Assembly (NCBI GenBank): GCA_943372215.1 | Contig: CALRXU020000022.1 | Location: 1,975 to 65,974 of the forward strand | Direction: 5' to 3' | Source: Chitinophaga pinensis | GTDB lineage: Bacteria > Bacteroidota > Bacteroidia > UKL13-3 | Length of the DNA stretch: 64,000 nucleotides | Shown here: one piece after another, positions 1 through 64,000 of the stretch | Layout of the letters: every line of letters begins with the position of its first letter | Position numbering within the stretch: position 1 is the stretch's first letter | Program-made: the position numbers and the translations under genes | Notes under the pieces: model-generated | The model's input: only the letters and a program-made list of their open reading frames with translations | What the model was told of the DNA's origin: nothing | Database searches by the model: none

Positions 1-1550
1 TTCTCTGCTATCTTGTCGCCACGTTTTAAAATAAATTTGTCGTCTGTTGTTACTTCTATGGCAATGTCATCTCGATTTAGAATTTTTTTAATAAAGTCGT
101 TTAATTCTTGCTGTCCTGCTATAACACTTTTAAGTTGTGCTTCTAAAGTTTTATTTTTTGAAACTATCTTTTGAACATAACAAGTATATCTTTTTATGCA
201 ACGTTCCGAAAAGTTTTTATTCTGTTCTTTTGTTTTATAATCTTCCTGAATGAGAAATTGAGCAACTTGGTGCTTTTTTAATTTTGTCCTTGCGGCTTCT
301 TGCTCTGTTCCAAAGTTGTCAAGAAAGTTATTATGTGATGCGATTATCAAATTTGTGTCAATAATCCATTTGTTTAATTGGTCATTTATGGTTTGGTCAA
401 AGCTAACTGTATCAAGAGAATTGAAAATATTGTCTTTTTCTTTTCTTTCAAGTTCCGCCAAAAGATGTTTTAAATAGTCAAGATATTGATTTTGGATATT
501 TTGATAACTATCTAATTGTGTTTGATAATCATCTTGGTTATTATCAAAAAAATCATTTTTACTTGATGGGAAGTTTAACGATTCTAATCTTTCTTTTTCA
601 CTGTAAATCATTTTGCGACATTCTGAAATGCTTTCTCTGACTTTTGCTGCAGCATTAGAAAAATAGCTGTTTAATTCTTTGATTCTTGCTGGACTAATTT
701 CGTTGTCACAAAAAGAACATGTTGATTTGGATTCATGCAAAGGAATACCTGCTTTAGTCCAATAGTACAAGTCTGAATTGTTATCTAAAACTGTTATTAC
801 ATCAGTTTTCGTTGGCTCGGTTGCTAAAATCCCTTTTATAGAATTATACAATTCTTCTAAATGTGATTCAAATTCAGTTGGTATTATAGGTTGCCTGTCA
901 TTTGTTGCAAGTGAAGTCTTTTTTACTTTCGATAATTCAGTTTCATCTGTAATAACATGAGAAGTAAGATTACTTATTACTGAATTTTTTATTGTCGCAA
1001 AATGCCTTTTATCGAATTCAATAAGACTACTGAAAATATCATTTTTAATTCGTCTTGATTCCGCTGTAAATTTAGATGCGTCAAATTGATTGAATTCGTT
1101 AATGATTGTTTGAAATGGTTCTTTTTTTCCACGAACAGTTTCATTACCATTTACATTTTCAATACGTTTTAAATTTTCTTCGATTTCTTCTCGTATTGCA
1201 ACATTTTCCCCAACATCAAAAGATATTCCATTTACGTTTTCATCAGTATCCCACTTTAAATTTTCTCTTATGTATTCAGAGTTAAAAACCTCAACATTTA
1301 ATGTACATGCTGCAAGGTCAGTTTGTTTAATTTCTGAATTGTCAGAGAGTTGAAGTTTAAATTCAGCTTCTGTAAAATTTGGATGAAGTTGTTTGTTTTT
1401 TATAGATGAGAAAATTCTTGACAAAGTTGTCTTCCCTGTATAGTTCCACCCATATATTATATTTTTCTCTTTAAAGTCTGGTAATTGAGCTACCGATATG
1501 AAGTTTTTAAAAACTCCAAAATTTTTGATGGTCTGTATTTTTTTAATCAT
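1..1550 (-). CDS. AAA_13-type P-loop ATPase (PrrC/RloC-like family); the 3' end runs off the left edge of the window
   Basis: Hand translation of the minus strand from ATG 1550-1548 was checked in-frame for 1550-901 and again at the CxxC site; the rest down to position 1 was read less rigorously, and the absence of any minus-strand ORF in 1-1550 of the track is consistent with one open frame reaching the edge. It is absent from the ORF track because it has no in-window stop. N-terminus is MIKKIQTIKNFGVFKNF...NIIYGWNYTGKTTLSRIF (Walker A). An in-frame STCSFCDNEISPARIKELNSYF (CxxC at 719-708) is typical of this family. Only about 516 N-terminal codons are visible. Confidence 0.75.
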   Translation of the reverse strand, partial: MIKKIQTIKNFGVFKNFISVAQLPDFKEKNIIYGWNYTGKTTLSRIFSSIKNKQLHPNFTEAEFKLQLSDNSEIKQTDLAACTLNVEVFNSEYIRENLKWDTDENVNGISFDVGENVAIREEIEENLKRIENVNGNETVRGKKEPFQTIINEFNQFDASKFTAESRRIKNDIFSSLIEFDKRHFATIKNSVISNLTSHVITDETELSKVKKTSLATNDRQPIIPTEFESHLEELYNSIKGILATEPTKTDVITVLDNNSDLYYWTKAGIPLHESKSTCSFCDNEISPARIKELNSYFSNAAAKVRESISECRKMIYSEKERLESLNFPSSKNDFFDNNQDDYQTQLDSYQNIQNQYLDYLKHLLAELERKEKDNIFNSLDTVSFDQTINDQLNKWIIDTNLIIASHNNFLDNFGTEQEAARTKLKKHQVAQFLIQEDYKTKEQNKNFSERCIKRYTCYVQKIVSKNKTLEAQLKSVIAGQQELNDFIKKILNRDDIAIEVTTDDKFILKRGDKIAE

Positions 1551-1638
1551 ATGGTTGTTTTAGGTCAGTCGAAATTTGTAGGGTGTCAAGTAGCATGACG
1601 CACAACTTACTTATCTGCGCACCTAGTTTGTTGGTAAG

Positions 1639-1706
1639 GTGCACAATATTGACCAATAGGGTACTTTATGCGAACTAACATTACCAATTTCGAAGTGCAC
1701 AATATT
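1639..1706. repeat. Two exact copies of GTGCACAATATT (1639-1650 and 1695-1706), 56 bp apart, upstream of the ATPase start
   Basis: Read directly from the sequence. Each copy is two short palindromes (GTGCAC, AATATT). It lies in the 460-bp gap between the ATPase start and the pyrB stop. Confidence 0.5.
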
Positions 1707-2011
1707 TTTATTCATTTGGGTTTAATGTGTTTAATGGGTTCGCCAACATTGCTTGTTAAATTCTAGTTTTAACAAACCTATCCAAACACCATATCTAAAT
1801 CAAGAGTAGAAATACCCTTTTTTCATAGGGTAAATACTCTTTTTTAGCTAAAAAGGGGAAATGTTGTTGCTGAAAACTACTTTGTGGGGCTATGAAACAA
1901 GAAAATAGGCTTAAAGAACATGGGAAAGTAATGTTTTACCTTGCGCATTTGTGTTTAATGATTCTGGCTCGTTCTTTTTCTTCAAGGGTTTGATGGAATC
2001 GGTCATTTTAT

Positions 2012-2941
2012 TTACCCCTTTTGCCCGGCAAGCAAATACATCACCGCCATGCGCACGGCAACCCCATTTTCAACCTGGTCTAAAATAATGCTGTGTTTGC
2101 TATCGGCCACATCGCTGGTAATTTCTACCCCACGGTTAATTGGGCCAGGATGCATAATTACTATTTCTTTATTCAGTGCATCTAACCGTTGTTTGTCCAA
2201 CCCATACAGCATGGCATACTCACGCAAGGATGGAAAGTATTTGATATCCTGCCGTTCCAGTTGTATGCGCAGCATGTTGGCTACATCGCACCAGTTTAAT
2301 GCCTTCATCAAATCATGTTCCACTTTTACCCCCAAGGTTTCAATGTGTTTGGGTATTAAGGTGGTTGGGCCGCATACCATTACTTCTGCTCCCAGTTTTT
2401 GCAAGCAATAAATATTGGATAAAGCCACCCTGGAGTGGGTAATATCTCCCACAATCACCACCTTTTTGCCTTTTACAGTGCCCAGTTTTTCCCTGATGGA
2501 ATAGGCATCTAACAAGGCTTGTGTGGGATGCTCATGCGTGCCATCTCCGGCATTGATAATTTGTGCTTTAATGTGTTTGGCCAAAAACTGGCAAGCACCC
2601 GGTGCGGGGTGTCGCATCACCACCATATCCACCTTCATGGCCAGGATATTGTTTACGGTATCAATTAAGGTTTCGCCTTTTGATACTGATGAGGAAGAAG
2701 CCGAAAAATTAACCACATCGGCACTTAACCGTTTTTGCGCCAATTCAAACGAAATACGGGTGCGGGTAGAGTTTTCGAAAAAGATGTTTGCTACGGTAAC
2801 ATCACGCAAGGAAGGTACTTTTTTAATGGGGCGGTTAATAATGGCTTTAAAATTATCGCTGGTTTCAAACACCAGTTCAATATCATCCGGGTTAATATCT
2901 TTAATCCCTAAAAGGTGAGGCTGACTGAATTTTTTACTCAT
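2012..2941 (-). CDS. pyrB: Aspartate carbamoyltransferase catalytic subunit
   Basis: 309-aa ORF with the ATCase motifs FFENSTRTRISFE, HPTQALLD and HPGPINRG. Confidence 0.95.
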   Translation of the reverse strand: MSKKFSQPHLLGIKDINPDDIELVFETSDNFKAIINRPIKKVPSLRDVTVANIFFENSTRTRISFELAQKRLSADVVNFSASSSSVSKGETLIDTVNNILAMKVDMVVMRHPAPGACQFLAKHIKAQIINAGDGTHEHPTQALLDAYSIREKLGTVKGKKVVIVGDITHSRVALSNIYCLQKLGAEVMVCGPTTLIPKHIETLGVKVEHDLMKALNWCDVANMLRIQLERQDIKYFPSLREYAMLYGLDKQRLDALNKEIVIMHPGPINRGVEITSDVADSKHSIILDQVENGVAVRMAVMYLLAGQKG

Positions 2942-2979
2942 TTATTCCGCTTCCGTTAAAATCTTTTTTGTTCCAGTTG

Positions 2980-3525
2980 TTAAGCATTATTGGTAATAAT
3001 ATGCACCAAATCCTGTTTGGTGGTTTCTTTCCATTCCACTTTAACCTTGTCATTCGATCGGGTGTCCACTTCAATGCCTGTGTAATCTGGTTGTATGGGC
3101 AAATGACGGCTGTAACGCCTGTCTACCAACACCAACAGCTCCACTTTATTGGGGCGACCAAAATCGGTTAAGGCATCCAATGCGCTTCTGATGGTTCTGC
3201 CTGTGTAAAGCACATCATCCACAATCACAATGTTTTTATCTTGTACCGCAAAATTAATGTTCATTACATTGGGTACAATCTGCTCATTGCCGCGCCTAAA
3301 ATCATCCCGGTAAAACGCAATATCCAATTCACCATAAAGCACCTTTTTGGTGTGGAGTATTTCAGAAACCCGTTCATGTATCCTGCGCGAAAGGTAAATG
3401 CCCCTTGGTTGCAAACCAATAATGGCCGTGTTTGAAAAATCACCATGTTTTTCAATCAACTCAAAACATAACCGATCAATGGTAATGCTAAATTGTTTTT
3501 TTTCAAGGATGATTTTTCCGTTCAT
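2980..3525 (-). CDS. pyrR: Bifunctional pyrimidine operon regulator / uracil phosphoribosyltransferase
   Basis: 181-aa ORF with the PRTase motif IVIVDDVLYTGRTIRSAL and PyrR-like length. It lies 38 nt upstream of pyrB. Confidence 0.9.
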   Translation of the reverse strand: MNGKIILEKKQFSITIDRLCFELIEKHGDFSNTAIIGLQPRGIYLSRRIHERVSEILHTKKVLYGELDIAFYRDDFRRGNEQIVPNVMNINFAVQDKNIVIVDDVLYTGRTIRSALDALTDFGRPNKVELLVLVDRRYSRHLPIQPDYTGIEVDTRSNDKVKVEWKETTKQDLVHIITNNA

Positions 3526-3689
3526 GTTGTTTCGCGCTCGAGTTTTACAACCTCCGGTTTTCCATTGTTATCAACCACTATAAAAGGAAACTTGCTATGT
3601 CGTGTTTTTTCAATGGCATTTTGCACAGCTTCTTTAAATCCTTTTAAAAGTTGTTCTTTTATCCAGTTGTGTTTTTCGTCAGCTGACAT
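3522..3689 (-). CDS. 55-aa ORF of unknown function (MSADEKHNWIKEQLLKGFKEAVQNAIEKTRHSKFPFIVVDNNGKPEVVKLERETT)
   Basis: Hand translated; it falls below the ORF-track length cutoff. Its ATG (3689-3687) lies inside the last codons of the kinase gene (ATGTCAGCTGA). Its TGA overlaps the pyrR ATG (ATGA). It exactly fills the space between the two genes. Confidence 0.45.
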   Translation of the reverse strand: MSADEKHNWIKEQLLKGFKEAVQNAIEKTRHSKFPFIVVDNNGKPEVVKLERETT

Positions 3690-4251
3690 ATTGATTAATT
3701 TGATTCCAAATATCGTGATTAATTATTAAATTTTTGCTGTTTAAGCCTCCCTCGGCTACCAGCCTGGTTTCGCTGGAAGAATTATCCAATAAATACCAGT
3801 TATTGCAGATGTTGCAATAATGATTGATAAAGTTTTCCAAACTCCGGATGTATCTTCTTTCTATATCAGCACTCGGGATGTCATGACCTCCATTAAGCAC
3901 CCTGTACTTTACGCGCTCTTTAGCTTGTTCAACAGATTTAAGCCAAATATAAATGAGTGCAACCGTATAATTTTCAGATTGCGCTTGTTTAATAAGTCGA
4001 AGATAACTTTTGCTTGAAAGGGTGGTTTCTAAAGCAAAACTTTTGCCATCTTTTAACAATTCTGCAACCCGATTCAACATCAATTTTCCTGCTTGTATAG
4101 CAACCTCTTCGGGCTTAAATGGGGATAAACCAGCTGCTATGGCATCTGCATTTACAAATTCATCAATCTCCAGATACTTCGGCAAAATCGTCATGCTGGC
4201 AGTGGTTTTCCCTGCACCGTTCGGACCTGCTATGATGTATAAATCGGGCAT
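3679..4251 (-). CDS. Zeta-toxin-family P-loop kinase-like protein
   Basis: 190-aa ORF with Walker A IIAGPNGAGKTT at the N-terminus. Size and layout resemble short zeta-toxin / predicted ABC-type ATPase proteins. Confidence 0.75.
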   Translation of the reverse strand: MPDLYIIAGPNGAGKTTASMTILPKYLEIDEFVNADAIAAGLSPFKPEEVAIQAGKLMLNRVAELLKDGKSFALETTLSSKSYLRLIKQAQSENYTVALIYIWLKSVEQAKERVKYRVLNGGHDIPSADIERRYIRSLENFINHYCNICNNWYLLDNSSSETRLVAEGGLNSKNLIINHDIWNQINQYVS

Positions 4252-4662
4252 TTATTTGGTTTCGGATAAGGCCAAAATATGGTCAAACTCCACTTGTTTT
4301 ACTGTTCCAACGCTCAATCGTCCCAATCGCACCAAGTCCATTTGTTGAAGGCTTTTATCCGCCTTTACCTGTTCAAGTGAAATGGGCTTTTTTAGCTTTT
4401 TAAACGGCTTTAATTCCACCACACTCCAATCGCCTTCGGTGGCGGTAGGGTCGGGGTAATGCTCTTTGCTTACCTTGGCAATGCCTACAATTTCTTTGCC
4501 TTCATTGCTATGGTACCAAAGTACCAAGTCTCCCTTTTTCATGGCACGCAGGTTGTTGCGGGCAGCATAATTGCGCACCCCATCCCACATGGTGTTTTTA
4601 TCCTGTTCAAATTGCTCCCAGCTATACTTGAAAGGTTCTGATTTTACGAGCCAGTAGTTCAT
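4252..4662 (-). CDS. EVE (PUA-like) domain protein
   Basis: 136-aa ORF MNYWLVKSEPFKYSWEQF...WDGVRNYAARNNLRAMKKGDLVLWYHS...IVGIAKV, a characteristic EVE-domain pattern. Its stop TAA directly abuts the kinase ATG. Confidence 0.85.
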   Translation of the reverse strand: MNYWLVKSEPFKYSWEQFEQDKNTMWDGVRNYAARNNLRAMKKGDLVLWYHSNEGKEIVGIAKVSKEHYPDPTATEGDWSVVELKPFKKLKKPISLEQVKADKSLQQMDLVRLGRLSVGTVKQVEFDHILALSETK

Positions 4663-4722
4663 GATACAATTATAGTTAATTTATCATTCACTGAATGGTG
4701 TTTTACGGAATCAATCCTATTT

Positions 4723-5016
4723 TTAGAATTTCTTCTTACGTGGACTTTGTCTGGTGTCGTAGAAGGTAATTAAAACAATTTTAGCTGGATATATTTTATA
4801 AATTAACAAATTATGAGGGGTTACCAATGCCTCATGAATATTTTTCCTATTGGTTTTCCTAAACATCAATGGATGTTCAGCGATATAATTAATAACCTTT
4901 TCAGTTGCAGCTATAAAATGGGTTACCTCTTTTTCTGTCCAATGCTCATACAAGTACTCCAATACCCTAAAAAACGTAATTTCTGATTGGGGAGACCAGA
5001 TTATTTCTTTAGCCAT
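4723..5016 (-). CDS. Type II toxin, RelE/ParE family
   Basis: 97-aa ORF with a sequence pattern typical of Bacteroidota RelE/ParE toxins. It overlaps the upstream small gene by 16 nt. Confidence 0.8.
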   Translation of the reverse strand: MAKEIIWSPQSEITFFRVLEYLYEHWTEKEVTHFIAATEKVINYIAEHPLMFRKTNRKNIHEALVTPHNLLIYKIYPAKIVLITFYDTRQSPRKKKF

Positions 5017-5237
5017 TTTTTAGCCCTTTTCATAACGACTGAGTGTGAAGTCCCTTCTCCGCGGTCGGCTTCCATAATACCTTGTTCTACCGAAGCTTTT
5101 ACATCATTCGGTAAGCACTCAAACCAATCTTCGCTAGGATACGTATCAAACACTGCTTTGATATGATTGATAATGCCTTTGTCTTTGGTATCAATAATCT
5201 TTTTAGCTAAATCCAGTTTAAGTGTTGAGATACTCAT
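5001..5237 (-). CDS. Putative antitoxin partner of the RelE/ParE toxin
   Basis: 78-aa ORF immediately upstream of, and overlapping, the toxin gene. This is classical toxin-antitoxin gene geometry. Confidence 0.65.
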   Translation of the reverse strand: MSISTLKLDLAKKIIDTKDKGIINHIKAVFDTYPSEDWFECLPNDVKASVEQGIMEADRGEGTSHSVVMKRAKKWLKK

Positions 5238-5490
5238 TTGTTTATGCTTAATAAGTCAAATTTAAGAAAAATCTTGTAACAAATATTGCTTGAGTCATAG
5301 AAATCTATCGGAATTGCATCTTTTTTTATCTAAGAAAATTGCTTTAGCAATCAACAAGGCCAAATAAAAAATTAGCCTAACGAGTTAAAAAGGATGTGGG
5401 ATTTGGGGCGAAGCCCCAGTATAAGGAATGCAATAATGAATTGTTTAAGGATTTTATCATACAAAGAACAACTGGTAAGGAAGTATATAT

Positions 5491-5566
5491 TCATTTGTTT
5501 TTTATCCTTTTCATATTGCTCCCAGCTATATTTAAAAGGTTATGATTTAACTAACCAATAATTCAT
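5491..5566 (-). pseudogene. Decayed 5' fragment of a second EVE-domain gene
   Basis: The minus strand reads ATGAATTATTGGTTAGTTAAATCATAACC..., translating as MNYWLVKS*PFKYSWEQYEKDKK. The intact EVE begins MNYWLVKSEPFKYSWEQFEQDKN. About 58 of 69 nt match 4594-4662 by eye. There is an in-frame TAA at codon 9, and similarity ends after about 25 codons. Confidence 0.6.
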
Positions 5567-5639
5567 TGGTTCAATTATAGCTAAATTTAGAAAATTAGAT
5601 ATGATAAATATGCACCTTCCGGATAAATGCAGTGACTTT

Positions 5640-6374
5640 TTATTGAGGAGTGACGTCAAACACGGGAATAAAAAGCCGGGTTTCCTCCAGTTTTAAGCCA
5701 TATTGCTGGATAAGCTCGTTTTGCAGGTTGCTGAAAGGTGACAACTTTAGTTTAAAAGCATATTGGCTGGTATCACTAATGGTTGTGGTGATGTGTTGGG
5801 CAAGTTGTTGATTAAGCGTTTTTGCAAGTGAGGATATAAAAATATGCTGAGAAGTAATGCTTAACCCATCACCTGCCACTTGTATACTATTGGATGATGA
5901 ATAAGCTAATCTGCACTGTTGTAACCGCGCATAATCCGCTACCACTAGATTATACACGGTAGCAAGCGCACTATCGGCCTTTACCTTAAAGTGAAACAGG
6001 TTTTCCAGTTTAACAAGAATGGCCTGTTTATTAATCCCACTTTTTTTATCCGATTGATGATAGTAAACATTTATAAAAGGATTTTTAAACTCCTGATTTT
6101 TTAGAAGAATATTTTTCTCTGGGGTTTTACACAACAATGCAATCACCTCAGTTAAACGGAGTCCGTAATAAGCCAACGAATCGGATGTTTCCATAATTTT
6201 TCTGTAGTACTGGCATTGGATGTCTCCTTTATCATTAGTTTTAGTTCCGGTTTCTTGTACCATCAGTTGATATGTGGGTGTTTGATCGGTTAAAAGAGTT
6301 TTATCACTGGTAACTTGTTTGATGTTGCATCCCACAAAAACAATAAGGATAATATAAAATATAAATCGGGTCAT
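5640..6374 (-). CDS. Hypothetical lipoprotein
   Basis: 244-aa ORF with an N-terminal hydrophobic segment ending in a lipobox-like FVGC. Confidence 0.5.
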   Translation of the reverse strand: MTRFIFYIILIVFVGCNIKQVTSDKTLLTDQTPTYQLMVQETGTKTNDKGDIQCQYYRKIMETSDSLAYYGLRLTEVIALLCKTPEKNILLKNQEFKNPFINVYYHQSDKKSGINKQAILVKLENLFHFKVKADSALATVYNLVVADYARLQQCRLAYSSSNSIQVAGDGLSITSQHIFISSLAKTLNQQLAQHITTTISDTSQYAFKLKLSPFSNLQNELIQQYGLKLEETRLFIPVFDVTPQ

Positions 6375-6466
6375 AATAAGTTTATCATTATTTGCAAAGT
6401 TTAACTTAATAGAAATACAAGGGTTTTACCGTTTATCAAAAAAGACATCCTTGCTATAGAAAGGGC

Positions 6467-6498
6467 AAAAAAAAATCCCGACACATGGCCGGGATTTT
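6467..6498 (-). terminator. Rho-independent terminator downstream of rpsA
   Basis: 9-bp stem AAAATCCCG / CGGGATTTT with a 9-nt loop, followed on the minus strand by a T-run (the A-run at 6467-6475 on plus). Confidence 0.6.
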
Positions 6499-6516
6499 TG
6501 TTAAAGATATCTGTAA

Positions 6517-8355
6517 TTAGTCTTTTTTCTCTAATTGAGCTTTTAACGCTGCAAGTCCTTCAACGTCTGCAAAGGTTGATTTCTCATTGCTTTCGTTCAG
6601 TTTCTTAGCGGCTTTAGTCGCTTTCTCTTTATCGTCAGTACGTTTTTTCTCGTCTGCTTTTTTCTCTTCCACAGCATCTTGCTTCCACACAGCAGTTAAC
6701 GAAACCACAATACGTTTGTTTTCTTTGTTAAACTCAGTAACCCTAAACTCTGCTGTTTCGTCTTCTTTAGCAACAGTTTTGTCTTCGCGTTGCAATTGTT
6801 TAATAGGAGCGTATCCCTCAACCCCGTAAGGTAAAGCAATGGTAGCACTCTTATCTTCAATTTTTAACACGGTACCTTCGTGTAATGAACCAACCGTGAA
6901 GATGGTTTCAAAAGTATCCCAAGGGTTTTCATCCAATTGTTTGTGTCCTAAACTTAATCTGCGGTTTTCAAGATCAACCTCAAGTACCAATACATCAAGT
7001 TCTTGGTCTTTTTTCACAAACTCAGCCGGATGTTTGATTTTTTTGGTCCAGCTTAAATCGCTTACGTGAACCAATCCATCAACACCTTCTTCCAACTCAA
7101 CAAATAAACCATAGTTGGTCATGTTGCGAACAACACCCTTATGGCGTGAGCCAATTGGGTATCTTTCGTTAATGGCAACCCAAGGATCTGCTTTAAGTTG
7201 TTTAATGCCTAACGACATTTTGCGCTCTTCTTTTTCTAAAGTAAGGATAACGGCTTCTATTTCGTCTCCCAACTTCATAAAGTCTTGAGGGCTTCTTAAG
7301 TGCTGACTCCAGCTCATTTCACTTACGTGAATCAAACCTTCTACACCAGGAGCAATCTCAAGGAATGCACCGTAATCAGCAATATTTACAATTTTACCTT
7401 TAACAGTTGCACCAACAACAAGGGTGTCTGCTAAACTATCCCAAGGATGAGATGAAAGTTGTTTTAATCCTAAGCTGATACGTTTTTTCTCGTCATCAAA
7501 ATCCAACACAACAACGTTGATTTGTTGGTCCATTTTTAACAACTCTTCTGGGTGGTTAATACGTCCCCATGAAATATCAGTGATATGCAATAAACCATCA
7601 ACACCACCCAAATCAATAAATACGCCAAATGAAGTCATGTTTTTAACCGTTCCTTCAAGCACTTGGCCTTTTTCTAATTTAGATAGGATGTCTGATTTTT
7701 GTTTTTCAATATCTTCTTCAATCAATACCTTGTGAGAGATTACCACATTTTTAAATGCATGGTTTACTTTTACCACTTTAAATGGCATGGTTTGACCAAC
7801 ATAAATGTCATAATCCTTAATTGGCTTGGTATCAATTTGAGAACCTGGTAAGAAAGTATCAATGCCATGTACTTCAACCACTAAACCACCTTTGGTGCGG
7901 GTTTTTACATAACCATTTACAATCTCATCATTCTCAAAACTAGCCATGATGTTTTCCCATGCGCGTTCGCTCATGGCTTTTTTACGAGATAACACAAGTT
8001 GACCCAAAGCGTCTTCTTTGTTTTCTAATAATACTTCTACCACATCACCAACTTTAAGGTCTGGCATGTCGCGGAATTCAGTTTTAGCAATCAAACCATC
8101 AGATTTGAAGCCAATGTTTAGCACCACTTCTTTTTCGGTAAAACCTACTACGGTACCTTTTACGATTTCTTTCTCAGCAATAGTGCTAAGTGTTTGCTCA
8201 TAAAGACTTTCAAGACCAGCTCTTTCGTCTTTAGAATAGTTGCCGAATCCGGCTTTGTCCATGCTCCAGTCAAAATCTGCACTTGGAGTCTCGAATTGAA
8301 TGTTTGTGTTGTTTGTCAAGTATTTAATTCTCCTTTCGCTTAAAAAAGCGGTCAA
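6517..8355 (-). CDS. rpsA: 30S ribosomal protein S1
   Basis: 612-aa ORF with six S1-type repeats (e.g. GTVVGF..., GYVKTRTKGGLVVEV, GTVKNMTSFGVFIDLG, GKIVNIADYGAFLEI, GVVRNMTNYGLFVEL). The start is uncertain because the track start is TTG. An in-frame TTG giving MTNNTNIQFE is an alternative. Confidence 0.95.
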   Translation of the reverse strand: MTAFLSERRIKYLTNNTNIQFETPSADFDWSMDKAGFGNYSKDERAGLESLYEQTLSTIAEKEIVKGTVVGFTEKEVVLNIGFKSDGLIAKTEFRDMPDLKVGDVVEVLLENKEDALGQLVLSRKKAMSERAWENIMASFENDEIVNGYVKTRTKGGLVVEVHGIDTFLPGSQIDTKPIKDYDIYVGQTMPFKVVKVNHAFKNVVISHKVLIEEDIEKQKSDILSKLEKGQVLEGTVKNMTSFGVFIDLGGVDGLLHITDISWGRINHPEELLKMDQQINVVVLDFDDEKKRISLGLKQLSSHPWDSLADTLVVGATVKGKIVNIADYGAFLEIAPGVEGLIHVSEMSWSQHLRSPQDFMKLGDEIEAVILTLEKEERKMSLGIKQLKADPWVAINERYPIGSRHKGVVRNMTNYGLFVELEEGVDGLVHVSDLSWTKKIKHPAEFVKKDQELDVLVLEVDLENRRLSLGHKQLDENPWDTFETIFTVGSLHEGTVLKIEDKSATIALPYGVEGYAPIKQLQREDKTVAKEDETAEFRVTEFNKENKRIVVSLTAVWKQDAVEEKKADEKKRTDDKEKATKAAKKLNESNEKSTFADVEGLAALKAQLEKKD

Positions 8356-8411
8356 AGGTATGAAAATAATTGCGATTACAAATACTTAGTTAGAAATTAA
8401 TTTTCAATGAT

Positions 8412-10142
8412 TTATAATGAATCCAAAGGCTGGTAAATAAATTTGCCTTTGCGCCATTTTACGATGCCCTCAGGCTTCCACGGCTGGGTTATTAATTTTT
8501 TATGGTAGTCGTATTCAAAGTGTTCTGGAAACTGGTAGGTGCGTTTAACCACTTGTAAATCCAGGCTATCCAATCTAATATGATGGCGGTTGGCCCAGAA
8601 CCAGAGTGTTTTTTCCAGCTCCATAGGATTGGGTATAGTGCCGCTGCATACAGAATTAAAGCTGTATTTGCTCCAAGCCAGGTTCATATTCATGGGCAAA
8701 CAATATCCTTTTTCGTTAAAATAAGGCAACCACGTTTTACGACCATCTTTATTGGTATAAGTAATGGCAAACACCGTTTTAGTGCCCATGTTGCTGTGGT
8801 CTAAAAACACCCCTCGGGCATTTAAGCCAAATAAGGTGCGGAACAGGTTTGACGGTTTCAAACTAAAATCAGTAATGTCTTTTCTGATGTGGTAGTACTT
8901 TTTAAGGCCCTCTACGGTAACTCCGCCATTTATTCTGGAAACCAGGTGGTAGGTGCTGTAAAAGGCTTGCACGCAAAACAGGGTGATACAAAAGATAAAT
9001 AATGCTTGTTTTTTTACTCCTTGCGAAAACAATGAAACCGGGTGTTGATGGGTTGCTTGTACCTGCATAAATTGATCAACAACTAATGTTGTCAAAAGCC
9101 TTGCGGGTTCCAGCTTCAACAAAAAGGCTAAAAACTTACCTGTTAAAGATGATTGGTTTAAGGCAAACTGTGCCGCCTCCCAATTGTTGCTAAACGGCTT
9201 GTTATTAACCACGATGTTGTTATTTGTGGTTTCAATCACTTCAACGTGAGCTAACAAGCCATTGAGTAGCCTTGAAAAAATAACATGACGTTTATTTTGG
9301 GCTTGTATGGTTATATGTAGCGGTGTTGATTTAAAATGCTGCCAAAATCCATCAGAAACAAATAAGAGGTAAAATGGAATTGGACCGAAACACAATAAAG
9401 GGAAAGGGAAAATGCTGGCTATTACCAAATGAAAAAACACCCCAATAGCCATGAAGTAATTGCGCCATTTTAAACTAAACAATGCAAAAATGAACAAAAA
9501 CTCCCAAACAATGGTGATGTAATTGGCGGCAATCATTGGCCTCTTTAAGTTCAGGTAAAAGTCAATACCGTGCCACTTGTTGTAAGGCATTACAGCCGGA
9601 ATCCATAAGCCAAGCCCTTTGTTCCACATCGGGGAATACAGTTTGGTAAGGCTACTGGCCCAGTACATAAGCCCCAATGAAATAAAAACGGCAGCTAAAT
9701 AGTACACTTTAGAGGTTAATGCAGGTGGACGTACTCCGTATTTTATAGAATAGGTGATGGCATCAATACTCCATATTTTATGTACGGGCATTATAATGAG
9801 TATAAAACTCCCAATTCGCAATAAATCATCGTTAAAAGAGCCACTGCCACTGTTGCTGAATGAAAAGGTAGCAATAACCACCAACAAGTAATTGATTATG
9901 GCTGAAATGCGGGTTTGCCAGCCAACCAGCAGCCCTAATGATGCGATTGCCCAAATGGACAAAAATAGCTTGGCAGGGAAGGGGTTAGGGGCTAACGTGG
10001 GAATGGTATTAAAAATGAGTGGTCGGTAATAAGCAATATGGGCAATAAAAAAGAGTAAAAACAACGCAAACGTAATGCGGAACAACGCAAAGCTTTTGTT
10101 GCTTGCGGTGCCGTCAAATAGTTGAAAAAGCCGTTTAATCAT
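8412..10142 (-). CDS. Polytopic membrane protein with an HTTM-like (vitamin-K-dependent gamma-carboxylase-like) N-terminal region
   Basis: 576-aa ORF. The N-terminus SFALFRITFALFLLFFIAH followed by many TM helices resembles the HTTM domain signature. Its start overlaps the upstream gene by 8 nt (ATGATTAA). Confidence 0.55.
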   Translation of the reverse strand: MIKRLFQLFDGTASNKSFALFRITFALFLLFFIAHIAYYRPLIFNTIPTLAPNPFPAKLFLSIWAIASLGLLVGWQTRISAIINYLLVVIATFSFSNSGSGSFNDDLLRIGSFILIIMPVHKIWSIDAITYSIKYGVRPPALTSKVYYLAAVFISLGLMYWASSLTKLYSPMWNKGLGLWIPAVMPYNKWHGIDFYLNLKRPMIAANYITIVWEFLFIFALFSLKWRNYFMAIGVFFHLVIASIFPFPLLCFGPIPFYLLFVSDGFWQHFKSTPLHITIQAQNKRHVIFSRLLNGLLAHVEVIETTNNNIVVNNKPFSNNWEAAQFALNQSSLTGKFLAFLLKLEPARLLTTLVVDQFMQVQATHQHPVSLFSQGVKKQALFIFCITLFCVQAFYSTYHLVSRINGGVTVEGLKKYYHIRKDITDFSLKPSNLFRTLFGLNARGVFLDHSNMGTKTVFAITYTNKDGRKTWLPYFNEKGYCLPMNMNLAWSKYSFNSVCSGTIPNPMELEKTLWFWANRHHIRLDSLDLQVVKRTYQFPEHFEYDYHKKLITQPWKPEGIVKWRKGKFIYQPLDSL

Positions 10143-10578
10143 GGGTTTGCGGAGTGCTTTTATTTAACGAAAAAGCAGCCCATAAAAATAAGGTTATGAT
10201 TGGGGAATGCAAATACCGGTTAATTTTAGACACAAAAACTGCATCTACACTTGGGTTATTGATAAAAATGGCCAAATAAAGCAAACCTGCAAGGCCAACA
10301 TGTAGCCACAGGGTAAACCTACTTAATCCTTTTTGACGAAAAGCCGCCTGAATAACCAAGGTGGGAAGCACAATAAAACTGGCGGTATACAGCAATGCCA
10401 AAAACCAAAAAGTGGGATGAGCGTATAATGTTGCCAAACGGGAGGTACTTAACTGATCTGGTGATAAAAAGAAGGCAACAGGTGTGTTTCTATAATCTGG
10501 GGTAAAGTTATCCTTAAAAAAGCTGATGATAAAAAGCAGCACAAGCCACCATAGGGCAAGCCAATTAAATTTTTTCAT
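10135..10578 (-). CDS. Exosortase F system-associated membrane protein (putative)
   Basis: 147-aa, 4-TM protein immediately downstream of xrtF, overlapping it by 14 nt. Size and position match the known XrtF partner family. Confidence 0.6.
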   Translation of the reverse strand: MKKFNWLALWWLVLLFIISFFKDNFTPDYRNTPVAFFLSPDQLSTSRLATLYAHPTFWFLALLYTASFIVLPTLVIQAAFRQKGLSRFTLWLHVGLAGLLYLAIFINNPSVDAVFVSKINRYLHSPIITLFLWAAFSLNKSTPQTHD

Positions 10579-11104
10579 GGTTGGGTTTAACTTGTTGTTG
10601 ATTTACCCACCACATCCACAGTAAAAATATCACCCCATAAACCATAAAAATAAATACATACCGGTGAAAAAAATCAAAGTAAGGCGATTTATGAATTTCC
10701 ATTAAGGTTAAACAGGTATTTCTGAAAATGTTTAATGCATGAATAATGAACAACCCCAATGGAATAAACCAAGCTTTTGTTCGCGCTTTTCCCGGAAAAA
10801 AAAGAATAAAAATGCAAAACAATACCAAAAGTTCTAAACCATTGCAGGATGCGCCTACCCTGATTAACGGAAAAGTGCTTTGCTCGATAAACACAAAGGT
10901 TTCGCCTGTTTTATGAGCAATATTGTAATGGGGGTGATACCCAAATGCATCTAAAAAAGTGCAAATAAAGTAGGTAATGTTTTCTGTGATAACATGGTCA
11001 AGCAAGCCTGATGGCTTGAGCAAGAATTCGTAAATGAGAAGCCAAGTGATATAGGTAATACCCGTTAAGGCTAAAAATCGCAATAATTGTTTATTTATTG
11101 CCAT
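10565..11104 (-). CDS. xrtF: Exosortase family protein XrtF
   Basis: 179-aa polytopic protein with RVGASCNGLELLVLF (exosortase-type Cys motif). The short length is typical of Bacteroidota XrtF. Confidence 0.75.
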   Translation of the reverse strand: MAINKQLLRFLALTGITYITWLLIYEFLLKPSGLLDHVITENITYFICTFLDAFGYHPHYNIAHKTGETFVFIEQSTFPLIRVGASCNGLELLVLFCIFILFFPGKARTKAWFIPLGLFIIHALNIFRNTCLTLMEIHKSPYFDFFHRYVFIFMVYGVIFLLWMWWVNQQQVKPNHEKI

Positions 11105-11125
11105 GGCCTTTGTGTTTTAGTAAAC

Positions 11126-11326
11126 CTACTTTTTTCTGTTGTAAAGTTTTTTAACGCCAATGCCTAAACCCGTTAAGGTAAGCAATGCTATGGCACCATC
11201 AATGGGTACGTCACTGGTTTCCTCAAAAATATCGCCTGAGTTAGGTGTTATTGATTGAGAGAATGCCGCCTCGGATAAAAGCAACAAAAAGCTAATGATT
11301 ATAAGTGTTTTTATTTTCTGCACCAA
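11126..11326 (-). CDS. 66-aa secreted peptide with a PEP-CTERM-class sorting signal (motif P-I-D-G); candidate XrtF substrate
   Basis: MVQKIKTLIIISFLLLLSEAAFS (signal peptide) / QSITPNSGDIFEETSDV (17 residues, 5 of them D/E) / PIDG + AIALLTLTGLGIGV (TM) + KKLYNRKK (basic tail). The stop lies 21 nt upstream of the xrtF ATG. The start codon is TTG or GTG (no ATG), which lowers confidence. Confidence 0.55.
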   Translation of the reverse strand: MVQKIKTLIIISFLLLLSEAAFSQSITPNSGDIFEETSDVPIDGAIALLTLTGLGIGVKKLYNRKK

Positions 11327-11416
11327 AATTCTATTTTATACGTCAAAACTTTTGCAATATAGCCTTTTTTAAGCAAAAATAAATATTTTTTACCAAATGC
11401 ATGTTAATAAAGTGAG

Positions 11417-12358
11417 TTACTCCTTTTGCTCAATAACAGGCTGCCATCCTCTAAGTAAATCAGCAACTAACATTCTTTTTTTACCTTCCAATTGCACTTC
11501 ATCGGCATAAATCCAGCCATCTGACGTTGCAAATCTCATATACGTTGTTTTTCCCGTAACGGTTTCCAATAATCCAACTTTTTTTTGATGCTGGTCAGGT
11601 TCAAAGTGCGATTTATAAATTTTTAACAGGGTGTTTCCAATGTAAGTAATTGCACCAGGGTAGGGGGCTAATCCCCTAATAAGGTTATGTATTTCAGGGC
11701 CGGTTTTTTCCCAGTTGATGATGCAATCAGGGGTAAATATTTTAGGGGCATGTTTGGTGCTTCCTGACGATTGTTTGATGGGCTGGTAGCTTTTTTCAGC
11801 AATAGCAAGCACTGTTTTTAAGGTTAAATTGGCGCCTATGTGCATCAATTCATCATGCAATGCTCCAGCATTCATCTCATCATGGATAGGCACTTTTTGC
11901 TGGAAAATAATGTCACCGGTATCAATTTCATGCTGAAGGAGGAAGGTGCTTACTCCTGTTTCTTTTTCTCCATTAATAATGGCCCAGTTGATGGGGGCAG
12001 CTCCCCTATAATCTGGTAGTAAAGAGGCGTGCAAGTTAATGGTGCCTAATACAGGCATGTTCCACACCACTTCTGGCAACATCCTAAACGCAATCACCAC
12101 TTGCAAATTGGCCTCAACTTGCCTCAGCTGTTCAATAAATTGGTCGCTTTTGAGGTTGGTTGGTTGAAAAACAGGTATTTGGTGTTTTAAAGCGCATTGT
12201 TTAACAGCAGATGCTTGCAACTGCATACCGCGCCCTCCTGGTTTATCTGGTGCAGTTACCACAGCAACTACATTTATCCCTACATCAATTAGTTTTTCCA
12301 GCGATTCAACCGCAAATTGTGGTGTTCCAAAAAATACAACCCTAAGTTTTTCCATCAT
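11417..12358 (-). CDS. fmt: Methionyl-tRNA formyltransferase
   Basis: 313-aa ORF with VVFFGTPQFAV, the formyltransferase core HASLLPDYRGAAPINWAI, and a C-terminal Fmt domain. Confidence 0.95.
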   Translation of the reverse strand: MMEKLRVVFFGTPQFAVESLEKLIDVGINVVAVVTAPDKPGGRGMQLQASAVKQCALKHQIPVFQPTNLKSDQFIEQLRQVEANLQVVIAFRMLPEVVWNMPVLGTINLHASLLPDYRGAAPINWAIINGEKETGVSTFLLQHEIDTGDIIFQQKVPIHDEMNAGALHDELMHIGANLTLKTVLAIAEKSYQPIKQSSGSTKHAPKIFTPDCIINWEKTGPEIHNLIRGLAPYPGAITYIGNTLLKIYKSHFEPDQHQKKVGLLETVTGKTTYMRFATSDGWIYADEVQLEGKKRMLVADLLRGWQPVIEQKE

Positions 12359-12367
12359 TTGTTCAGT

Positions 12368-13018
12368 TTAGTCTTTCCATAAAAAGGGAAACAATACATA
12401 AGCCATAAAGATGATTAAGGCGTTTAAAGCAAACAATACCAGGGCATCTTTGGTAATTAATGAAGTGTCAAGGCCATCCATGGCTTTTTTGGATGCCTTA
12501 ATGGCCACTAATAATAATGGGATAATAACTGGTAAACTCAATACAGGCATTAATAAATTGCCATTCCCGGATTTGGATGCAATGGATGCCAGCAAGGTAA
12601 ATGTAGATGAAAGCCCGGCAGCTCCAAGTGCAATAATACATAAGTAAAGTCCAGTATGTTCAACTGGAAAACCAAGAAATAAACTATAGGCCAATAGGCA
12701 CAAAAAAGCCAATAAAATGGTTATGCCCGCATTGTAAATAAGTTTGGAGATGATAAGCTGTTGTGCTGAAACAATGCCATAGTAATAAAGTTGTCTGCCA
12801 TTGTTTTCGGCAGTAAAACTTTTAGCTACTGCACTCACTGACGAAAATACCAATATCATCCAGTAAATGGCATTCCATGTTGGGGCGTTCATCATTTGTA
12901 CGCTTAAAAACGCCACCATGGTACTGGATAAGGTATGCAGCAATATGCCGTTTAAAGCATACCGTTGTCGCCATTCTGTCGTCAGGTCCTTTTTAAGTAA
13001 GCTGAGTATCGCATTCAT
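12368..13018 (-). CDS. CcmB-like heme exporter / ABC-2 type permease
   Basis: 216-aa, 6-TM protein. The N-terminus LLKKDLTTEWRQRYALNGILL resembles Bacteroidota CcmB-annotated proteins. Confidence 0.55.
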   Translation of the reverse strand: MNAILSLLKKDLTTEWRQRYALNGILLHTLSSTMVAFLSVQMMNAPTWNAIYWMILVFSSVSAVAKSFTAENNGRQLYYYGIVSAQQLIISKLIYNAGITILLAFLCLLAYSLFLGFPVEHTGLYLCIIALGAAGLSSTFTLLASIASKSGNGNLLMPVLSLPVIIPLLLVAIKASKKAMDGLDTSLITKDALVLFALNALIIFMAYVLFPFLWKD

Positions 13019-14229
13019 TAATCTTGCGGCTTTTGGGTTAAATTGTCAAAATCCGGGTAAAGCATATACTTTTTGCGCAGCTTTTTAAAATTGGTTAATG
13101 CAGGTTCCCAACTTTTTCTGATATCATCTTCTGAAACCCCTTGTTTAATTTGTTCTTGCAACTGGTTATTACCAGCCAACTGGTTAAAAAAGGGTATAAA
13201 AAAAGTTGACTTGGAAGTATCTTGTTGATACAAATCAATCAACCATCCTAAATGAATGCGTGGACTTAACGGGTGCACTTGCTGTGCAAAGCTGGTAAGT
13301 AAATAACCACGGCAGCTTTTATTGGCATGAGGAGGGTTTTCGGCCACTCCCTTAATGCTTTTGGGAGTAAACACATAATCGCCTACAGTATTGGCAGGTT
13401 TCCCTACACATTCAAAAGGCTTATCGGTCCCTCTTCCAAGGCTGTAGTTGGTGCCCTCAAATAAACAAATTGAAGGGTAAAGGGCTATGCTTTCTGGGGT
13501 GGGAAGATTTGGTGATGGCTTAATGGGCAATGTATACTTTAAATTGTGGGTATAGCCTTTCATGGTTATTACCCGTAAATTGCATTGTACCTTGTTTTTA
13601 AGCCAGCCCTGCCCGTTAATCATCTTGGCATATTCGCCAATGGTTAATCCATGTACAATTGGCACCGGGTGCATCCCAATAAATGATTTAAAGGCGGTAT
13701 CCAATACGGGGCCATCAACATAATATCCGTTGGGGTTTGGTCTGTCTAATACAATAAGCTGTTTTTGTTGTTCGGCACAAGCTTCCATCACATAATGCAG
13801 GGTAGATATATACGTGTAAAAGCGGGCTCCAACGTCTTGTATGTCAAAAATAACCACATCTAAACCTTGCATTGCAACAACTGGGGGCTTAACGTTTTTG
13901 CCGTACAAGGAAATTACGGGAAGGCCGGTTTTTGCATCAATGGCCGATTTGATTTTGGCACCTGCGCTGTAATCACCCCTAAAGCCATGTTCTGGCGCAA
14001 ATATGTTTACAATTTTAACCTTTAGCTTTTTGAGGGAATCAACCAAATGGGTGTTATTGATGGTGGATGTTTGGTTCACCACCAGGCCAACCCGCTTGTT
14101 TTTAAGCAAGGGCAAGTAATTATTCAATTGCTGTGCACCTGTAATTATTTGTGCATGAATGGAGTAAGTAGTAATCAGTATTAAACCTATCGTAAGTAAG
14201 CTGATCTTCTTATATTCGAGCCTTATCAT
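13018..14229 (-). CDS. DUF1343 family protein (NamZ-like exo-beta-N-acetylmuramidase)
   Basis: Carries RVGLVVNQTS...FAPEHGFRGD...DVVIFDIQDVGARFYTYISTL, a characteristic DUF1343 pattern. The start was moved to ATG 14229 (MIRLEYKK... signal peptide) rather than the longer track ORF. Confidence 0.8.
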   Translation of the reverse strand: MIRLEYKKISLLTIGLILITTYSIHAQIITGAQQLNNYLPLLKNKRVGLVVNQTSTINNTHLVDSLKKLKVKIVNIFAPEHGFRGDYSAGAKIKSAIDAKTGLPVISLYGKNVKPPVVAMQGLDVVIFDIQDVGARFYTYISTLHYVMEACAEQQKQLIVLDRPNPNGYYVDGPVLDTAFKSFIGMHPVPIVHGLTIGEYAKMINGQGWLKNKVQCNLRVITMKGYTHNLKYTLPIKPSPNLPTPESIALYPSICLFEGTNYSLGRGTDKPFECVGKPANTVGDYVFTPKSIKGVAENPPHANKSCRGYLLTSFAQQVHPLSPRIHLGWLIDLYQQDTSKSTFFIPFFNQLAGNNQLQEQIKQGVSEDDIRKSWEPALTNFKKLRKKYMLYPDFDNLTQKPQD

Positions 14230-14242
14230 TTTATTTTTTGTT

Positions 14243-15469
14243 TTGAAGGTATCCTTTTTTACAGCCAAACGCTTAATGAATAGCAATAACAGTGGTCGCA
14301 GTGGACTCATTGTGAATATTGCCATTGCAGCGGTTGCAATAAGTGTAGCTGTAATGCTTATTGCTGTAGCTGTTGTTAAAGGCTATCAGTTGCAAATAAC
14401 AAACAAAATTACGGGATTCAGCAACCATATTCAAATTACCCGCCTTGATTTTAATAATTCATTTGAAACCAATCCCATTCAAACCGATAGTCAAATGGTG
14501 CGATATGCGCAAACAAACCCTCAAATTGCATTTATCCAACCATATGTGCTAAAAACGGGAATTATTAAAACAACCGATGAGTTTGAAGGTGTAGTATTAA
14601 AAGGAGTAAACAACAATTACCACTGGGATTTTATCGGTAAGCACCTTAAAGAAGGAAGGTTGCCTATGCTTAATGATACGATGGCTTCATTGGATGTGTT
14701 AATTTCAGAAGCATTGTCGCGGAAGCTAAAAATTGGCTTAAACCAGCCACTGGTGGTGTACTTTATTCAAGATGGAAAATCAATGCCAAGGGCCAGGAAG
14801 TTTAAGGTAAGTGGTATTTACAATACTGGTTTTGAAGATTTAGATGCACTATATGCATTGGTTGATTTGAGGCATTTACAAAAACTAAACAATTGGCAAC
14901 CTAACCAATTAACGGGGTATGAAGTGGGGTTAGTTGACTATAAATTGTTAGATGTGGCAACTGAACAATTAATTGAACAAGCTTCCATACAATTGGAGGT
15001 AAAAAAAGTAACAGAGCTTTATCCGCAATTGTTTGATTGGTTGGGACTACTTGATTTAAACGTGTTGGTAATTATTATCCTAATGATTATAGTGGCTTGT
15101 ATGAACATGAGTACCGCCTTACTTATACTCATTGTTGAACGCAGCAATATGATTGGTATTTTAAAAGCACTGGGTTCGACCAACCGTTTTATTCAAGAGG
15201 TGTTTTTAACTATGGCTGCTCGTTTAATTGTAAAAGGATTGTTAATAGGCAATTTTATTGGGCTTACCATTTGTACCACTCAATATTATTTTGGATGGAT
15301 AAAACTAAATCAGGAAACGTACTTTTTAAATGTAGTACCCATTGAATTGAGTATAACAGATGCCTTACTTATTAATGCAGGGGCATTTGCGCTGTGTGTG
15401 CTGGTAATGGTATTGCCCGCAAAGTTTGTAAGCAATATCACCCCAGTAAAGGCAATTAAGTTTCAGTAA
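14243..15469 (+). CDS. FtsX-like ABC transporter permease (LolC/E family)
   Basis: 408-aa ORF with FFTAKRLM...N-terminal TM, a large periplasmic loop and a C-terminal FtsX 3-TM bundle (GILKALGS...). TTG start. Confidence 0.8.
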   Translation: MKVSFFTAKRLMNSNNSGRSGLIVNIAIAAVAISVAVMLIAVAVVKGYQLQITNKITGFSNHIQITRLDFNNSFETNPIQTDSQMVRYAQTNPQIAFIQPYVLKTGIIKTTDEFEGVVLKGVNNNYHWDFIGKHLKEGRLPMLNDTMASLDVLISEALSRKLKIGLNQPLVVYFIQDGKSMPRARKFKVSGIYNTGFEDLDALYALVDLRHLQKLNNWQPNQLTGYEVGLVDYKLLDVATEQLIEQASIQLEVKKVTELYPQLFDWLGLLDLNVLVIIILMIIVACMNMSTALLILIVERSNMIGILKALGSTNRFIQEVFLTMAARLIVKGLLIGNFIGLTICTTQYYFGWIKLNQETYFLNVVPIELSITDALLINAGAFALCVLVMVLPAKFVSNITPVKAIKFQ

Positions 15470-15484
15470 AAGGTAAACGGGTAA

Positions 15485-15943
15485 TTATTTTAACTCTGTT
15501 TTAGCACTAGCTAAGATTACCTTAAACTCATCAACTGTTTTAAATCCAGAAATTAAGGTTGATTTGTTGTTTTTAGCATTCATAAACATGGTGGCCGGAT
15601 ACCCTCTGATTCTGCTATTGCTGATGGCTTGCTCCAATTGTTTGCCATTGTAAGTATTGCCATTATAGGTGTAAGAAGCGTTGGCTACTTCAGGGTTAAA
15701 TTTAATGGCTACGAAGTCAGCATTAATAATCCCAGCAATTTCGCTCTTAGCATACGTTTCTTTATCCATTACTTTACACCAGCCACACCAGTCGGTGTAA
15801 ACATCAACCAGCATAATTTTATTTTTCTTTTGAGCGGTTGCATATCCGGTGTTAAAATCAACCCATTTAATTTCTTCTCCGGCTTTAAATGAATTGGTTA
15901 AGATAAAAGTTGCAAACAATAATACTAAAGGTTGAATTCTCAT
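15485..15943 (-). CDS. Thioredoxin-fold protein (DUF255-like)
   Basis: Signal peptide MRIQPLVLLFATF... plus VDVYTDWCGWCKVMD (CxxC). The start was set to ATG 15943. Confidence 0.75.
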   Translation of the reverse strand: MRIQPLVLLFATFILTNSFKAGEEIKWVDFNTGYATAQKKNKIMLVDVYTDWCGWCKVMDKETYAKSEIAGIINADFVAIKFNPEVANASYTYNGNTYNGKQLEQAISNSRIRGYPATMFMNAKNNKSTLISGFKTVDEFKVILASAKTELK

Positions 15944-16170
15944 AACGGGTATTTTTTTAACGAATATAAATAATAATCTAATCAAACGCCAAATGAAGAA
16001 ATTTGAGCGTATTGTTCCTGATAATTATTAAGTATTTATTTAGAGTTTTTAGTAAAAAAAACACCCGTGAACCCTGTAAATTTGAATTAATTTACTTTTA
16101 TTTTACAATTGGTGTACTAAACATGAGATGTAAACGTATACTTGTTTTATAAATTAATCGCATTAAACTA

Positions 16171-18948
16171 TTGAAATCATTCCTTACCATCTTAACTGCA
16201 TTATGCTGGTGTTTGCAAATTCAGGCCCAACAGATAACAACATTATCTGGTAAATTACAGGATACCGCTGATTTTAAATCAGTGGCATATGCAACCATTA
16301 TGGTTATTAACCCAATGGATAGCACCATAATCAAATTTTCAAGGGCCAAGGATGACGGAAGGTTTATAATAAAAGACTTACCTGCCGGAAAAATGAGGGT
16401 GCTCATTACCCACCCCAATTATGCAGACTATGAAGATTTTGTTGAAGTGTTACCTGGTGTTGAAAATACGGTAGGCAACATTAATATGATTTCAAGGCTG
16501 AACTTGTTAAGGGAGGTGATTATCAAAGACAGATTAGAGGCCATTAGGATAAAGGGAGATACCACGGAGTTTTTAGTAGATAGTTTTTTAACCAAGAAAG
16601 AAAGTAATGTAGAAGATTTATTAAAAAATCTTCCTGGTATACAGGTAGATAAAGACGGGAAAATTACTGCACAAGGCAAAGAGGTAAAAAAGGTGCTGGT
16701 AGATGGTGAAGAGTTTTTTGGTGATGACCCTACCATTGCAACAAAAAACATTAAGGCAAGACAAGTAGAAAGTATTCAGGTATTTGACAAAAAAAGTGAG
16801 CAAGCAACCATAACAGGGGTTGATGATGGTATTAAAGAGAAAACAATCAATTTAAAACTTAAGGAGGACGCTAAGAAAGGATATTTTGGAAAGGTAACGG
16901 CTGGCATTGGAACAGAAAGCAGGTACGAACACGAGGCCATGTTTAATAAGTTCAACAAAAAACAAAAGGTATCAGTTTATGGGGCTATGAGCAATACCAA
17001 TAAAACCAGTTTAAGCTGGGAAGACAGCAGGAAATACGAAGGTGAAAACAACAACATGCAAATGGATGATGATGGCACCATGTATTATTATGGCTCAAAC
17101 GATGAAAATGATTTTGATGGCGTAGGCGTACCACAAACCTGGTACACGGGAGCTCATTTTAGCGACAAGTATAAAGATGATAAACATTCCATATCTATAA
17201 ATGGGTCGCATAAAGACATGAATGTGGAGGGCTTTGACAGCAATTACACCCAGTACATTTTGCCTGATACTTTGTATTTTAACAACGATATTAACCGCAT
17301 CAGGAATACCAGAAAAGGAGACCAGATTCAAGGAACTTACACCTTTAAAGTGGATTCGCTAAGCACCATTAAGGTTAAATTTGCAGGGTCTCAAAGCGAG
17401 TATCTAAACAAAAGCAGCTATGTAAGCGAGAATAAAAATGAGTTGCAGCAACTTATCAATAGCAATGCCCGCAACAATGAAACCGATGGGCAAAATATTG
17501 CTTTTAACAGCAGCATTAGTTATGTAAAAAAATTCAGTAAAAAGGGCCGCAGCTTATCTGTTGGTTTAACCCAAGATTACTCGGATCGTTCCAGTGAAAC
17601 GGTGTTAACTTCTAATACATATTATTACGCTGACCTTGTTTTGGTGAGGCAAGATACCATCAACCAAAAACGAACCAATGAGGGCATTAAAAGCAGTTTA
17701 AACTTTAATGCTTCCTATACCGAACCTATTGGTAAAAAGTTTTTTTGGATAGCAGATTACTCCATCACCAACACGCAAAACAAAAGCGCATTGCTCACTA
17801 GGGCCAAGGGCTTAGATCAAGCCTATAGTGTGCAATTGGATTCATTAAGCAATGATTTTAGGTACGATGTATTGGTGAACAATGGAGGTACTTCGTTTAA
17901 ATACCAATTTAAAAAGGTTACAGCCAGTGTTGGCGCCAGGGCTGCTTATACTGATTTGTATCAAAATAACCTAGTTACCAATAGAGATACCGCACAACGG
18001 TTTTTAAACATCTTTCCTTCGGCCAGGTTTGTTTATAAGGTGGGTACCAGTTCTAATTTTGAAATCAGTTACAATGGGCGTACCAGACAACCTTCATTGC
18101 AACAAATTCAACCGGTATTAGACAATACCAATCCGTTAGATATTTATATTGGTAATGACAGGTTGGTGCAAAGTTTTACCAATAGTATTTCTATTAATTA
18201 TAATGCATACAAGCCCATTAGTGGTAGTGGTATTTGGAGTAACTTTTCAGTGTCTCAAACCAATAATGATTTTACAAGAAATGATTTTGTGGATACTTTG
18301 GGAAGAAGGGTACACCAAACCATCAATGTTGATGGCAATCAAAATTTGTATGGGCAATTTTATTATTGGTTTGCTTTAAAAAAGCTGAAACTAAATGTTT
18401 CAACAAATGCCAGAGCCAATCTATCAAAGAATGTGAATGTGTTGAATAATGAGAATAATACCAACAGGAATGGCAGCTACAGTTTTGGAACAGATTTTAG
18501 CCATAGCCATAAAGATGATAAATACTACATCAGTATAGGCGGAGACTGGACCTACAACAGCTCTAAAAGCAGCATACGTTCAGATGTGGTTACCCAGTTT
18601 TGGATTCACAGCTATCAGTTGAATGGAGAGATTGAACTTCCTAAGAAGTTTGAATTGAATGCAAGTGCTACTTACAATATCAGGCAACGTACCTCTGAGT
18701 TTGACCGGAATTTAAACACCTTTATTATCAATGCTGAATTGGTGAAAAAATTTGGTGAAAAGGAAATGTTTGAGTTAGGTTTAAGCTGTAGGGACATATT
18801 AAATCAAAACATCGGGTTTAACAGAAATGCGAATAGTAATTTTATTAATGAAAATGTACACACCATTTTACGCAGGTATTTTATGATACGTTTAACTTAC
18901 AACATCAATAGCGCCAATAGGGCAGTAAAAGGGGAGGGTAGCAAATGA
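16171..18948 (+). CDS. Outer-membrane beta-barrel protein with a carboxypeptidase-regulatory-like N-domain and a plug (TonB-dependent-receptor-like)
   Basis: 925-aa ORF with a signal peptide, LSGKLQD...ATIMV (CarbopepD_reg-like), plug-like NVEDLLKNLPGIQVD, and a long barrel ending in a C-terminal beta strand. TTG start. Confidence 0.75.
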   Translation: MKSFLTILTALCWCLQIQAQQITTLSGKLQDTADFKSVAYATIMVINPMDSTIIKFSRAKDDGRFIIKDLPAGKMRVLITHPNYADYEDFVEVLPGVENTVGNINMISRLNLLREVIIKDRLEAIRIKGDTTEFLVDSFLTKKESNVEDLLKNLPGIQVDKDGKITAQGKEVKKVLVDGEEFFGDDPTIATKNIKARQVESIQVFDKKSEQATITGVDDGIKEKTINLKLKEDAKKGYFGKVTAGIGTESRYEHEAMFNKFNKKQKVSVYGAMSNTNKTSLSWEDSRKYEGENNNMQMDDDGTMYYYGSNDENDFDGVGVPQTWYTGAHFSDKYKDDKHSISINGSHKDMNVEGFDSNYTQYILPDTLYFNNDINRIRNTRKGDQIQGTYTFKVDSLSTIKVKFAGSQSEYLNKSSYVSENKNELQQLINSNARNNETDGQNIAFNSSISYVKKFSKKGRSLSVGLTQDYSDRSSETVLTSNTYYYADLVLVRQDTINQKRTNEGIKSSLNFNASYTEPIGKKFFWIADYSITNTQNKSALLTRAKGLDQAYSVQLDSLSNDFRYDVLVNNGGTSFKYQFKKVTASVGARAAYTDLYQNNLVTNRDTAQRFLNIFPSARFVYKVGTSSNFEISYNGRTRQPSLQQIQPVLDNTNPLDIYIGNDRLVQSFTNSISINYNAYKPISGSGIWSNFSVSQTNNDFTRNDFVDTLGRRVHQTINVDGNQNLYGQFYYWFALKKLKLNVSTNARANLSKNVNVLNNENNTNRNGSYSFGTDFSHSHKDDKYYISIGGDWTYNSSKSSIRSDVVTQFWIHSYQLNGEIELPKKFELNASATYNIRQRTSEFDRNLNTFIINAELVKKFGEKEMFELGLSCRDILNQNIGFNRNANSNFINENVHTILRRYFMIRLTYNINSANRAVKGEGSK

Positions 18949-19703
18949 GAAAATTAATGTTGTTCAGTTTTTCCATCTGTATCACACTGCAAGTGCTCGG
19001 CCAACAATTGTTGTTAAATGGAAAAATTACTTACGAAAAAAAATTCAACATCATCAAATCAATTGAGGAAGAAATGGCTGAAAATGATGATGAGGACAAT
19101 AGTTGGTACAAAGAGATGATCAAAACCATGCCCAAGTATAAAGTTGACCTCTTTAAGTTGAGTTTTAACCGCAATCAGGCCATTTATACCACGTTTCAAG
19201 AGGATGAAAACGAACGTTTCCGTTGGTACAGAACCATTACCAATCTTACCCATAAAACAGATTTTGTAGCCGACAGTTTTGTGGCAAATAGAAGTGTGTA
19301 TGATGAAAGTTTTGTAATCACAGATTCTATTTCAAAACCAGTATGGAAGCTCACTGGGGAGTACCGAACCATTGCAGGATACAATTGCAGAAGGGCCACT
19401 ACTATTTTGTATGATTCCGTATTTGTGATTGCATTTTTTACTGAAGCCATACCTGTAAGCGGAGGTCCTGATATATTTGCTGGTTTGCCTGGTATGATAT
19501 TAGGTGTAGTTATGCCAAGGTTTCACACCACTATTTTTGCTACCTCAATTGAAACCGTTGCCCCAACGGAGGCTGATTTTGTATTTAAGCCTTTACGTAA
19601 AGCAAAAGTATTTAACCGAGAGGGGTATCGAAAAGACCTCAGTAGTAACTTAGAGCGCTGGGGCAAGTATGGAACCAAATTTGTTTTAAAAGCGTTATTC
19701 TAA
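18945..19703 (+). CDS. GLPGLI family protein
   Basis: 252-aa ORF containing FAGLPGMILGV. Its start overlaps the preceding stop (ATGA). Confidence 0.8.
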   Translation: MRKLMLFSFSICITLQVLGQQLLLNGKITYEKKFNIIKSIEEEMAENDDEDNSWYKEMIKTMPKYKVDLFKLSFNRNQAIYTTFQEDENERFRWYRTITNLTHKTDFVADSFVANRSVYDESFVITDSISKPVWKLTGEYRTIAGYNCRRATTILYDSVFVIAFFTEAIPVSGGPDIFAGLPGMILGVVMPRFHTTIFATSIETVAPTEADFVFKPLRKAKVFNREGYRKDLSSNLERWGKYGTKFVLKALF

Positions 19704-19777
19704 AACGGAACATTTGATTAAGTTTGTTTGCAAAGGCCAAACACCAGTGTGGCCAATGACAACTACCTTGTTCATTT

Positions 19778-20704
19778 ATGCTCAACCAACTCATTCAACA
19801 ACTCCGTCAGTTTATAAAAGGCTATAGCCTCATTCATTGGATAACCATGCTGTTATTTTGCGCAGCAAGTGTTTATGTAAACTATTTTATGGGGCTTAAA
19901 CAATGGATGCAGCCATTTTCTGGCTTTTTGGAATTTGTGGTTTATTTTGTGTTGTATGCGGTACATACGCTTTGGGGATTTGCCCTTTACAGTTTGTTTT
20001 CAAAACAGTATTCCTTTTGGCATAAACCAGGTTTTTGGGCCTTACTAGGCATAGGCCTTTTGGTATTTGCATTTCGGGTTACTTTTGATGAGCATTATAA
20101 ATGGATAGCTTGGGTTACTTCCGAGGAAAATACCTGGGTTTATCAAACCATATTTAAGCATTTTTTCAAACTATTGTATATCATCGTTCCACTGTTTTTG
20201 ATCTGGTTAATAGTGGATCGTAGCAACCAACCATTTTATGGGTTTTCAGCCAAACAGCACAAGGCAAAATTGTATTGGGGTTTATTGTTGGCTATGGTGC
20301 CATTAATTGCTTATGCCAGCACGCAGGGTGATTTTTTAAACTACTATCCCCGTGCTTCCAAACTTAACCAAGCTCATGCATCTGCGCCAATGCTGCTGTT
20401 GTTTGAGTTTTTTTATGGATTGGATTTTGTGTCCATTGAGCTTTTTTTTAGGGGATTTATGGTGATGGCATTTGTGCGTTATGTTGGTGTACATGCAGTG
20501 TTGCCTATGGCATGTTTTTACCTCTCCATCCATTATGGTAAACCAATGGGCGAAGCCATCAGTTCCTTTTTTGGGGGAACTATTCTAGGAGTAATTGCCT
20601 ACCACAGCAAAAGTATTTACGGAGGTATTATGGTACACATGGGCATTGCCTGGTTAATGGAGCTAGGCGGGTTTATTGGCAATTACATTAAAGAGTTGAA
20701 TTAA
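19778..20704 (+). CDS. CPBP-family intramembrane protease-like membrane protein
   Basis: 308-aa polytopic protein with SIELFFRGF (ExxxR motif) and a later H-containing helix (IMVHMGIAW). Confidence 0.55.
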   Translation: MLNQLIQQLRQFIKGYSLIHWITMLLFCAASVYVNYFMGLKQWMQPFSGFLEFVVYFVLYAVHTLWGFALYSLFSKQYSFWHKPGFWALLGIGLLVFAFRVTFDEHYKWIAWVTSEENTWVYQTIFKHFFKLLYIIVPLFLIWLIVDRSNQPFYGFSAKQHKAKLYWGLLLAMVPLIAYASTQGDFLNYYPRASKLNQAHASAPMLLLFEFFYGLDFVSIELFFRGFMVMAFVRYVGVHAVLPMACFYLSIHYGKPMGEAISSFFGGTILGVIAYHSKSIYGGIMVHMGIAWLMELGGFIGNYIKELN

Positions 20705-20796
20705 ACTTACCCGAAAATACTTTATCCGTGCTGCTTTCCCCTTCAATCAATTGCTGCAATGGCATTGCTGCGGATAATTATTTAACCCAATGGGAT

Positions 20797-20832
20797 AAAA
20801 AAAAATAGCACTTAAAAAGTGCTATTTTTTTT
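20797..20832. terminator. Bidirectional rho-independent terminator between convergent genes
   Basis: A-run, then ATAGCAC / TTAAAAA loop / GTGCTAT, then T-run. The 7-bp stem is perfect and is flanked by A9 and T8. Confidence 0.65.
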
Positions 20833-20847
20833 AGTAGTAAATCTTAA

Positions 20848-23379
20848 TTAATCACAATGATTACTTGCTCCTGTTGAGCAACATCCTTTACCTTCTTTGT
20901 GTGAAGTCACACATTTATCATCACAACTTTTTTCGCATTCTTCAGCAGTTTTGCAGCCTTTATCACAGTTTTCTTTATCTGCTCCACCCATCTTTTTGCT
21001 GCACATTTCTTTGCATTTGGCTTCGTCAAATTTGCCATCTGCTCCGTACATGCTTAAGCAAGTAGCTTTTTGTTCAGCATCACATCCAACACTATCGCAA
21101 TAGGCCGCACATTCTTCCTTGGTCATTGTTTTGCAACGGTCCATATCACATTTGCCCATGTCCATATCGCATTCACTCATTTCTGCGCAGCACGACATTT
21201 TTTCGCCATGTTGTAAAGCGGCTTTGTCTGATTTTAATCCGCCTTGCACAGCAATGTAAGGTGCTATTACCAACGAAACAATTGACATTAACTTAATCAA
21301 AATGTTCATTGAAGGTCCTGAGGTATCTTTAAATGGATCACCAACAGTATCACCCGTTACAGAAGCTTTATGCGGTTCAGATTTTTTGTAGAACATTTCG
21401 CCATTAATCAATACCCCTTTTTCAAATGATTTTTTAGCGTTATCCCAAGCCCCACCAGCATTGCTTTGGAAAATACCCATTAACACTCCACTTACAGTAA
21501 CACCAGCTAACAACCCTCCTAACATTTCAGCAGAACTGGCATCCGTAAAAATTCCTTTGAAACCAAAACCAACAATAATTGGGGTTAACAAGGCAATTGC
21601 ACCTGGTAACATCATTTCACGAATAGAAGCCTTGGTTGAAATGGCCACACATTTTTCGTACTCTGGTTTTGCTTTATATTCCATAATACCTGGAATTTCG
21701 CGGAATTGACGTCTAACTTCTTGCACCATATCCATCGCTGCTTTTCCAACTGCCTGAATACATAATGCTGAGAATATAAAAGGAATCATTCCTCCAACAA
21801 ATAATGCAGCAAGTACCGGAGCCTTATAAATATCAATCGCATCAATTCCTGCAACGCCAACAAATGCGGCAAACAGGGCCAATGAGGTTAATGCTGCCGA
21901 AGCAATGGCAAATCCTTTTCCAGTAGCGGCAGTGGTATTACCAACGGCATCTAAATTATCTGTTCTCTCACGAACTTCAGGCGGCAACTGGCTCATTTCA
22001 GCAATACCACCAGCATTATCAGCAATAGGGCCAAAAGCATCAATAGCCAACTGCATAGCAGTGGTTGCCATCATACCGGCAGCAGCAATAGCCACACCAT
22101 ATAAACCAGCAAAATAATAAGAGGCCATGATACCTGCAGCAAGGGTTAAAATCGGAATGACAGTTGATTTCATACCCACTGATAAACCACCAATAATGTT
22201 GGTAGCATGTCCGGTTGATGATTGTTGGATGATTGATAAAACAGGGGCTTTACCCATAGCTGTGTAATATTCAGTAACAATACTCATAATGGCACCTACA
22301 ATAGTACCTACTACAATTGCCCAGAAAACATTAATGCTTGAGAACTCATATCCACGTAAGTTTAACGTTTCAGGCAACATCCATTTTACAATAAAGAAAG
22401 AAGCCACCACTGTTAATAACATTGACGACCAATTGCCAAGGTTTAACGCGTTTTGCACGTTTGATTTATCATCCTTAATGGTAACAAACCAAGTGCCCAC
22501 AATAGAGAAAAGGATGCCTAAGCCGCAAATTACCATTGGCAATAAAATGGGTGACATGCCACCAAAGTTATCGGTAACTACAATTTCTTGTCCAAGTACC
22601 ATTGTTGCCAATATGGTAGCCACGTATGAGCCAAATAAATCGGCACCCATACCAGCCACATCACCTACGTTATCACCTACGTTATCGGCAATAGTAGCAG
22701 GGTTACGCACATCATCTTCAGGAATACCAGCCTCTACCTTACCTACTAAGTCAGCTCCAACATCGGCAGCTTTGGTGTAAATACCACCACCTACACGCGC
22801 AAAAAGGGCAATAGATTCAGCGCCTAATGAGAAGCCTGTTAGCACTTCAATGGCAGTTCTCATTTCATCACTATCAACTGTAACAACATTAAAGTATTTT
22901 AAAAATACAATAAACAAACCACCTAATCCTAAAACGGCCAATCCTGCAACACCCAATCCCATTACAGTACCACCAGTAAAAGATACTTTTAATGCTTGTT
23001 TTAAACTGGTACGGGCAGCTTGAGTAGTACGCACGTTGGCTTTGGTAGCCACTTTCATTCCAATATAACCAGCGGTTGCTGAAAAAACAGCACCTATGAT
23101 AAAGGAAATAGAGATAATCCAGCTAGAGTGAATTACTTTTCCGTTTACTTCATGAATGGTTCCTGAATAGGCCAATAAAGCGGCAGCAAAAGCAACAAAT
23201 ATGCTCAATACTTTCCATTCAGCTTTTAAAAATGCCATTGCTCCATCTGCAATATAGCCAGCCAATTCAGTCATTTTAGCATCGCCAGCATCTTGTTTCG
23301 ATACCCAGGCACTTTTAATGGCCATGACCAACAGGCCTACAATACCAAGCGCGGGGATTAAGTAAATTACATTTTCCAT
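20848..23379 (-). CDS. hppA: Membrane-bound ion-translocating pyrophosphatase (K+-dependent type) with a C-terminal Cys-rich extension
   Basis: 843-aa ORF with [31 protein letters not shown] (an Ala at this position indicates the K+-dependent class) and [14 protein letters not shown]. Confidence 0.95.
20851..21198 (-). other. 116-aa cysteine-rich C-terminal tail of HppA (19 Cys, many CxxxC)
   Basis: [40 protein letters not shown]...[39 protein letters not shown] is in frame with the pump, with no intervening stop. Confidence 0.8.
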
Positions 23380-23471
23380 CTAAAATAGTTAATATTTAAT
23401 AATTTGATAATGCCGCAAAAATAGAATTTAATTCCTATTTTGAAACTTTGTTATGCACAACAATAATTAAA

Positions 23472-24296
23472 ATGAAACGATTTTATCAATTAATATTGGG
23501 GTTATTTTATGCGGGTAGCCTTATTCAGGCTCAAGGAATACATGGTGTAATTGGTGCAGATGCGTGGATGCAAGGAGGCGGCAGTACCACATTATCAAAT
23601 GTTTATGCTGTGTTAAACAACCCTGCTCAGATGAGTTATTTAAACAAATGGCAGGCGGGTTTATTCAGTGAGCAGCGTTTCAACCGTAAAGAACTCACCT
23701 TGGCAAATTTTTCAATAGCTGTTCCCAATAAAATCATAGCTGTTGGATTAGCAGTTAATTGTTTTGGTTTTCAGGATTTTAACCAACAGCGAATTGCCTT
23801 AAGTGCATCAAAAAAGTTGGCAGAAACCTTCAGTTTAGGGGTGCAACTAAACTATGTAGCCACAAACATTAAAGAGTATGGCAACGCTGCTACGCTGGTA
23901 TTGGGCCTAGGGGTTGCTTACCATCCTATTAAAAAAGTGCAGTTGGGATTAATGGTTTTTAATCCTAGCCAACAACAATTATCAGCCAACGTAAGTGATA
24001 TTGTTCCTGCGTTTGCACGTTTAGGGGTAAAGTATCAGGTGAATGATAAAGTTTATGTTACTGGCGAAGCCGATCAACAATTGGATAAAAAGGTGGTTTT
24101 TAGGGGAGGGCTAAGGTATGAAGTTCATAAGCGTGTGGCCTTTGCCATTGGTACTGCTAGCCAGCCCACCTTGTTTACATTTGGTACCAGTATTTTGGCG
24201 GGCAATGTAAGCATTGATGCAGCAGCCACAGTTCACCAAACCTTTGGATTTACACCACAATTGGGTTTAAGGGCTCCTATCCAATCAAAACAATAA
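23472..24296 (+). CDS. Hypothetical outer-membrane beta-barrel-like protein
   Basis: Signal peptide MKRFYQLILGLFYAGSLIQAQ followed by alternating beta-strand-like sequence. The start was set to ATG 23472. Confidence 0.45.
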   Translation: MKRFYQLILGLFYAGSLIQAQGIHGVIGADAWMQGGGSTTLSNVYAVLNNPAQMSYLNKWQAGLFSEQRFNRKELTLANFSIAVPNKIIAVGLAVNCFGFQDFNQQRIALSASKKLAETFSLGVQLNYVATNIKEYGNAATLVLGLGVAYHPIKKVQLGLMVFNPSQQQLSANVSDIVPAFARLGVKYQVNDKVYVTGEADQQLDKKVVFRGGLRYEVHKRVAFAIGTASQPTLFTFGTSILAGNVSIDAAATVHQTFGFTPQLGLRAPIQSKQ

Positions 24297-24311
24297 ACAA
24301 CCAATCCAAAT

Positions 24312-26384
24312 ATGAGGTTACGTTTTAGGTTAACGGTTTGTTTGGTGGTGGTTTACATGAGTACTTTTGCTCAAGCAACGCGCGAAAGTAACGAGAAGGT
24401 GATTGCTGATTTAATGGAACGGCTCATTGAAAATACAGAAGCCAACGTGGATTATACTGATTTGCAAGATCAGTTGGAGCTGTATAACCGCAACAAACTC
24501 AATTTAAACAGGGCTAGTCGTGAGCAATTGGAGCGGCTCATCTTTTTGGAGGATAACCAAATCAATGCCATTATCCTGCATAGGCAAGTGTTTGGCGATT
24601 TTATTAGCTTGTACGAATTGCAAACCATTCCGGTGCTTGATCCGCTTACCATTTATTACCTCACGTATTTTGTTTCTGTTGACGAAAACTGGCAGGAAGA
24701 CCAAACCCGTTTTGGAGAAATGATTGCCAAGGGAAAACACGAGTTTATTGGTTTGTATGATACCGAAGGCCAATCAAGGGCTGGTTATGCAGATGAGCGC
24801 AAATCAGGTGGACAAAGTTATTACTTGGGAAACCAAGAAAGGTATGTGTTTAGGTACAGATTTAGTTACGGTAATCGCTTAAACTTTGGTTACAATGGCG
24901 AAAAGGATATGGGAGAACAGTTTGGAAAAGGCGCACAATCAGGTGGGTTTGATTTTAATTCTATCCATTTTTATTATAGGCCTAGAAAAAGTGTGGTTAA
25001 AACCATAGCCTTAGGCGATTACCAAATTAACTTTGGACAAGGCTTGACGTTTGGCTCAGGCTTGGCTGCCCGCAAAAGTGCTTTTGTAATGAACGTGCGC
25101 AGAAGTTTCGCACCAATAAGGCCTTACCGCTCACTCAATGAAAATGAGTTTTTGCGTGGAGCTGCCGTTACATTGGGCAAAAAAAACTGGCAGGTGGTAT
25201 TGTTTGGAAGTCGCAAGTACATTAGTACCAATTTTAACGCTCAAGATACCATACAAAGTGAAGATGCTTTTAGCAGTCTTTCTATAACTGGATTGCACCG
25301 CACACAAAGCGAAGCCGACAGGAAACACAATGTATTGCAAAGCATTTACGGGGGCAATGCCCGATACTCATTTAAACAGGGGCATATTGCATTTACGCAT
25401 GTGCAAAGCGATTATAACGTTGCATTTGTTGCAGGTGACCAACCTTACCAAAAATATAATTTCAGGGGAAAAACGCTTGTTAATTCGGGAGTTGATTATA
25501 CTTACCAATGGCGCAATATCAATTTGTTTGGAGAGGTTTCACGCAGCAATAATGATGCTTATGCCGCTTTAGCTGGTTTGGTTGCTTCATTAGATGCCAA
25601 CTTGGATGTGGTGTTGATGTACCGGAACTTTGCTAAAAACTATCGGGCTACGTTAAACAATCCGTTTGCAGAAAACAGCGATGGGCGAAATGAGCAAGGG
25701 TTATACACTGGTTTGTCATTACGTTTTAATCCGCGGGTGGTGTTAAATATGTATGTTGATATTTACCAAAGTAAGTGGCTCCGTTACTTAACAGATGCAC
25801 CAACCAAAGGGGTTGATTTGTTGAGTGAGTTGCAGTACAATCCAACCAAAACGGCCCAACTGTATGTGCGTTTTAGGCGCGAGGTAAAAGGCAGAAACCA
25901 GAGCGGAAATACAGCCGTAACTGATTATTTAAGCAACCAACAACGTTCAACCTATCGCTTTAACGCCCAATACAAAGTGAGCCTTGATTTATCGGCCAAA
26001 AGCAGGGTAGAGGTGATTCAATTTAGTGATGACCTCAACAAGAACCAAATGGGCACGCTTATTTTTCAAGACATACAATACAGTACTCCAAGAAAAAAGC
26101 TGAGTTTAATTACCCGCATGGCTTATTTTACAGTGGAGGATTATAATGCTAGGGTGTATGCCGCAGAAAATGATGTGCTTTATCAATATGCAGTTCCACT
26201 TTACCAAAACAGCGGGGTACGTTATTACATTGTAGCACGGGCAAAAATTACCCGCAAGTTGGAGTTGTGGCTCAAATTCAGTGAAACCATTTACAGTAAT
26301 GTAAAAACCATTAGCAGTGGCTTGGAGCTAATTAATGGCAACCGATTAACCGATTTGCGTTTGCAATTCCGATTGGTGTTGTAA
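24312..26384 (+). CDS. Helix-hairpin-helix (ComEA-like) domain protein with a large beta-rich C-terminal region
   Basis: 690-aa ORF with a signal peptide. LNLNRASREQLERLIFLEDNQINAIILHRQVFGDFISLYELQTIPVLD matches the ComEA HhH pattern. Confidence 0.7.
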   Translation: MRLRFRLTVCLVVVYMSTFAQATRESNEKVIADLMERLIENTEANVDYTDLQDQLELYNRNKLNLNRASREQLERLIFLEDNQINAIILHRQVFGDFISLYELQTIPVLDPLTIYYLTYFVSVDENWQEDQTRFGEMIAKGKHEFIGLYDTEGQSRAGYADERKSGGQSYYLGNQERYVFRYRFSYGNRLNFGYNGEKDMGEQFGKGAQSGGFDFNSIHFYYRPRKSVVKTIALGDYQINFGQGLTFGSGLAARKSAFVMNVRRSFAPIRPYRSLNENEFLRGAAVTLGKKNWQVVLFGSRKYISTNFNAQDTIQSEDAFSSLSITGLHRTQSEADRKHNVLQSIYGGNARYSFKQGHIAFTHVQSDYNVAFVAGDQPYQKYNFRGKTLVNSGVDYTYQWRNINLFGEVSRSNNDAYAALAGLVASLDANLDVVLMYRNFAKNYRATLNNPFAENSDGRNEQGLYTGLSLRFNPRVVLNMYVDIYQSKWLRYLTDAPTKGVDLLSELQYNPTKTAQLYVRFRREVKGRNQSGNTAVTDYLSNQQRSTYRFNAQYKVSLDLSAKSRVEVIQFSDDLNKNQMGTLIFQDIQYSTPRKKLSLITRMAYFTVEDYNARVYAAENDVLYQYAVPLYQNSGVRYYIVARAKITRKLELWLKFSETIYSNVKTISSGLELINGNRLTDLRLQFRLVL

Positions 26385-26410
26385 GCATAACAATTGAACA
26401 ACTAAAAACT

Positions 26411-26645
26411 AACCGCAACATTGCAGCTATTGGGTTAACCACAACGAACACAGCGGTATTGTTTGAGCCAACTTAGTGACCTTAGTGCAAACTTGGTGTA
26501 CTTAGTGGTAAAATGAATACAACCGCAACATTGCAGCTAGTGGGTTAACCACAACGAACACAAAGAACCCACAGCGAACACAACGGTATTGTTTGAGCCA
26601 ACTTCGTGACCTTAGTGCAACCAAGCGGTGTCCTTAGTGGTTAAC
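26411..26645. repeat. Two tandem copies of a roughly 100-125-bp intergenic element
   Basis: Copy 1 is 26411-26510 and copy 2 is 26521-26645, a 110-bp offset. Both run AACCGCAACATTGCAGCTAxTGGGTTAACCACAACGAACAC...GGTATTGTTTGAGCCAACTTxGTGACCTTAGTGCAA...CTTAGTGGT. Copy 2 has an internal insertion of about 20 bp. Confidence 0.8.
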
Positions 26646-26752
26646 CAATCCAACAACTTCTGCATGTATAAGTAGTATATAATCCGCATTAACTCAAACA
26701 GCCTCAACAAGAAATTATTTTCCCAAAGTTATTTTCTTATTTTCGCCACTTC

Positions 26753-28942
26753 ATGTTTTTTAGGGCCATTTTATTTTCTGTTTTGTTAGCCATTAGCTTG
26801 TCGCCAGTTTTGGCACAAGTGTCGTTTCCCAACACATTACAGGCCCAGCAAACCACTGAAAAAATAACCCTAGATGGACAACTGAACGAACCCGTTTGGC
26901 AAAATGCAGTTAAAATCAGCAACTTCACCCAACGCGAGTTAAACTTTGGAGAGCCCTCAACCGAGCGTACAGAGGTTGCAATAGCTTACAACCGACAATA
27001 CCTTTACATCGCTGTTTGGTGTTATGATACCATGCCAGATAATTTAATAGCCAAAGAGCTGAGGCGCGATTTTAACTACGATATTGACGATAATTTTATT
27101 GTGATTATTGATACCTATAAAGACCAACGCAATGGATTTATGTTTGTTACCAATCCCAATGGAGCAAGGGCCGATTTGCAAGTGTTTAATAATGGAGGCT
27201 CAACCAATGCGTTTTGGAATGGCGTTTGGAATGTTAAAACTACCGTAACATCCAAAGGTTGGTTTGCTGAGTTTGAAATTCCATTTTACACCTTGAAGTA
27301 CCGCACGGGTTTAAGCGACCAAGAGTGGGGCATTAATTTTGAGCGCAACATCAGGCATAAACGGGAGCAAGTTCTTTGGCAGGGGTGGAGCAGAAATAAC
27401 CGCATACAACAAGTCAATCAAGCAGGTGTCCTTGCTGGGTTAAAAGACCTCACCGACAAAAAATTTGTGGAAATTAAGCCTTACGCCATTGGCGGTGGTG
27501 AACGAGTGCAAAGCAATTCAACCAAAAGCGGGTATACTAACAATCCAGTACAAAATGGAGGAGGAGATATCAATTATTTACTTTCGCCCACCTACAGGTT
27601 AAACGTAACAGTTAATACGGATTTTGCGCAGGTAGAAGCAGATCAACAGCAGGTAAACATCACGCGTTTTCCATTGTTTTTTCCTGAGTTGCGGGAGTTC
27701 TTTTTAGAAGGGGAAGATTTTTTTAACATGGGCTTTGGAGGGAATAGGGTTATTCCGTTTTACACCCGTAAAATTGGGTTAGATGAAAATAGGGAACCTG
27801 TGCCAATTCTTGCCGGAGCGCGTTTGTTAGGCAAGGAGAAAAACAGCACACTAGGACTAATGACCTTGCAAACAGGTGATTTGGAAAACTCTAATATAGG
27901 AACCAATTACAGCGCAGCCAGTTGGCGACAGGATGTGGGCAAACAAAGTGTGATGGGGGCGATGCTTACTAACAAATACCTCAACGGAGACTTTTATACC
28001 ACAGCAGGTGTAAATGGCCGATTCAGTACGGCTAAATTTTTTAAAAATAAAAACCTGGATATAGGTGGGGCAATTATTAAAACGTATCGAACAAATGAAG
28101 CTTACCAACCGGAGGCCTTTGCTTATCGAGCGTTTGTTAGTTACCCAAATGATAAGTTTAGCTTGTTTGCTTCCACCCAACGAAGCCCTAAGGAATTTAA
28201 CCCGGAAATTGGCCTTTTGCTGAGGAGTAATTTTATTGAATCTTTTGCCGAGTTTGCTTATAAACCACGCCCTAAAAAAAGATTCAAGTGGATTAGACAG
28301 TTTGAGTTTGCCCCCCTAAGTTTTACCAATGCCCAATATGATGATACCCGCAACTTACAGTCCTTTGAATACCGGATACAGTACTTTGGTTTGGAAACCA
28401 GAAAGGGTGAGCGGTTTACCATGGATTACCGCATTGTAGCAGAAGGACTCATTAATGATTTTAGCATTGGTGAAGGCATTGTTATTCCCAAAGGAGAGTA
28501 TTGGTGGCGGCAGACGGCCACTGAAATTCGCACTTTCAGGGGGCGCACATTGTCTTTAGCGAGCCGTTTGGTATGGGGAGAGTTTTACAAAGGAACCACC
28601 ACACAATTGCGGTCGGAACTTTTTTGGAGAGCAGGTAAATTTTTTAATGTGAATTTACGCTATGAGTTAAACGATATTAACTTGCCGCAAGGAAATTTGA
28701 GAACGGATTTAATAGGCAGTAGGGTCGAATACGCCATCAACCCAAATGTATTTGGTTCTGTACTTAGCCAATGGAACAGTGCGCAGGAGCAAATGAGTTT
28801 TAACTTCAGGTTGCAAATTATACCACGCATAGGAACTGATTTCTTTTTTATTGTGAACCAAATTTACGATACCCAAGGCAATGCATTTACCATGACTAGG
28901 ACCACCATTTTGGGGAAACTCGTATGGCGATTCACCATTTAA
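26753..28942 (+). CDS. Secreted protein with a CBM9-like N-domain and a DUF5916-like region
   Basis: 729-aa ORF with a signal peptide. The ITLDGQLNEPVWQNAVKISNFTQ pattern is typical of this family. Confidence 0.55.
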   Translation: MFFRAILFSVLLAISLSPVLAQVSFPNTLQAQQTTEKITLDGQLNEPVWQNAVKISNFTQRELNFGEPSTERTEVAIAYNRQYLYIAVWCYDTMPDNLIAKELRRDFNYDIDDNFIVIIDTYKDQRNGFMFVTNPNGARADLQVFNNGGSTNAFWNGVWNVKTTVTSKGWFAEFEIPFYTLKYRTGLSDQEWGINFERNIRHKREQVLWQGWSRNNRIQQVNQAGVLAGLKDLTDKKFVEIKPYAIGGGERVQSNSTKSGYTNNPVQNGGGDINYLLSPTYRLNVTVNTDFAQVEADQQQVNITRFPLFFPELREFFLEGEDFFNMGFGGNRVIPFYTRKIGLDENREPVPILAGARLLGKEKNSTLGLMTLQTGDLENSNIGTNYSAASWRQDVGKQSVMGAMLTNKYLNGDFYTTAGVNGRFSTAKFFKNKNLDIGGAIIKTYRTNEAYQPEAFAYRAFVSYPNDKFSLFASTQRSPKEFNPEIGLLLRSNFIESFAEFAYKPRPKKRFKWIRQFEFAPLSFTNAQYDDTRNLQSFEYRIQYFGLETRKGERFTMDYRIVAEGLINDFSIGEGIVIPKGEYWWRQTATEIRTFRGRTLSLASRLVWGEFYKGTTTQLRSELFWRAGKFFNVNLRYELNDINLPQGNLRTDLIGSRVEYAINPNVFGSVLSQWNSAQEQMSFNFRLQIIPRIGTDFFFIVNQIYDTQGNAFTMTRTTILGKLVWRFTI

Positions 28943-31029
28943 TCAATCACCAACATTTTTTTGGTGGCTGTTACACCATCTTCAGTAACCACTATCCAGT
29001 AAACTCCGGTAGTTAATCCATCTAAAGCTAAGGTAATTTGTTGTGTAAAGGTGCCTGTTTGCACCGTTTTGCCTAACAAGTTTATCATGGCATAACTGGC
29101 CTGAATAGGAGACGTTTTAGTTAAAGTAACCTCCCTTTGAGCTGGGTTGGGATACACTTCAAACGATATTCGTTGTATAGTATTACGGTTTAATCCTGTT
29201 GGTGTTTCTGCCCTGCGAATGCAAGCCTTCCAGGTGTTTTTTCTCAAGCCATCTTCAGATGTAACTGTCCAAGTATATTGCATCGGTGCAAGAGCAATTT
29301 TTTTAAGCAATGGGATATTGCTTGTTGCCCCTGACGAAATTTGATAAGAAAGAATGGCCGAATCCGTATTAGACTGAGAGGGAATAACAAAATAAAAAGT
29401 ACGGTTTTCATAGTCTAAAATGGTGCTATCCGCATAGGCAATATCCAATGCTGCAAACCAACTGTCAGCATTGCCCAGCTTCACCCCATTGGCATTTGCC
29501 GCACCTAATGCTAATATCTCAGCATCATTCATTACATAATCACGCGTTTGTAAACAACTTAAATACATATCAGCCGTTTCATTATCATCATCAGAGAAAA
29601 TTAAAAAGCCCTGTGTATTTCCGCTTCTGGAATTGTTCCAAATGGCCCAGCGACTGTCGGTGCTTATTTCACTTGCTCCAATGTAAAAACCATTGATATA
29701 TTTTTTTAGTAATCCAGCTTTACAATCCACCGTGAAGGCAATTCTTGTCCAAAGGTTTGCTGTTATTTTGCCATGATAGTCGCCTGCAATGCCGAGTTGA
29801 CCGCTGCGGTTAATAAACAGTTCCGCATCATTGGCGTTGGTAATGCTGGTTTGAAACAATGAAATCCATTTACCAAATGATGAATCTGGCATCAGAATAT
29901 CCATGATGATGGTAAAACTGCGATCTAAAATTCCATAATCTTCAACCCTAGAATTGTTGTAAACCATTAACCCATTTTCTGGGCGCAAAGCGGGTAATTT
30001 CATCACTACCTTGTCTTCGCCACTTATGTTGGGGATATTAAACGAACTGCATGTGCCAAATACTGGGATCTGATCAGCGGGAGGGTTTACATGATTTAAG
30101 GTACGCAATTGAGAACCTACTCCGGTACTGAATAAATTGCCTTCAAAATGCCAGTTACCTACCGTAGCAGAATCAAAAGGAGTACCCGCAGGTAAGTTAT
30201 TACAAACTTGTTTTTTAGCTTCCCAGGCTCGGTCACTTTCAAGCCCGTCAGCTCCGTTATTCAAGGCTTCTTGTATTTGAGCCGGGTCGTTTAGTGTAAA
30301 AACAATAACCTTTCCCCCAACTTGGTGTACATTTTTGGTAAAGGTGGTCCATCCGCTATCCGCCATCCTACCACTGGATACTTCAAAAGCAAAACATCCC
30401 AGGTTTACACATTGCTGATAGAAGTTAATGTCATTAACATCTATGGGTAAGCGGCCTGCCTGATACCAAATCCAAGGGGTATTGGGCAGTTGTTGCCTGA
30501 AATTAGTAGCATTTTCAATAGTAGCAATAGCTGGTAAAAAACGATTGGGTGCAACACCGCTTGATACCAATGCATTTTTTAATGCAGTAACTGTGTAAGA
30601 TTTTAAATCAAGATATAAATAGGCATCATATTTTTGGGCTACTACTAGGGCTTCGGATAAACTCGGGATTTTAATGCCATTAAAGTGGTTTCCTTTCCAC
30701 GAGCCTGTTTCCCATTGTTTAACCTCAACTAGGTTGTAGTTGCTTAATTTGCCATTCGCGTTTGTGGTTCGGTGTACTGAACTCTCATCATGAAACAATA
30801 CGGCATGTCCATCTTTGGTTAACGAAATATCCACCTCTGCATATTTTACACCCCTTTTAAAAAGTTCTTCTAAGCATAATAAAGAGTTTTCAGGGTAAAC
30901 GGAGGAATAGCCCCGATGCCCGAAGGCCAAAAAGCTGCAAGTGTCAAAATCAACAACAACCTTTGGACACTGAGCCAAGGAATGAGTTGATAAACCTAGA
31001 AGTAAAACGATGTATAAAGCTATGCGCAT
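28939..31029 (-). CDS. Glycerophosphodiester phosphodiesterase-domain protein with a LamG-like middle region and a T9SS C-terminal sorting domain
   Basis: 696-aa ORF with the GDPD motifs FGHRGYSSVYPENS and EVDISLTKDGHAVLFHD. The C-terminus VYPNPAQREVTL...GVYWIVVTEDGVTATKKMLV is a T9SS CTD pattern. Confidence 0.8.
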   Translation of the reverse strand: MRIALYIVLLLGLSTHSLAQCPKVVVDFDTCSFLAFGHRGYSSVYPENSLLCLEELFKRGVKYAEVDISLTKDGHAVLFHDESSVHRTTNANGKLSNYNLVEVKQWETGSWKGNHFNGIKIPSLSEALVVAQKYDAYLYLDLKSYTVTALKNALVSSGVAPNRFLPAIATIENATNFRQQLPNTPWIWYQAGRLPIDVNDINFYQQCVNLGCFAFEVSSGRMADSGWTTFTKNVHQVGGKVIVFTLNDPAQIQEALNNGADGLESDRAWEAKKQVCNNLPAGTPFDSATVGNWHFEGNLFSTGVGSQLRTLNHVNPPADQIPVFGTCSSFNIPNISGEDKVVMKLPALRPENGLMVYNNSRVEDYGILDRSFTIIMDILMPDSSFGKWISLFQTSITNANDAELFINRSGQLGIAGDYHGKITANLWTRIAFTVDCKAGLLKKYINGFYIGASEISTDSRWAIWNNSRSGNTQGFLIFSDDDNETADMYLSCLQTRDYVMNDAEILALGAANANGVKLGNADSWFAALDIAYADSTILDYENRTFYFVIPSQSNTDSAILSYQISSGATSNIPLLKKIALAPMQYTWTVTSEDGLRKNTWKACIRRAETPTGLNRNTIQRISFEVYPNPAQREVTLTKTSPIQASYAMINLLGKTVQTGTFTQQITLALDGLTTGVYWIVVTEDGVTATKKMLVID

Positions 31030-31152
31030 AGTTAATTTCAGTATCCCGCAAAAGTAAGAATAATGTTAAAACTTACCCTAACAGCATTCAAAATCGGTTT
31101 AGCTTTGTTTTATAAGCTTTAGTTTATAGCTGCAAAGATTTACATTTGTCGG

Positions 31153-31929
31153 ATGAACAACAATAGGCCGCTTATTCTAGTAAGCAACGATGATGGCATT
31201 ACAGCTCCAGGAATTAGAAGTTTGGTGGATGCTATAAAACACTTGGGAGAGGTGGTGATAGTGGCCCCGGATAGTCCGCAGAGCGCTATGGGGCATGCTG
31301 TTACCATTAGCAAACCGTTGCGTTTAGATAAAACAGATATTTACGGAGACATATTGGCTTACCAGTGCAGCGGCACTCCAGCTGACTGTGTAAAGTTAGC
31401 CGTTGACAAAGTATTGCATCGCAAACCTGACTTAATGGTTTCAGGCATTAATCATGGTAGCAATTCCAGTATTAATATTTTATACAGTGGCACCATGAGT
31501 GCTGCTATGGAAGCTGCCATTGAAGGCATACCTGCAGTTGGATTTAGTTTGTGCGATTTTGCTTATGATGCCGACTTTAGTTTGGCCAAAAAAATTGCCA
31601 CCCGCATAGCAGGAAATATCCTTAGCAATGGATTGCCTGCCGCCACTTTGCTCAACGTAAACATTCCCAAAGTGAGTGAAGCTGATTTTATGGGAGTTCG
31701 CGTTTGCAGGCAGGCAGTGGCTAAGTGGAAGGAAGAGTTTGACGAGCGTTTAGACCCCAATGGAAGAAAATATTTTTGGCTTACTGGTAAATTTGTAAAC
31801 AACGATAAAGGTGATGATACCGATGAATGGGCGCTGGCCAATAACTATGCAAGTGTTGTCCCAGTTCAATTTGACCTAACAGCTCATTACGCCATGCCCA
31901 GTTTAAACAGTTGGGAATATACGATTTAA
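31153..31929 (+). CDS. surE: 5'/3'-nucleotidase SurE
   Basis: 258-aa ORF with ILVSNDDGITAPGI, SGINHGSN and YSGTMSAAMEA. Confidence 0.95.
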   Translation: MNNNRPLILVSNDDGITAPGIRSLVDAIKHLGEVVIVAPDSPQSAMGHAVTISKPLRLDKTDIYGDILAYQCSGTPADCVKLAVDKVLHRKPDLMVSGINHGSNSSINILYSGTMSAAMEAAIEGIPAVGFSLCDFAYDADFSLAKKIATRIAGNILSNGLPAATLLNVNIPKVSEADFMGVRVCRQAVAKWKEEFDERLDPNGRKYFWLTGKFVNNDKGDDTDEWALANNYASVVPVQFDLTAHYAMPSLNSWEYTI

Positions 31930-32004
31930 ACCATTTTTTAGTTATTAAATAGCCTACACTAGTATTTGTGTTTGGCAATTGTTTAGTAAATCTTAATCAA
32001 TACA

Positions 32005-32295
32005 ATGAAATTAAAAGACCATATTTTATTAGGCATTCCAGCCGGTCTGATTGGGCCGATTTTAGGGATATTGGGTTTTTATTTTTACAAATTCAACCAA
32101 TCCCCCTTCATGGATTTTTTTAGCATGGCCTCAGAAAAGAACTTGCTGTCGCCATTACTTAGCTTATGCGCCATTATTAACTTAGGCATTTTTTACCTGT
32201 TTATTCAGGCGAACTATTTGTACTCCGCCCGTGGTGTAATACTCTCCACATTTGTATATGGGTTAATTATTATTGTAATGAGGTTTTTGAGTTGA
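32005..32295 (+). CDS. Small membrane protein of unknown function
   Basis: 96-aa ORF with 3 predicted TM segments. Confidence 0.45.
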   Translation: MKLKDHILLGIPAGLIGPILGILGFYFYKFNQSPFMDFFSMASEKNLLSPLLSLCAIINLGIFYLFIQANYLYSARGVILSTFVYGLIIIVMRFLS

Positions 32296-32402
32296 GGGAG
32301 GGCAGCCCTTATGGTGCTTTAGCTTCGCTACCGCTCGAAACGAAGTTCAGCGCGGAGCTAATCTTTCGAGTGGTGTAATGTAAAAGAAACTATACCTGTG
32401 CT

Positions 32403-32432
32403 TGCCTACCGCAGATAGGGTGGGCATTTTTT
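32403..32432 (+). terminator. Possible rho-independent terminator
   Basis: TGCCTACC / loop / GGTGGGCA (8 bp including one G-U) followed by TTTTTT. Confidence 0.4.
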
Positions 32433-32476
32433 GTGCATTAAGAGGTTATTTTAAGGTTAGGCAATGAAATGTAGAG

Positions 32477-32665
32477 TTAGCGATAAAAACCATGTCTAAT
32501 AGTTCCTAAAAGGAAAACGATTGCAACGTAGATTATAATATTAATAGTTTCATTTGTTAAGATGGTAATAAGATATATTAACATTAATAAAACCATTACA
32601 GTTATCATAATAATACAAACCTTATATTTTTCAAAATCAATCACATTATTTAGTTGGCAGTCCAA
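32477..32665 (-). CDS. Doubtful small hydrophobic ORF in a very AT-rich patch
   Basis: 62-aa track ORF with a TTG start. An internal ATG would give the 43-aa two-TM peptide MITVMVLLMLIYLITIL...IIIYVAIVFLLG. No recognisable family. Confidence 0.2.
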   Translation of the reverse strand: MDCQLNNVIDFEKYKVCIIMITVMVLLMLIYLITILTNETINIIIYVAIVFLLGTIRHGFYR

Positions 32666-32796
32666 GGTCTTTTAGCTTTAGTAGATTTGGTTAGCCCGTT
32701 ATTATGTTGTGTCAACCGCTCAGCTAAATCGGTGGTATACCCAATGTAGAAGGAGTCAAATTGTTGAGAATACAATATGTAGGTAAAATGGCTCAA
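32650..32796 (-). pseudogene. Truncated GIY-YIG nuclease family gene (N-terminal 48 codons only)
   Basis: Hand translation gives (TTG)SHFTYILYSQQFDSFYIGYTTDLAERLTQHNNGLTKSTKAKRPWTAN*. The GIY...YIG and RL..HN motifs are present. The usual C-terminal half is missing and is replaced by AT-rich DNA. Confidence 0.65.
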
Positions 32797-32836
32797 TTAA
32801 ACACATAAAAAAAGCCACTCAAATGAGTGGCTTTTG

Positions 32837-32910
32837 CGGTGCGGACGGGACTCGAACCCGCGACCCCGTGCGTGACAGGCACGTATTCTAACCAACTGAA
32901 CTACCACACC
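32837..32910 (-). tRNA. tRNA-Asp (anticodon GTC)
   Basis: GGTGTGGTAGTTCAGTTGGTTAGAATACGTGCCTGTCACGCACGGGGTCGCGGGTTCGAGTCCCGTCCGCACCG. The cloverleaf folds with a 7-bp acceptor stem, anticodon loop CTGTCAC and a GGTTCGAGTCC T-arm. CCA is not encoded. Confidence 0.95.
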
Positions 32911-33181
32911 GTCTTCCTGTAAAGAAACTTATTGATACCCTAAAGTATCCCGTTTTTTATTTAGGAGACTGCAAATGTAAGGTAAAAAATTATTTTGTCA
33001 ATGGTTGAAGTGAAAAAAAACGCAAAGAGTTGCTAATGCCTTGTTAACCTGTAATTATGAATTTGCAATTCAAGTCATAGAAATGGTATAAGCCATGTTT
33101 TTGATGCAGGCAAGAACATCCAATGCTTATGTTCACTTTTTTTAGGGAAACTTTATTACTTTGCACCCTTTATTTAAACAT

Positions 33182-34135
33182 ATGCCATACTTTGATTTTG
33201 AGAAACCAATTGAAGAACTTGAACTTCAATTAGAGAACATAAAAAAAACGGCCGATAAGAATAAATTAGACCTTAGCGCATCAATAGTAGAGTTACAAGA
33301 TAAAATTGCTCATACCAAAGCGGATATTTACGCCAACATGAATGGTTGGCAAAGGGTGCAAATTTCTCGCCATGCAGAGCGCCCTTATACCCTTGATTAT
33401 ATCGAGCATGTGTTTACAGATTTTATTGAAATGCACGGAGATAGAAATGTAAAAGATGATAAAGCTATGGTAGGGGGATTAGCCCGTTTGGGGGAGCAAA
33501 GTGTTATGGTTATTGGCCATCAGAAGGGAAGAAACACCAAACAACGCCAAATGCGTAATTTTGGCATGGCCAATCCAGAGGGTTACCGTAAGGCATTGCG
33601 ATTAATGAGGTTAGCCGAAAAGTTTAATATTCCAATCATCACTTTAATAGACACACCAGGCGCTTCTCCAGGTCTTGAAGCAGAAGAACGCGGACAAGGA
33701 GAAGCCATTGCCAAAAACCTGTTGGAGATGAGCGTATTAAAAGTACCTGTAATTTGTATTGTAATTGGAGAAGGAGCAAGTGGGGGAGCCTTGGGAATTG
33801 GTGTAGGTGATCGCGTGATTATGTTAGAAAACACTTGGTATTCAGTAATTTCTCCTGAGTCATGTTCGTCAATACTATGGCGCAGTTGGGAGCATAAGGA
33901 AAAAGCGGCAGAAGCCTTAAAGCTTACTGCCAATGATATGTTAAAAAATGGGTTGATTGATGGGATAATTCCAGAGCCATTGGGTGGTGCGCATCATAAC
34001 GTAGGTGAAATGTATGCCCACGTTAAAAGCTACATAGAACAAACCATCAAAGAATTACAGTTACTATCTGTTCCAGAGCTTATTGAACAACGCATAAACA
34101 AATTCAGTAAAATGGGTGCTTATACAGAAGACTAA
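33182..34135 (+). CDS. accA: Acetyl-CoA carboxylase carboxyltransferase subunit alpha
   Basis: Carries FEKPIEELE..., RPYTLDYI, the [21 protein letters not shown] motif and [10 protein letters not shown]. The start was set to ATG 33182. Confidence 0.95.
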
Positions 34136-34250
34136 AGTTTAAAAATAGCACATCCCATTGCAGAATTATTTGCAATAGGTAAATCAAAAGTTATATTTGC
34201 ACCTCTTTAATGAAAAAACAGCTGGTATAAGGCACAGCTTTTTGTTTTAA

Positions 34251-34327
<77 letters not shown>

Positions 34328-34349
34328 AAGCACCTTCGGGTGCTTTTTT
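34328..34349 (+). terminator. Rho-independent terminator after tRNA-Ala
   Basis: AAGCACC-TTCG-GGTGCTT followed by a T-run. Confidence 0.75.
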
Positions 34350-34486
34350 AGTAATTGATTGGTTAAACTTGTTTGTACAAGTATGGAAAAGCTAATTTGA
34401 ATAGGCTTACAAGTTTGTTTTAAATACAACTTGCAATGCCACATGAAAGAGATGGGCCTCTCGCTTATCCTTGGTAAAATTAAAAG

Positions 34487-35932
34487 ATGAGTACACACAA
34501 AAAAAATGTGTTTTATAACTTATTACTTACCCTAAGTAATATACTCTTTCCTATCGTTACATTTCCATATGTTTCAAGAGTTTTAGGGCCAGAAGGTATT
34601 GGTAAGGCACAATTTGTAGTAACATTTGCACAGTACTTCACACTCATTGCGGCTTTGGGCATTCCTCTCTATGGTATTCGGGAGGTGGCCAAAGTAAAAG
34701 CCGATAAAAAGCAGCTCAGCCAATTGGTAATGGAGTTGCTTACCATTAATTTTATAACAACACTCATTTTATCAACATGCTATATTGCCGTGGTGTTGTT
34801 TATTCCAAAATTCAACGAGCACCTGCTCCTGTATGCTATTGGGTTGGGGTTGTTATTGCTTGGTTTTACCTCTATAGATTGGTTTTATACGGGCACGGAA
34901 AAGTTTAAGTTTGTTGCTTTACGTTCAGTCATCATCAAAGCACTATCAATGATACTGCTTTTTGTATTTGTAAAACACGCAGAGGATGTTCCTGCCTATT
35001 TAGGAATTACCGTTTTTTCAATGGTGGCTAACAACGTTTGGAATATGCTCAGCTTAAGAAAAGAAATTACAATTCACTCCATTTCATTACAACTAAAAAA
35101 GCATATTGTTCCCTTACTTACCATATTTAGCACTACACTATCCATTAGCATATATACGGTTATGGATACCCTATTATTGGGGCTTTTGGCTAATGATACT
35201 TCAGTGGGATTGTATACCGCAGCAGTGAAGTTAAATCGGGTGTGTTTGCCATTTATTGTGGCTTATGGCACTGTAATTATGCCCCAAATTGTACAATCAC
35301 TCCACCAACAACAGCTTGAAAAAGCAAACCAACATATTAACCAGTCATTTGCCTACGTTGTATTCATTGGCGTTCCCATATCATTAGGGTTATTTTTATT
35401 TGCAAAAGAGTTTATCCTGCTATTTTCAGGAAATGCTTTTATCCCAGCCACCACCACTATGCAAATTATGTGCGTGTTACCTTTGCTTATTGGATTAAAC
35501 AACATATTTGGAACGCAAATTCTTACCAGTGCAGGTCAGGATAAAAGCCTGTTTATTTCAGTTACCGCAGGCATGCTAATCAGTTTGACCTTTAACTTGG
35601 TAGCTATTCCGTTTTTACAAGAGAAAGGAGCCGCCCTAGCTACCTTGGTGGCTGAAATTGCTGTTACTGCGCTCACTTATTATTTTGTAAGGAAGAAACT
35701 AAACATTGTAATAAATTTCAGGTTGCTGGCGCAGGCATTTGTAGCAAGCATTATATTTGTACCTATTGCCTATATATTGCAACAAACAAACTTAAGTTCA
35801 TTTTACATACTCATCCTTGGTGTACCACTTTGTTTCAGTTTATACATTGGGCTGCAGTTGTGGGTACTAAAAAATAAACTCATTCAAAAAATATATAACG
35901 ATTTACTCAAGAGAACGCATGAAACAATATGA
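34487..35932 (+). CDS. Oligosaccharide flippase (Wzx / MOP superfamily)
   Basis: 481-aa protein with about 12-14 TM segments. The N-terminus NLLLTLSNILFPIVTFPYVSRVLGPEGIGK is typical of polysaccharide flippases. Confidence 0.8.
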   Translation: MSTHKKNVFYNLLLTLSNILFPIVTFPYVSRVLGPEGIGKAQFVVTFAQYFTLIAALGIPLYGIREVAKVKADKKQLSQLVMELLTINFITTLILSTCYIAVVLFIPKFNEHLLLYAIGLGLLLLGFTSIDWFYTGTEKFKFVALRSVIIKALSMILLFVFVKHAEDVPAYLGITVFSMVANNVWNMLSLRKEITIHSISLQLKKHIVPLLTIFSTTLSISIYTVMDTLLLGLLANDTSVGLYTAAVKLNRVCLPFIVAYGTVIMPQIVQSLHQQQLEKANQHINQSFAYVVFIGVPISLGLFLFAKEFILLFSGNAFIPATTTMQIMCVLPLLIGLNNIFGTQILTSAGQDKSLFISVTAGMLISLTFNLVAIPFLQEKGAALATLVAEIAVTALTYYFVRKKLNIVINFRLLAQAFVASIIFVPIAYILQQTNLSSFYILILGVPLCFSLYIGLQLWVLKNKLIQKIYNDLLKRTHETI

Positions 35933-37022
35933 CTTTATCATCATCGGCTCAGGACTATTTGGGGCTGTTTTTGCAAGAGAAGCAACCCGCAAAGGTAAAA
36001 AGTGCTTGGTTATTGATAAAAGAAACCATGCAGGTGGAAATGTCTATTGTGAAAATATAGAAGGCATTAATGTGCATCGTTATGGTGCACACATCTTTCA
36101 TACCAACGATAAGGAAATTTGGGATTATGTAAACTCTTTTGTAGAGTTTAACCGCTATACCAATTCTCCCATTGCCTGTTATCAAAATGAATTGTATAAC
36201 CTCCCTTTTAACATGAATACCTTTTATCAGTTATGGGGAACGAAAACGCCTAAGGAGGCGCAACAAAAAATCAAAGACCAAATTGCACACCTCAATATTA
36301 CCACCCCACAAAATTTAGAAGAACAAGCCTTATCTCTAGTGGGTACTGATATTTATGAAAAATTGATAAAGGGGTATACTGAAAAACAATGGGGACGCAG
36401 CGCGAAGGAGCTTCCGGCCTTTATCATCAAACGCTTACCGGTAAGGTTTACATATGATAATAATTATTTCAACGATAAATACCAAGGCATTCCAATTGGT
36501 GGCTACAATAAACTGATTGATGGGTTGCTAGATGGTATTGAAGTGCGTTTAAATGTTGATTATTTTAAAGATAGGGAGTACTTTAATGGCTTGGCTGAAA
36601 AGGTAGTGTTTACAGGTAAAATAGACGAGTATTATGGGTTTCAATATGGAGAGTTGGAATACCGCAGTTTGCGGTTTGAGGATGAACTGCATGAACAACA
36701 AAACTATCAAGGAAACGCTGTGGTTAATTATACTGACAGAGAAGTACCTTATACCAGAATCATTGAACATAAGCACTTTGAGTTTGGCACCCAACCCAAA
36801 ACCATCATTACCAAAGAATACTCTTTAGAATGGAGCAAAGGGATGGAGCCTTATTATCCGGTAAATGACCAAAGAAATTCAGAGATGTTTAAAAAGTACA
36901 AAACACTGGCAGAACAAGAAGAAAAAGTGATATTTGGAGGCCGTTTAGCTGAATACATTTATTATGATATGCATCAAGTGATTGGTTCGGCTTTAGTTAG
37001 CGTAAAAAGGAATATACAATAA
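35919..37022 (+). CDS. glf: UDP-galactopyranose mutase
   Basis: 367-aa ORF with YDFIIIGSGLFGAVFA (FAD fold), HRYGAHIFHTN, and GRLAEYIYYDMHQVI at the C-terminus. Confidence 0.95.
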   Translation: MKQYDFIIIGSGLFGAVFAREATRKGKKCLVIDKRNHAGGNVYCENIEGINVHRYGAHIFHTNDKEIWDYVNSFVEFNRYTNSPIACYQNELYNLPFNMNTFYQLWGTKTPKEAQQKIKDQIAHLNITTPQNLEEQALSLVGTDIYEKLIKGYTEKQWGRSAKELPAFIIKRLPVRFTYDNNYFNDKYQGIPIGGYNKLIDGLLDGIEVRLNVDYFKDREYFNGLAEKVVFTGKIDEYYGFQYGELEYRSLRFEDELHEQQNYQGNAVVNYTDREVPYTRIIEHKHFEFGTQPKTIITKEYSLEWSKGMEPYYPVNDQRNSEMFKKYKTLAEQEEKVIFGGRLAEYIYYDMHQVIGSALVSVKRNIQ

Positions 37023-37035
37023 GCAACTTTCACTT

Positions 37036-38073
37036 ATGATTAGTTTACAACACCATTCCAAAATATATGTTTACTGCCCCTCAAAAGTTGTAACAGGAGG
37101 CGCTGAATTATTGCATCAACTCGTACATGTATTAAACATAAATGGCAAAGATGCTTACATTGTATATTTCGATGGGGGAAAAGAAGTGCCAGAAGCTTAT
37201 CGCAATTATCAGATAAAAATTGCCAAAACACCAGAAGACGAGAAGGATAACGTTGTGGTGTTATATGAAGGAGTTTTTGATTTTATATTACGCACCAAAC
37301 ACGCTCAAACCCTTTTGTGGTGGCTAAGTGTAGATAATTTATATTACAACTCTAAAAAGTACCTGAATCTTGTTGATTATTTCAAATGGAGCCCCAAATA
37401 CACATTGGAAGTGTTTGTATACCGGGTAGGTTACTTGTTAATGCGTAAAACATCATTATTTAAACAAAATGTTTCAATTAGGTATCTGAGCAAAAATAGC
37501 AACCTCAATTGTTACCAATCAGAGTATGCTCAGCATTTTTTGGTTAATAAGGGGTTCTCTGAGATGTTGCCATTAAGTGACTACATTAACGCTGATTTCA
37601 GTGTTAAAGAAGAAGATGCACCAAGAGTGAAAGAGGATATGGTATTGTATAACCCCAAAAAAGGCTTTGAGCACACCAGTAAACTCATTAAACTGGCTCC
37701 ACACCTTAATTGGGTGCCATTGCAGGGAATGAATAGACAACAATTACTTGAGGTGTTTCAACGAAGCAAATTGTATATTGATTTTGGTTTTCATCCTGGT
37801 AAAGATAGGCTTCCAAGGGAAGCAGCATTGAACAATTGTTGTATCATATCAGGTTGTTTTGGTTCTGCCAAGTTTTTTGAAGATGTGGCCATTTACGATG
37901 ACTATAAAATGGACTTGAACCATACATCTTACCAACAAGTGGTAAATAAAATAGAAGACATACTAGCTAATTATGAACAACATCTTCCAAATTTCGCGTT
38001 TTACAAAAAACGCATACAAAATGAAGAAGCCGAGTTTGTTCTCCAAACCAAACGCATTTTTGGGTTGATTTAG
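37036..38073 (+). CDS. Hypothetical protein in a glycan mini-locus (possible glycosyltransferase)
   Basis: 345-aa ORF 13 nt after glf. Only a weak GT-like N-terminal pattern (VTGGAELLHQLVHVL) was seen, with no firm family assignment. Confidence 0.45.
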   Translation: MISLQHHSKIYVYCPSKVVTGGAELLHQLVHVLNINGKDAYIVYFDGGKEVPEAYRNYQIKIAKTPEDEKDNVVVLYEGVFDFILRTKHAQTLLWWLSVDNLYYNSKKYLNLVDYFKWSPKYTLEVFVYRVGYLLMRKTSLFKQNVSIRYLSKNSNLNCYQSEYAQHFLVNKGFSEMLPLSDYINADFSVKEEDAPRVKEDMVLYNPKKGFEHTSKLIKLAPHLNWVPLQGMNRQQLLEVFQRSKLYIDFGFHPGKDRLPREAALNNCCIISGCFGSAKFFEDVAIYDDYKMDLNHTSYQQVVNKIEDILANYEQHLPNFAFYKKRIQNEEAEFVLQTKRIFGLI

Positions 38074-38179
38074 CTGGAGTAGCCTCTTTAAGCTATGTAT
38101 AACCCTATAAACCTGACTAAAATTAATTGTCAAATAAGGCACATAACCTTACATTTGCTAAAATCTATCAAAAAGTAAC

Positions 38180-39436
38180 ATGGATATTTTTGAAAAACTA
38201 TTGAAAAAAGCAGGGCCATTGGGCCAACATGCCGATGATGCCTATGGATATTATATGTTTCCTCGCTTAGAAGGAGAAATAGGGCCCAGAATGACTTTTA
38301 GAGGCAAAGAGATGTTAAACTGGAGTTTAAACAACTACTTGGGTTTAGCCAATCATCCTGAAGTGCGTAAAGCTGATGCCGATGCTGCAGCTGATTTTGG
38401 CTTGGCTTATCCAATGGGTGCGCGTATGATGAGCGGCAACTCTACTTTTCATGAACAATTAGATAGAGAACTGGCTGAATTCGTGGGTAAAGAAGACGCT
38501 GTGCTATTAAACTATGGTTACCAAGGTATGGTAAGCACCATTGATGCCTTGGTGGATAGACATGATGTGATTGTATATGATGCAGAAAGCCATGCTTGCA
38601 TTGTTGATGGGGTGCGTTTGCACATGGGTAAACGTTTCTTATACAAACACAACGATGCAGCTAGTTTAGAACAACAATTGATAAGGGCACAAAAATTGGT
38701 TGAGGGAACCCCAGGCGGGATATTAGTGATTACAGAAGGTGTTTTTGGAATGACTGGCTCTCAAGGAAATATTGCAGAGGTGGTAGAGCTTAAAAAGAAG
38801 TACAATTTTAGGTTGTTTGTTGATGATGCACATGGATTTGGCTCAATAGGCAAAGAGGGAAGAGGAATAGGGTTTGAACAAGATTGCAACGATGGGATTG
38901 ATATTTACTTTGGAACTTTTGCCAAGAGTATGGCGCTTATAGGTGGTTTTATTGCTGCAAAAAAAGAAGTTACCAAATACCTCAGATACAATTTACGCTC
39001 ACAGATTTATGCCAAGTCGCTTCCGATGGCTGTGGTAAAAGGAGCGCTAAAACGGTTGGAATTAATTCGTAAACATCCAGAGTACAAAGAACAACTTTGG
39101 ACGATAGTACGTGCATTACAAGGTGGACTTAAAGCCGCTGGTTTTGATATTGGAAAAACAAACAGCTGCGTTACTCCTGTAATGATGAAGGGAACAGTTG
39201 GTGAAGCAACCGCTGTGGTACATGATTTAAGAGAAAACTATGGTATTTTCTGCTCAGTAGTGGTGTATCCAGTTATTCCTAAAGGCATGATATTGTTGCG
39301 TTTAATTCCAACGGCCTCACATACCTTACAAGATGTGCAGGTAACTATTGATGCATTTAGCAGCATCCGCACTAAATTGGAACAAGGAGCTTATAGGGTA
39401 GATGTAGGCATTGTTGCCATGGGTGAATCTCACTAA
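38180..39436 (+). CDS. Alpha-oxoamine synthase family PLP enzyme (Kbl / BioF / serine-palmitoyltransferase-like)
   Basis: 418-aa ORF with NNYLGLANHP, VDDAHGFG, and GTFAKSMA (PLP-lysine motif). Confidence 0.85.
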   Translation: MDIFEKLLKKAGPLGQHADDAYGYYMFPRLEGEIGPRMTFRGKEMLNWSLNNYLGLANHPEVRKADADAAADFGLAYPMGARMMSGNSTFHEQLDRELAEFVGKEDAVLLNYGYQGMVSTIDALVDRHDVIVYDAESHACIVDGVRLHMGKRFLYKHNDAASLEQQLIRAQKLVEGTPGGILVITEGVFGMTGSQGNIAEVVELKKKYNFRLFVDDAHGFGSIGKEGRGIGFEQDCNDGIDIYFGTFAKSMALIGGFIAAKKEVTKYLRYNLRSQIYAKSLPMAVVKGALKRLELIRKHPEYKEQLWTIVRALQGGLKAAGFDIGKTNSCVTPVMMKGTVGEATAVVHDLRENYGIFCSVVVYPVIPKGMILLRLIPTASHTLQDVQVTIDAFSSIRTKLEQGAYRVDVGIVAMGESH

Positions 39437-39477
39437 CATACAATAACAAGTACCATGCTTAATTGTGTGGTACTTGT

Positions 39478-40020
39478 TTAAAGCCTTTCAATATCACCAA
39501 ACCCCTTACTAATAACTTTCTTGTTGTTATTATAAAGTTGGTAATACATTCTGTATAAAGATTTTTTTGGAGCATTGGGTAGAGTCAGTTGAAGTGCGTT
39601 TTCACCCACAGCCAATTTAGTAACAGCACTTGCCTGAACGTTTAAGTACGCATCCACAATTACCAATTTTAATACGGCAACATCGCTAACCTCAATCCGC
39701 AAATAAAAATAGTCTTTAAATGGATTTGGGTAAACCTGAATATTGTTCACTTTAAACAAATCACTAACCCCTGTATAATTTACCTGATCTTTGACTCCAT
39801 TCAATAGAGATTCAACAGCAATAGGTATTTCGGCATTGGTTAACCAGTCTAATGTATCAATTGGTCCAGTTAAATTACCCAAATTATCATAGGCTGTAAT
39901 GCCGTTAATGCTAATTTTTGGAACATCAGGTACTGTTTGTTTAATAGCATCATCTTTTTTGCACGAGAAAGCAAATACCAAAACAAATGCAAAAACAAGT
40001 TGATGCGCTCTTGTGTTCAT
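39478..40020 (-). CDS. Small lipoprotein carrying a T9SS-type C-terminal domain
   Basis: 180-aa ORF. The lipobox FAFSC is followed by KKDD. The C-terminal part VYPNPFKDYFYLRIEV...LKLVIVD... resembles a T9SS CTD. Confidence 0.55.
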   Translation of the reverse strand: MNTRAHQLVFAFVLVFAFSCKKDDAIKQTVPDVPKISINGITAYDNLGNLTGPIDTLDWLTNAEIPIAVESLLNGVKDQVNYTGVSDLFKVNNIQVYPNPFKDYFYLRIEVSDVAVLKLVIVDAYLNVQASAVTKLAVGENALQLTLPNAPKKSLYRMYYQLYNNNKKVISKGFGDIERL

Positions 40021-40032
40021 AAGGAGCTAAGC

Positions 40033-41142
40033 TTAGCCAATAGCTTCGTTTAAATTTGGCAGTTTGCCAATATGCTGCAAGTATTTAAAATGTGATTGTA
40101 CAGCACCAAAGAAAGTTTTATTTTCAAGGTAGGGCACATTATACTCCTCGGCAGTTTGTTTCACAATATGGGAAATAGCTGGGTAGTGCACATGGCTTAT
40201 CTTGGGGAACAAGTGATGCTCAACCTGATAATTTAATCCGCCCAAATACCAGCTTAATACTTTATTACTGCGGCTAAAGTTCACCGTAGTGTTCAATTGA
40301 TGGATGGCCCAATCATTTTCAATAACTCCGTTTAATGGCATAGGGTGACTAGTTTGCTCAAGCGTGTGGGCCAATTGAAATACCAAGGTTAAAATAACTC
40401 CTGCCACAAAATGCATACTTAAAAAACCAATCATCACTTCGCCAAAAGGTACATTAAACACCAAAATGGGCAGCCCTAGCATAAACATAAAATAAAAAAT
40501 TTTGATGCCTACTATTTTAGCAAACGTAACCATGTTTTGTCTGCTGTTATTTGGATTAACTCCAGTTTTTGTAAATTGATAAAACTGCACAAAATCTTTG
40601 CCAACGGCCCAGTACAAGGTTAACAACCCATAAAACATGAGGGCATAAATCCATTGGAATTGGTGATACCACCTGGTTTTGGTGTGGGGCGAGAACTTTA
40701 ACACCAATCGGTCTTGGATATCTTCGTCTATATGGGTAATGTTGGTATAAGTATGGTGCAAAATGTTATGCTGTAGTTTCCAGTTAAAAATACTACCACC
40801 TAAAAGATTTAAAGTGGCTGCCATCATAGCATTGATATTTTTGTTTTGGGAGTAAGAACCATGGTTGGCATCATGCATTACACTCATGCCTATGCCTGAA
40901 ACCGCAATACCCATCATAATCCACAACAACAAAGAGATTGGAAAGGTTGGTTTAAAAAGCATCACCACAAAAAAAGGCAACAAATAAGCTAAAATTAGAA
41001 TAACAGATTTGCTAACCATTTCAGCATTGGCATATTTACTAATGTTGTTTTGGGTAAAATAATTATCAACCCTTGATTTCAATACTTTAGCGAAGTCTGT
41101 TCTGCTGCTGGGAATGAATTTTACTTGTTGTTTTGCGTTCAT
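40033..41142 (-). CDS. Membrane fatty-acid desaturase family protein
   Basis: 369-aa ORF with three histidine boxes: HDANHG, HNILHHTYTN and QVEHHLFP. Confidence 0.85.
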   Translation of the reverse strand: MNAKQQVKFIPSSRTDFAKVLKSRVDNYFTQNNISKYANAEMVSKSVILILAYLLPFFVVMLFKPTFPISLLLWIMMGIAVSGIGMSVMHDANHGSYSQNKNINAMMAATLNLLGGSIFNWKLQHNILHHTYTNITHIDEDIQDRLVLKFSPHTKTRWYHQFQWIYALMFYGLLTLYWAVGKDFVQFYQFTKTGVNPNNSRQNMVTFAKIVGIKIFYFMFMLGLPILVFNVPFGEVMIGFLSMHFVAGVILTLVFQLAHTLEQTSHPMPLNGVIENDWAIHQLNTTVNFSRSNKVLSWYLGGLNYQVEHHLFPKISHVHYPAISHIVKQTAEEYNVPYLENKTFFGAVQSHFKYLQHIGKLPNLNEAIG

Positions 41143-41168
41143 GCTTTAATTAATAATGTTATTATATT

Positions 41169-41954
41169 TTAGTCCCAAATAATAGAATAGTTTTGACGTA
41201 AAAGAGGTGCTATTTCTTCTTTAGTGAGCGAAATTTCAATCATTCCCTTACCATACGATGATACCTCATATGGGTTAAACAACCAAGTAACTCCTTTGTT
41301 TGTAATGAGAAAATTATCGTTCAAATGGAAGGTGTTGTCCTTAAACCAGAATCCAGCATCCTCTAAATCAGTGGTTTGGCTTAGGTTCTCCTGTTGTCTA
41401 AAAGCTTTTTCTGCAAGTTGTAAAACAAGCTTGTATGCAGAATCATTAAACAATTGAGTCAAAGTGAGCACCTTGTTGTTACGTTTATCATAGCAAGAGT
41501 AGCTCCTCGCTTGCATACCATGGGCTCCGCCAGTATAATCATTCATATTAACACCAATACACACCAAATGCCCTGATTGGTAAGGTACGTCAATATCGGT
41601 CTGGCTAAACCATACTTGTTCATTGTCTGGGTATTGTTTAGTAAAGGAAGCGTATTCTGCTAAGAATGTTTGTTGGGTTTTCTCCAGTGTATTTTTACCC
41701 GAGACACCAAGCAATAAGTTAATAATGTGGTTCAAACTGTCAGCGGTGCCAGTTTTATCCGTAAAAACGGGGTAATTATATGTAATATGCGCACAATCAG
41801 GTGAGTCAGCCTTGCATTGGTTAAAGGTGAGGCTGACTTTTTTGAGTTCATAATTTAACGTGTCGTTATGCAGGTTTCCATTTTTTGTGCATGAAGTATT
41901 TAAACAACAAATACTTAAAGCAATGGCGCATAAAACAAGCAGATAGCGTTGCAT
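41169..41954 (-). CDS. DUF3298/DUF4163-like lipoprotein
   Basis: 261-aa ORF with a signal/lipobox region. YTGGAHGMQ is the characteristic motif of this family. Confidence 0.65.
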   Translation of the reverse strand: MQRYLLVLCAIALSICCLNTSCTKNGNLHNDTLNYELKKVSLTFNQCKADSPDCAHITYNYPVFTDKTGTADSLNHIINLLLGVSGKNTLEKTQQTFLAEYASFTKQYPDNEQVWFSQTDIDVPYQSGHLVCIGVNMNDYTGGAHGMQARSYSCYDKRNNKVLTLTQLFNDSAYKLVLQLAEKAFRQQENLSQTTDLEDAGFWFKDNTFHLNDNFLITNKGVTWLFNPYEVSSYGKGMIEISLTKEEIAPLLRQNYSIIWD

Positions 41955-42063
41955 TTTGTTACAATTAAAAATGTAAAGGTAACATTAATATCAATACACA
42001 CGCAATCCATTAATCAACAATCTGATAGCAAAATGGTTGCTTTAATGGTCAACCCAACAATGT

Positions 42064-42459
42064 TTAGTGGTGGTCTTCTACTGGAGGAGGGGAAGTATTT
42101 GCTGGAGCAGCCGTTTTCTTGCGGTACGTTAAAAATACCATAATCTGCGCCAACTCCTCAGCCGAAACCCGTTCTTCGCTCATTTCTGTTTCATGTTTGG
42201 TATTGGCTACCCGTACTTTGTACACCTCCAATTGGGCATCTGTAAAAGTAGGTATAACCTCGCGGCCAAATTTTTTGGTGGTATGGCATTTTGCACAATT
42301 TAGGTTGTACAGTTCTCTGCCTTTTTCCCATTGTTTAATATAATCTGCTTTAACATGGGCTAACATTTCAGAGGGAAACTCGTAGGTAATCTTAGGGGGA
42401 AGTTTGCAAGCCGTGGCTGCAATACATACTAAAAGAATAAAAAAAGTAAGTCTATACAT
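42064..42459 (-). CDS. Small c-type cytochrome (lipoprotein)
   Basis: 131-aa ORF with the lipobox ATAC and a single heme-binding CAKCH. It lies 6 nt downstream of the peroxidase gene. Confidence 0.75.
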   Translation of the reverse strand: MYRLTFFILLVCIAATACKLPPKITYEFPSEMLAHVKADYIKQWEKGRELYNLNCAKCHTTKKFGREVIPTFTDAQLEVYKVRVANTKHETEMSEERVSAEELAQIMVFLTYRKKTAAPANTSPPPVEDHH

Positions 42460-42465
42460 ATCGTA

Positions 42466-44391
42466 TTAATATATACCGCCTATGGTGCGGTTGTTCCAGT
42501 TTTTGTTTGCTGATAAAGGTAATTTTGCTGGTGGGTTTTCAAAAACAACTTGCTCGTTTAATGACGCAATAAAATCCAATAAGTATTGCTTTTCTATTGA
42601 TGTTAAATGCAGGGAGTCGCTGGATAAGGTTTGGTTTGGAACATTTAAGCCTCTTCCGGCACCACCTCCTGCATTATAAAAATCAATAACCTCCGATAAG
42701 GATTTAAAAACACCATTGTGCATGTAAGGTTTTGTTGCAGCACTGTTCCTTATTGTACCTGTTCTAAATGCATTCAGCGTCTCGTTGGCTGGGTTAATAT
42801 TGTAACGGCCTTTATCATTACTAATTAAAGAGTAATTGGTGTCTTCTGGTACTCCAAGTACCTCAAATTCAGAACCAACATATGGTGGTTTTACGCCATT
42901 AAATTGGGGCGCAAAATGGCAGGTGCCGCACTGTGCTTTACCCATAAACAAGTTAAAACCTAAAACGGCATTGGAACTCAATTCTTGTTTCTTATTCATG
43001 GCCTCATCAAAAGGAGCAGTGTACTTGCTAAACTTGCTGTAATAATAAGTAATTGCAGATGCAATATGCGTGGCATTTATCTCTTTTTCTTGTGGAGTAT
43101 ATTTTAATAAATAAGTCAATAACTTGTTATACTCTTTGCAACTCATCACTTTAGTAACCAATTCCTTTTCTGTATTTCCCATTTCTGCATTGTTGGTAAT
43201 TACCCCAATGGTTTGGTCCTGCAAACTAATGTGTTTTCCATCAGCCATAATCAAGTGGTTGTATTGCGCATTAAGCAGGGAAGGGGTGTTGCGGGCTAAA
43301 AATCCATTGTGGTTAAATTCTAAAGCTGTCGGGCTTACGGTATCAGTAAAAAAGCTATTGGGATTATGGCATGATGCACAACTTCTCTGGTTATTACCAG
43401 AAAGTATGGGGTCAAAAAATAACAACTTACCCAAGCGGTCAATCTCTGCCAAGTCCTTTTCATCAGTTACCCGTAAAAAAACACCTTTAGGGTTCTGTCC
43501 ACGGTATAAATCTTTTGAAAAAATGGAAGAAGCCTGTTTGTTTAATGAATAATCAACCATGCTTTTACTGGCTACTTGATATTTAACAATCATTTGCTGG
43601 TTTAATGCAAACAGCGGATTAACATAATCTCGGATAAAAGTAAAGTGGTCAAACAGGGTATAATCTGTTGGTTGCGATTCTGCAAACTGCAAGGCTTGTT
43701 TGTAAAGTTGCAAGTAGGCTGTATGCAAAGCTACTTTAGGATAACTCTCATTGTACAGTTGGTAAATACGCTCCACTTGTAGCAGCATCATGTTTAGCTC
43801 AGGAATAACCCTACTTGGTTGAGGGCAATCAAATCCACTGGTGTAAATAGTAGCCAGATTTAGTAAAAACAAGCGGTTACATAAATAAAAATGGTGGTAA
43901 GAGGAGAGAAGCGTGGTAATAGAATCGGCATAAAATGTTTTAGTTGCCTGTAAACTTTGCTGTAATAAATCCAATAAATAATCTTTGTTCACATGGTCTT
44001 CATCTAGGTGTTGCAGTGCTAAAGTATAGCCAGCACCTTCGCGCCTATATGGCTTTTCAAATTTTTCAAATACTTCAGTTTCCCATTCAATGGGCAAAGG
44101 GCCATTTATTTTTTTGTACGAAAGCGGTTCAAGATACCTCAGCCAAAAATCTACCCCCTTCAGGTTATTTCTTGTTTCAATAATGGCTTGTTTTATGGAA
44201 GCAATGTCGGTTTCATGCTCCAAGTTGCTATGTTGTACTTTTGCAATTAATTGCTCCTGCATCTGCTTAAATGCAGTTATTCTGGTTATATAATCCAATT
44301 GGTATGCATCTGATTGTTTAAACACATTAAACGAAAAGGTGATACACCCTATGGCAACAATAAAAAATAAAAATATTAAAGGTCTCTTCAT
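42466..44391 (-). CDS. Di-heme cytochrome c peroxidase / MauG-family protein with a roughly 330-aa N-terminal extension
   Basis: 641-aa ORF with two heme motifs, CASCHNP and CGTCHFAP, at CCP-like spacing, plus PYMHNGVF. Confidence 0.85.
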   Translation of the reverse strand: MKRPLIFLFFIVAIGCITFSFNVFKQSDAYQLDYITRITAFKQMQEQLIAKVQHSNLEHETDIASIKQAIIETRNNLKGVDFWLRYLEPLSYKKINGPLPIEWETEVFEKFEKPYRREGAGYTLALQHLDEDHVNKDYLLDLLQQSLQATKTFYADSITTLLSSYHHFYLCNRLFLLNLATIYTSGFDCPQPSRVIPELNMMLLQVERIYQLYNESYPKVALHTAYLQLYKQALQFAESQPTDYTLFDHFTFIRDYVNPLFALNQQMIVKYQVASKSMVDYSLNKQASSIFSKDLYRGQNPKGVFLRVTDEKDLAEIDRLGKLLFFDPILSGNNQRSCASCHNPNSFFTDTVSPTALEFNHNGFLARNTPSLLNAQYNHLIMADGKHISLQDQTIGVITNNAEMGNTEKELVTKVMSCKEYNKLLTYLLKYTPQEKEINATHIASAITYYYSKFSKYTAPFDEAMNKKQELSSNAVLGFNLFMGKAQCGTCHFAPQFNGVKPPYVGSEFEVLGVPEDTNYSLISNDKGRYNINPANETLNAFRTGTIRNSAATKPYMHNGVFKSLSEVIDFYNAGGGAGRGLNVPNQTLSSDSLHLTSIEKQYLLDFIASLNEQVVFENPPAKLPLSANKNWNNRTIGGIY

Positions 44392-44417
44392 GTAAACAAT
44401 TTGCCGTCTGTTAAAAG

Positions 44418-44450
44418 CATAAAAACGGAAGGCTTTAGCAAGCCTCCCGT
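44418..44450 (-). terminator. Rho-independent terminator downstream of the giant gene
   Basis: The minus strand reads ACGGGAGGCTT-GCTA-AAGCCTTCCGT (11 bp including one G-U) followed by TTTTT. Confidence 0.6.
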
Positions 44451-44477
44451 TTTGAGTTTGAAATGTATTACCAACTG

Positions 44478-47400
44478 TTAGTGCATTACGACTAATTTGA
44501 TGGTGTTTGATTTGTTACCTGATGTTAAATGAATAAAGTAAACCCCATTTTGCAGTCCTGCCGTAGGAAGTTCCAAATTATTTTCACCTGCTACCAAACT
44601 TTTAGTAACACTTGCTATTGCTTCTTTGCCTTGAATATCAACAACGTTAACCGTTACTTCTTCTTGTTGGCTTAGAAGCAAGGTTAAAGTGGTGTTATCA
44701 GAAGTTGGATTAGGGAACAATTTAACAAATGAACTAAGTTGATTAGCATTATTTAAGCCTACTTTACGAGTAGCCTCACCTTTTAAACTAAAGGTAAATG
44801 TACCTTCATTTTCATCAGAGTTAACAATAGATATAGTAGCAGTTCTGTTTCCTTCAGCCAATGGTGCAAATTGAACACTAATTGTTTGTGATGCATTAGG
44901 AGCAATGTTCCAAGGTAATGTTGGTGTGTTTACCAAAGTAAACTCACTTGCATTTGTTCCTGTAAAGTTAATTGCACTTACCTGTAAGCTATCAGAGCCG
45001 GTGTTTCTTACAGTAAAGGCGTTGGTACGTTTAGCATCCTTTTCAATTGCACCAAAGTCAGTGTTATCAGCAACGGTTGGGGTAACATCACCAGAAGCAA
45101 TGTCGTTGTTGTCACCAATTACTACAATTTCCTCCTCAAGCGAGTTACCTTGCAATGCAAAACTGTAAGCAGGCTCATCAAGGTCATTGCTTCCGATGTT
45201 AATTGTACCTGAACGAACACCTGCACTTGTTGGGGTGAATTTAACTGTCATGCTGGCCGAACCATTAGGAAGAATGGCTAATGGGAATGTAGGAGCCGCA
45301 ACCAATGTAAATTCACTTGCATTTGTACCTGTGAAGCTAGCACCAGTAATACTTAAGGTATCGTTACCAATATTTTGAACAACAAACTCACGGTTAATAG
45401 AACCATTTTTACTTACGCTACCAAAGTTAGTAAAGTCTACAGTGCTTGGTGTGTTATCACCATTTGATATGTTGGTATTGTTACCTTGAATATTTATCTC
45501 AGGAGTGATAGCGGTAGCCTGTATGCTAAAGTCATATGGATTTTCATCAGCATCATTGCTTGCAATATTCACAGTAGCTGAACGTAAGCCAAAAGCAATT
45601 GGCGTGCACCTTACTGTTATGCTTCTGTTAGTTCCAGGAGCAATAACCATTGGGAAAGAGTTAGTTCCAGTTAAAGCAAACTCTGTGTTTTGAGCACCAG
45701 TAAATGTAATACCTGTAACTCTTAACGAATCAGACCCTATATTTTGAATACTAAATGCACGTGAGGCATTGCTGCTTAAATCAATGGTTCCAAAGTCAGT
45801 ATTATCATTTGTTGCAGGAGTAACATCTCCGTCTGCTACATTATTACCATTACCTTGGATGTTGATGTCAGCAGGGCTAACCGTTCCTCTTAATGCGTAA
45901 GTGAATGTTCCTTCATCAAAATCATTGGTATTTAACTGGATATTTGCTGAACGAGTACCTGAACCAAGTGCTATAAATCTCACAACAATGTTTTGTGTGC
46001 CATTTGCAGGGATTGATATTGGGAAGGTTAATGAACTGTTCAATGCAAAGTCTGCTGCATTTGCTCCAGTAAAGCTAATTCCTCTTAAAGTTAAGCTACC
46101 TGGTCCAGCATTTCTGATGCTGTAAGTTCTGGTTCTGCTTGTTCCTACAACAGAGCTTCCAAAATCAGTACTATCTGATACCAATGGTGTGACATCGTTA
46201 TTAGGAATTTCAACAGCACCACCAAATACACTAACCTCAGGATTTGAGTTGGCTGTTTCAGCGCTGTACAATTTTAAAATTTGTCCACCTTCAACCAAAT
46301 CACCAGGCAAAGTATAATGAGCTTGGTCAACCATTAAGAAATTACCAGCACCTAAAATGTCTTGCACATCAATAATACCTGAAGCCTCTTCATCAATAGT
46401 TAAGAAGTTAGGCGCACCAGTAATAAATCTGGTTGAATCATGGTAGGCAAGAACCCTTAATTGGTCAGTAGCGGTTGTGTACTCCCAAACTTTACCAATG
46501 TGAATGTTGTTTCCAACATCTTCTTGAATAAGCAGATGTCCAAAATTGTCAAAACCGATGTTATCCATCATTTTCGGGCCTTCAGTGCCATCTAACACGG
46601 CTGTAATTGTACCACCAGTAGTTGGGTTTTTGATGTCGTTAAAACGCAACCTCCACAAACGGCTTGGAGCAGTAAATGCATTGGTAGTTACAAAGTAAAA
46701 ATCATTTGGACTAGCTGGATCCCATGCACCATCTTCAGGACGTAAGAAATTAGTTACACCTAAGTTGTTGCTACGGGTATTTAAGGCAGCACCAGATGAA
46801 TCTCTTACATTGCCTAAATCAACCATAGTAAATGCAGTATTAGGAGTTGGGAAGCTGCCAGAAACCTCAGTAGTTAAACCAGCTACAGCCACACCATACA
46901 ATTTACCATTGGTTAAACCAGCTCTGTCAACCTCAGTTCCAGTATTGGTTTTAGTGCCAACATACATGTAAACCTGTCCAGGAGTGGCATCATCAGTGCC
47001 AGCCACAACGGTTAAGTTACCAGAAGCAGGGGTAGCAACTGCATTTTCCCAAGAGAATTTACCTAAGCCAGGTAACTCATAAGAAGTACCTGCATTAACG
47101 CCAGTTGCAATGTGTCCGAAAGCACGGCCTTCAGTTCCATTTTCTTCGCCATTCATAAAAATACGCTCTTGAGTGCCCAAACCAGTAACAGGGTTGTAAA
47201 ACGCATTTATAGGAGGCAAATCAGCAGAACAAAAACGACCAAACGCTTTTTTGCTGGTAGTATCTGCTGGGTTAAATAAAGTATATCCAACACCAGGAGT
47301 ATATAAGTTAACTTTAGAAATTAAATCAGCACCTGAAATAACTGCTAAGCTTTTTTTATCAATCATCCACTTAGAAACAAAAGCACCTCTCGCACCATGC

Positions 47401-50400
47401 GCACGAATACCACCAACAGTATTACCCAACTCATGATTTACCAAAAGTGTAAATGTTCCATTGCCATTATCATAAGCACCAGCACCATCAGGAATACCAA
47501 CCATTTTATAACCATTGCTTGTGCTATCGCCAACGGTAATAATAGCGGTGGTTTTAACACCAGGAGCAGCAGGAACGATGTAAGGTGTTTGCGTGCTGCT
47601 TGGTCCGGCACCAGCAAAAGCGTTGGCAGTTTTTGGATTAAATAACCTCAAAATTTGCCCGCCTTCAACCAAATCACCAGGCAAAGCATAATGAGCTTGG
47701 TCAACCATTAAGAAGTTACCAGCACCTAAAATGTCTTGCACATCAATAATACCTGAAGCCTCTTCATCAATAGTTAAAAAGTTAGGCGCACCAGCAATAA
47801 ACCTTGTTGAGTCGTGGTAAGCAATTACCGTAAGTTGATCTAAAGCCGTATTGTATTGCCATATTTTACCAATATGAGCGTTGCTTCCAACATCTTCTTG
47901 AATTAATAAGTTTCCAAAATTATCAAAGCCGATGTTATCCATCATTTTAGGACCTTCAGTTCCATCCAATACAGCTGTAATTGTACCACCAGTAGTTGGG
48001 TTTTTGATGTCGTTAAAACGCAATCTCCATAAACGGCTTGGCGCAGTAAATGCATTGGTGGTTACAAAGTAAAAGTCATTTGGACTAGCAGGATCCCAAG
48101 CACCATCTTCTGGACGTAAGAAATTAGTTACACCAAGCGAATTGCTGCGGGTATTTAAAGCAGCACCAGTTGAATCTTTTACATTGCCCAAATCAACTAA
48201 AGTAAATGCAGTATTAGGAGTTGGGAAGCTGCCAGAAACCTCAGTAGTTAATCCAGCTACAGCCACACCATACAATTTACCATTGGTTAAACCAGCCCTA
48301 TCAACCTCAGTTCCAGTATTGGTTTTAGTACCAATATACATGTAAACTTGTCCAGGAGTGGCATCATCTGTTCCTGCCACAACGGTTAAGTTACCAGAAG
48401 CAGGGGTAGCCACTGCATTTTCCCATGAGAATTTACCTAAGCCAGGTAACTCATAAGAAGTACCTGCATTAACGCCAGTAGCAATGTGTCCGAAAGCACG
48501 GCCTTCAGCACCAATCTCTTCACCATTCATAAAAATGCGCTCTTGCGTACCCAAGCCAGTAGCCGGGTTAAAAAATGCATTTACAGGAGGTAAATCTGCA
48601 GAGCAAAAACGGCCAAACGCTTTTTTGCTGGTAGTATCTGCTGGGTTAAATAAAGTATAACCAATACCAGGAGTATATAAGTTAACTTTAGAAATTAAAT
48701 CAGAACCAGAAACAACGGATAAGTTACTTTTGTTAATTACCCATTTAGAAACAAATGCACCTTTAGCACCATGAGCACGAACTCCGCCAGCAGTGCTGCC
48801 TAACTCATGATTTACCAAAAGGGTAAATGTTCCATTGCCATTGTCATAAGCACCAGCACCATCAGGGATACCAACCATTTTATAACCAGTACTTGTGCTA
48901 TCGCCAACGGTGATAATCGCATCAATATCTACACCAGCAGTAGCAGGTAATAAATATGGAGATTGTGAGCTATTTGGTCCAGCACCAGCAAAAGCATTAG
49001 CCGTTGTTGGGTTAAACATGCTTAAAATTTGTCCACCTTCAACCAAATCTCCAGCTATAGCATAATGAGCCTGATCAACCATTAAGAAGTTACCAGCACC
49101 TAGAATATCTTGCACGTCAATAATACCTGAACCTTCTTCATCAATGGTTAAGAAGTTAGGTGCACCTGTAACAAATCTGCTAGAATCATGTGATGCAATT
49201 AAAGTTAGTTTATCCAAAATGGTATTGTATTGCCAGGTTTTACCAAGATGAGCATTGCTTCCAACATCTTCTTGAATTAATAAGTTTCCAAAGTTATCAA
49301 AACCAATGTTATCCATCATTTTAGGTCCTTCAGTACCATCCAATACCGCATTAATTGTACCACCAGCAGTTGGGTTTTTGATGTCGTTAAAACGTAATCT
49401 CCACAAGCGGCTTGGTGCAGTAAAGGCATTTGTAGTTACAAAGTAAAAATCATTTGGATTAGCAGGATCCCATGCACCGTCTTCAGGGCGTAAGAAGTTT
49501 GTTACTCCTAACGTATTACTTCTGGTGTTTAAGGCAGCACCACTAGAGTCTCTTACATTGCCTAAATCCAATAAGAAGAATTGGGTGTTCGGGAAAGGCA
49601 AACTGGTTGATGACTCAGCAGTCAAACCATTTACAGCTACACCATACAATTTGCCATTGGTTAAACCAGCTCTGTCAACCTCAGTTCCAGTATTGGTTTT
49701 AGTGCCAATATATATGTAAACCTGTCCAGGTGTAGCATCATCTGTGCCAGCCACAACAGTTAAGTTACCAGAAGCAGGGGTAGCAACTGCATTTTCCCAA
49801 GAGAATTTACCTAAGCCAGGTAACTCATAAGTAGTACCTGCATTAACGCCAGTTGCAATGTGTCCGAAAGCACGGCCTTCAGTTCCATTTTCTTCACCAT
49901 TCATAAAAATACGCTCTTGAGTGCCCAAACCAGTAACAGGGTTGTAAAACGCATTTATAGGAGGTAAATCTGCAGAGCAAAAACGGCCAAACGCTTTTTT
50001 GCTGGTAGTATCTGCTGGGTTAAATAAAGTATAACCAACACCAGGAGTATATAAGTTAACTTTAGAAATTAAATCAGAACCAGAAACAACGGATAAGTTA
50101 CTTTTGTTAATTACCCATTTAGAAACAAACGCACCTTTAGCACCATGAGCACGAACTCCGCCAGCAGTGCTGCCTAACTCGTGGTTTACCAAAAGTGTAA
50201 ATGTTCCGTTGCCATTGTCATAAGCACCAGCACCATCAGGGATACCAGCCATTTTATAACCTGTGCTTGTGCTATCACCAACTGTAATAATTGAAGTTAA
50301 GGTAACTCCAGGTTGCGCGGGTAGTAAGTATGGTGTTTGTGATGAACTTAAACCTGTTTGACCTTGAGACAAGGTAGGAGCAATTGGTCTTCTGTAATTT

Positions 50401-51728
50401 GCCAATTTATCAGCACCACTTAAACGGTAAGTTACAAGATGGCTGGTAAGGTTTGTGGCTACAGGAATTCCGTCAGCCAATGAAGAGCTTTGCCCATAGT
50501 CATTGTCGTTACATATAGCAATGGTACTGTCATTAATAATGGCTAAACCTTCTGCTTTGTCGTAAGCCGCAGGCCAAGCATTGGCCAATAAATCCATTTC
50601 TAATGTTTTTCTTACAGCTTTAATACCAAATCCAGCAAGTCCTGTTGAGTCAGCTAGAGCCTCTAAAGTGCTTGTGCCACCATATAAACCAGAGTTGACA
50701 GCAGTAGCTCCATTTATATTAATCATGTACAAACGTTTAAAGTCACTGGTTCCGCGAGCTGCAGCTTCCAATACTAAAAAAGTACTATCATTAATGGCAG
50801 CCATATCACCAATTTTCCAATCTTGCGGGCGAATTTGATTTCCGCCAGAAGCTCCAATAGTACCATCATTAATATAAACCAACATGCGTGTTACATTGGT
50901 TGCAGGATCAATCTCTAAAATGCGGTGTATACGAGAAGTTGCAGCAACTGCTGAACTTGGATAGTATATAGGACTTTGAATAGCGGCATAAATTTTACCA
51001 TTTGGGGCCATAGCAATACCTTCAAAACCACGGTTGTTTCTGCGGTACTTAAATGCGGTGTCGATAGCAACGTCAACTGATTGTAGTCCAGATAAATTTG
51101 CATAAGGAGTATAACGGGTTAATAAAACACCATTAGGGCTTACTTTCCAAATGGTTGGCCCACCTTCTTCACAAAGCCAGAAATTTCCGTCTTTATCTAA
51201 AATAATACCTTCGGCATCAATACCAAAAGTATCTTTAGGGGTAGTTTTTAAGTTGAAATTAGCACAATCTTGTACCGTATCAGTTGATGCTACTTCAGTG
51301 GCAGTACTACCTAATCCAGTAGGGTTAATAATACCAGAAGCAACAGTGCCATTAGGACGCTTAATAGTAATTGTTTGTAAAATTTGAATAGAGTTACCAA
51401 TAACCCTAATGCGATGGATTTTTGGTGCATAAGATGGGAATGCATACATCTTGTCGTAAGTTGGTCGGCAAGCTGGTAAGTTGGCATTTGCACAATCAAC
51501 ATTTACACCCCTGTCAGAGCAAACCCAAAACTCTGTTCCATTGGTGCCCGCAATTGGGTACAGCCCAGAAAAACCTGCTTCACGGAAATTCACCCCTTTG
51601 TAGGTTCCAATAGCAGGGGAGTTGGTGTTTTCGTAGTCAACTAATTTGTTAATTTGGGCATTGCTTTCTGCTTGGGAGAGTAGGAGAAAACAAAAGCCGA
51701 GAAAGGCTCGAGTCAAATTTTTTGTCAT
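44478..51728 (-). CDS. 2416-aa secreted multidomain protein: phytase-like domain + 3x PhoX/DUF839-like modules + 4x choice-of-anchor-D-like repeats + T9SS sorting domain
   Basis: Single uninterrupted ORF with the signal peptide MTKNLTRAFLGFCFLLLSQAESNAQ. See the sub-features for each domain. Confidence 0.9.
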   Translation of the reverse strand: MTKNLTRAFLGFCFLLLSQAESNAQINKLVDYENTNSPAIGTYKGVNFREAGFSGLYPIAGTNGTEFWVCSDRGVNVDCANANLPACRPTYDKMYAFPSYAPKIHRIRVIGNSIQILQTITIKRPNGTVASGIINPTGLGSTATEVASTDTVQDCANFNLKTTPKDTFGIDAEGIILDKDGNFWLCEEGGPTIWKVSPNGVLLTRYTPYANLSGLQSVDVAIDTAFKYRRNNRGFEGIAMAPNGKIYAAIQSPIYYPSSAVAATSRIHRILEIDPATNVTRMLVYINDGTIGASGGNQIRPQDWKIGDMAAINDSTFLVLEAAARGTSDFKRLYMININGATAVNSGLYGGTSTLEALADSTGLAGFGIKAVRKTLEMDLLANAWPAAYDKAEGLAIINDSTIAICNDNDYGQSSSLADGIPVATNLTSHLVTYRLSGADKLANYRRPIAPTLSQGQTGLSSSQTPYLLPAQPGVTLTSIITVGDSTSTGYKMAGIPDGAGAYDNGNGTFTLLVNHELGSTAGGVRAHGAKGAFVSKWVINKSNLSVVSGSDLISKVNLYTPGVGYTLFNPADTTSKKAFGRFCSADLPPINAFYNPVTGLGTQERIFMNGEENGTEGRAFGHIATGVNAGTTYELPGLGKFSWENAVATPASGNLTVVAGTDDATPGQVYIYIGTKTNTGTEVDRAGLTNGKLYGVAVNGLTAESSTSLPFPNTQFFLLDLGNVRDSSGAALNTRSNTLGVTNFLRPEDGAWDPANPNDFYFVTTNAFTAPSRLWRLRFNDIKNPTAGGTINAVLDGTEGPKMMDNIGFDNFGNLLIQEDVGSNAHLGKTWQYNTILDKLTLIASHDSSRFVTGAPNFLTIDEEGSGIIDVQDILGAGNFLMVDQAHYAIAGDLVEGGQILSMFNPTTANAFAGAGPNSSQSPYLLPATAGVDIDAIITVGDSTSTGYKMVGIPDGAGAYDNGNGTFTLLVNHELGSTAGGVRAHGAKGAFVSKWVINKSNLSVVSGSDLISKVNLYTPGIGYTLFNPADTTSKKAFGRFCSADLPPVNAFFNPATGLGTQERIFMNGEEIGAEGRAFGHIATGVNAGTSYELPGLGKFSWENAVATPASGNLTVVAGTDDATPGQVYMYIGTKTNTGTEVDRAGLTNGKLYGVAVAGLTTEVSGSFPTPNTAFTLVDLGNVKDSTGAALNTRSNSLGVTNFLRPEDGAWDPASPNDFYFVTTNAFTAPSRLWRLRFNDIKNPTTGGTITAVLDGTEGPKMMDNIGFDNFGNLLIQEDVGSNAHIGKIWQYNTALDQLTVIAYHDSTRFIAGAPNFLTIDEEASGIIDVQDILGAGNFLMVDQAHYALPGDLVEGGQILRLFNPKTANAFAGAGPSSTQTPYIVPAAPGVKTTAIITVGDSTSNGYKMVGIPDGAGAYDNGNGTFTLLVNHELGNTVGGIRAHGARGAFVSKWMIDKKSLAVISGADLISKVNLYTPGVGYTLFNPADTTSKKAFGRFCSADLPPINAFYNPVTGLGTQERIFMNGEENGTEGRAFGHIATGVNAGTSYELPGLGKFSWENAVATPASGNLTVVAGTDDATPGQVYMYVGTKTNTGTEVDRAGLTNGKLYGVAVAGLTTEVSGSFPTPNTAFTMVDLGNVRDSSGAALNTRSNNLGVTNFLRPEDGAWDPASPNDFYFVTTNAFTAPSRLWRLRFNDIKNPTTGGTITAVLDGTEGPKMMDNIGFDNFGHLLIQEDVGNNIHIGKVWEYTTATDQLRVLAYHDSTRFITGAPNFLTIDEEASGIIDVQDILGAGNFLMVDQAHYTLPGDLVEGGQILKLYSAETANSNPEVSVFGGAVEIPNNDVTPLVSDSTDFGSSVVGTSRTRTYSIRNAGPGSLTLRGISFTGANAADFALNSSLTFPISIPANGTQNIVVRFIALGSGTRSANIQLNTNDFDEGTFTYALRGTVSPADINIQGNGNNVADGDVTPATNDNTDFGTIDLSSNASRAFSIQNIGSDSLRVTGITFTGAQNTEFALTGTNSFPMVIAPGTNRSITVRCTPIAFGLRSATVNIASNDADENPYDFSIQATAITPEINIQGNNTNISNGDNTPSTVDFTNFGSVSKNGSINREFVVQNIGNDTLSITGASFTGTNASEFTLVAAPTFPLAILPNGSASMTVKFTPTSAGVRSGTINIGSNDLDEPAYSFALQGNSLEEEIVVIGDNNDIASGDVTPTVADNTDFGAIEKDAKRTNAFTVRNTGSDSLQVSAINFTGTNASEFTLVNTPTLPWNIAPNASQTISVQFAPLAEGNRTATISIVNSDENEGTFTFSLKGEATRKVGLNNANQLSSFVKLFPNPTSDNTTLTLLLSQQEEVTVNVVDIQGKEAIASVTKSLVAGENNLELPTAGLQNGVYFIHLTSGNKSNTIKLVVMH
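44481..44771 (-). other. T9SS (Por) C-terminal sorting domain of the giant protein
   Basis: KLFPNPTSDNTTLTLL...VNVVDIQGKE...LQNGVYFIHLTSGNKSNTIKLVVMH. Confidence 0.8.
44772..46238 (-). repeat. Four tandem units of 120-123 aa, Ig-like (choice-of-anchor-D-like)
   Basis: Units are at 44772-45140, 45141-45509, 45510-45878 and 45879-46238. Each has DFG...(R/Q)N(T/I/A)G...L.(V/I/L)..I.FTG.NA.(E/D)F.L......(I/M)AP......(V/I)...F.P...G.R.A...I.SND..E. Confidence 0.75.
46239..50348 (-). repeat. Three tandem 1374-bp (458-aa) near-identical units encoding PhoX/DUF839-like modules
   Basis: Unit boundaries are about 46239-47600, 47601-48974 and 48975-50348, fixed from the aligned (S/N)S(S/T)Q(T/S)PY starts. 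Each unit has GIPDGAGAYDNGNGTFTLLVNHEL, FGRFCSADL, MNGEE..EGRAFGH, FLRPEDGAWDP and IQEDVG. DNA identity between units is roughly 90% by eye. Confidence 0.85.
50349..51650 (-). other. N-terminal phytase-like (esterase-like activity of phytase) beta-propeller region of the giant protein
   Basis: FSGLYPIAG...FWVCSDRG, GIDAEGIILDKDGNFWLCEEG, NNRGFEGIAMAPNGKIYAAIQSP and KAEGLAIINDSTIAICNDND. Confidence 0.65.
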
Positions 51729-51927
51729 AACATTATTGTTTGCGACAAAGCAAGTAGAGCCATGTTGTCAAAACATCTATAATGAGTTAATAAAAGGTTA
51801 GCGAATAATTATGTAAATAAGAAGTGCGGACCAAATTACCCCCTCAGTTAACAAGGTGTAAATAACCGATGCTTATGGGAAAATCAGGTGGGAAAGCAGC
51901 AATTAAAAGGTAAAAAAGTAAAGAAGA

Positions 51928-52416
51928 TTAGTTTAATGCTGCTGAGCTGTCTTGTTGCAAGTGCCGTTTTGAAGCCTTTGCCCAATTCACCAATAGCAAC
52001 ATCTGAGCATCATTAAGCGTGGCATTTTTATGAAGAAGCGTATAAGAACCCAGCGGCATTTCACCAGATTCAACCATCTCAACTACTTCATCCAGCTTAT
52101 GCAATTGACGTTTCTTTTTATAAGAAGCAAACTCACTAAAGTTTAACTCACTTTTGCCTTCTTCTACATGATGATTCAACCAAAAACCAACAGGTTGGAT
52201 TCGGCTATACCAAGGATAAACAGTTGCATTACTGTGGCAATCATTGCAACTGGCAACTAACAGTTGCTTCACTTCGGGAGAAACAGGTACACAATTGGTA
52301 ATGTCTTGTTCACCAAAAGTACTCCCATTATTTTGGGTCATCGGTATAAACTGAATAAGCACCAATAAGATGATGAATACTATTCCAATTTGCAACACTC
52401 TTTTTTTTCTAAACAT
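51928..52416 (-). CDS. Heme-binding-domain (Haem_bd-like) membrane-anchored protein
   Basis: 162-aa ORF with one N-terminal TM, then CNDCHSN...YPWYSRIQPVGFWLNHHVEEGKSELNFSEF. Confidence 0.7.
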   Translation of the reverse strand: MFRKKRVLQIGIVFIILLVLIQFIPMTQNNGSTFGEQDITNCVPVSPEVKQLLVASCNDCHSNATVYPWYSRIQPVGFWLNHHVEEGKSELNFSEFASYKKKRQLHKLDEVVEMVESGEMPLGSYTLLHKNATLNDAQMLLLVNWAKASKRHLQQDSSAALN

Positions 52417-52496
52417 ATCAGATAGAACTTTATAACAACTGCAATTTCAACTTAATAAAGGTAATAATTGTAATTGTACCAATTTTAATATTAAAA

Positions 52497-53555
52497 CTAC
52501 TCCGCCTTAGCACCATTAGATACCAAGCACAAATTACTCACTTTATACAATAACCTTGCACCAACATTGGCATCCCATTCATCATTGCCTGGAGCTATTT
52601 CATTAATATCAAAAGCAATAATTTGTTTTTTTGCCGCTACCACTTGGCTTATTAAATAAACCAATTGTTCAAACTCAAAACCTCCTGGAACAGGCGTGCC
52701 GGTATTGGGGCATAATTTGGGGTCCAGCCCATCAATATCAATGCTTAAATAAATTTTATCAGGCAAAGATGCCACGATGTTGGCACATATTTTTTGCCAC
52801 GATTTGCCTTCATATTGCAACTGCTTTATATCACTATCAAAAAAGGTAGTTACTTTTTCGTTGGTATCAATAAGGTTTTTTTCATCTTCACAATAATCAC
52901 GAATACCAACTTGCACCAAGTTTGAGACCTGCTCAATTTTTAAAGCATTAAACATAATGGAGGCATGCGAAAATTCAAATCCTTCATAGGCATCCCGCAA
53001 ATCTGCATGTGCATCAATTTGTAAAATTCCAAACGATTCATGCTTTTCTGCAATGGCTTGAATTAATCCTAACGGAGTACTGTGATCACCACCTAGTAAA
53101 GCCACTACTTTCCCTTTATTAATTTGCTGCAATGCTTGCTTTTTAACCCATTTATTCAAGTCTTTACAGCCATCGTTCACTTCTTTTCTAATAGCTTTCA
53201 TTTCTTGGTTTTTGCCTGCATTTTTTCCTTCTGCATACAAATCAATATATCGTGTAGCCTTTTTACGAAGTTTATTGCTGGTTGCTTTAAGCTTTTTATT
53301 AACGGGTAACATAGCAATTCCAAGCTTCCAAGCATCTGCAATAATTGGGTCATACAAATCAACTTGATAAGATGCATCGTAAACAGCTTCTGGGCCTTTT
53401 GCAGTTCCACCACTGTAAGATACGGTAACCTCCCATGGAACAGGAACAATGACTAGTGAAGCTTCCTCAGGGGTGAATGGTAAGCCGAATATATTGTTGT
53501 CGGCATTTCCAATGTCATTTGGATTAAATGCAGCTATTTTTCCTTGTTTGTTCAT
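52497..53555 (-). CDS. Ureohydrolase (agmatinase / arginase / formimidoylglutamase) family protein
   Basis: 352-aa ORF with the Mn-site motifs LLGGDHS, QIDAHADLRD and SIDIDGLDP. Confidence 0.85.
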   Translation of the reverse strand: MNKQGKIAAFNPNDIGNADNNIFGLPFTPEEASLVIVPVPWEVTVSYSGGTAKGPEAVYDASYQVDLYDPIIADAWKLGIAMLPVNKKLKATSNKLRKKATRYIDLYAEGKNAGKNQEMKAIRKEVNDGCKDLNKWVKKQALQQINKGKVVALLGGDHSTPLGLIQAIAEKHESFGILQIDAHADLRDAYEGFEFSHASIMFNALKIEQVSNLVQVGIRDYCEDEKNLIDTNEKVTTFFDSDIKQLQYEGKSWQKICANIVASLPDKIYLSIDIDGLDPKLCPNTGTPVPGGFEFEQLVYLISQVVAAKKQIIAFDINEIAPGNDEWDANVGARLLYKVSNLCLVSNGAKAE

Positions 53556-53631
53556 GTAGTTTTTATGTTCAAAGCGTCATGAAAGTTATTCAATGCCATT
53601 CATGGTTGCGATTGTTTTTGTAATTAACTTG

Positions 53632-54030
53632 TTAGTTGTTTTTACTTTGTTGATTAACCATCTCACGAAGTTTGGCTGCATTAAGCGGTTTAGAATAAAA
53701 CTTAGTAATGAGTGGTCTTTTTTTGGCGTTCATGAAATCTTCGTCTATTAGTGATGAGGTGAGCAGGTAATATGGAATATTGTGCATGGCTTTGTAGTTA
53801 ACAGTAGCAACAACATCCATAAACGCCCATCCATCCATAATCGGCATACTGCCATCTACCAATATCAAATCAAATTTAGGTTGTTCGTTACGCAAAACCT
53901 CATCAATGGTTTCCAATGCCTCAGAACCACTGCGTGCAATAACCACTTCGGCATCTGGTATTTCGCCTAAAATAACGCGTTTGTTTAAGAAGTTTGTTAC
54001 CTCATCATCTTCAATTACAAGTATCTTCAT
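53632..54030 (-). CDS. Stand-alone response-regulator receiver protein
   Basis: 132-aa ORF, MKILVIEDDE...DLILVDGSMPIMDG...KP, with no output domain. It lies 7 nt downstream of the channel gene. Confidence 0.85.
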   Translation of the reverse strand: MKILVIEDDEVTNFLNKRVILGEIPDAEVVIARSGSEALETIDEVLRNEQPKFDLILVDGSMPIMDGWAFMDVVATVNYKAMHNIPYYLLTSSLIDEDFMNAKKRPLITKFYSKPLNAAKLREMVNQQSKNN

Positions 54031-54037
54031 GTATTGA

Positions 54038-55003
54038 TTATTCTTTTATCGTTAAAGTGTCTAGTTTTTCAATTGCACTAATTTCGTTTAACCTTAAAAC
54101 AGTAGCTGTTCCATCTTCGCTTCGATTAAACATGCTGGTGAATTTAGCATTTTCAATAATTTGTGAAGCCTTATATGAATACCTGGTATGTACATGCTGT
54201 GAGTAGGTATCGTCAAAAGCCTTTATAAAAAACATAAACTCAGCATCTCCATCAATCATATCTTTTAAGGTTACTTCATGCAAGGGGCTTTGTTCATCGA
54301 TGGGATGAACAATGGTCCAACTCAACGCAAGAGAGTTGATGCGACTCCTTTCTAAAGTAAGGTTATAGAACTTACGCATCACTTGATTGTCTTCAAGCAC
54401 ATTTAAAGTAAGTAGTAATTCTACTTCACACTCAATCAAATGGTTTTTTCGGGCATTGGCTATTCTAAACATAAGCCCGGTTTTATTTTGATAAGGAGCA
54501 ATAACCATCATGTTGCTATAAACGAGTTTTGCCACTGGCCTGCTAAACCTGCTATACAATAAACCTGTCATCAATGCAAAACTCATTAGCCCAACCAGGC
54601 ACTCAAACGAACTAATGAAATTAGCATGTAAACCAACAGGATTTTGCCTGCCATATCCAACGGTAGTAAGTGTTTGTGCACTAAAAAAGAAAGCATCCCA
54701 AAACTGTTCCCAAGTAGTTTGTCCCAAATCGCCTTGGATTTGATCCATACCAACCAATAGATATAACCCCGCAAAAAAGCAGTTTAAGATAATAAAAGCT
54801 CCAAAAACGAGTAAATTAAATTTCCAAGTAGGCAAGGTAATCAGCTCATGAAATACATTTAAACGCTGAAAAAAAGGAAGCCCGCTATGTTTAACATTGT
54901 AACTTCCATCGGCATTAATCAATCTTGAGCCCTGATTGTTGCTTTGACTACCAAAGCCAGTATCATTATCCGTTCTGTAACGTAACGAAAATCGTTTAAC
55001 CAT
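54038..55003 (-). CDS. Inward-rectifier-type potassium channel (KirBac-like)
   Basis: 321-aa ORF with two TM helices flanking the selectivity filter TLTTVGYG, followed by a Kir-type cytoplasmic beta-rich domain. Confidence 0.9.
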   Translation of the reverse strand: MVKRFSLRYRTDNDTGFGSQSNNQGSRLINADGSYNVKHSGLPFFQRLNVFHELITLPTWKFNLLVFGAFIILNCFFAGLYLLVGMDQIQGDLGQTTWEQFWDAFFFSAQTLTTVGYGRQNPVGLHANFISSFECLVGLMSFALMTGLLYSRFSRPVAKLVYSNMMVIAPYQNKTGLMFRIANARKNHLIECEVELLLTLNVLEDNQVMRKFYNLTLERSRINSLALSWTIVHPIDEQSPLHEVTLKDMIDGDAEFMFFIKAFDDTYSQHVHTRYSYKASQIIENAKFTSMFNRSEDGTATVLRLNEISAIEKLDTLTIKE

Positions 55004-55070
55004 TCATCAATGTTTAGTTAGCCAAAATATGGTTTTGTTTTGAAGTTTACAAAACGTAAAATTGAAATGT

Positions 55071-55649
55071 ATGAATACTGAATACTTTGCACACCAATCA
55101 GCCTTTATTGATGAGGGTTGCCAAATTGGTAAAGGAACAAAAATCTGGCACTTTTCCCACGTCATGTCTCATGCCATTATTGGCGAAAATTGCAATATCG
55201 GACAAAACGTAGTGATTAGCCCAGAAGTTGTTCTCGGAAATAATGTTAAAATTCAAAATAATGTATCCGTTTATACTGGAGTAACTTGTGATGATGATGT
55301 TTTTCTTGGTCCATCTTGTGTATTTACCAATGTAACCAATCCAAGAAGCGGTGTAAATCGTAGAGGGCAATACGCAAAAACCCATGTGGGAAAAGGCGCA
55401 TCAATTGGCGCTAATGCAACTATAGTATGCGGACATAATATTGGTGCATTTGCATTTATAGGAGCAGGTGCTGTGGTAACCAAACATGTTCCTGCTTATG
55501 CTCTGTTGGTGGGCAATCCGGCTAAACAAATTGGTTGGATGAGTGAGTACGGGCAACGATTATCTTTTGACGAAAATAACCGTGCTGTATGCACTGAAAG
55601 TGGTCAGGAGTATGAGCTAAACAACCAGATTTGTACCCGTATTAAGTAA
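55071..55649 (+). CDS. Left-handed beta-helix (hexapeptide) sugar N-acetyltransferase (WbpD/WlbB-like)
   Basis: Hexapeptide repeats run throughout, with GNPAKQIGWMSEYG at the C-terminus. The start was set to ATG 55071. Confidence 0.8.
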   Translation: MNTEYFAHQSAFIDEGCQIGKGTKIWHFSHVMSHAIIGENCNIGQNVVISPEVVLGNNVKIQNNVSVYTGVTCDDDVFLGPSCVFTNVTNPRSGVNRRGQYAKTHVGKGASIGANATIVCGHNIGAFAFIGAGAVVTKHVPAYALLVGNPAKQIGWMSEYGQRLSFDENNRAVCTESGQEYELNNQICTRIK

Positions 55650-55662
55650 TAAAAAACGTTTT

Positions 55663-55728
55663 TATGCGGAGAATAATTTTGCTATTCTCCGCATAAAATG
55701 CGGAGAATATTGGTTATAATCTCCGCAT
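55663..55728. promoter_or_regulatory. Two adjacent perfect hairpins built from the same ATGCGGAGA arm
   Basis: Hairpin 1 is TATGCGGAGAATA (55663-55675) / 7-nt loop / TATTCTCCGCATA (55683-55695). Hairpin 2 is ATGCGGAGA (55698-55706) / 13-nt loop / TCTCCGCAT (55720-55728). A fifth GCGGAGA sits at 55819-55825. Confidence 0.6.
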
Positions 55729-55850
55729 ATATTTTTAATCAATAAAAATATATTTTATTATAATTGTTTTATAATCAGTATTTTAATTGTAATTTAGTAG
55801 TTAAAATACGCATTTTTTGCGGAGATTAATTAAATAACCTATTGGTTTTA

Positions 55851-55858
55851 TATCTTTG
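55851..55858 (+). promoter_or_regulatory. Candidate Bacteroidota -7 promoter element (TATCTTTG, consensus TAnnTTTG) for the Fic gene
   Basis: The motif lies 5 nt upstream of the ATG at 55864, so a leaderless or near-leaderless transcript would be implied. This is a motif match only. Confidence 0.3.
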
Positions 55859-55863
55859 TATAG

Positions 55864-56979
55864 ATGCAACGGCTGATATACATACACCAGCAAAAAAAAT
55901 GGCCTCAGTTTACTTGGGATATAGAAGAAGTAATGCCCGCTTTACTGCATAGTAAATTGTTACAAGGAAAGTTATTAGGCAAGATGGAGTCGTTAGGCTT
56001 TAATTTACAAGCACAGGCCACTTTGCAAAACGTAACTTTTGATGTGCTTAAGTCAAGCGAAATAGAAGGAGAAATATTACCGGCCGAGCAAGTAAGGTCA
56101 TCCATAGCCCGAAAGCTGGGGATACACGTAGCGGCTACACCCATAACAGATAGGCGTGTAGATGGGGTGGTTGAAATGATGCTTGACGCAACCCAAAAAT
56201 ATGATGAGCCTCTTACCAAAAAAAGGTTGTCGGCATGGCATATGGCATTATTTCCAAACGGAAATAGTGGCCTACAATATATAACAATAGGCAATTATCG
56301 CAAAGCGGCTGGAGGGCCTATGCAGGTAGTATCGGGTGCAATGGGCAAGGAGAAAGTCCATTTTGAAGCACCTGATGCAGAATTGCTATCAGATGAAATG
56401 AAAGGGTTTCTAAAATGGTTTAATGCTCAGCCCAATACCGATGTGCTGCTAAAGGCCGCAATAGCCCATTTATGGTTTTTAACCATACATCCTTTTGATG
56501 ATGGAAATGGCCGAATGGCAAGGGCTTTAACAGATTTGTTGTTGGCAAGGGCTGATGAAAGCAAGCAACGTTTTTATAGTTTATCCACACAAATACAAAT
56601 TCACAAAAAACAATACTACCAAATATTAGAACGTACGCAAAAAGGTAATCTGGATATAACAGATTGGATACTGTGGTTTTTAAGCTGTTTTAACAAAGCC
56701 ATCACTGAGGCAGATGTGTATTTAAACCAAGTGATGTTTAAAGCAAAGTTTTGGAGGCATTTTGCAGAAACCACTTTTAATCCAAGGCAAGTAAAAATGC
56801 TGAACAAGTTACTTGACGGTTTTGATGGCAAGTTGACATCAACAAAATGGGCCAAAATATGCAAATGCAGCCAAGATACTGCTTTAAGAGATATACAAGG
56901 ATTGTTGGAACAAAAAGCATTGCTCAAAAACAACAACGGGGGGAGAAGCACTGCTTACGAATTGGTTAAAAAACTATAG
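55864..56979 (+). CDS. Fic family protein (AMPylase-type) with an N-terminal inhibitory-helix motif
   Basis: 371-aa ORF with the Fic motif HPFDDGNGRMARAL and the upstream SSEIEG, which matches the (S/T)xxxE(G/N) auto-inhibition motif. Confidence 0.9.
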   Translation: MQRLIYIHQQKKWPQFTWDIEEVMPALLHSKLLQGKLLGKMESLGFNLQAQATLQNVTFDVLKSSEIEGEILPAEQVRSSIARKLGIHVAATPITDRRVDGVVEMMLDATQKYDEPLTKKRLSAWHMALFPNGNSGLQYITIGNYRKAAGGPMQVVSGAMGKEKVHFEAPDAELLSDEMKGFLKWFNAQPNTDVLLKAAIAHLWFLTIHPFDDGNGRMARALTDLLLARADESKQRFYSLSTQIQIHKKQYYQILERTQKGNLDITDWILWFLSCFNKAITEADVYLNQVMFKAKFWRHFAETTFNPRQVKMLNKLLDGFDGKLTSTKWAKICKCSQDTALRDIQGLLEQKALLKNNNGGRSTAYELVKKL

Positions 56980-56981
56980 CC

Positions 56982-59000
56982 CTATTCCAGTTCCTTTTGT
57001 AACATAAACATTTCATCACGTAAACGCGCGGCTTCCATAAAGTCCATATCTTTTGCAGCTTTTAACATTCTTTTCTGCGTCTCTTCAATAGCTTTTTTAA
57101 TTTGGTCTTTACTCATGTATTGCACAATAGGGTCGGCTGCCATGCTCAATTCCTCTGGCTCAATGTAGAAGTGTTGTTCACTGGTGCCTCCTTTTGCATC
57201 TGCCACACGGGTTTGTTTCATAATTTCATCCTTACTCTTAATAACCGTTTTAGGGGTAATGCCATGCTTTAGGTTATAAGCAATTTGTTTGTCTCTTCTT
57301 CTGTAGGTTTCATCAATGGTGCGTTGCATGCTGTCTGTGATTTTATCAGCATACATAATCACATTGCCGCGTTCATTTCTTGCTGCACGACCAATAGTTT
57401 GTGTTAATGATTTGTCATTACGCAAAAAACCTTCTTTATCGGCATCCATAATAGCCACAAGGCTAACTTCTGGTAAATCCAATCCCTCACGCAATAAGTT
57501 TACTCCAATAAGCACATCAAACACACCCAGTCGTAAATCCCGCAGTATTTCTACACGGTCTAATGTTTTTACTTCGCTGTGGATGTAACGGCATTTAATA
57601 TTTAGCTTGGCCATATACTTAGCCAGTTCCTCGGCCATACGTTTAGTGAGTGTGGTAACCAAAACCCGATCACCCATTTTGATGCGTTCATCTACGGCAT
57701 CTAACAAATCATCCACTTGGTTAACACATGGTCTAATCTCAATGGTAGGGTCTAAGAGTCCCGTAGGTCGAATGATTTGTTCCACAACCAAACCTTCACT
57801 CATTCGTATTTCATAATCACTAGGGGTTGCACTCACATAAATAATTTGATTTACCATACTTTCAAATTCATTAAAAGTAAGGGGTCTGTTATCTAATGCA
57901 CTAGGCAATCTAAAACCATAATCAACCAAGTTCTCCTTACGCGCTCTATCACCGCCATACATGGCCCTTACTTGTGGCATGGTGGCATGGCTTTCATCAA
58001 TAAACATTAAATAATCTTTGGGGAAATAATCCAACAAACAAAATGGCCTATCGCCAGGTTTGCGTTTATCCATGTATCGGCTGTAATTTTCTATGCCATT
58101 GCAATAACCCAACTCTCTTATCATTTCCATGTCAAAGTTGGTCCGTTCCTCCAACCGTTTGGCCTCTAAAAATTTTCCGTTATGTTTAAAGTAATCTATC
58201 TGTTCCATCAAATCATCCTGTATTTCCCTGATGGCCCTATTCAGCTGGTCTTTGGGTGTTACATAGATATTGGCCGGAAATACTGCAATATCATTCACAC
58301 GTTCCTGCTGCTTCCCTGATATGGGGTCAATAATAATGATGTCTTCAATATCATTACCGAAAAAAGTAATTCTAAAAGCAAAGTCTGCATACGCTGGATA
58401 AATATCCAATACATCACCTTTTACCCTAAAATTGCCTCTTTTAAATTCAGCCGTAGTTCTGGAGTACAAGCTATCAACCAATGCATAAAGTACGGTATTA
58501 CGCGCAATTTTTTGCCCAACATGCAAACGAATGATGCTATTTTCATAATCGTTTGGATTGCCTGCACCATAGATGCAGCTTACAGATGCCAAAACAATCA
58601 CATCCCTGCGGCCAGAAAGGAGGGAGGAGGTGGTTTTTAGCCGAAGCTTTTCAATCTCTTCGTTAATGGCCAAATCCTTTTCAATGTAAGTATTGCTTTG
58701 CGGAATAAATGCCTCTGGTTGATAGTAATCATAATAAGATACGAAATACTCCACCGCATTGTTTGGGAAAAACTGTTTAAACTCGCCATACAATTGCGCT
58801 ACAAGTGTTTTGTTGTGGCTGATGATAAGCGTTGGCTTTTGCACCTGCTGTATCACATTGGCCATGGTAAATGTTTTACCAGAGCCTGTAACACCCAGTA
58901 GCGTTTGGTGTTTATCGCCTCTTTGGGTGGCTTCTACAAGATTTCTAATCGCTTCAGGCTGATCACCTGTAGGTACATATTCCGAAGTTAAATTGAACAT
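56982..59000 (-). CDS. uvrB: Excinuclease ABC subunit B
   Basis: 672-aa ORF with GVTGSGKTFT, DESH, helicase motifs, and a C-terminal UVR domain (AAKDMDFMEAARLRDE). Confidence 0.97.
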   Translation of the reverse strand: MFNLTSEYVPTGDQPEAIRNLVEATQRGDKHQTLLGVTGSGKTFTMANVIQQVQKPTLIISHNKTLVAQLYGEFKQFFPNNAVEYFVSYYDYYQPEAFIPQSNTYIEKDLAINEEIEKLRLKTTSSLLSGRRDVIVLASVSCIYGAGNPNDYENSIIRLHVGQKIARNTVLYALVDSLYSRTTAEFKRGNFRVKGDVLDIYPAYADFAFRITFFGNDIEDIIIIDPISGKQQERVNDIAVFPANIYVTPKDQLNRAIREIQDDLMEQIDYFKHNGKFLEAKRLEERTNFDMEMIRELGYCNGIENYSRYMDKRKPGDRPFCLLDYFPKDYLMFIDESHATMPQVRAMYGGDRARKENLVDYGFRLPSALDNRPLTFNEFESMVNQIIYVSATPSDYEIRMSEGLVVEQIIRPTGLLDPTIEIRPCVNQVDDLLDAVDERIKMGDRVLVTTLTKRMAEELAKYMAKLNIKCRYIHSEVKTLDRVEILRDLRLGVFDVLIGVNLLREGLDLPEVSLVAIMDADKEGFLRNDKSLTQTIGRAARNERGNVIMYADKITDSMQRTIDETYRRRDKQIAYNLKHGITPKTVIKSKDEIMKQTRVADAKGGTSEQHFYIEPEELSMAADPIVQYMSKDQIKKAIEETQKRMLKAAKDMDFMEAARLRDEMFMLQKELE

Positions 59001-59050
59001 ATGAGTGGTATTGCAAACTTACTAAATAACGTTAACTATTAAAGGAGAAT

Positions 59051-59089
59051 AAACAAAAAGCCCCGACTCAGTGATGAGCCGGGGGCTTT
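59051..59089 (-). terminator. Rho-independent terminator downstream of the OmpA-family gene
   Basis: The minus strand reads AAAGCCCC...GGGGCTTT followed by TTGTTT. The inner part of the loop can extend the stem. Confidence 0.55.
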
Positions 59090-59125
59090 CCGTCCTTATG
59101 AACCCTAACCTATGAAAAGGCTTAA

Positions 59126-60688
59126 TTAATCTTCAAACTCCACCTTCAACTCTACCCTGCGATTTTTGTCGCGTCCAGCTTTGGTGGTATTTGATTGTAC
59201 TGGCATCGTTTCTCCAAATCCTTTTGCTGTTAGTCTTGATGCTTCGATACCTTTACTTTGCAAATACTTTGCCACAGCCTCAGCGCGGGCCTGAGATAGT
59301 GTCATGTTTCCGTCATCATTACCAACATCATCTGTATGGCCTTCAATAACCAAATTGTAAGTAGGGTTTTCTTTGAGTACCTTAACTACTTGGTCTAAAA
59401 TAACATTCGACTGTTTTTTAATAGTTGATTTGCCTGTTTCAAACTGAATACCTTGCAGTGCTTTTTGGAACAATTGTTTTACGGCTGCCTTCACTTCTGG
59501 GCATCCGCCAGTTGCTTCAACTCCAGCAATGCCAGGGCATTTGTCAATACCATCATGTATGCCATCACCATCCGTATCAGGGCAACCTTTGTTGGCTTCT
59601 GTTCCCTTTTTATTAATACACATGTCTTTGGCATCTTCAATACCATCACCATCTGTATCAGGGCAGCCGTTAAATGCTTTCACACCTCCCACTGTCGGGC
59701 ATTTATCTTCGCTGTCTTGAATGCCATCGCCATCTGTATCAGGGCATCCTTCAAAAGCTATAACACCTTTCACATCAGGGCATTTGTCTTTGCTGTTTAT
59801 AATTCCATCGCCATCTGTGTCAGGACATCCTTTTAAGTCGGTTTTTCCGGCTTCTGTCGGACATTGGTCATCTGCATCTGCAATACCGTCTTTGTCGGTG
59901 TCAGGACATCCATTTGTGGCAGCTGTTCCAGCTAATGCTACACACTTGTCCAAATAATCAGCCACTCCGTCTCCATCACCATCAAGTGGACAACCTGTTT
60001 TGTCAACTGCCACATTTGCGGGAGTACCAGGGCATTTATCTTTTTTGTCACTCACACCATCCTTGTCAGCATCTGGTGCGTCACCAATATTTAAGTTTAA
60101 ACCAATGCTATGAATCATCCATGAATCATTTGATGCGCCTATATCCTTTAAGTCTCTCGTATCATCCAACATATAACCATAAGTAAGTTGGTAGAACAAC
60201 GCAATATTATCCGTTAACATAAAGTTTAAACCTGCACCCATATTTAACGTGGTGTTTTTTCCTTCTTTAGTATATTTTCCTAAATGGTTATCTAAGCCAA
60301 TACCAATTAATGCATAAGGTTTAATGATGCTGCTTTTTTCGATAATATAATCGTTGGCAAACTTGTACCTAGCCTGTAGGTTAACATTGTAAAAATCTTT
60401 TGTTTTAAATATCGCATCTTCAGTTTTTTTGTCATATAAACCAACTGAACCATAGCTGCCCATTATTGTTAAATCAAACGACTGTGTCAGATAACGTGAA
60501 AGGTATAAACTGGAAACGCCATTGTTACGCAAGTTAATTCCACTAAAGTTGAGAAAATCGTTTTTAACATCTCCTGAATATTGACTGGTGCCGTAAGATA
60601 AACCAAGTCCCCATTTTTTTTCGGAGGATTGCGAAAAAGCTGCCGATACAATTGTAATTGCAGCTAAAGTGAGTAGAAAATGCTTCAT
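59126..60688 (-). CDS. OmpA-family outer-membrane protein with thrombospondin type-3 repeats
   Basis: 520-aa ORF with an N-terminal barrel, about 7 repeats of GCPDTDGDGI.D..DKCP, and a C-terminal OmpA domain (GHTDDVGNDDGNMTLSQARAEAV). Confidence 0.85.
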   Translation of the reverse strand: MKHFLLTLAAITIVSAAFSQSSEKKWGLGLSYGTSQYSGDVKNDFLNFSGINLRNNGVSSLYLSRYLTQSFDLTIMGSYGSVGLYDKKTEDAIFKTKDFYNVNLQARYKFANDYIIEKSSIIKPYALIGIGLDNHLGKYTKEGKNTTLNMGAGLNFMLTDNIALFYQLTYGYMLDDTRDLKDIGASNDSWMIHSIGLNLNIGDAPDADKDGVSDKKDKCPGTPANVAVDKTGCPLDGDGDGVADYLDKCVALAGTAATNGCPDTDKDGIADADDQCPTEAGKTDLKGCPDTDGDGIINSKDKCPDVKGVIAFEGCPDTDGDGIQDSEDKCPTVGGVKAFNGCPDTDGDGIEDAKDMCINKKGTEANKGCPDTDGDGIHDGIDKCPGIAGVEATGGCPEVKAAVKQLFQKALQGIQFETGKSTIKKQSNVILDQVVKVLKENPTYNLVIEGHTDDVGNDDGNMTLSQARAEAVAKYLQSKGIEASRLTAKGFGETMPVQSNTTKAGRDKNRRVELKVEFED

Positions 60689-60833
60689 ATGTATAATAGA
60701 TTTATGCTCAAATCTACAAAACTAATGACATAGTTTACTTACAGCTAAAGGTTTTTATTGCAATTTGTATGATAAATTGTGGTAAATGCAGTTTAAGCAG
60801 AAGATAGAAAGTGTAAAAAATACACTTATTTGT

Positions 60834-61703
60834 TTAAAGCAGATGTTTTTCTGCGTGATAAGAGGATCTAACTAATGCGCCAGATTCTACATATTTGAAT
60901 CCAATACTTAAACCAAAGGCTTTATAAGCATCAAATTCTTCAGGGGTAATAAACCGCTCTACGTTTAGGTGCATTTTTGTTGGTTGCAAGTATTGTCCTA
61001 AAGTTAACACATCACAACCATGATTAACCAAATCCTGCATCACCTCATGTACTTCATCCTGGCTTTCTCCTAAACCAAGCATAACCCCTGATTTGGTTCT
61101 TAACCCTCTTTCTTTGGTGAGCTTTATCTGCTCAAGACTGCGTTCATATTTGGCTTGCGGGCGCACTTTTCTGTAAAGTCGTTTTACGGTTTCCATGTTG
61201 TGTGAAACCACTTCTGGTTTTTCATCAATAACCTTATACAACAAATCCCATTTTGAAAGGAAATCTGGAATTAGGGTTTCAATCGTGGTATTAGGATTTA
61301 TTTCTTTTACCAAACGAATGGTATCTGCCCATACTTTTGCTCCCTTATCTTTAAGCTCATCCCTGTTAACTGAAGTAATTACGGCATGTTTAACTCCCAT
61401 TAGCTTTATGGCTTCAGCAACACGCATGGGTTCACTTAGGTCATATTCTTGGGCCCTACCGGTGGCAACAGCACAAAAACTGCAACTTCTGGTGCATACA
61501 TTACCCAAAATCATAAATGTTGCGGTACCAGCACCCCAACATTCACCCATATTTGGACAACTCCCGCTTTCACATATGGTATGCAATTTATATTCGTCAA
61601 CTATTTTTCTAACATTTCGGTAGTTTTCACCAGTGGGTAGTTTAACTTTTAACCAACTTGGTTTCTTAACACGAGCTTCTGCTAAAGTGGGTAATTCTAT
61701 CAT
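60834..61703 (-). CDS. lipA: Lipoyl synthase
   Basis: 289-aa ORF with [12 protein letters not shown] and the radical-SAM motif CTRSCSFC. Confidence 0.95.
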
Positions 61704-61704
61704 G

Positions 61705-62466
61705 TTATTTATTGGAACCTATATAAAATCCAAGAAAAAAGGTAAAAATGATGTTTCTGTTTTTTGCTACAGATTCGGCCATCATTGGCAGTTTTTGACC
61801 AAAAACATCGATCACAAAACCTGCTTCAATGCTATTAAAGGCATCTGGGTATTGCCCCCATTCTACCGATAAACTGTTTTTAAAGTGTCCACCAACACGT
61901 ACTGATGTTTCCTCTATACCAGTTGTAAAGGGAGCATTTCCATAAATTAATGATGGTGTGGTGTGTTTATTGGCAGGGTCATATTTCTCTGTGGCTAAAA
62001 ATTCGCTGCCTGTTGGGTCTGTTAAGCTTTTTATAACTTCAATATAAATGGGCTTTAAAAAAACGGTGGTGGCTCCAACCGAATAGTTATAATGTAATGA
62101 AATGGCATTTTTATATTGTCGGTCAGTAATAAAGATGTTTTGGCCATATCCAGTGCGCAAGAAAAAAGCCATGTTTATCCTTCCAGGAGTGTACTTTTTG
62201 GGGTTTTCAGACTGGCCATATATGCGTTCTTCTTTTGGATGTCTTAACCGGGCCAATTCAATTTCAAAGCCATTTTTAACAAGAGCGGTTTTCTGCCATT
62301 GGTATTTGTAGTTTATTCCACCTAGCTCTGCAGTGTTCAGGTTAAATCCAAAAAGCTGCCTATGCCTAAGTAATAAGGTAGGTTCAGCAATGAAATCATT
62401 TTGGGCAAACACCTGCAAGGTAGTCAGCGTAAAAATAAAAAACACCCACTTTGAAGCCGCCATCAT
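61705..62466 (-). CDS. Hypothetical outer-membrane-like protein
   Basis: 253-aa ORF with the signal peptide [16 protein letters not shown]. Its stop lies 1 nt before the lipA start. Confidence 0.45.
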
Positions 62467-62504
62467 GTTTGATTATATTTGAAGAATCAAAACTAGCAAA
62501 AATT

Positions 62505-62912
62505 ATGCAAATATCAGTAGTAAATTATTTAGGAGAGTTAAGAACAAAATCTGCTCATTTGGCAAGTGGCGAAACGGTTATCTCAGATGCCCCACTGGAT
62601 AATAATGGTAAAGGCGAAGCATTTTCGCCAACAGATTTTATGGTAAATAGTTTAGCACAGTGCATGATTACAGTAATGGGAATTGAAGCACGTAGGTTAA
62701 ACGTTGATTTAACAGGGACTATAGCAAGTGTAGGTAAGGTTATGGGTATACAGCCAAGGCGTGTTACGAAGATACAAATAGAGATTAACTTGCCTGAACA
62801 GGCAAAAGATTTTAGTAAAGAACTAGAAACAACAGCACATAATTGTCCTGTTGCCAAGTCAATACATCCTAACATTGAACTAAATGTCCAGTTTAAATAC
62901 GGGAATATTTAA
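62505..62912 (+). CDS. OsmC family protein
   Basis: OsmC/Ohr-like pattern ...GEAFSPTDFMVNSLAQCM...HNCPV. The start was set to ATG 62505. Confidence 0.8.
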   Translation: MQISVVNYLGELRTKSAHLASGETVISDAPLDNNGKGEAFSPTDFMVNSLAQCMITVMGIEARRLNVDLTGTIASVGKVMGIQPRRVTKIQIEINLPEQAKDFSKELETTAHNCPVAKSIHPNIELNVQFKYGNI

Positions 62913-63049
62913 AACAGATTGATGATGTCAATGCTAAATTTAGGGCAAGAACCTTTGCAAGAAGTAAAGGTTAGCGCAACTAATACAAGAGCTGATATAC
63001 AAATTAATTTTTTCATAACAAATGTTATAACGTTGCAAATATAGAAATT

Positions 63050-64000
63050 AATGTACGAAATATTGCAAGATTTGCCTGTTGAAAAGATAAGATTGTTTAC
63101 AAAAGGCTACACTCAGCCCCAGCTTATTGAGTATCTTAAAAAGGAATATGGCAATTTTTACCCCTTTGTGGCCAATCAATTGCAGTTAGTAGGTAAGGCA
63201 AAAAAGAAATTGCCAACATGGGTTGAGTTTGGGTGTTTTTTTACCCCAAAAAGCCTTGAGCAGTGCAGTTCTCCCGCATTGGCAAGCTTTAAAGCAAGTC
63301 TTCTATCTGGGCAAATTTTATTGGATTTAAGTGGTGGGTTAGGGGTTGATGATGTGAGTTTTAGTAAGGTTTTTAACCAGGTGATTTCAATTGACTCCGA
63401 TGAAGAATTGAACCAATTGGTTCGACATAATTTACGTAAACTTCATGTAAAAAATGTTCAACGCATTACAAGTTCAGCAGAAAATTATCTGATTCAACAT
63501 CCGCAAAAAGTAACTGTTATCTATGTAGATGCAGATAGGAGAAGCCATGGACAATCAAAATCTGCATTGTTAAAGGATGCAACCCCTGATGTATTGGGTC
63601 TTATGCCATTATTGTTGAATCAGGCAAGTGAAGTGATGTTAAAGTTGTCCCCATTAATTGATATTACCTATTTGATGAACACTTTTAATCATATTCAACA
63701 TATTTATGTGGCAGGAGTGCAAAACGAGGTGAAAGAGGTATTGGTTTTACTAAACAAAGAAGCATCAACCCAAAAAGAGAACATCACCGCAATTCAACTT
63801 ACCGAGAATGGAGAGGTAGAGTTTAAGGTTAACATGGATGTTGTACCTCAAAATATTGCTGCAACACAAACCGAAGCATGGTTTTATGAACCCTCCAATA
63901 TGGTTATTAAGGCGGGTTTAAGTAAGGAGCTTGCATTGAAATATGGGCTTGTTCTTCCAGCAAAAAACAGCCATTTTATGACTGGGGAGCAGTACATTCA
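63050..64000 (+). CDS. Class I SAM-dependent methyltransferase; the 3' end runs off the right edge
   Basis: Hand translation from ATG 63050 stays open to 64000. It begins MYEILQDLPVEKIRLF... and carries ILLDLSGGLGVDDVSF (SAM motif I) and VIYVDADRR. Confidence 0.7.

What the first reader, a model, noticed from the sequence alone, without database searches (positions are those of the whole stretch)
8412..11326. XrtF module flanked by a 66-aa mini-substrate candidate and an HTTM-like protein
- **Seen:** four tightly packed minus-strand genes. The gap between the peptide ORF and xrtF is 21 nt. The two following gene junctions overlap by 14 nt and 8 nt.
- **Peptide layout:** the first ORF encodes a signal peptide, then only about 17 residues (QSITPNSGDIFEETSDV, 5 of them D/E), then P-I-D-G, one TM helix and the basic tail KKLYNRKK.
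- **Why it fits exosortase:** that is the architecture of PEP-CTERM-class sorting signals cleaved by exosortases. If it is processed at both ends, the product would be a tiny acidic peptide rather than a protein.
- **Linked gene:** the last gene looks HTTM-like, the fold of vitamin-K-dependent gamma-glutamyl carboxylase.
- **Inference only:** this could be a peptide-maturation or attachment system. The FEE glutamates are an obvious possible modification site.
- **Knowledge gap:** as far as I know, the cargo and function of XrtF systems are poorly defined.
Basis: partly seen in the sequence, partly recalled or inferred. Interest (0 to 1): 0.65.

Follow-up and report, generated by a model that had tools for sequence, protein, structure and literature searches.

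The report
Exosortase operon with carboxylase-fold partner
This is a real, conserved four-gene operon in freshwater Bacteroidota in which a tiny exported acidic peptide carrying a C-terminal sorting tag sits beside its predicted cleaving enzyme (exosortase X type, not XrtF) and a membrane protein with the fold of the vitamin-K-dependent carboxylase, giving bacterial enzymes of that fold a testable candidate substrate.

Summary
There are four minus-strand genes with a 21-nt gap and overlaps of 14 and 8 nt.

**What the genes are**
- **Exosortase:** best matched by NCBIfam exosortase X (166 bits, cutoff 170), not XrtF (82 bits, cutoff 90).
- **65/66-aa ORF:** a PID-CTERM mini-protein. It is conserved, under purifying selection, and covered by metatranscriptome contigs.
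- **147-aa protein:** a divergent XrtX-associated membrane protein (hhalign probability 95.9%).
- **576-aa protein:** no direct HTTM hit. However, 12 of 31 orthologues hit Pfam HTTM, and its model matches only human gamma-glutamyl carboxylase structures in the PDB.

**Linkage.** The HTTM-like gene occurs only in one exosortase clade: 18 of 20 assessable loci, against 0 of 39 canonical XrtX loci.

**Chemistry.** The carboxylase's quinol-activating Lys218/Asp263 pair is kept as K167/E214. Its glutamate-pocket residues are not kept. Some orthologous peptides contain no Glu. Glu gamma-carboxylation of "FEE" is therefore unlikely.

**Status.** PID-CTERM/XrtX exists as curated models, but I found no paper on it. 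The HTTM-linked clade is a new variant. The chemistry remains inferred.

The parts
11126..11326 (-). PID-CTERM mini-protein precursor. It is 66 aa from TTG 11326, or more likely 65 aa from GTG 11323. The stop codon is 11126-11128.
   Evidence: - ORF listed.
- NF046080 PID_CTERM scores 22.9 bits for residues 40-64 (cutoff 26). Orthologues score 25.7-42 and carry Pfam PF28310 PID_CTERM.
- Purifying selection is shown.
- Metatranscriptome contigs cover 11172-11321 and 11020-11170. All five listed differences fall at third codon positions.
11258..11326 (-). Sec signal peptide (residues 1-23), with predicted signal peptidase I cleavage at AFS|Q.
   Evidence: - The layout (basic n-region, hydrophobic core, small residues at -3/-1) is read directly from the sequence.
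- Gln at +1 is invariant in 13 of 13 orthologues. This fits the Bacteroidetes Q-rule (PMC5837995).
- Cleavage is inferred, not shown.
11207..11257 (-). Short acidic mature segment QSITPNSGDIFEETSDV (residues 24-40).
   Evidence: Alignment A4 shows a variable P/S/T/G/D-rich start, then a conserved (I/L/V)-F-(E/D)-x-(I/V/T)-(D/N/S)-D-(V/A/T) just before PxDG. There is no Cys. An acidic residue sits two positions before the Pro in all 13 sequences.
11129..11206 (-). PID-CTERM sorting signal: P-I-D-G, a TM helix with an invariant GxGxG, and the basic tail KKLYNRKK (residues 41-66).
   Evidence: NF046080 hit. P41, L49, G53, G55, G57 and L61 are invariant.
10565..11104 (-). XrtX-like exosortase, 179 aa (HTTM-linked sister clade of canonical XrtX).
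   Evidence: - NF046081 scores 166.3 bits (cutoff 170). XrtF TIGR04128 scores 81.6 (cutoff 90).
- All 29 relatives have XrtX as their best hit.
- C87, R128 and H147 are invariant.
10135..10578 (-). 147-aa polytopic membrane protein. It is a divergent homologue of the XrtX-associated membrane protein.
   Evidence: - HMM hits are only weak: NF046082 11.4 bits, TIGR04127 13.7 bits.
- Profile-profile comparison against canonical XrtX-associated proteins gives probability 95.9% and E 6.5e-9 over the full length.
- Clade-invariant motifs are KD..TPDYxNTP and K(I/V)NRYLHSP.
9327..10142 (-). HTTM (vitamin-K-carboxylase-like) transmembrane core of the 576-aa protein, residues 1-272.
   Evidence: - 12 of 31 orthologues hit Pfam HTTM, best E 4.3e-9.
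- AF2 model: pLDDT 84.7, pTM 0.86.
- The top 16 PDB fold hits are all human GGCX, E about 1e-6.
- The only BFVD hit is the Yasminevirus vitamin K epoxidase-desaturase.
- Residue mapping: K167=K218, E214=D263, W173=W223, H238=H287.
9063..9326 (-). Degenerate DCC1-like (thiol-disulfide oxidoreductase-like) middle domain, residues about 273-360. The CxxC motif is lost.
   Evidence: Distant family members hit Pfam DCC1-like PF04134 here. In alignment A3 their DxxCxxC aligns to window QAQNKRHV. Homology of this segment is inferred from that alignment only.
8925..9023 (-). Additional long TM helix of the 576-aa protein (residues 374-406).
   Evidence: Secondary structure of the AF2 model.
8412..8924 (-). 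Conserved C-terminal alpha/beta domain (residues 407-576) plus the stop codon. It is probably periplasmic.
   Evidence: - Invariant residues include G439, N441, R443, F446, D448, P473, W490, W516 and W555.
- Folded alone, pLDDT is 71.5 and there is no significant PDB fold match (best E 0.07).
- The cellular side is inferred from topology by analogy with GGCX.

Best explanation
The region is a four-gene operon of a PID-CTERM/exosortase-X-type sorting system. It belongs to a distinct clade that has recruited a vitamin-K-carboxylase-fold (HTTM) membrane enzyme.

**Proposed sequence of events**
1. The 65/66-aa precursor is exported by Sec and cut by signal peptidase I before the invariant Gln. This Gln probably becomes pyroglutamate.
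2. This leaves a peptide of about 43 aa. Its 17-residue acidic head lies on the periplasmic face of the inner membrane, held by the PID-CTERM helix and basic tail.
3. The XrtX-like exosortase (Cys87/Arg128/His147), working with its 147-aa membrane partner, cleaves at or near P-I-D-G. It releases the roughly 17-19-residue peptide or transfers it to an unknown acceptor.
4. The 576-aa HTTM-like protein keeps the Lys/acid dyad that activates the quinol in GGCX. It most likely uses menaquinol/O2-type chemistry at the membrane interface on this tethered peptide, or on its acceptor, before sorting. This is not canonical Glu gamma-carboxylation.

**Shown versus inferred**
- Shown: the genes, family relationships, fold, conserved residues, synteny, co-occurrence, purifying selection and RNA-library coverage.
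- Inferred: every processing step, the substrate of the HTTM-like protein, and its chemistry.
For: **Identity**
- The exosortase best matches XrtX. Cys, Arg and His are invariant.
- PID_CTERM hits in window and orthologues.
- The partner protein is homologous to XrtX-associated proteins.

**Dedicated mini-substrate**
- The best 120 database hits to the peptide profile are all 45-91 aa.
- Only one such ORF exists in the window.
- It is always directly upstream of the exosortase in this clade.

**A real gene**
- pS far exceeds pN.
- RNA-library contigs cover the ORF and the ORF-xrt junction, with third-position-only differences.

**HTTM-like protein**
- Pfam HTTM hits in orthologues.
- GGCX-only fold hits.
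- K167/E214/W173/H238 align to GGCX K218/D263/W223/H287. The roles of these residues are given in PMC12589487 and PMC13486548.

**Linkage**
- HTTM-like is present in 18 of 20 assessable loci of this clade and 0 of 39 canonical XrtX loci. Within the clade, 13 loci have both the peptide and HTTM, none has only one, and 2 have neither.
- The HTTM-linked exosortases form one clade.
- An 8-nt overlap suggests translational coupling.
- Peptide class tracks HTTM presence. HTTM-linked loci have acidic, Cys-free peptides. HTTM-less XrtX loci have Pro/Gly-rich two-Cys peptides.
Against: - There is no biochemical evidence for any exosortase X or PID-CTERM cleavage, and none for any bacterial HTTM protein acting on a peptide.
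- The window's own scores fall just below the curated cutoffs for XrtX (166.3 vs 170) and PID_CTERM (22.9 vs 26).
- The GGCX sequence alignment is not significant on its own (E about 2). It is anchored only by the fold match.
- GGCX Glu-pocket residues are not conserved.
- The isolated C-terminal domain has no detectable similarity to GGCX's lumenal domain or to anything else in the PDB.
- L006/L007 keep the HTTM-like gene without an adjacent peptide gene.
- Co-occurrence counts are not phylogenetically independent.
- The locus sits between housekeeping genes (fmt, rpsA) in all relatives, so part of the linkage could be inherited synteny.
- RNA-library contigs can contain contaminating DNA.
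Confidence: 0.55

Rival explanations
1. One reading: an XrtF system whose HTTM partner is a true vitamin-K-dependent gamma-glutamyl carboxylase. It converts the FEE glutamates of the mini-peptide to Gla, giving a tiny Ca-binding Gla peptide.
For: - GGCX-only fold match.
- The catalytic Lys218 equivalent is invariant and the D263 equivalent is kept as Glu.
- F-E-E, or F-E-x, is present in most orthologues.
- The peptide is tethered at the membrane face, where GGCX's active site lies (PMC12589487).
Against: - L003, L011, L014 and P0251 peptides have no Glu in the mature part (TIFDPVNDVPIDG), yet the HTTM-like gene is present at L003, L011 and L014 (P0251 sequence).
- L024/L025 and L017 have different acidic strings.
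- GGCX N158/N159/H160, which hold the Glu, align to non-conserved G/S/F.
- N290 aligns to Ile. The Lys + Glu + Ile pattern is the same as in giant-virus homologues that were argued to be epoxidases and not carboxylases (PMC13486548).
- XrtF membership fails.
Confidence: 0.1
2. The HTTM-like protein does not touch the peptide. It is a quinol-dependent membrane enzyme acting on a lipid or other small membrane molecule. That molecule could be the acceptor onto which XrtX transfers the peptide, or the function could be unrelated and merely co-inherited in this locus.
For: - The active-site pattern (Lys, Glu, Ile at N290) is the same as in the viral vitamin-K epoxidase domains proposed to serve lipid modification (PMC13486548; the BFVD hit is that very protein).
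- The wider family (3450 clusters) is mostly outside any known exosortase context and often carries a DCC1-like redox domain.
- L006/L007 keep HTTM without an adjacent peptide.
- The C-terminal domain shows no similarity to GGCX's propeptide-binding domain.
Against: - Presence and absence are tightly coupled with the peptide gene within the clade (13 both, 2 neither, 0 mixed).
- The gene overlaps the upstream gene.
- The peptide class switches from Cys/Pro-rich to acidic exactly where HTTM appears.
Confidence: 0.2
3. The mini-protein is not a cleaved substrate. It is a stable single-pass small subunit or regulator of the exosortase/HTTM membrane complex.
For: - All PID-CTERM proteins found are tiny (45-91 aa), which is unusual for a protein-sorting tag.
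- The TM helix has an invariant GxGxG helix-packing motif.
- Other PID-CTERM mini-genes lie away from any exosortase, next to T9SS cargo genes.
Against: - The exosortase keeps its catalytic Cys/Arg/His invariant. This argues for a cleavage substrate, and no other candidate substrate is visible.
- The tripartite motif + TM + basic tail architecture is that of cleaved sorting signals (PEP-CTERM, PGF-CTERM).
- The juxtamembrane ectodomain is also conserved.
Confidence: 0.12
4. The 66-aa ORF is a chance ORF in an intergenic spacer.
For: It has a non-ATG start, is very short, and has no Pfam hit in the local Pfam copy.
Against: - It is conserved at 32-67% identity to the window peptide in the 12 aligned orthologues, with saturated synonymous and low non-synonymous change.
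- It matches curated PID_CTERM models.
- RNA-library coverage.
Confidence: 0.01

Closest known systems
PID-CTERM / exosortase X (XrtX) system. Known from NCBIfam NF046080, NF046081 and NF046082, and Pfam PF28310. I found no publication.
   Same: - Same gene order: mini-protein with P-x-D-G + TM + basic tail, then a roughly 180-aa exosortase, then a roughly 150-aa membrane partner.
- XrtX is the best HMM hit.
- The partner is homologous by profile-profile comparison.
- The mini-proteins share the tag.
   Different: - The window's clade is a sister group scoring 130-166 bits, below the 170 cutoff. Its partner protein scores 11-21 bits against a cutoff of 75.
- Its peptides are acidic and Cys-free, not Pro/Gly-rich with CWPPPC or PCGGPFPPC.
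- It has a fourth gene, the HTTM-like protein, that none of 39 assessable canonical loci has.
XrtF / exosortase F system of Flavobacteriia (TIGR04128 + TIGR04127; Fjoh_1448/1449).
   Same: - A small Bacteroidota exosortase followed by an overlapping small membrane partner.
- JGI labels relatives XrtF.
- In F. johnsoniae, deleting either gene abolishes surface colonisation and biofilm (PMC10936215). This is the only phenotype known in this branch of the family.
   Different: - XrtF scores 81.6 (cutoff 90) and is lower than XrtX. The partner scores 13.7 (cutoff 35).
- The true XrtF locus L004 has no upstream mini-protein and no HTTM gene.
Human vitamin-K-dependent gamma-glutamyl carboxylase (GGCX; PDB 9bvq, 9l20, 9bum and others).
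   Same: - It is the only significant fold match in the PDB (E about 1e-6, probability 1.0, TM 0.42-0.45).
- K218, D263 (as Glu), W223, H287, Y211, D183 and F67-R68 are conserved.
- In both cases the active site lies at the extracytoplasmic membrane face, acting on, or placed next to, an acidic peptide segment.
   Different: - 11-14% identity, with no significant sequence hit.
- The Glu-pocket residues N158/N159/H160 are not kept, and N290 is Ile.
- It has a degenerate DCC1-like insert.
- The C-terminal domain is not detectably similar.
- The candidate substrate has no propeptide/Gla-domain architecture, and Glu is not conserved in it.
Giant-virus vitamin K epoxidase(-desaturase) domains (YsVKED A0A5K0UBG6; PMC13486548).
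   Same: - It is the only BFVD fold hit (E 1.7e-5).
- It has the same active-site pattern: catalytic Lys kept, D263 replaced by Glu, N290 replaced by Ile. That paper interprets the pattern as epoxidase without carboxylase activity.
   Different: The viral proteins are truncated HTTM cores fused or adjacent to a desaturase and VKOR, and no peptide partner was found. Here the partner genes are an exosortase and a mini-peptide.
SdpB of the Bacillus subtilis SdpABC system (TIGR04033). It is an HTTM-family membrane protein required to mature the SDP peptide toxin from SdpC. This description is from my own knowledge of the literature and was not checked here.
   Same: An HTTM-family polytopic protein genetically tied to maturation of a small exported peptide.
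   Different: - There is no SdpB hit for the window protein. Distant family members reach only 19-26 bits against a cutoff of 178.
- There is no SdpA homologue, the peptide is unrelated, and no sortase-type enzyme is involved.
Other single-target exosortase systems with small dedicated substrates, e.g. PExPT-CTERM/XrtJ (TIGR04200 'targ_of_XrtJ', a 57-position model seen).
   Same: The idea of an exosortase paired with one short, adjacent, dedicated target protein.
   Different: The motif and exosortase subfamily differ, and I know of no HTTM partner there. This comparison was not examined here beyond the model's name and length.

Membership tests
Exosortase/archaeosortase superfamily | Signature region with catalytic Cys, Arg and His in a polytopic membrane protein. 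| tested here: met
   TIGR04178 scores 54.3 bits (cutoff 23). C87, R128 and H147 are invariant in 29 relatives.
XrtF (TIGR04128) | Score at or above the curated cutoff (90 bits), and best hit among exosortase subfamily models. | tested here: not met
   The score is 81.6 bits, below 90 and below XrtX at 166.3. A genuine XrtF scores 204.8.
XrtF system | Adjacent exosortase F system-associated membrane protein (TIGR04127, cutoff 35). | tested here: not met
   13.7 bits.
XrtX (NF046081) | Score at or above the curated cutoff (170 bits). | tested here: not met
   The score is 166.3 bits. This is the best hit but 3.7 bits short. Clade members score 130-166, and canonical XrtX scores 187-235. The tree places the clade as sister to canonical XrtX.
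XrtX system | Adjacent XrtX-associated membrane protein (NF046082, cutoff 75). | tested here: inconclusive
   The HMM scores 11.4 bits, which fails. Even canonical loci reach only 54-58 bits. Profile-profile homology is 95.9%, E 6.5e-9.
PID-CTERM sorting domain (NF046080 / Pfam PF28310) | C-terminal P-[IVL]-D-G motif, TM helix and basic tail, scoring at or above 26 bits. | tested here: inconclusive
   The window peptide scores 22.9 bits. Of the six same-clade orthologues scored, four exceed the cutoff (30.4-42.1 bits), one equals it (26.0) and one falls just short (25.7). Orthologues are tagged PF28310 in the precomputed data. All motif elements are present in the sequence.
PID-CTERM sorting domain | Actual cleavage by the cognate exosortase. 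| not testable with these tools
   This needs proteomics or genetics. No published experiment was found.
HTTM domain (Pfam PF05090) | Significant match to the HTTM model. | tested here: inconclusive
   The window protein has no hit. 12 of 31 orthologues do, with best E 4.3e-9. The fold match is to GGCX only.
Vitamin-K-dependent carboxylase (functional GGCX) | Catalytic base Lys218 with its Asp263 partner. | tested here: met
   K167 is invariant. E214 is invariant in alignment A1 and at least 90% conserved in the wider alignment A3. They align to K218/D263. D263E retains partial activity in GGCX according to PMC13486548.
Vitamin-K-dependent carboxylase (functional GGCX) | Glu-binding pocket N158/N159/H160 (with Y395, R436), and N290 contacting the quinol. 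| tested here: not met
   N158-H160 align to window G-S-S, which is not conserved. N290 aligns to the invariant I241. Y395 and R436 could not be aligned. The local alignment is approximate.
Vitamin-K-dependent carboxylase (functional GGCX) | Lumenal propeptide-binding domain. | tested here: not met
   The C-terminal domain folded alone gives no GGCX hit (best PDB E 0.07). Model confidence is moderate (pLDDT 71.5), so this is a weak negative.
SdpB family (TIGR04033) | Score at or above 178 bits. | tested here: not met
   The window protein has no hit. Distant relatives score 19-26 bits.
DCC1-like thiol-disulfide oxidoreductase (PF04134) | DxxCxxC motif. | tested here: not met
   The window has QAQNKRHV at the aligned position, with no Cys, and no Pfam hit.

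The most novel reading that the evidence does not exclude
This would be a new RiPP-like pathway. A bacterial vitamin-K-carboxylase-fold enzyme uses menaquinol-derived strong-base chemistry to modify a membrane-tethered, ribosomally made acidic mini-peptide. An exosortase then cuts the peptide from its PID-CTERM anchor and releases it or couples it to a cell-envelope acceptor. The modification could be at the conserved acidic residue two positions before the Pro, or in the F-E/D segment. This would be the first substrate for a bacterial HTTM protein and the first defined cargo for the XrtF/XrtX branch of exosortases.
Probability: 0.25. Interest if true: 0.85.

Novelty: new variant of a known kind. 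Interest (0 to 1): 0.6.

Why it matters
**Two open problems meet in this operon**
- **Exosortase cargo in Bacteroidota.** Exosortases of the XrtF/XrtX branch have a clear phenotype: loss of surface colonisation in F. johnsoniae (PMC10936215). No cargo is known. Here the cargo candidate is a single peptide of about 17 residues encoded next to the enzyme.
- **Bacterial HTTM function.** Bacteria encode thousands of HTTM (vitamin-K-carboxylase-fold) proteins with no known substrate (3450 clusters for this sub-family alone). Here one clade is locked to a defined acidic peptide tethered exactly where the GGCX active site sits.

That makes both questions testable with one knockout-plus-mass-spectrometry experiment.

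**An annotation point.** This clade falls just under the curated XrtX and PID-CTERM cutoffs. Some members exceed the XrtF cutoff. It is therefore likely to be unnamed or misnamed in public genomes.

Tried and rejected
- **Sequence search against the PDB.** The orthologue profile gave no hit at E<=1. A broader profile gave GGCX only at E about 2. I used it only for residue mapping anchored by the fold match.
- **C-terminal domain alone.** Moderate model and no fold match. I could not support a GGCX-like propeptide-binding domain.
- **Sigma-70 promoter and terminator scan.** Nothing above the shuffled expectation.
- **Bacteroidetes -7 box TAnnTTTG upstream of the mini ORF.** A strict match occurs in only 6 of 14 loci. 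Inconclusive.
- **Literature.** No paper contains 'PID-CTERM', and none contains both HTTM and exosortase.
- **Genome-collection scan with the single exosortase.** Only 4 loci were found. The metagenome scan with the alignment was needed.
- **Peptide profile A4.** It misses the (GM)n-PCGGPFPPC peptides, so mini-ORF counts for canonical loci are underestimates. The pattern scan finds them.
- **Rejected: chance ORF**.
- **Rejected: XrtF membership**.
- **Rejected as the conserved function: Glu-specific carboxylation**.
- **Rejected: multi-substrate sorting of large proteins.** The best 120 PID-CTERM hits listed are all 45-91 aa.

Full report
**1. Observation**

The window carries four tightly packed minus-strand ORFs:
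- 11326..11126: 66 aa, TTG start.
- 11104..10565: 179 aa.
- 10578..10135: 147 aa.
- 10142..8412: 576 aa.

The small ORF reads MVQKIKTLIIISFLLLLSEAAFS / QSITPNSGDIFEETSDV / PIDG / AIALLTLTGLGIGV / KKLYNRKK. The acidic segment has four D/E, not five.

The likely start is the GTG at 11323. Near-identical public gene calls are 65 aa, and a relative has ATG at that position.

It is the only ORF in the 64-kb window with a PxDG + TM + basic-tail C-terminus.

**2. What the genes are**

*Exosortase.*
- NCBIfam puts it closest to exosortase X (NF046081): 166.3 bits, cutoff 170.
- XrtF (TIGR04128) scores 81.6 bits, cutoff 90.
- All 29 relatives examined behave the same way.
- A genuine XrtF from Polaribacter scores 204.8 on the XrtF model.
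- Cys87, Arg128 and His147 are invariant.

*Small ORF.*
- It matches the PID-CTERM sorting-domain model at 22.9 bits, cutoff 26.
- Of the six same-clade orthologues scored, four exceed the cutoff (30.4-42.1 bits), one equals it (26.0) and one falls just short (25.7).
- Orthologues carry Pfam PF28310 PID_CTERM in precomputed annotation.

*147-aa protein.*
- It gives only noise-level hits to the XrtX- and XrtF-associated protein models.
- A profile of its orthologues aligns end to end with a profile of canonical XrtX-associated proteins (hhalign probability 95.9%, E 6.5e-9).

*576-aa protein.*
- It has no HTTM hit itself, but 12 of 31 orthologues hit Pfam HTTM (best E 4.3e-9).
- Its AlphaFold2 model has pLDDT 84.7 and pTM 0.86.
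- The model's 16 best PDB matches are all human vitamin-K-dependent gamma-glutamyl carboxylase: E about 1e-6, probability 1.0, TM 0.42-0.45. After these, E-values jump to 0.5 or worse.
- In the viral structure library the single significant hit is the Yasminevirus 'desaturase' A0A5K0UBG6. PMC13486548 describes this protein as a vitamin K epoxidase-desaturase.

**3. Is the small ORF a gene?**

Yes.
- A homologous ORF lies directly upstream of the exosortase in every HTTM-bearing locus of the set found through the exosortase where the upstream flank is readable. The one exception seen overall is the L006/L007 lineage (section 4).
- Across ten loci, the last 34 codons show synonymous differences near saturation (pS 0.46-0.90) against pN 0.03-0.34.
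- Alignment A4 shows invariant Q24, P41, L49, G53, G55, G57 and L61. Q24 is the residue after the predicted signal-peptidase cut.
- Gln at +1 is the Bacteroidetes 'Q-rule' for signal peptidase I substrates (PMC5837995; PMC10653852). This supports export and cleavage at AFS|Q.
- Freshwater metatranscriptome assemblies contain contigs 95-99% identical to the window. They cover 11172-11321 (the ORF), 11020-11170 (ORF end, spacer and exosortase start) and parts of the exosortase gene.
- The five listed differences inside the ORF all fall on third codon positions. DNA carry-over in such libraries cannot be excluded.

**4. Synteny and co-occurrence**

*Gene order.* The order NamZ - CcmB - Fmt - mini-peptide - exosortase - ~147 aa - HTTM-like - RpsA is shared by the window and by L001-L003, L005 and L089. 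L090 and another place share the core with partly different flanks.

*Metagenome scan.* A scan with the exosortase alignment returned 80 further loci.
- A local profile search finds the HTTM-like gene only in the window's exosortase clade. It is always the second gene downstream.
- It is present in 18 of 20 assessable loci of that clade and 0 of 39 assessable canonical XrtX loci. Fisher p is 3e-13, but the loci are not phylogenetically independent.
- In an NJ tree, the HTTM-linked exosortases form one clade that is sister to canonical XrtX.

*Exceptions.*
- The sub-lineage L018-L021 is nested inside the clade. It lacks both the peptide gene and the HTTM-like gene but keeps the exosortase and its partner.
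- One lineage (L006/L007) keeps HTTM without an adjacent peptide gene.

**5. The peptides**

*HTTM-linked loci.* They encode Cys-free acidic peptides. After AQ|P comes a variable P/S/T/G/D stretch, then (I/L/V)-F-(E/D)-x-(I/V/T)-(D/N/S)-D-(V/A/T)-P-(I/V)-(D/N)-(G/S).

*Canonical XrtX loci.* They encode Pro/Gly-rich peptides with two cysteines, either ...PPCWPPPC(I/V/L)P(I/V)DGG or (GM)n...PCGGPFPPCP(I/V)PLD(S/N/G).

*Size.* A database search with the peptide profile gave 602 hits at E<=10. The best 120 are all 45-91 aa. PID-CTERM therefore appears to be a tag of mini-proteins, not of large surface proteins.

*Glu is not conserved.* L003, L011, L014 and P0251 read QPSATDP(T/S)IFDPV(N/D)DVPIDG with no Glu. 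L024/L025 read QPDTPPGDFIDTDPELPVDG. L017 reads QPNLDLFPVVEDTPVDGG. What is conserved is an acidic residue two positions before the Pro, and a hydrophobic-Phe pair in most sequences.

**6. The HTTM-like protein in detail**

*Family size.* A full HMMER scan of 1.84 billion representatives with the orthologue profile found 3450 clusters at E<=1e-3 and 286 at E<=1e-30. Many are 470-650 aa with both halves matched.

*Middle domain.*
- Distant members combine Pfam HTTM with a DCC1-like thiol-disulfide oxidoreductase domain in the middle.
- In the joint alignment their DxxCxxC motif aligns to window QAQNKRHV. The window's middle domain is therefore a Cys-less remnant.

*Conserved residues.* Across 43 diverse members, the invariant residues are G74, D127, Y160, K167, W173, G176, W180, G234, H238, I241 and G439.

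*Mapping onto GGCX.*
- The broad profile aligns to GGCX residues about 69-339 with a non-significant E of about 2.
- I re-aligned the printed GGCX segment to the profile. I checked numbering by the 58-residue H160-K218 spacing and by the PDB title 'K217A & K218A'.
- The mapping:

| Window residue | GGCX residue |
|---|---|
| K167 | K218 |
| E214 | D263 |
| W173 | W223 |
| H238 | H287 |
| I241 | N290 |
| Y160 | Y211 |
| D127 | D183 |
| F21-R22 | F67-R68 |

*Roles in GGCX.*
- K218 is the base that deprotonates vitamin K hydroquinone (PMC12589487).
- D263 assists K218, and D263E keeps about 25% activity (PMC13486548).
- N158, N159, H160, Y395 and R436 form the Glu pocket (PMC12589487).

*What is missing.*
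- The window protein has G-S-S at the N158-H160 position. It then has a clade-specific invariant F103-N104-D105-D106.
- The Lys + Glu + Ile pattern is the one reported for giant-virus homologues interpreted as epoxidases rather than carboxylases (PMC13486548).
- The C-terminal 172 residues, folded alone (pLDDT 71.5), have no significant PDB match. Similarity to GGCX is therefore secure only for the transmembrane core.

**7. Most likely mechanism**

*Shown:* the components, their families, the conserved catalytic residues, and tight genetic linkage.

*Inferred:*
- Sec export and signal peptidase I cleavage leave a roughly 43-aa single-pass peptide. Its 17-residue acidic head lies at the periplasmic membrane surface.
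- The XrtX-like enzyme cleaves at or near PIDG. It releases the head or transfers it, by analogy with PEP-CTERM/exosortase and PGF-CTERM/archaeosortase A.
- The HTTM-like enzyme has its quinol-activating dyad on the same side of the membrane. It acts on this head, or on the acceptor, using menaquinol-dependent chemistry. Bacteroidota make menaquinones (general knowledge).
- I put about 0.55 on this overall picture, and about 0.25-0.35 on the specific claim that the HTTM-like protein modifies the peptide.

*Rivals:*
- True Glu gamma-carboxylation: 0.1. Disfavoured by Glu-free orthologues and the missing Glu pocket.
- An HTTM function on lipid or quinone: 0.2.
- A non-cleaved small subunit: 0.12.
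- A chance ORF: refuted.

**8. Comparison and novelty**

- The three-gene core belongs to the curated but, as far as I could find, unpublished PID-CTERM/XrtX kind. The window's versions fall just short of the curated cutoffs and form a sister clade.
- The fourth gene and the acidic peptide class are specific to this clade. No paper in the library mentions HTTM together with exosortases.
- I classify it as a new variant of a known kind.
- The window comes from a lake-water metagenome. The closest genomes are Bacteroidota MAGs, one labelled Chitinophaga.

**9. Verdict**

This is a real, conserved and partly mis-named system. Interest is moderate to high. It offers a concrete candidate substrate both for the XrtF/XrtX branch of exosortases and for a bacterial carboxylase-fold enzyme. 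All chemistry is still inference.

Noticed in passing
L091:5001-5207; L092:5001-5204 and L092:9082-9312: A third class of PID-CTERM mini-proteins (AQ|PGFGDDVDDVP(I/L/V)DGGLSLL...) is not next to an exosortase. It lies beside giant T9SS cargo genes (Por_Secre_tail, 1629-2390 aa). In L092, two such genes flank a TPR-histidine kinase and a LytTR regulator. This suggests several PID-CTERM genes per genome and a possible link to type IX secretion.
   Followed up: partly
L030:898-1116, L061:5778-5972, L070:184-426, L071:5719-5943 and many other canonical XrtX loci: Canonical XrtX mini-peptides are Pro/Gly-rich with two conserved cysteines (PPCWPPPC or PCGGPFPPC), often after (GM)n or PPPP runs. The residue two positions before the Pro of PxDG is Cys there, but Asp/Glu in the HTTM-linked class.
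   Followed up: partly
L018, L019, L020, L021 (exosortase at L021:6001-6552): A sub-lineage nested inside the HTTM-linked clade keeps the exosortase and the ~145-aa partner but has neither the peptide gene nor the HTTM-like gene nearby. In L019/L020, fmt runs almost straight into the exosortase gene.
   Followed up: partly
L006:4708-5019 and L007 (same lineage): The HTTM-like gene (491 aa) and the exosortase are present. However, the 310-nt AT-rich spacer after fmt has stops in all frames and no PID-CTERM ORF. The peptide gene may be elsewhere or lost.
   Followed up: partly
window:9063-9326 (-) and proteins P0127, P0139, P0165, P0210, P0238, P0250: The wider family (3450 clusters) includes many HTTM + DCC1-like (DxxCxxC) + TM + C-terminal-domain fusions of unknown function. 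The window's clade has lost the cysteines.
   Followed up: partly
window:10135-10578 (-): The 147-aa partner has clade-invariant motifs K22-D23..P27-D28-(Y)-x-N31 and K118-x-N120-R121-Y122-x-H124-(S)-P126. These are absent from canonical XrtX-associated proteins. They may mark an interaction or catalytic site.
   Followed up: no
window:11327-11416 (-), especially 11374-11381: The 90-nt spacer between fmt and the mini ORF contains a match to the Bacteroidetes -7 promoter box TAnnTTTG (TATTTTTG). It also has a TATATTGCAAAAG string shared with L001. The strict motif is found upstream of the ORF in only 6 of 14 loci.
   Followed up: partly
window:6517-8355 (-): The rpsA ORF as listed starts at a TTG. 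Its first ~30 residues (MTAFLSERRIKYLTNNTNIQFE...) are conserved in L001. The mechanical start may therefore be real or over-extended. The spacer to the HTTM-like stop is only 56 nt.
   Followed up: no

Follow-up and report, generated by a model that had tools for sequence, protein, structure and literature searches.

In the window, by which we mean the whole 64,000-nt stretch of Chitinophaga pinensis DNA analysed here, a single gene encodes a secreted protein of 2416 residues that carries one phytase-like and three PhoX-like propellers of the phosphatase type in one chain. Our reading, to which we give a probability of about two in three, is that this protein is a type IX-secreted, multi-catalytic organophosphate hydrolase, where the phosphatase activity, the metal content and the part played by a neighbouring peroxidase are what we infer. 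In the literature that we searched there was no description of this multi-headed architecture, and the gene is an architectural variant, of moderate interest, of a PhoX-like kind that is already known.

Layout of the protein and its export signals

The gene is an uninterrupted open reading frame of 2416 codons with an ATG start (44478..51728), as the preliminary description had stated; that it lies on the minus strand is a detail absent from that description. From the N to the C terminus, the protein begins with a Sec signal and a Phytase-like (PF13449) propeller, continues with three modules of the PhoX/DUF839 (PF05787) type and four Ig units of the choice-of-anchor-D type, and ends in a T9SS sorting domain of type A (Table 1), and HMM searches verified every one of the domain calls made earlier (phytase-like, PhoX/DUF839, choice-of-anchor D and T9SS CTD).

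Table 1. Features of the giant gene and its neighbourhood, in window coordinates
Feature	Position	Strand	Evidence
Mono-haem cytochrome c, 131 aa	42064..42459	-	PF13442/PF00034; CxxCH at residue 55
Di-haem cytochrome c peroxidase/MauG-like protein, 641 aa	42466..44391	-	PF03150, E 1.6e-36
Terminator-like hairpin, 14-bp stem and T-rich tail, between giant and peroxidase genes	44422..44453	-	Consensus scan and sequence
Type-A T9SS C-terminal sorting domain, aa 2337-2416	44481..44720	-	TIGR04183, PF18962
Four choice-of-anchor-D Ig-like units, ~aa 1829-1951, 1952-2073, 2074-2196, 2197-2319	44772..46244	-	NF012200, PF22544
PhoX-like module 3, aa 1371-1828	46245..47618	-	458-aa motif period; PF05787; candidate catalytic residues all present
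PhoX-like module 2, aa 913-1370	47619..48992	-	PF05787, 43.8 bits; unit used for modelling
PhoX-like module 1, aa 455-912	48993..50366	-	458-aa motif period; PF05787; candidate catalytic residues all present
Phytase-like (PF13449) beta-propeller, aa 27-454	50367..51650	-	Pfam, AlphaFold, Foldseek
Signal peptide, Sec-type, aa 1-25, MTKNLTRAFLGFCFLLLSQAESNAQ	51654..51728	-	Read from translation; no twin-arginine motif
Haem-binding-domain (PF14376) gene, 199 bp upstream of giant gene	51928..52416	-	PF14376, E 2e-45

The N terminus (MTKNLTRAFLGF), inspected by eye, is without the RR motif that is present in canonical PhoX of Azospirillum and Rhizobium, and its signal is of the non-lipoprotein type. 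At the other end, the sorting domain matches TIGR04183 with 51 bits against a cut-off of 23 (aa 2337-2414) and PF18962 (Por_Secre_tail) with 50 bits against a cut-off of 27, and with both a CTD match and an N-terminal signal peptide the protein qualifies as type-A T9SS cargo. Another gene of the window, at 28939-31029, also encodes a CTD.

The PF13449 match of the first propeller extends over aa 52-411 (E 5e-44 to 8e-43) and profile positions 5-284 of 284, and its AlphaFold model is a propeller with a pLDDT of 84 and a pTM of 0.88. Among solved structures, Foldseek matched this model to generic six-bladed propellers alone (DFPase, PON1, NHL; TM <=0.36). The beta-propeller phytase (BPP) family PF02333 was absent among Pfam matches at E up to 1, and there were no BPP structures among the top 50 Foldseek matches. 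Elsewhere, the Phytase-like domain is common as stand-alone T9SS cargo of ~540 aa. The Ig units, whose period of 122-123 aa was read from the sequence, match NF012200 (choice_anch_D) in four stretches with 253.9 bits against a cut-off of 45, and PF22544 likewise finds four stretches.

Fold and candidate active site of the PhoX-like module

PF05787 matches the whole protein in three stretches. On one module it reaches 43.8 bits (cut-off 24, E 2.7e-11) and covers profile positions 231-452 of 515 alone, and none of the NCBIfam models matches the module. That the 458-aa unit is PhoX-like, as had been proposed from motifs, is borne out by its fold: the AlphaFold model of module 2 (pLDDT 88, pTM 0.90) has as its best Foldseek matches the Pseudomonas fluorescens PhoX structures 3zwu (E 8.6e-16) and 4a9v (E 1.2e-15), with TM 0.66-0.68, and the runners-up, at 5.7e-6 or worse, are about ten orders of magnitude behind. 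No PhoX came up when PDB sequences were searched with the whole protein, with one module, with the family profile or with an intermediate of 27% identity, so the link to PhoX is drawn from the fold search together with profile-profile alignment.

The module is 13% identical to solved PhoX, and hhalign aligns it to canonical PhoX over its central part with a probability of 83% (E 9e-6); the rest of the alignment comes from extended hhalign and MAFFT E-INS-i. We use the numbering of the P. fluorescens chain for PhoX, checked on C179, D292 and R385. In P. fluorescens PhoX the metal center is Fe3+/Ca2+, held by Cys and acidic residues. The alignments pair module residue C130 with PhoX C179, E191 with E273, D209/D210 with D291/D292, R293 with R385, E295 with E387, D352 with D479, D367 with D494, E411 with E532 and H434 with H551. 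C179 we take to be a PhoX active-site position, and D292 and R385 are confirmed as active-site residues (PMC11098088). Judged by alignment, the candidate metal-ligand residues are kept in each copy, since the whole PhoX-aligned set is present in all three heads; in 129 related modules it is invariant except for D209 (128/129). The NGEE motif (E158/E159) is also invariant and can be likened to the CEEN of PhoX (E193/E194) by strand order and motif, a likeness to be read with the facts that hhalign and MAFFT place NGEE differently and that hhalign restricted to the N-terminal half does not align CEEN and NGEE to each other.

P. fluorescens PhoX (PF05787, COG3211), an Fe3+/Ca2+ alkaline phosphatase, thus shares its six-bladed propeller fold with the module, but the module is ~120 aa shorter and is without the N-terminal part and several loops. 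Unlike that enzyme, the window protein has a signal of the Sec and not of the Tat type; its chain joins three copies of the module to a phytase-like propeller, to Ig units and to a T9SS domain, and its gene is linked to that of a di-haem peroxidase. Set beside the window by description, Psip1 of marine picocyanobacteria is an Fe/Ca-dependent phosphatase that has a PhoX-like propeller and active-site residues with very low sequence similarity to PhoX (PMC11098088); unlike the window protein, it is single-domain and has no Pfam/CDD domain match.

Relatives and spread of the architecture

The preliminary description had regarded a multi-headed layout as unusual, and rarity is not borne out, as Bacteroidota MAGs often carry versions with two, three or four modules. 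A survey of related genomes, which that description had proposed, found one-, two- and three-module versions. Of the 79 nearest loci from species-representative genomes, 33 carry two modules and five carry three, and two (L031 and L033) have a layout identical to that of the window (Phytase-like, three PhoX-like, Ig, CTD). The best locus among GTDB species representatives is 80% identical. The MAG relatives L031, L033, L009 and P0126 use the building blocks of the window protein in unchanged order: L009 has a Phytase-like domain, a 5'-nucleotidase and two PhoX-like modules, P0126 has four modules, and L031 has one Ig unit where the window has four. In L009, L031 and L033 a peroxidase and a cytochrome c follow downstream, as they do in the window.

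In relatives the PhoX-like module is also fused to 5'-nucleotidase, metallophosphoesterase and choice-of-anchor-I domains. These fusions agree with the organophosphate scavenging suggested earlier, the activity itself being what that suggestion infers. Single-module T9SS cargo proteins of 570-715 aa (DUF839/choice-of-anchor D) from Chitinophagales and other Bacteroidota have a module that is 60-69% identical. They share with the window the Ig unit, the CTD and the downstream peroxidase and cytochrome c, but they have one head, one Ig unit and no phytase-like propeller. The lipoprotein-type relatives that we fetched are ~27% identical to the window's module.

Haem-protein genes beside the giant gene

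Directly 3' of the giant gene lie a conserved peroxidase and a cytochrome c, which the preliminary description had missed. The peroxidase gene begins 86 bp downstream of the giant gene and is followed after 6 bp by the cytochrome c gene. Its 641-aa product has CxxCH at residues 338 and 488 and an N-terminal extension of ~300 aa, and its nearest solved relatives are bacterial CCPs, followed by MbnH and MauG. It keeps the CCP-type PYMH motif and is nearer to true peroxidases than to MauG, and it falls below the cut-offs of both MauG TIGR03791 (137 bits, cut-off 444) and MbnH TIGR04039 (157 bits, cut-off 363). By its sequence, then, we assign it to the di-haem CCP/MauG superfamily (PF03150) and to neither the MauG nor the MbnH family proper.

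A peroxidase homologue lies directly 3' of the PhoX-like gene in 29 of 55 informative related genome loci, and the arrangement of a PhoX-like gene followed by a MauG/CCP-like gene also occurs in L001, L002, L003 and L005. Where the peroxidase gene is present, a cytochrome c follows it in 28 of 31 genome loci, and in L003 and L005 as well. The adjacent peroxidase is absent from 24 of the 55 informative relatives and from one cyanobacterial homologue. The lipoprotein-type PhoX of Fulvitalea and Hymenobacter (27% identical) has a cytochrome c peroxidase as its next annotated gene. On the upstream side, contig L088, which is 89% identical, has the PF14376 gene as well, but no more than 2 of the 79 more distant loci do, and membership of this gene in the system is doubtful. 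We found no Pho-regulon genes or recognisable Pho box adjoining the giant gene. This result, the strong terminator-like hairpin that stands between the giant gene and that of the peroxidase, and the relatives with no adjacent peroxidase count against our main reading, as do the 13% identity to solved PhoX and a Pfam match to under half of the PF05787 profile. A direct repeat upstream of the giant gene (TTATTTACA) was considered as a promoter motif and rejected, as its 3 matches in the window against 2.6 expected are no enrichment.

Experimental evidence for the pairing of a PhoX-like protein with a di-haem protein comes from Flavobacterium johnsoniae Fjoh_2478/Fjoh_2477 (Lidbury et al. 2021, 2022), a pair that is induced on Pi starvation and accounts for part of the phosphatase activity. 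Phosphate depletion strongly induces both Fjoh_2478 (PhoX-like, with 9/10 PhoX active-site residues) and the MauG-like Fjoh_2477 (PMC8115612), and inducible phosphatase activity is down 33% in a phoX mutant (bioRxiv 10.1101/719427). Expressed alone in Pseudomonas, the F. johnsoniae PhoX-like enzyme was inactive, and the authors suggest that the MauG-like partner is required (PMC8812569, Lidbury et al.). The two systems have in common that they are from Bacteroidota, Sec-exported and weakly PF05787-like, with a MauG/CCP-like di-haem gene following the PhoX-like one; Fjoh_2478, which is likened to the window's module by description, is unlike the window protein in that it is an outer-membrane lipoprotein, has one module and lacks a T9SS CTD. 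In Nodularia, the P-limitation stimulon includes PF13449 and DUF839 genes (PMC9846622). The preliminary description had held that all three heads could be catalytically competent; such competence is probably contingent on a maturation partner, because a need for the peroxidase has been proposed for the Flavobacterium enzyme.

These neighbours also give rise to an unlikely alternative, in which the PhoX-like propellers are not phosphatases and form, together with the di-haem peroxidase, the cytochrome c and the haem-binding-domain protein, an extracellular redox or metal-handling system, for example an enzyme with a protein-derived cofactor, on the pattern of MauG/MADH or MbnH/MbnP, or a surface protein that binds or oxidises iron. 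Each of the three adjoining genes does encode a haem protein, the MauG and MbnH families are known makers of protein-derived cofactors and are the best partial NCBIfam matches of the peroxidase, and the lack of activity in a heterologous host, the 13% identity to PhoX and the absence of Pho genes nearby would all fit. However, the residue set aligned to the PhoX active-site motifs is conserved, with all but D209 invariant, the F. johnsoniae mutant partly loses phosphatase activity and the pair is induced by phosphate starvation. The recurrent fusion partners of the module are phosphoesterases and not redox domains, and the PYMH-bearing peroxidase stands nearer to true peroxidases than to MauG.

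Proposed export and maturation

For a multi-catalytic organophosphate hydrolase, we propose that the Sec signal would direct the chain into the periplasm, where the four propellers would fold and the three PhoX-like heads would take up a PhoX-type metal center. The type-A CTD would then have the folded protein exported via the T9SS, after which it may be surface-tethered or released, and the four Ig units would hold the catalytic heads away from the membrane-proximal end. The likely gain would be more active sites per secreted molecule, plus a second propeller of esterase type (phytase-like family).

The downstream MauG/CCP-like peroxidase and the cytochrome c would probably mature the PhoX-like heads in the periplasm, and could do so either by oxidising Fe2+ to Fe3+ while the cofactor is being assembled or by adding an oxidative modification. 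Maturation of this kind would offset the export of unfolded enzymes by Sec, as opposed to the Tat export of canonical PhoX. A more general and tentative idea, which we consider possible, is that in Sec/T9SS-exported Bacteroidota PhoX-like phosphatases the Fe3+/Ca2+ center is not self-assembled and needs a di-haem peroxidase and a cytochrome c dedicated to this task in the periplasm, which would put iron in place by oxidation or modify each propeller oxidatively; a multi-headed chain would then have to undergo maturation three or four times.

Divergence of the three heads

The motifs PDG..NHE, FCSADL, NGEE, EGRAFGH and RPEDGAWDP, which had been reported for all three modules, do recur in each of them with a period of exactly 458 aa. 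Tandem Repeats Finder made no report, because the period of 1374 nt is above its limit. Pairwise identity between modules is 85-89% for amino acids and 84-88% for nucleotides, the longest exact run that they have in common is 90 nt, dS between heads is 0.43-0.52 and dN/dS is 0.14-0.20, so purifying selection acts on all three heads. No other module is as close to the heads as they are to one another (85-89% against <=80%), so the triplication is lineage-specific or the copies have been homogenised; on sequence grounds, the three heads came from tandem amplification, or were homogenised, within the window's lineage.

The same values bear on the idea, which we rate as distinctly improbable, that the heads are catalytically inert binding modules in a protein whose main role is that of a large T9SS adhesin or of a part of the surface layer. 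Propellers and Ig repeats are typical of adhesins, the combination of propeller, Ig and CTD is common among surface proteins of Bacteroidota, the Ig units have matches to both choice-of-anchor D and HYDIN-like domains, and the N-terminal propeller is without a specific solved homologue. Against this, none of the candidate catalytic residues is lost in the window heads and all but one are invariant in the 129 modules, the low dN/dS holds between heads, and short secreted proteins with the PhoX-like module as their single domain are common too.

An assembly artefact, with one or two modules in the true gene, is very improbable even though 1.4-kb tandem repeats are error-prone in short-read assemblies, the related Logan contig L088 stops ~110 nt into the first module and the exact protein is without a record in public collections, for the copies differ at 12-16% of nucleotides, the reading frame is unbroken over both module junctions and independent genomes have two or three modules, two of them with the window's layout. 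The preliminary description had itself named an artefact as a concern, and from the dS of ~0.5, the dN/dS and the short identical runs we conclude that the copies are real, diverged and selected, and not a collapsed or expanded assembly repeat.

Significance for Bacteroidota PhoX-like proteins

Members of the Bacteroidota PhoX-like clade often have two to four heads per chain and are fused to other phosphoesterases. The conserved peroxidase and cytochrome c partner is a concrete candidate reason for the inactivity of the Flavobacterium enzyme when expressed alone. If the maturation reading is true, it would define a new class of haem-dependent metalloenzyme maturation and would explain why neither heterologous expression nor functional metagenomics has had success with an abundant family. 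PhoX is a marker gene for organic-phosphorus mineralisation, and the Bacteroidota clade is weakly matched by standard models; its multi-module genes are probably undercounted as well, because repeats break assemblies. Were the clade shown to be widespread, this would revise which lake and soil organisms are credited with extracellular phosphatase capacity.

Domain architecture

The giant gene is one uninterrupted ORF of 2416 codons, as first described, and profile searches recover every domain that the preliminary description had recognized by motif. Its quoted motifs (PDG..NHE, FCSADL, NGEE..EGRAFGH and RPEDGAWDP) repeat every 458 residues exactly, and this period sets the limits of the three PhoX-like modules, or heads, in the table.

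Features of the giant gene, its neighbors and other phosphorus-related genes (window positions; aa, residues of the giant protein)
Feature	Position	Strand	Remarks
Giant gene	44478-51728	-	
Phytase-like (PF13449)	aa 52-411		E 8e-43, profile search
PhoX (PF05787)			three stretches, profile search
PhoX-like module 1	aa 455-912		
PhoX-like module 2	aa 913-1370		
PhoX-like module 3	aa 1371-1828		
Choice-of-anchor D (NF012200)			four stretches, 253.9 bits
Type-A T9SS sorting domain (TIGR04183/PF18962)	aa 2337-2414		
Mosaic of between-module identity	46245-50366	-	
Haem-binding-domain gene (PF14376)	51928-52416	-	199 bp upstream of giant gene
Terminator-like hairpin	44422-44453	-	14-bp stem, T-rich tail
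Peroxidase gene (di-haem CCP/MauG domain)	42466-44391	-	641 aa; 86 bp downstream of giant gene; CxxCH at residues 338 and 488
Cytochrome c gene	42064-42459	-	131 aa; 6 bp after peroxidase gene
GDPD (glycerophosphodiester phosphodiesterase, PF03009) + Por_Secre_tail	28939-31029	-	696 aa; second T9SS-sorted putative organophosphate enzyme
SurE	31153-31929		5'/3'-nucleotidase family
H+-pyrophosphatase	20848-23379		

Residues 27-454 match PF13449 over its full length, and the model of this N-terminal domain is a propeller (pLDDT 84) that resembles generic six-bladed propellers only (DFPase, PON1, NHL; TM 0.36 or less). A canonical beta-propeller phytase is ruled out because PF02333 gives no match. 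The original label of four phosphatase-type propellers thus holds as architecture, one PF13449 propeller plus three PhoX-like ones, but does not extend to the activity of the first. The Phytase-like domain is also very common as stand-alone T9SS cargo of ~540 aa.

Fold and active site of the PhoX-like module

Sequence comparison of the module with solved structures gave no match, and Pfam PhoX scores a single module at 43.8 bits against a threshold of 24, covering profile positions 231-452 of 515 only. An AlphaFold model based on 30 homologues is confident (pLDDT 88, pTM 0.90), and the structures most similar to it are the two entries for Pseudomonas fluorescens PhoX (E 8.6e-16 and 1.2e-15; TM 0.66-0.68 at 13% identity), with the remaining propellers at E 5.7e-6 or worse.

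To map active-site residues, canonical PhoX genes were identified on plasmids by a PhoX motif, and these led to the chain sequence of 3zwu. The numbering of this chain fits C179 and also D292 and R385, which have been named as PhoX residues (PMC11098088). The module family aligns with canonical PhoX in hhalign at a probability of 83% (E 9e-6), and hhalign, extended hhalign and MAFFT E-INS-i alignments together give the following pairs (module = PhoX): C130 = C179, E191 = E273, D209/D210 = D291/D292, R293 = R385, E295 = E387, D352 = D479, D367 = D494, E411 = E532, S413 = T534 and Q432/H434 = Q550/H551. For the NGEE motif the probable counterpart in PhoX is CEEN (E193/E194), a position on which the aligners disagree. 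Every mapped residue, NGEE included, is kept in each of the three heads, and in a set of 129 modules, drawn from the window and 80 loci, the mapped residues are invariant save D209 (128/129) and S413 (126 Ser, 3 Thr). Because the predicted fold matches PhoX and all aligned residues are present in every head, the concern raised at the outset, that the unit might not be PhoX-like or might lack metal-binding residues, does not appear to be borne out.

Haem-protein neighbors and proposed role

Haem-protein genes lie on both sides of the giant gene, three in all and on the same strand. The nearest relatives of the peroxidase are genuine bacterial peroxidases (4aal, E 6e-25); MbnH and MauG are more distant, and the protein scores below the cut-offs of both the MbnH and MauG NCBIfam models. 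Its N-terminal extension of ~300 aa (residues 1-300) has no Pfam match, its signal looks lipoprotein-like (…VAIGC), and its length of ~640 aa is kept in relatives (641 and 642 aa). A peroxidase-cytochrome pair also follows the phosphatase gene in Polluticoccus soli and on a 3.7-Mb MAG contig, and lies downstream in 29 of the 55 genome loci whose sequence extends far enough beyond the gene (median gap 104 bp). On Fulvitalea and Hymenobacter plasmids, a lipoprotein-type 'alkaline phosphatase PhoX' gene (27% identical) has cytochrome c peroxidase as the next annotated gene. The PF14376 gene occurs both here and in the close relative L088, and only 2 of the 79 more distant loci have it; it is therefore unlikely to belong to the core of the system. 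Directly after the giant-gene stop and before the peroxidase gene lies a strong terminator-like hairpin; co-transcription is therefore not certain, and the 'operon' may comprise two transcription units or be subject to attenuation.

A known comparison is the PhoX-like lipoprotein Fjoh_2478 of Flavobacterium johnsoniae and its MauG-like neighbor Fjoh_2477, studied by Lidbury et al. Under phosphate depletion both genes are among those with the strongest induction, and Fjoh_2478 keeps 9 of 10 PhoX active-site residues (PMC8115612). Its mutant loses one third of inducible phosphatase activity (bioRxiv 10.1101/719427), and the protein is inactive in Pseudomonas, for which the authors tentatively blame the absent MauG-like partner (PMC8812569). 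A 2026 review still states that the enzyme 'may require cofactor' (PMC13211072). Our literature search found no paper on T9SS-sorted or multi-headed PhoX-like proteins.

The best-supported reading, to which we give a probability of roughly two in three, is that the giant protein would be a T9SS-secreted, multi-catalytic organophosphate hydrolase whose heads would require maturation in the periplasm by the adjoining peroxidase and cytochrome c. A redox or metal-handling function that has nothing to do with phosphate, favored by the haem-protein neighbors but opposed by the phosphate response of the Flavobacterium pair, seems unlikely.

Relatives, head number and fusions

This module is abundant: a word-indexed search yielded 5955 matches to it among 8000 candidates scored, the top ones being proteins of 570-715 aa that combine one module, one Ig unit and a CTD (T9SS C-terminal sorting domain). 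An exhaustive search gave 2295 clusters at 50% identity; among its multi-module proteins, P0121 and P0122 have three modules, P0126 has four and many have two. Scanning species-representative genomes gave 79 loci, the best 80% identical to the query module, with one module per ORF in 41, two in 33 and three in 5; a Phytase-like propeller stands in front in 54 of 64 complete ORFs. Two loci, L031 and L033, share the window layout (Phytase-like, three PhoX-like, Ig and CTD; 2027 aa). The nearest relative, L009, combines Phytase-like, 5'-nucleotidase, two PhoX-like, SusE-like and CTD domains, and further relatives carry added metallophosphoesterase or choice-of-anchor-I domains. These fusions to other phosphoesterases independently support a role of the module in organophosphate hydrolysis. 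Set beside the conserved active-site residues, an adhesin with inert propellers is improbable.

Outside Bacteroidota, three-module ORFs occur in two MAGs labeled Chlorobiota (L064, L070) and single modules in the cyanobacteria Pseudanabaena (L083) and Pannus brasiliensis (L004); none of these four loci has an adjacent peroxidase gene. Several MAG records with a T9SS-type gene (L011, L012, L038, L041, L050, L052 and others) bear implausible names such as uncultured Bifidobacterium, Bordetella parapertussis, Actinomyces viscosus and Vulcanococcus limneticus, and two matches (P0068, P0296) belong to a eukaryote protein set; mislabeling or contamination is likely in both cases.

Divergence of the three heads

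Among the three modules, protein identity is 85-89% and DNA identity 84-88%, and the longest exact run common to the copies is 90 nt. Since their differences are mainly synonymous (dS 0.43-0.52, dN/dS 0.14-0.20), we conclude that they are diverged copies under purifying selection and not the assembly artefact considered in the preliminary description; an artefactual copy number is scarcely credible. Along the modules, nucleotide identity is a mosaic: parts at 97-99% are interspersed with parts at 71-77%, and the closest pair varies from segment to segment. The local 97-99% stretches against this background suggest occasional gene-conversion tracts between heads.

The window heads are nearest to one another (no other module exceeds 80%), as are the heads within two other three-module lineages. 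Either the number of heads has therefore changed more than once, or heads undergo homogenization. L088, a Logan contig (SRR20005816) of 2472 nt, aligns to 50259-52732 at 89% DNA identity; it carries the Haem_bd gene and then the giant-gene start, breaks off after ~110 nt of the first PhoX-like module, and has a split gene call (410 aa + 74 aa). The repeated heads seem to be points where short-read assemblies break, and multi-headed genes are thus probably undercounted.

The finding is real and was well described, and its architecture is new as a variant of a kind already known, not as a category of its own. Its chief value is to show that amplified heads and fused enzymes occur commonly in this under-recognized phosphatase clade, and that the association of PhoX-like with MauG-like proteins reaches well beyond Flavobacterium.
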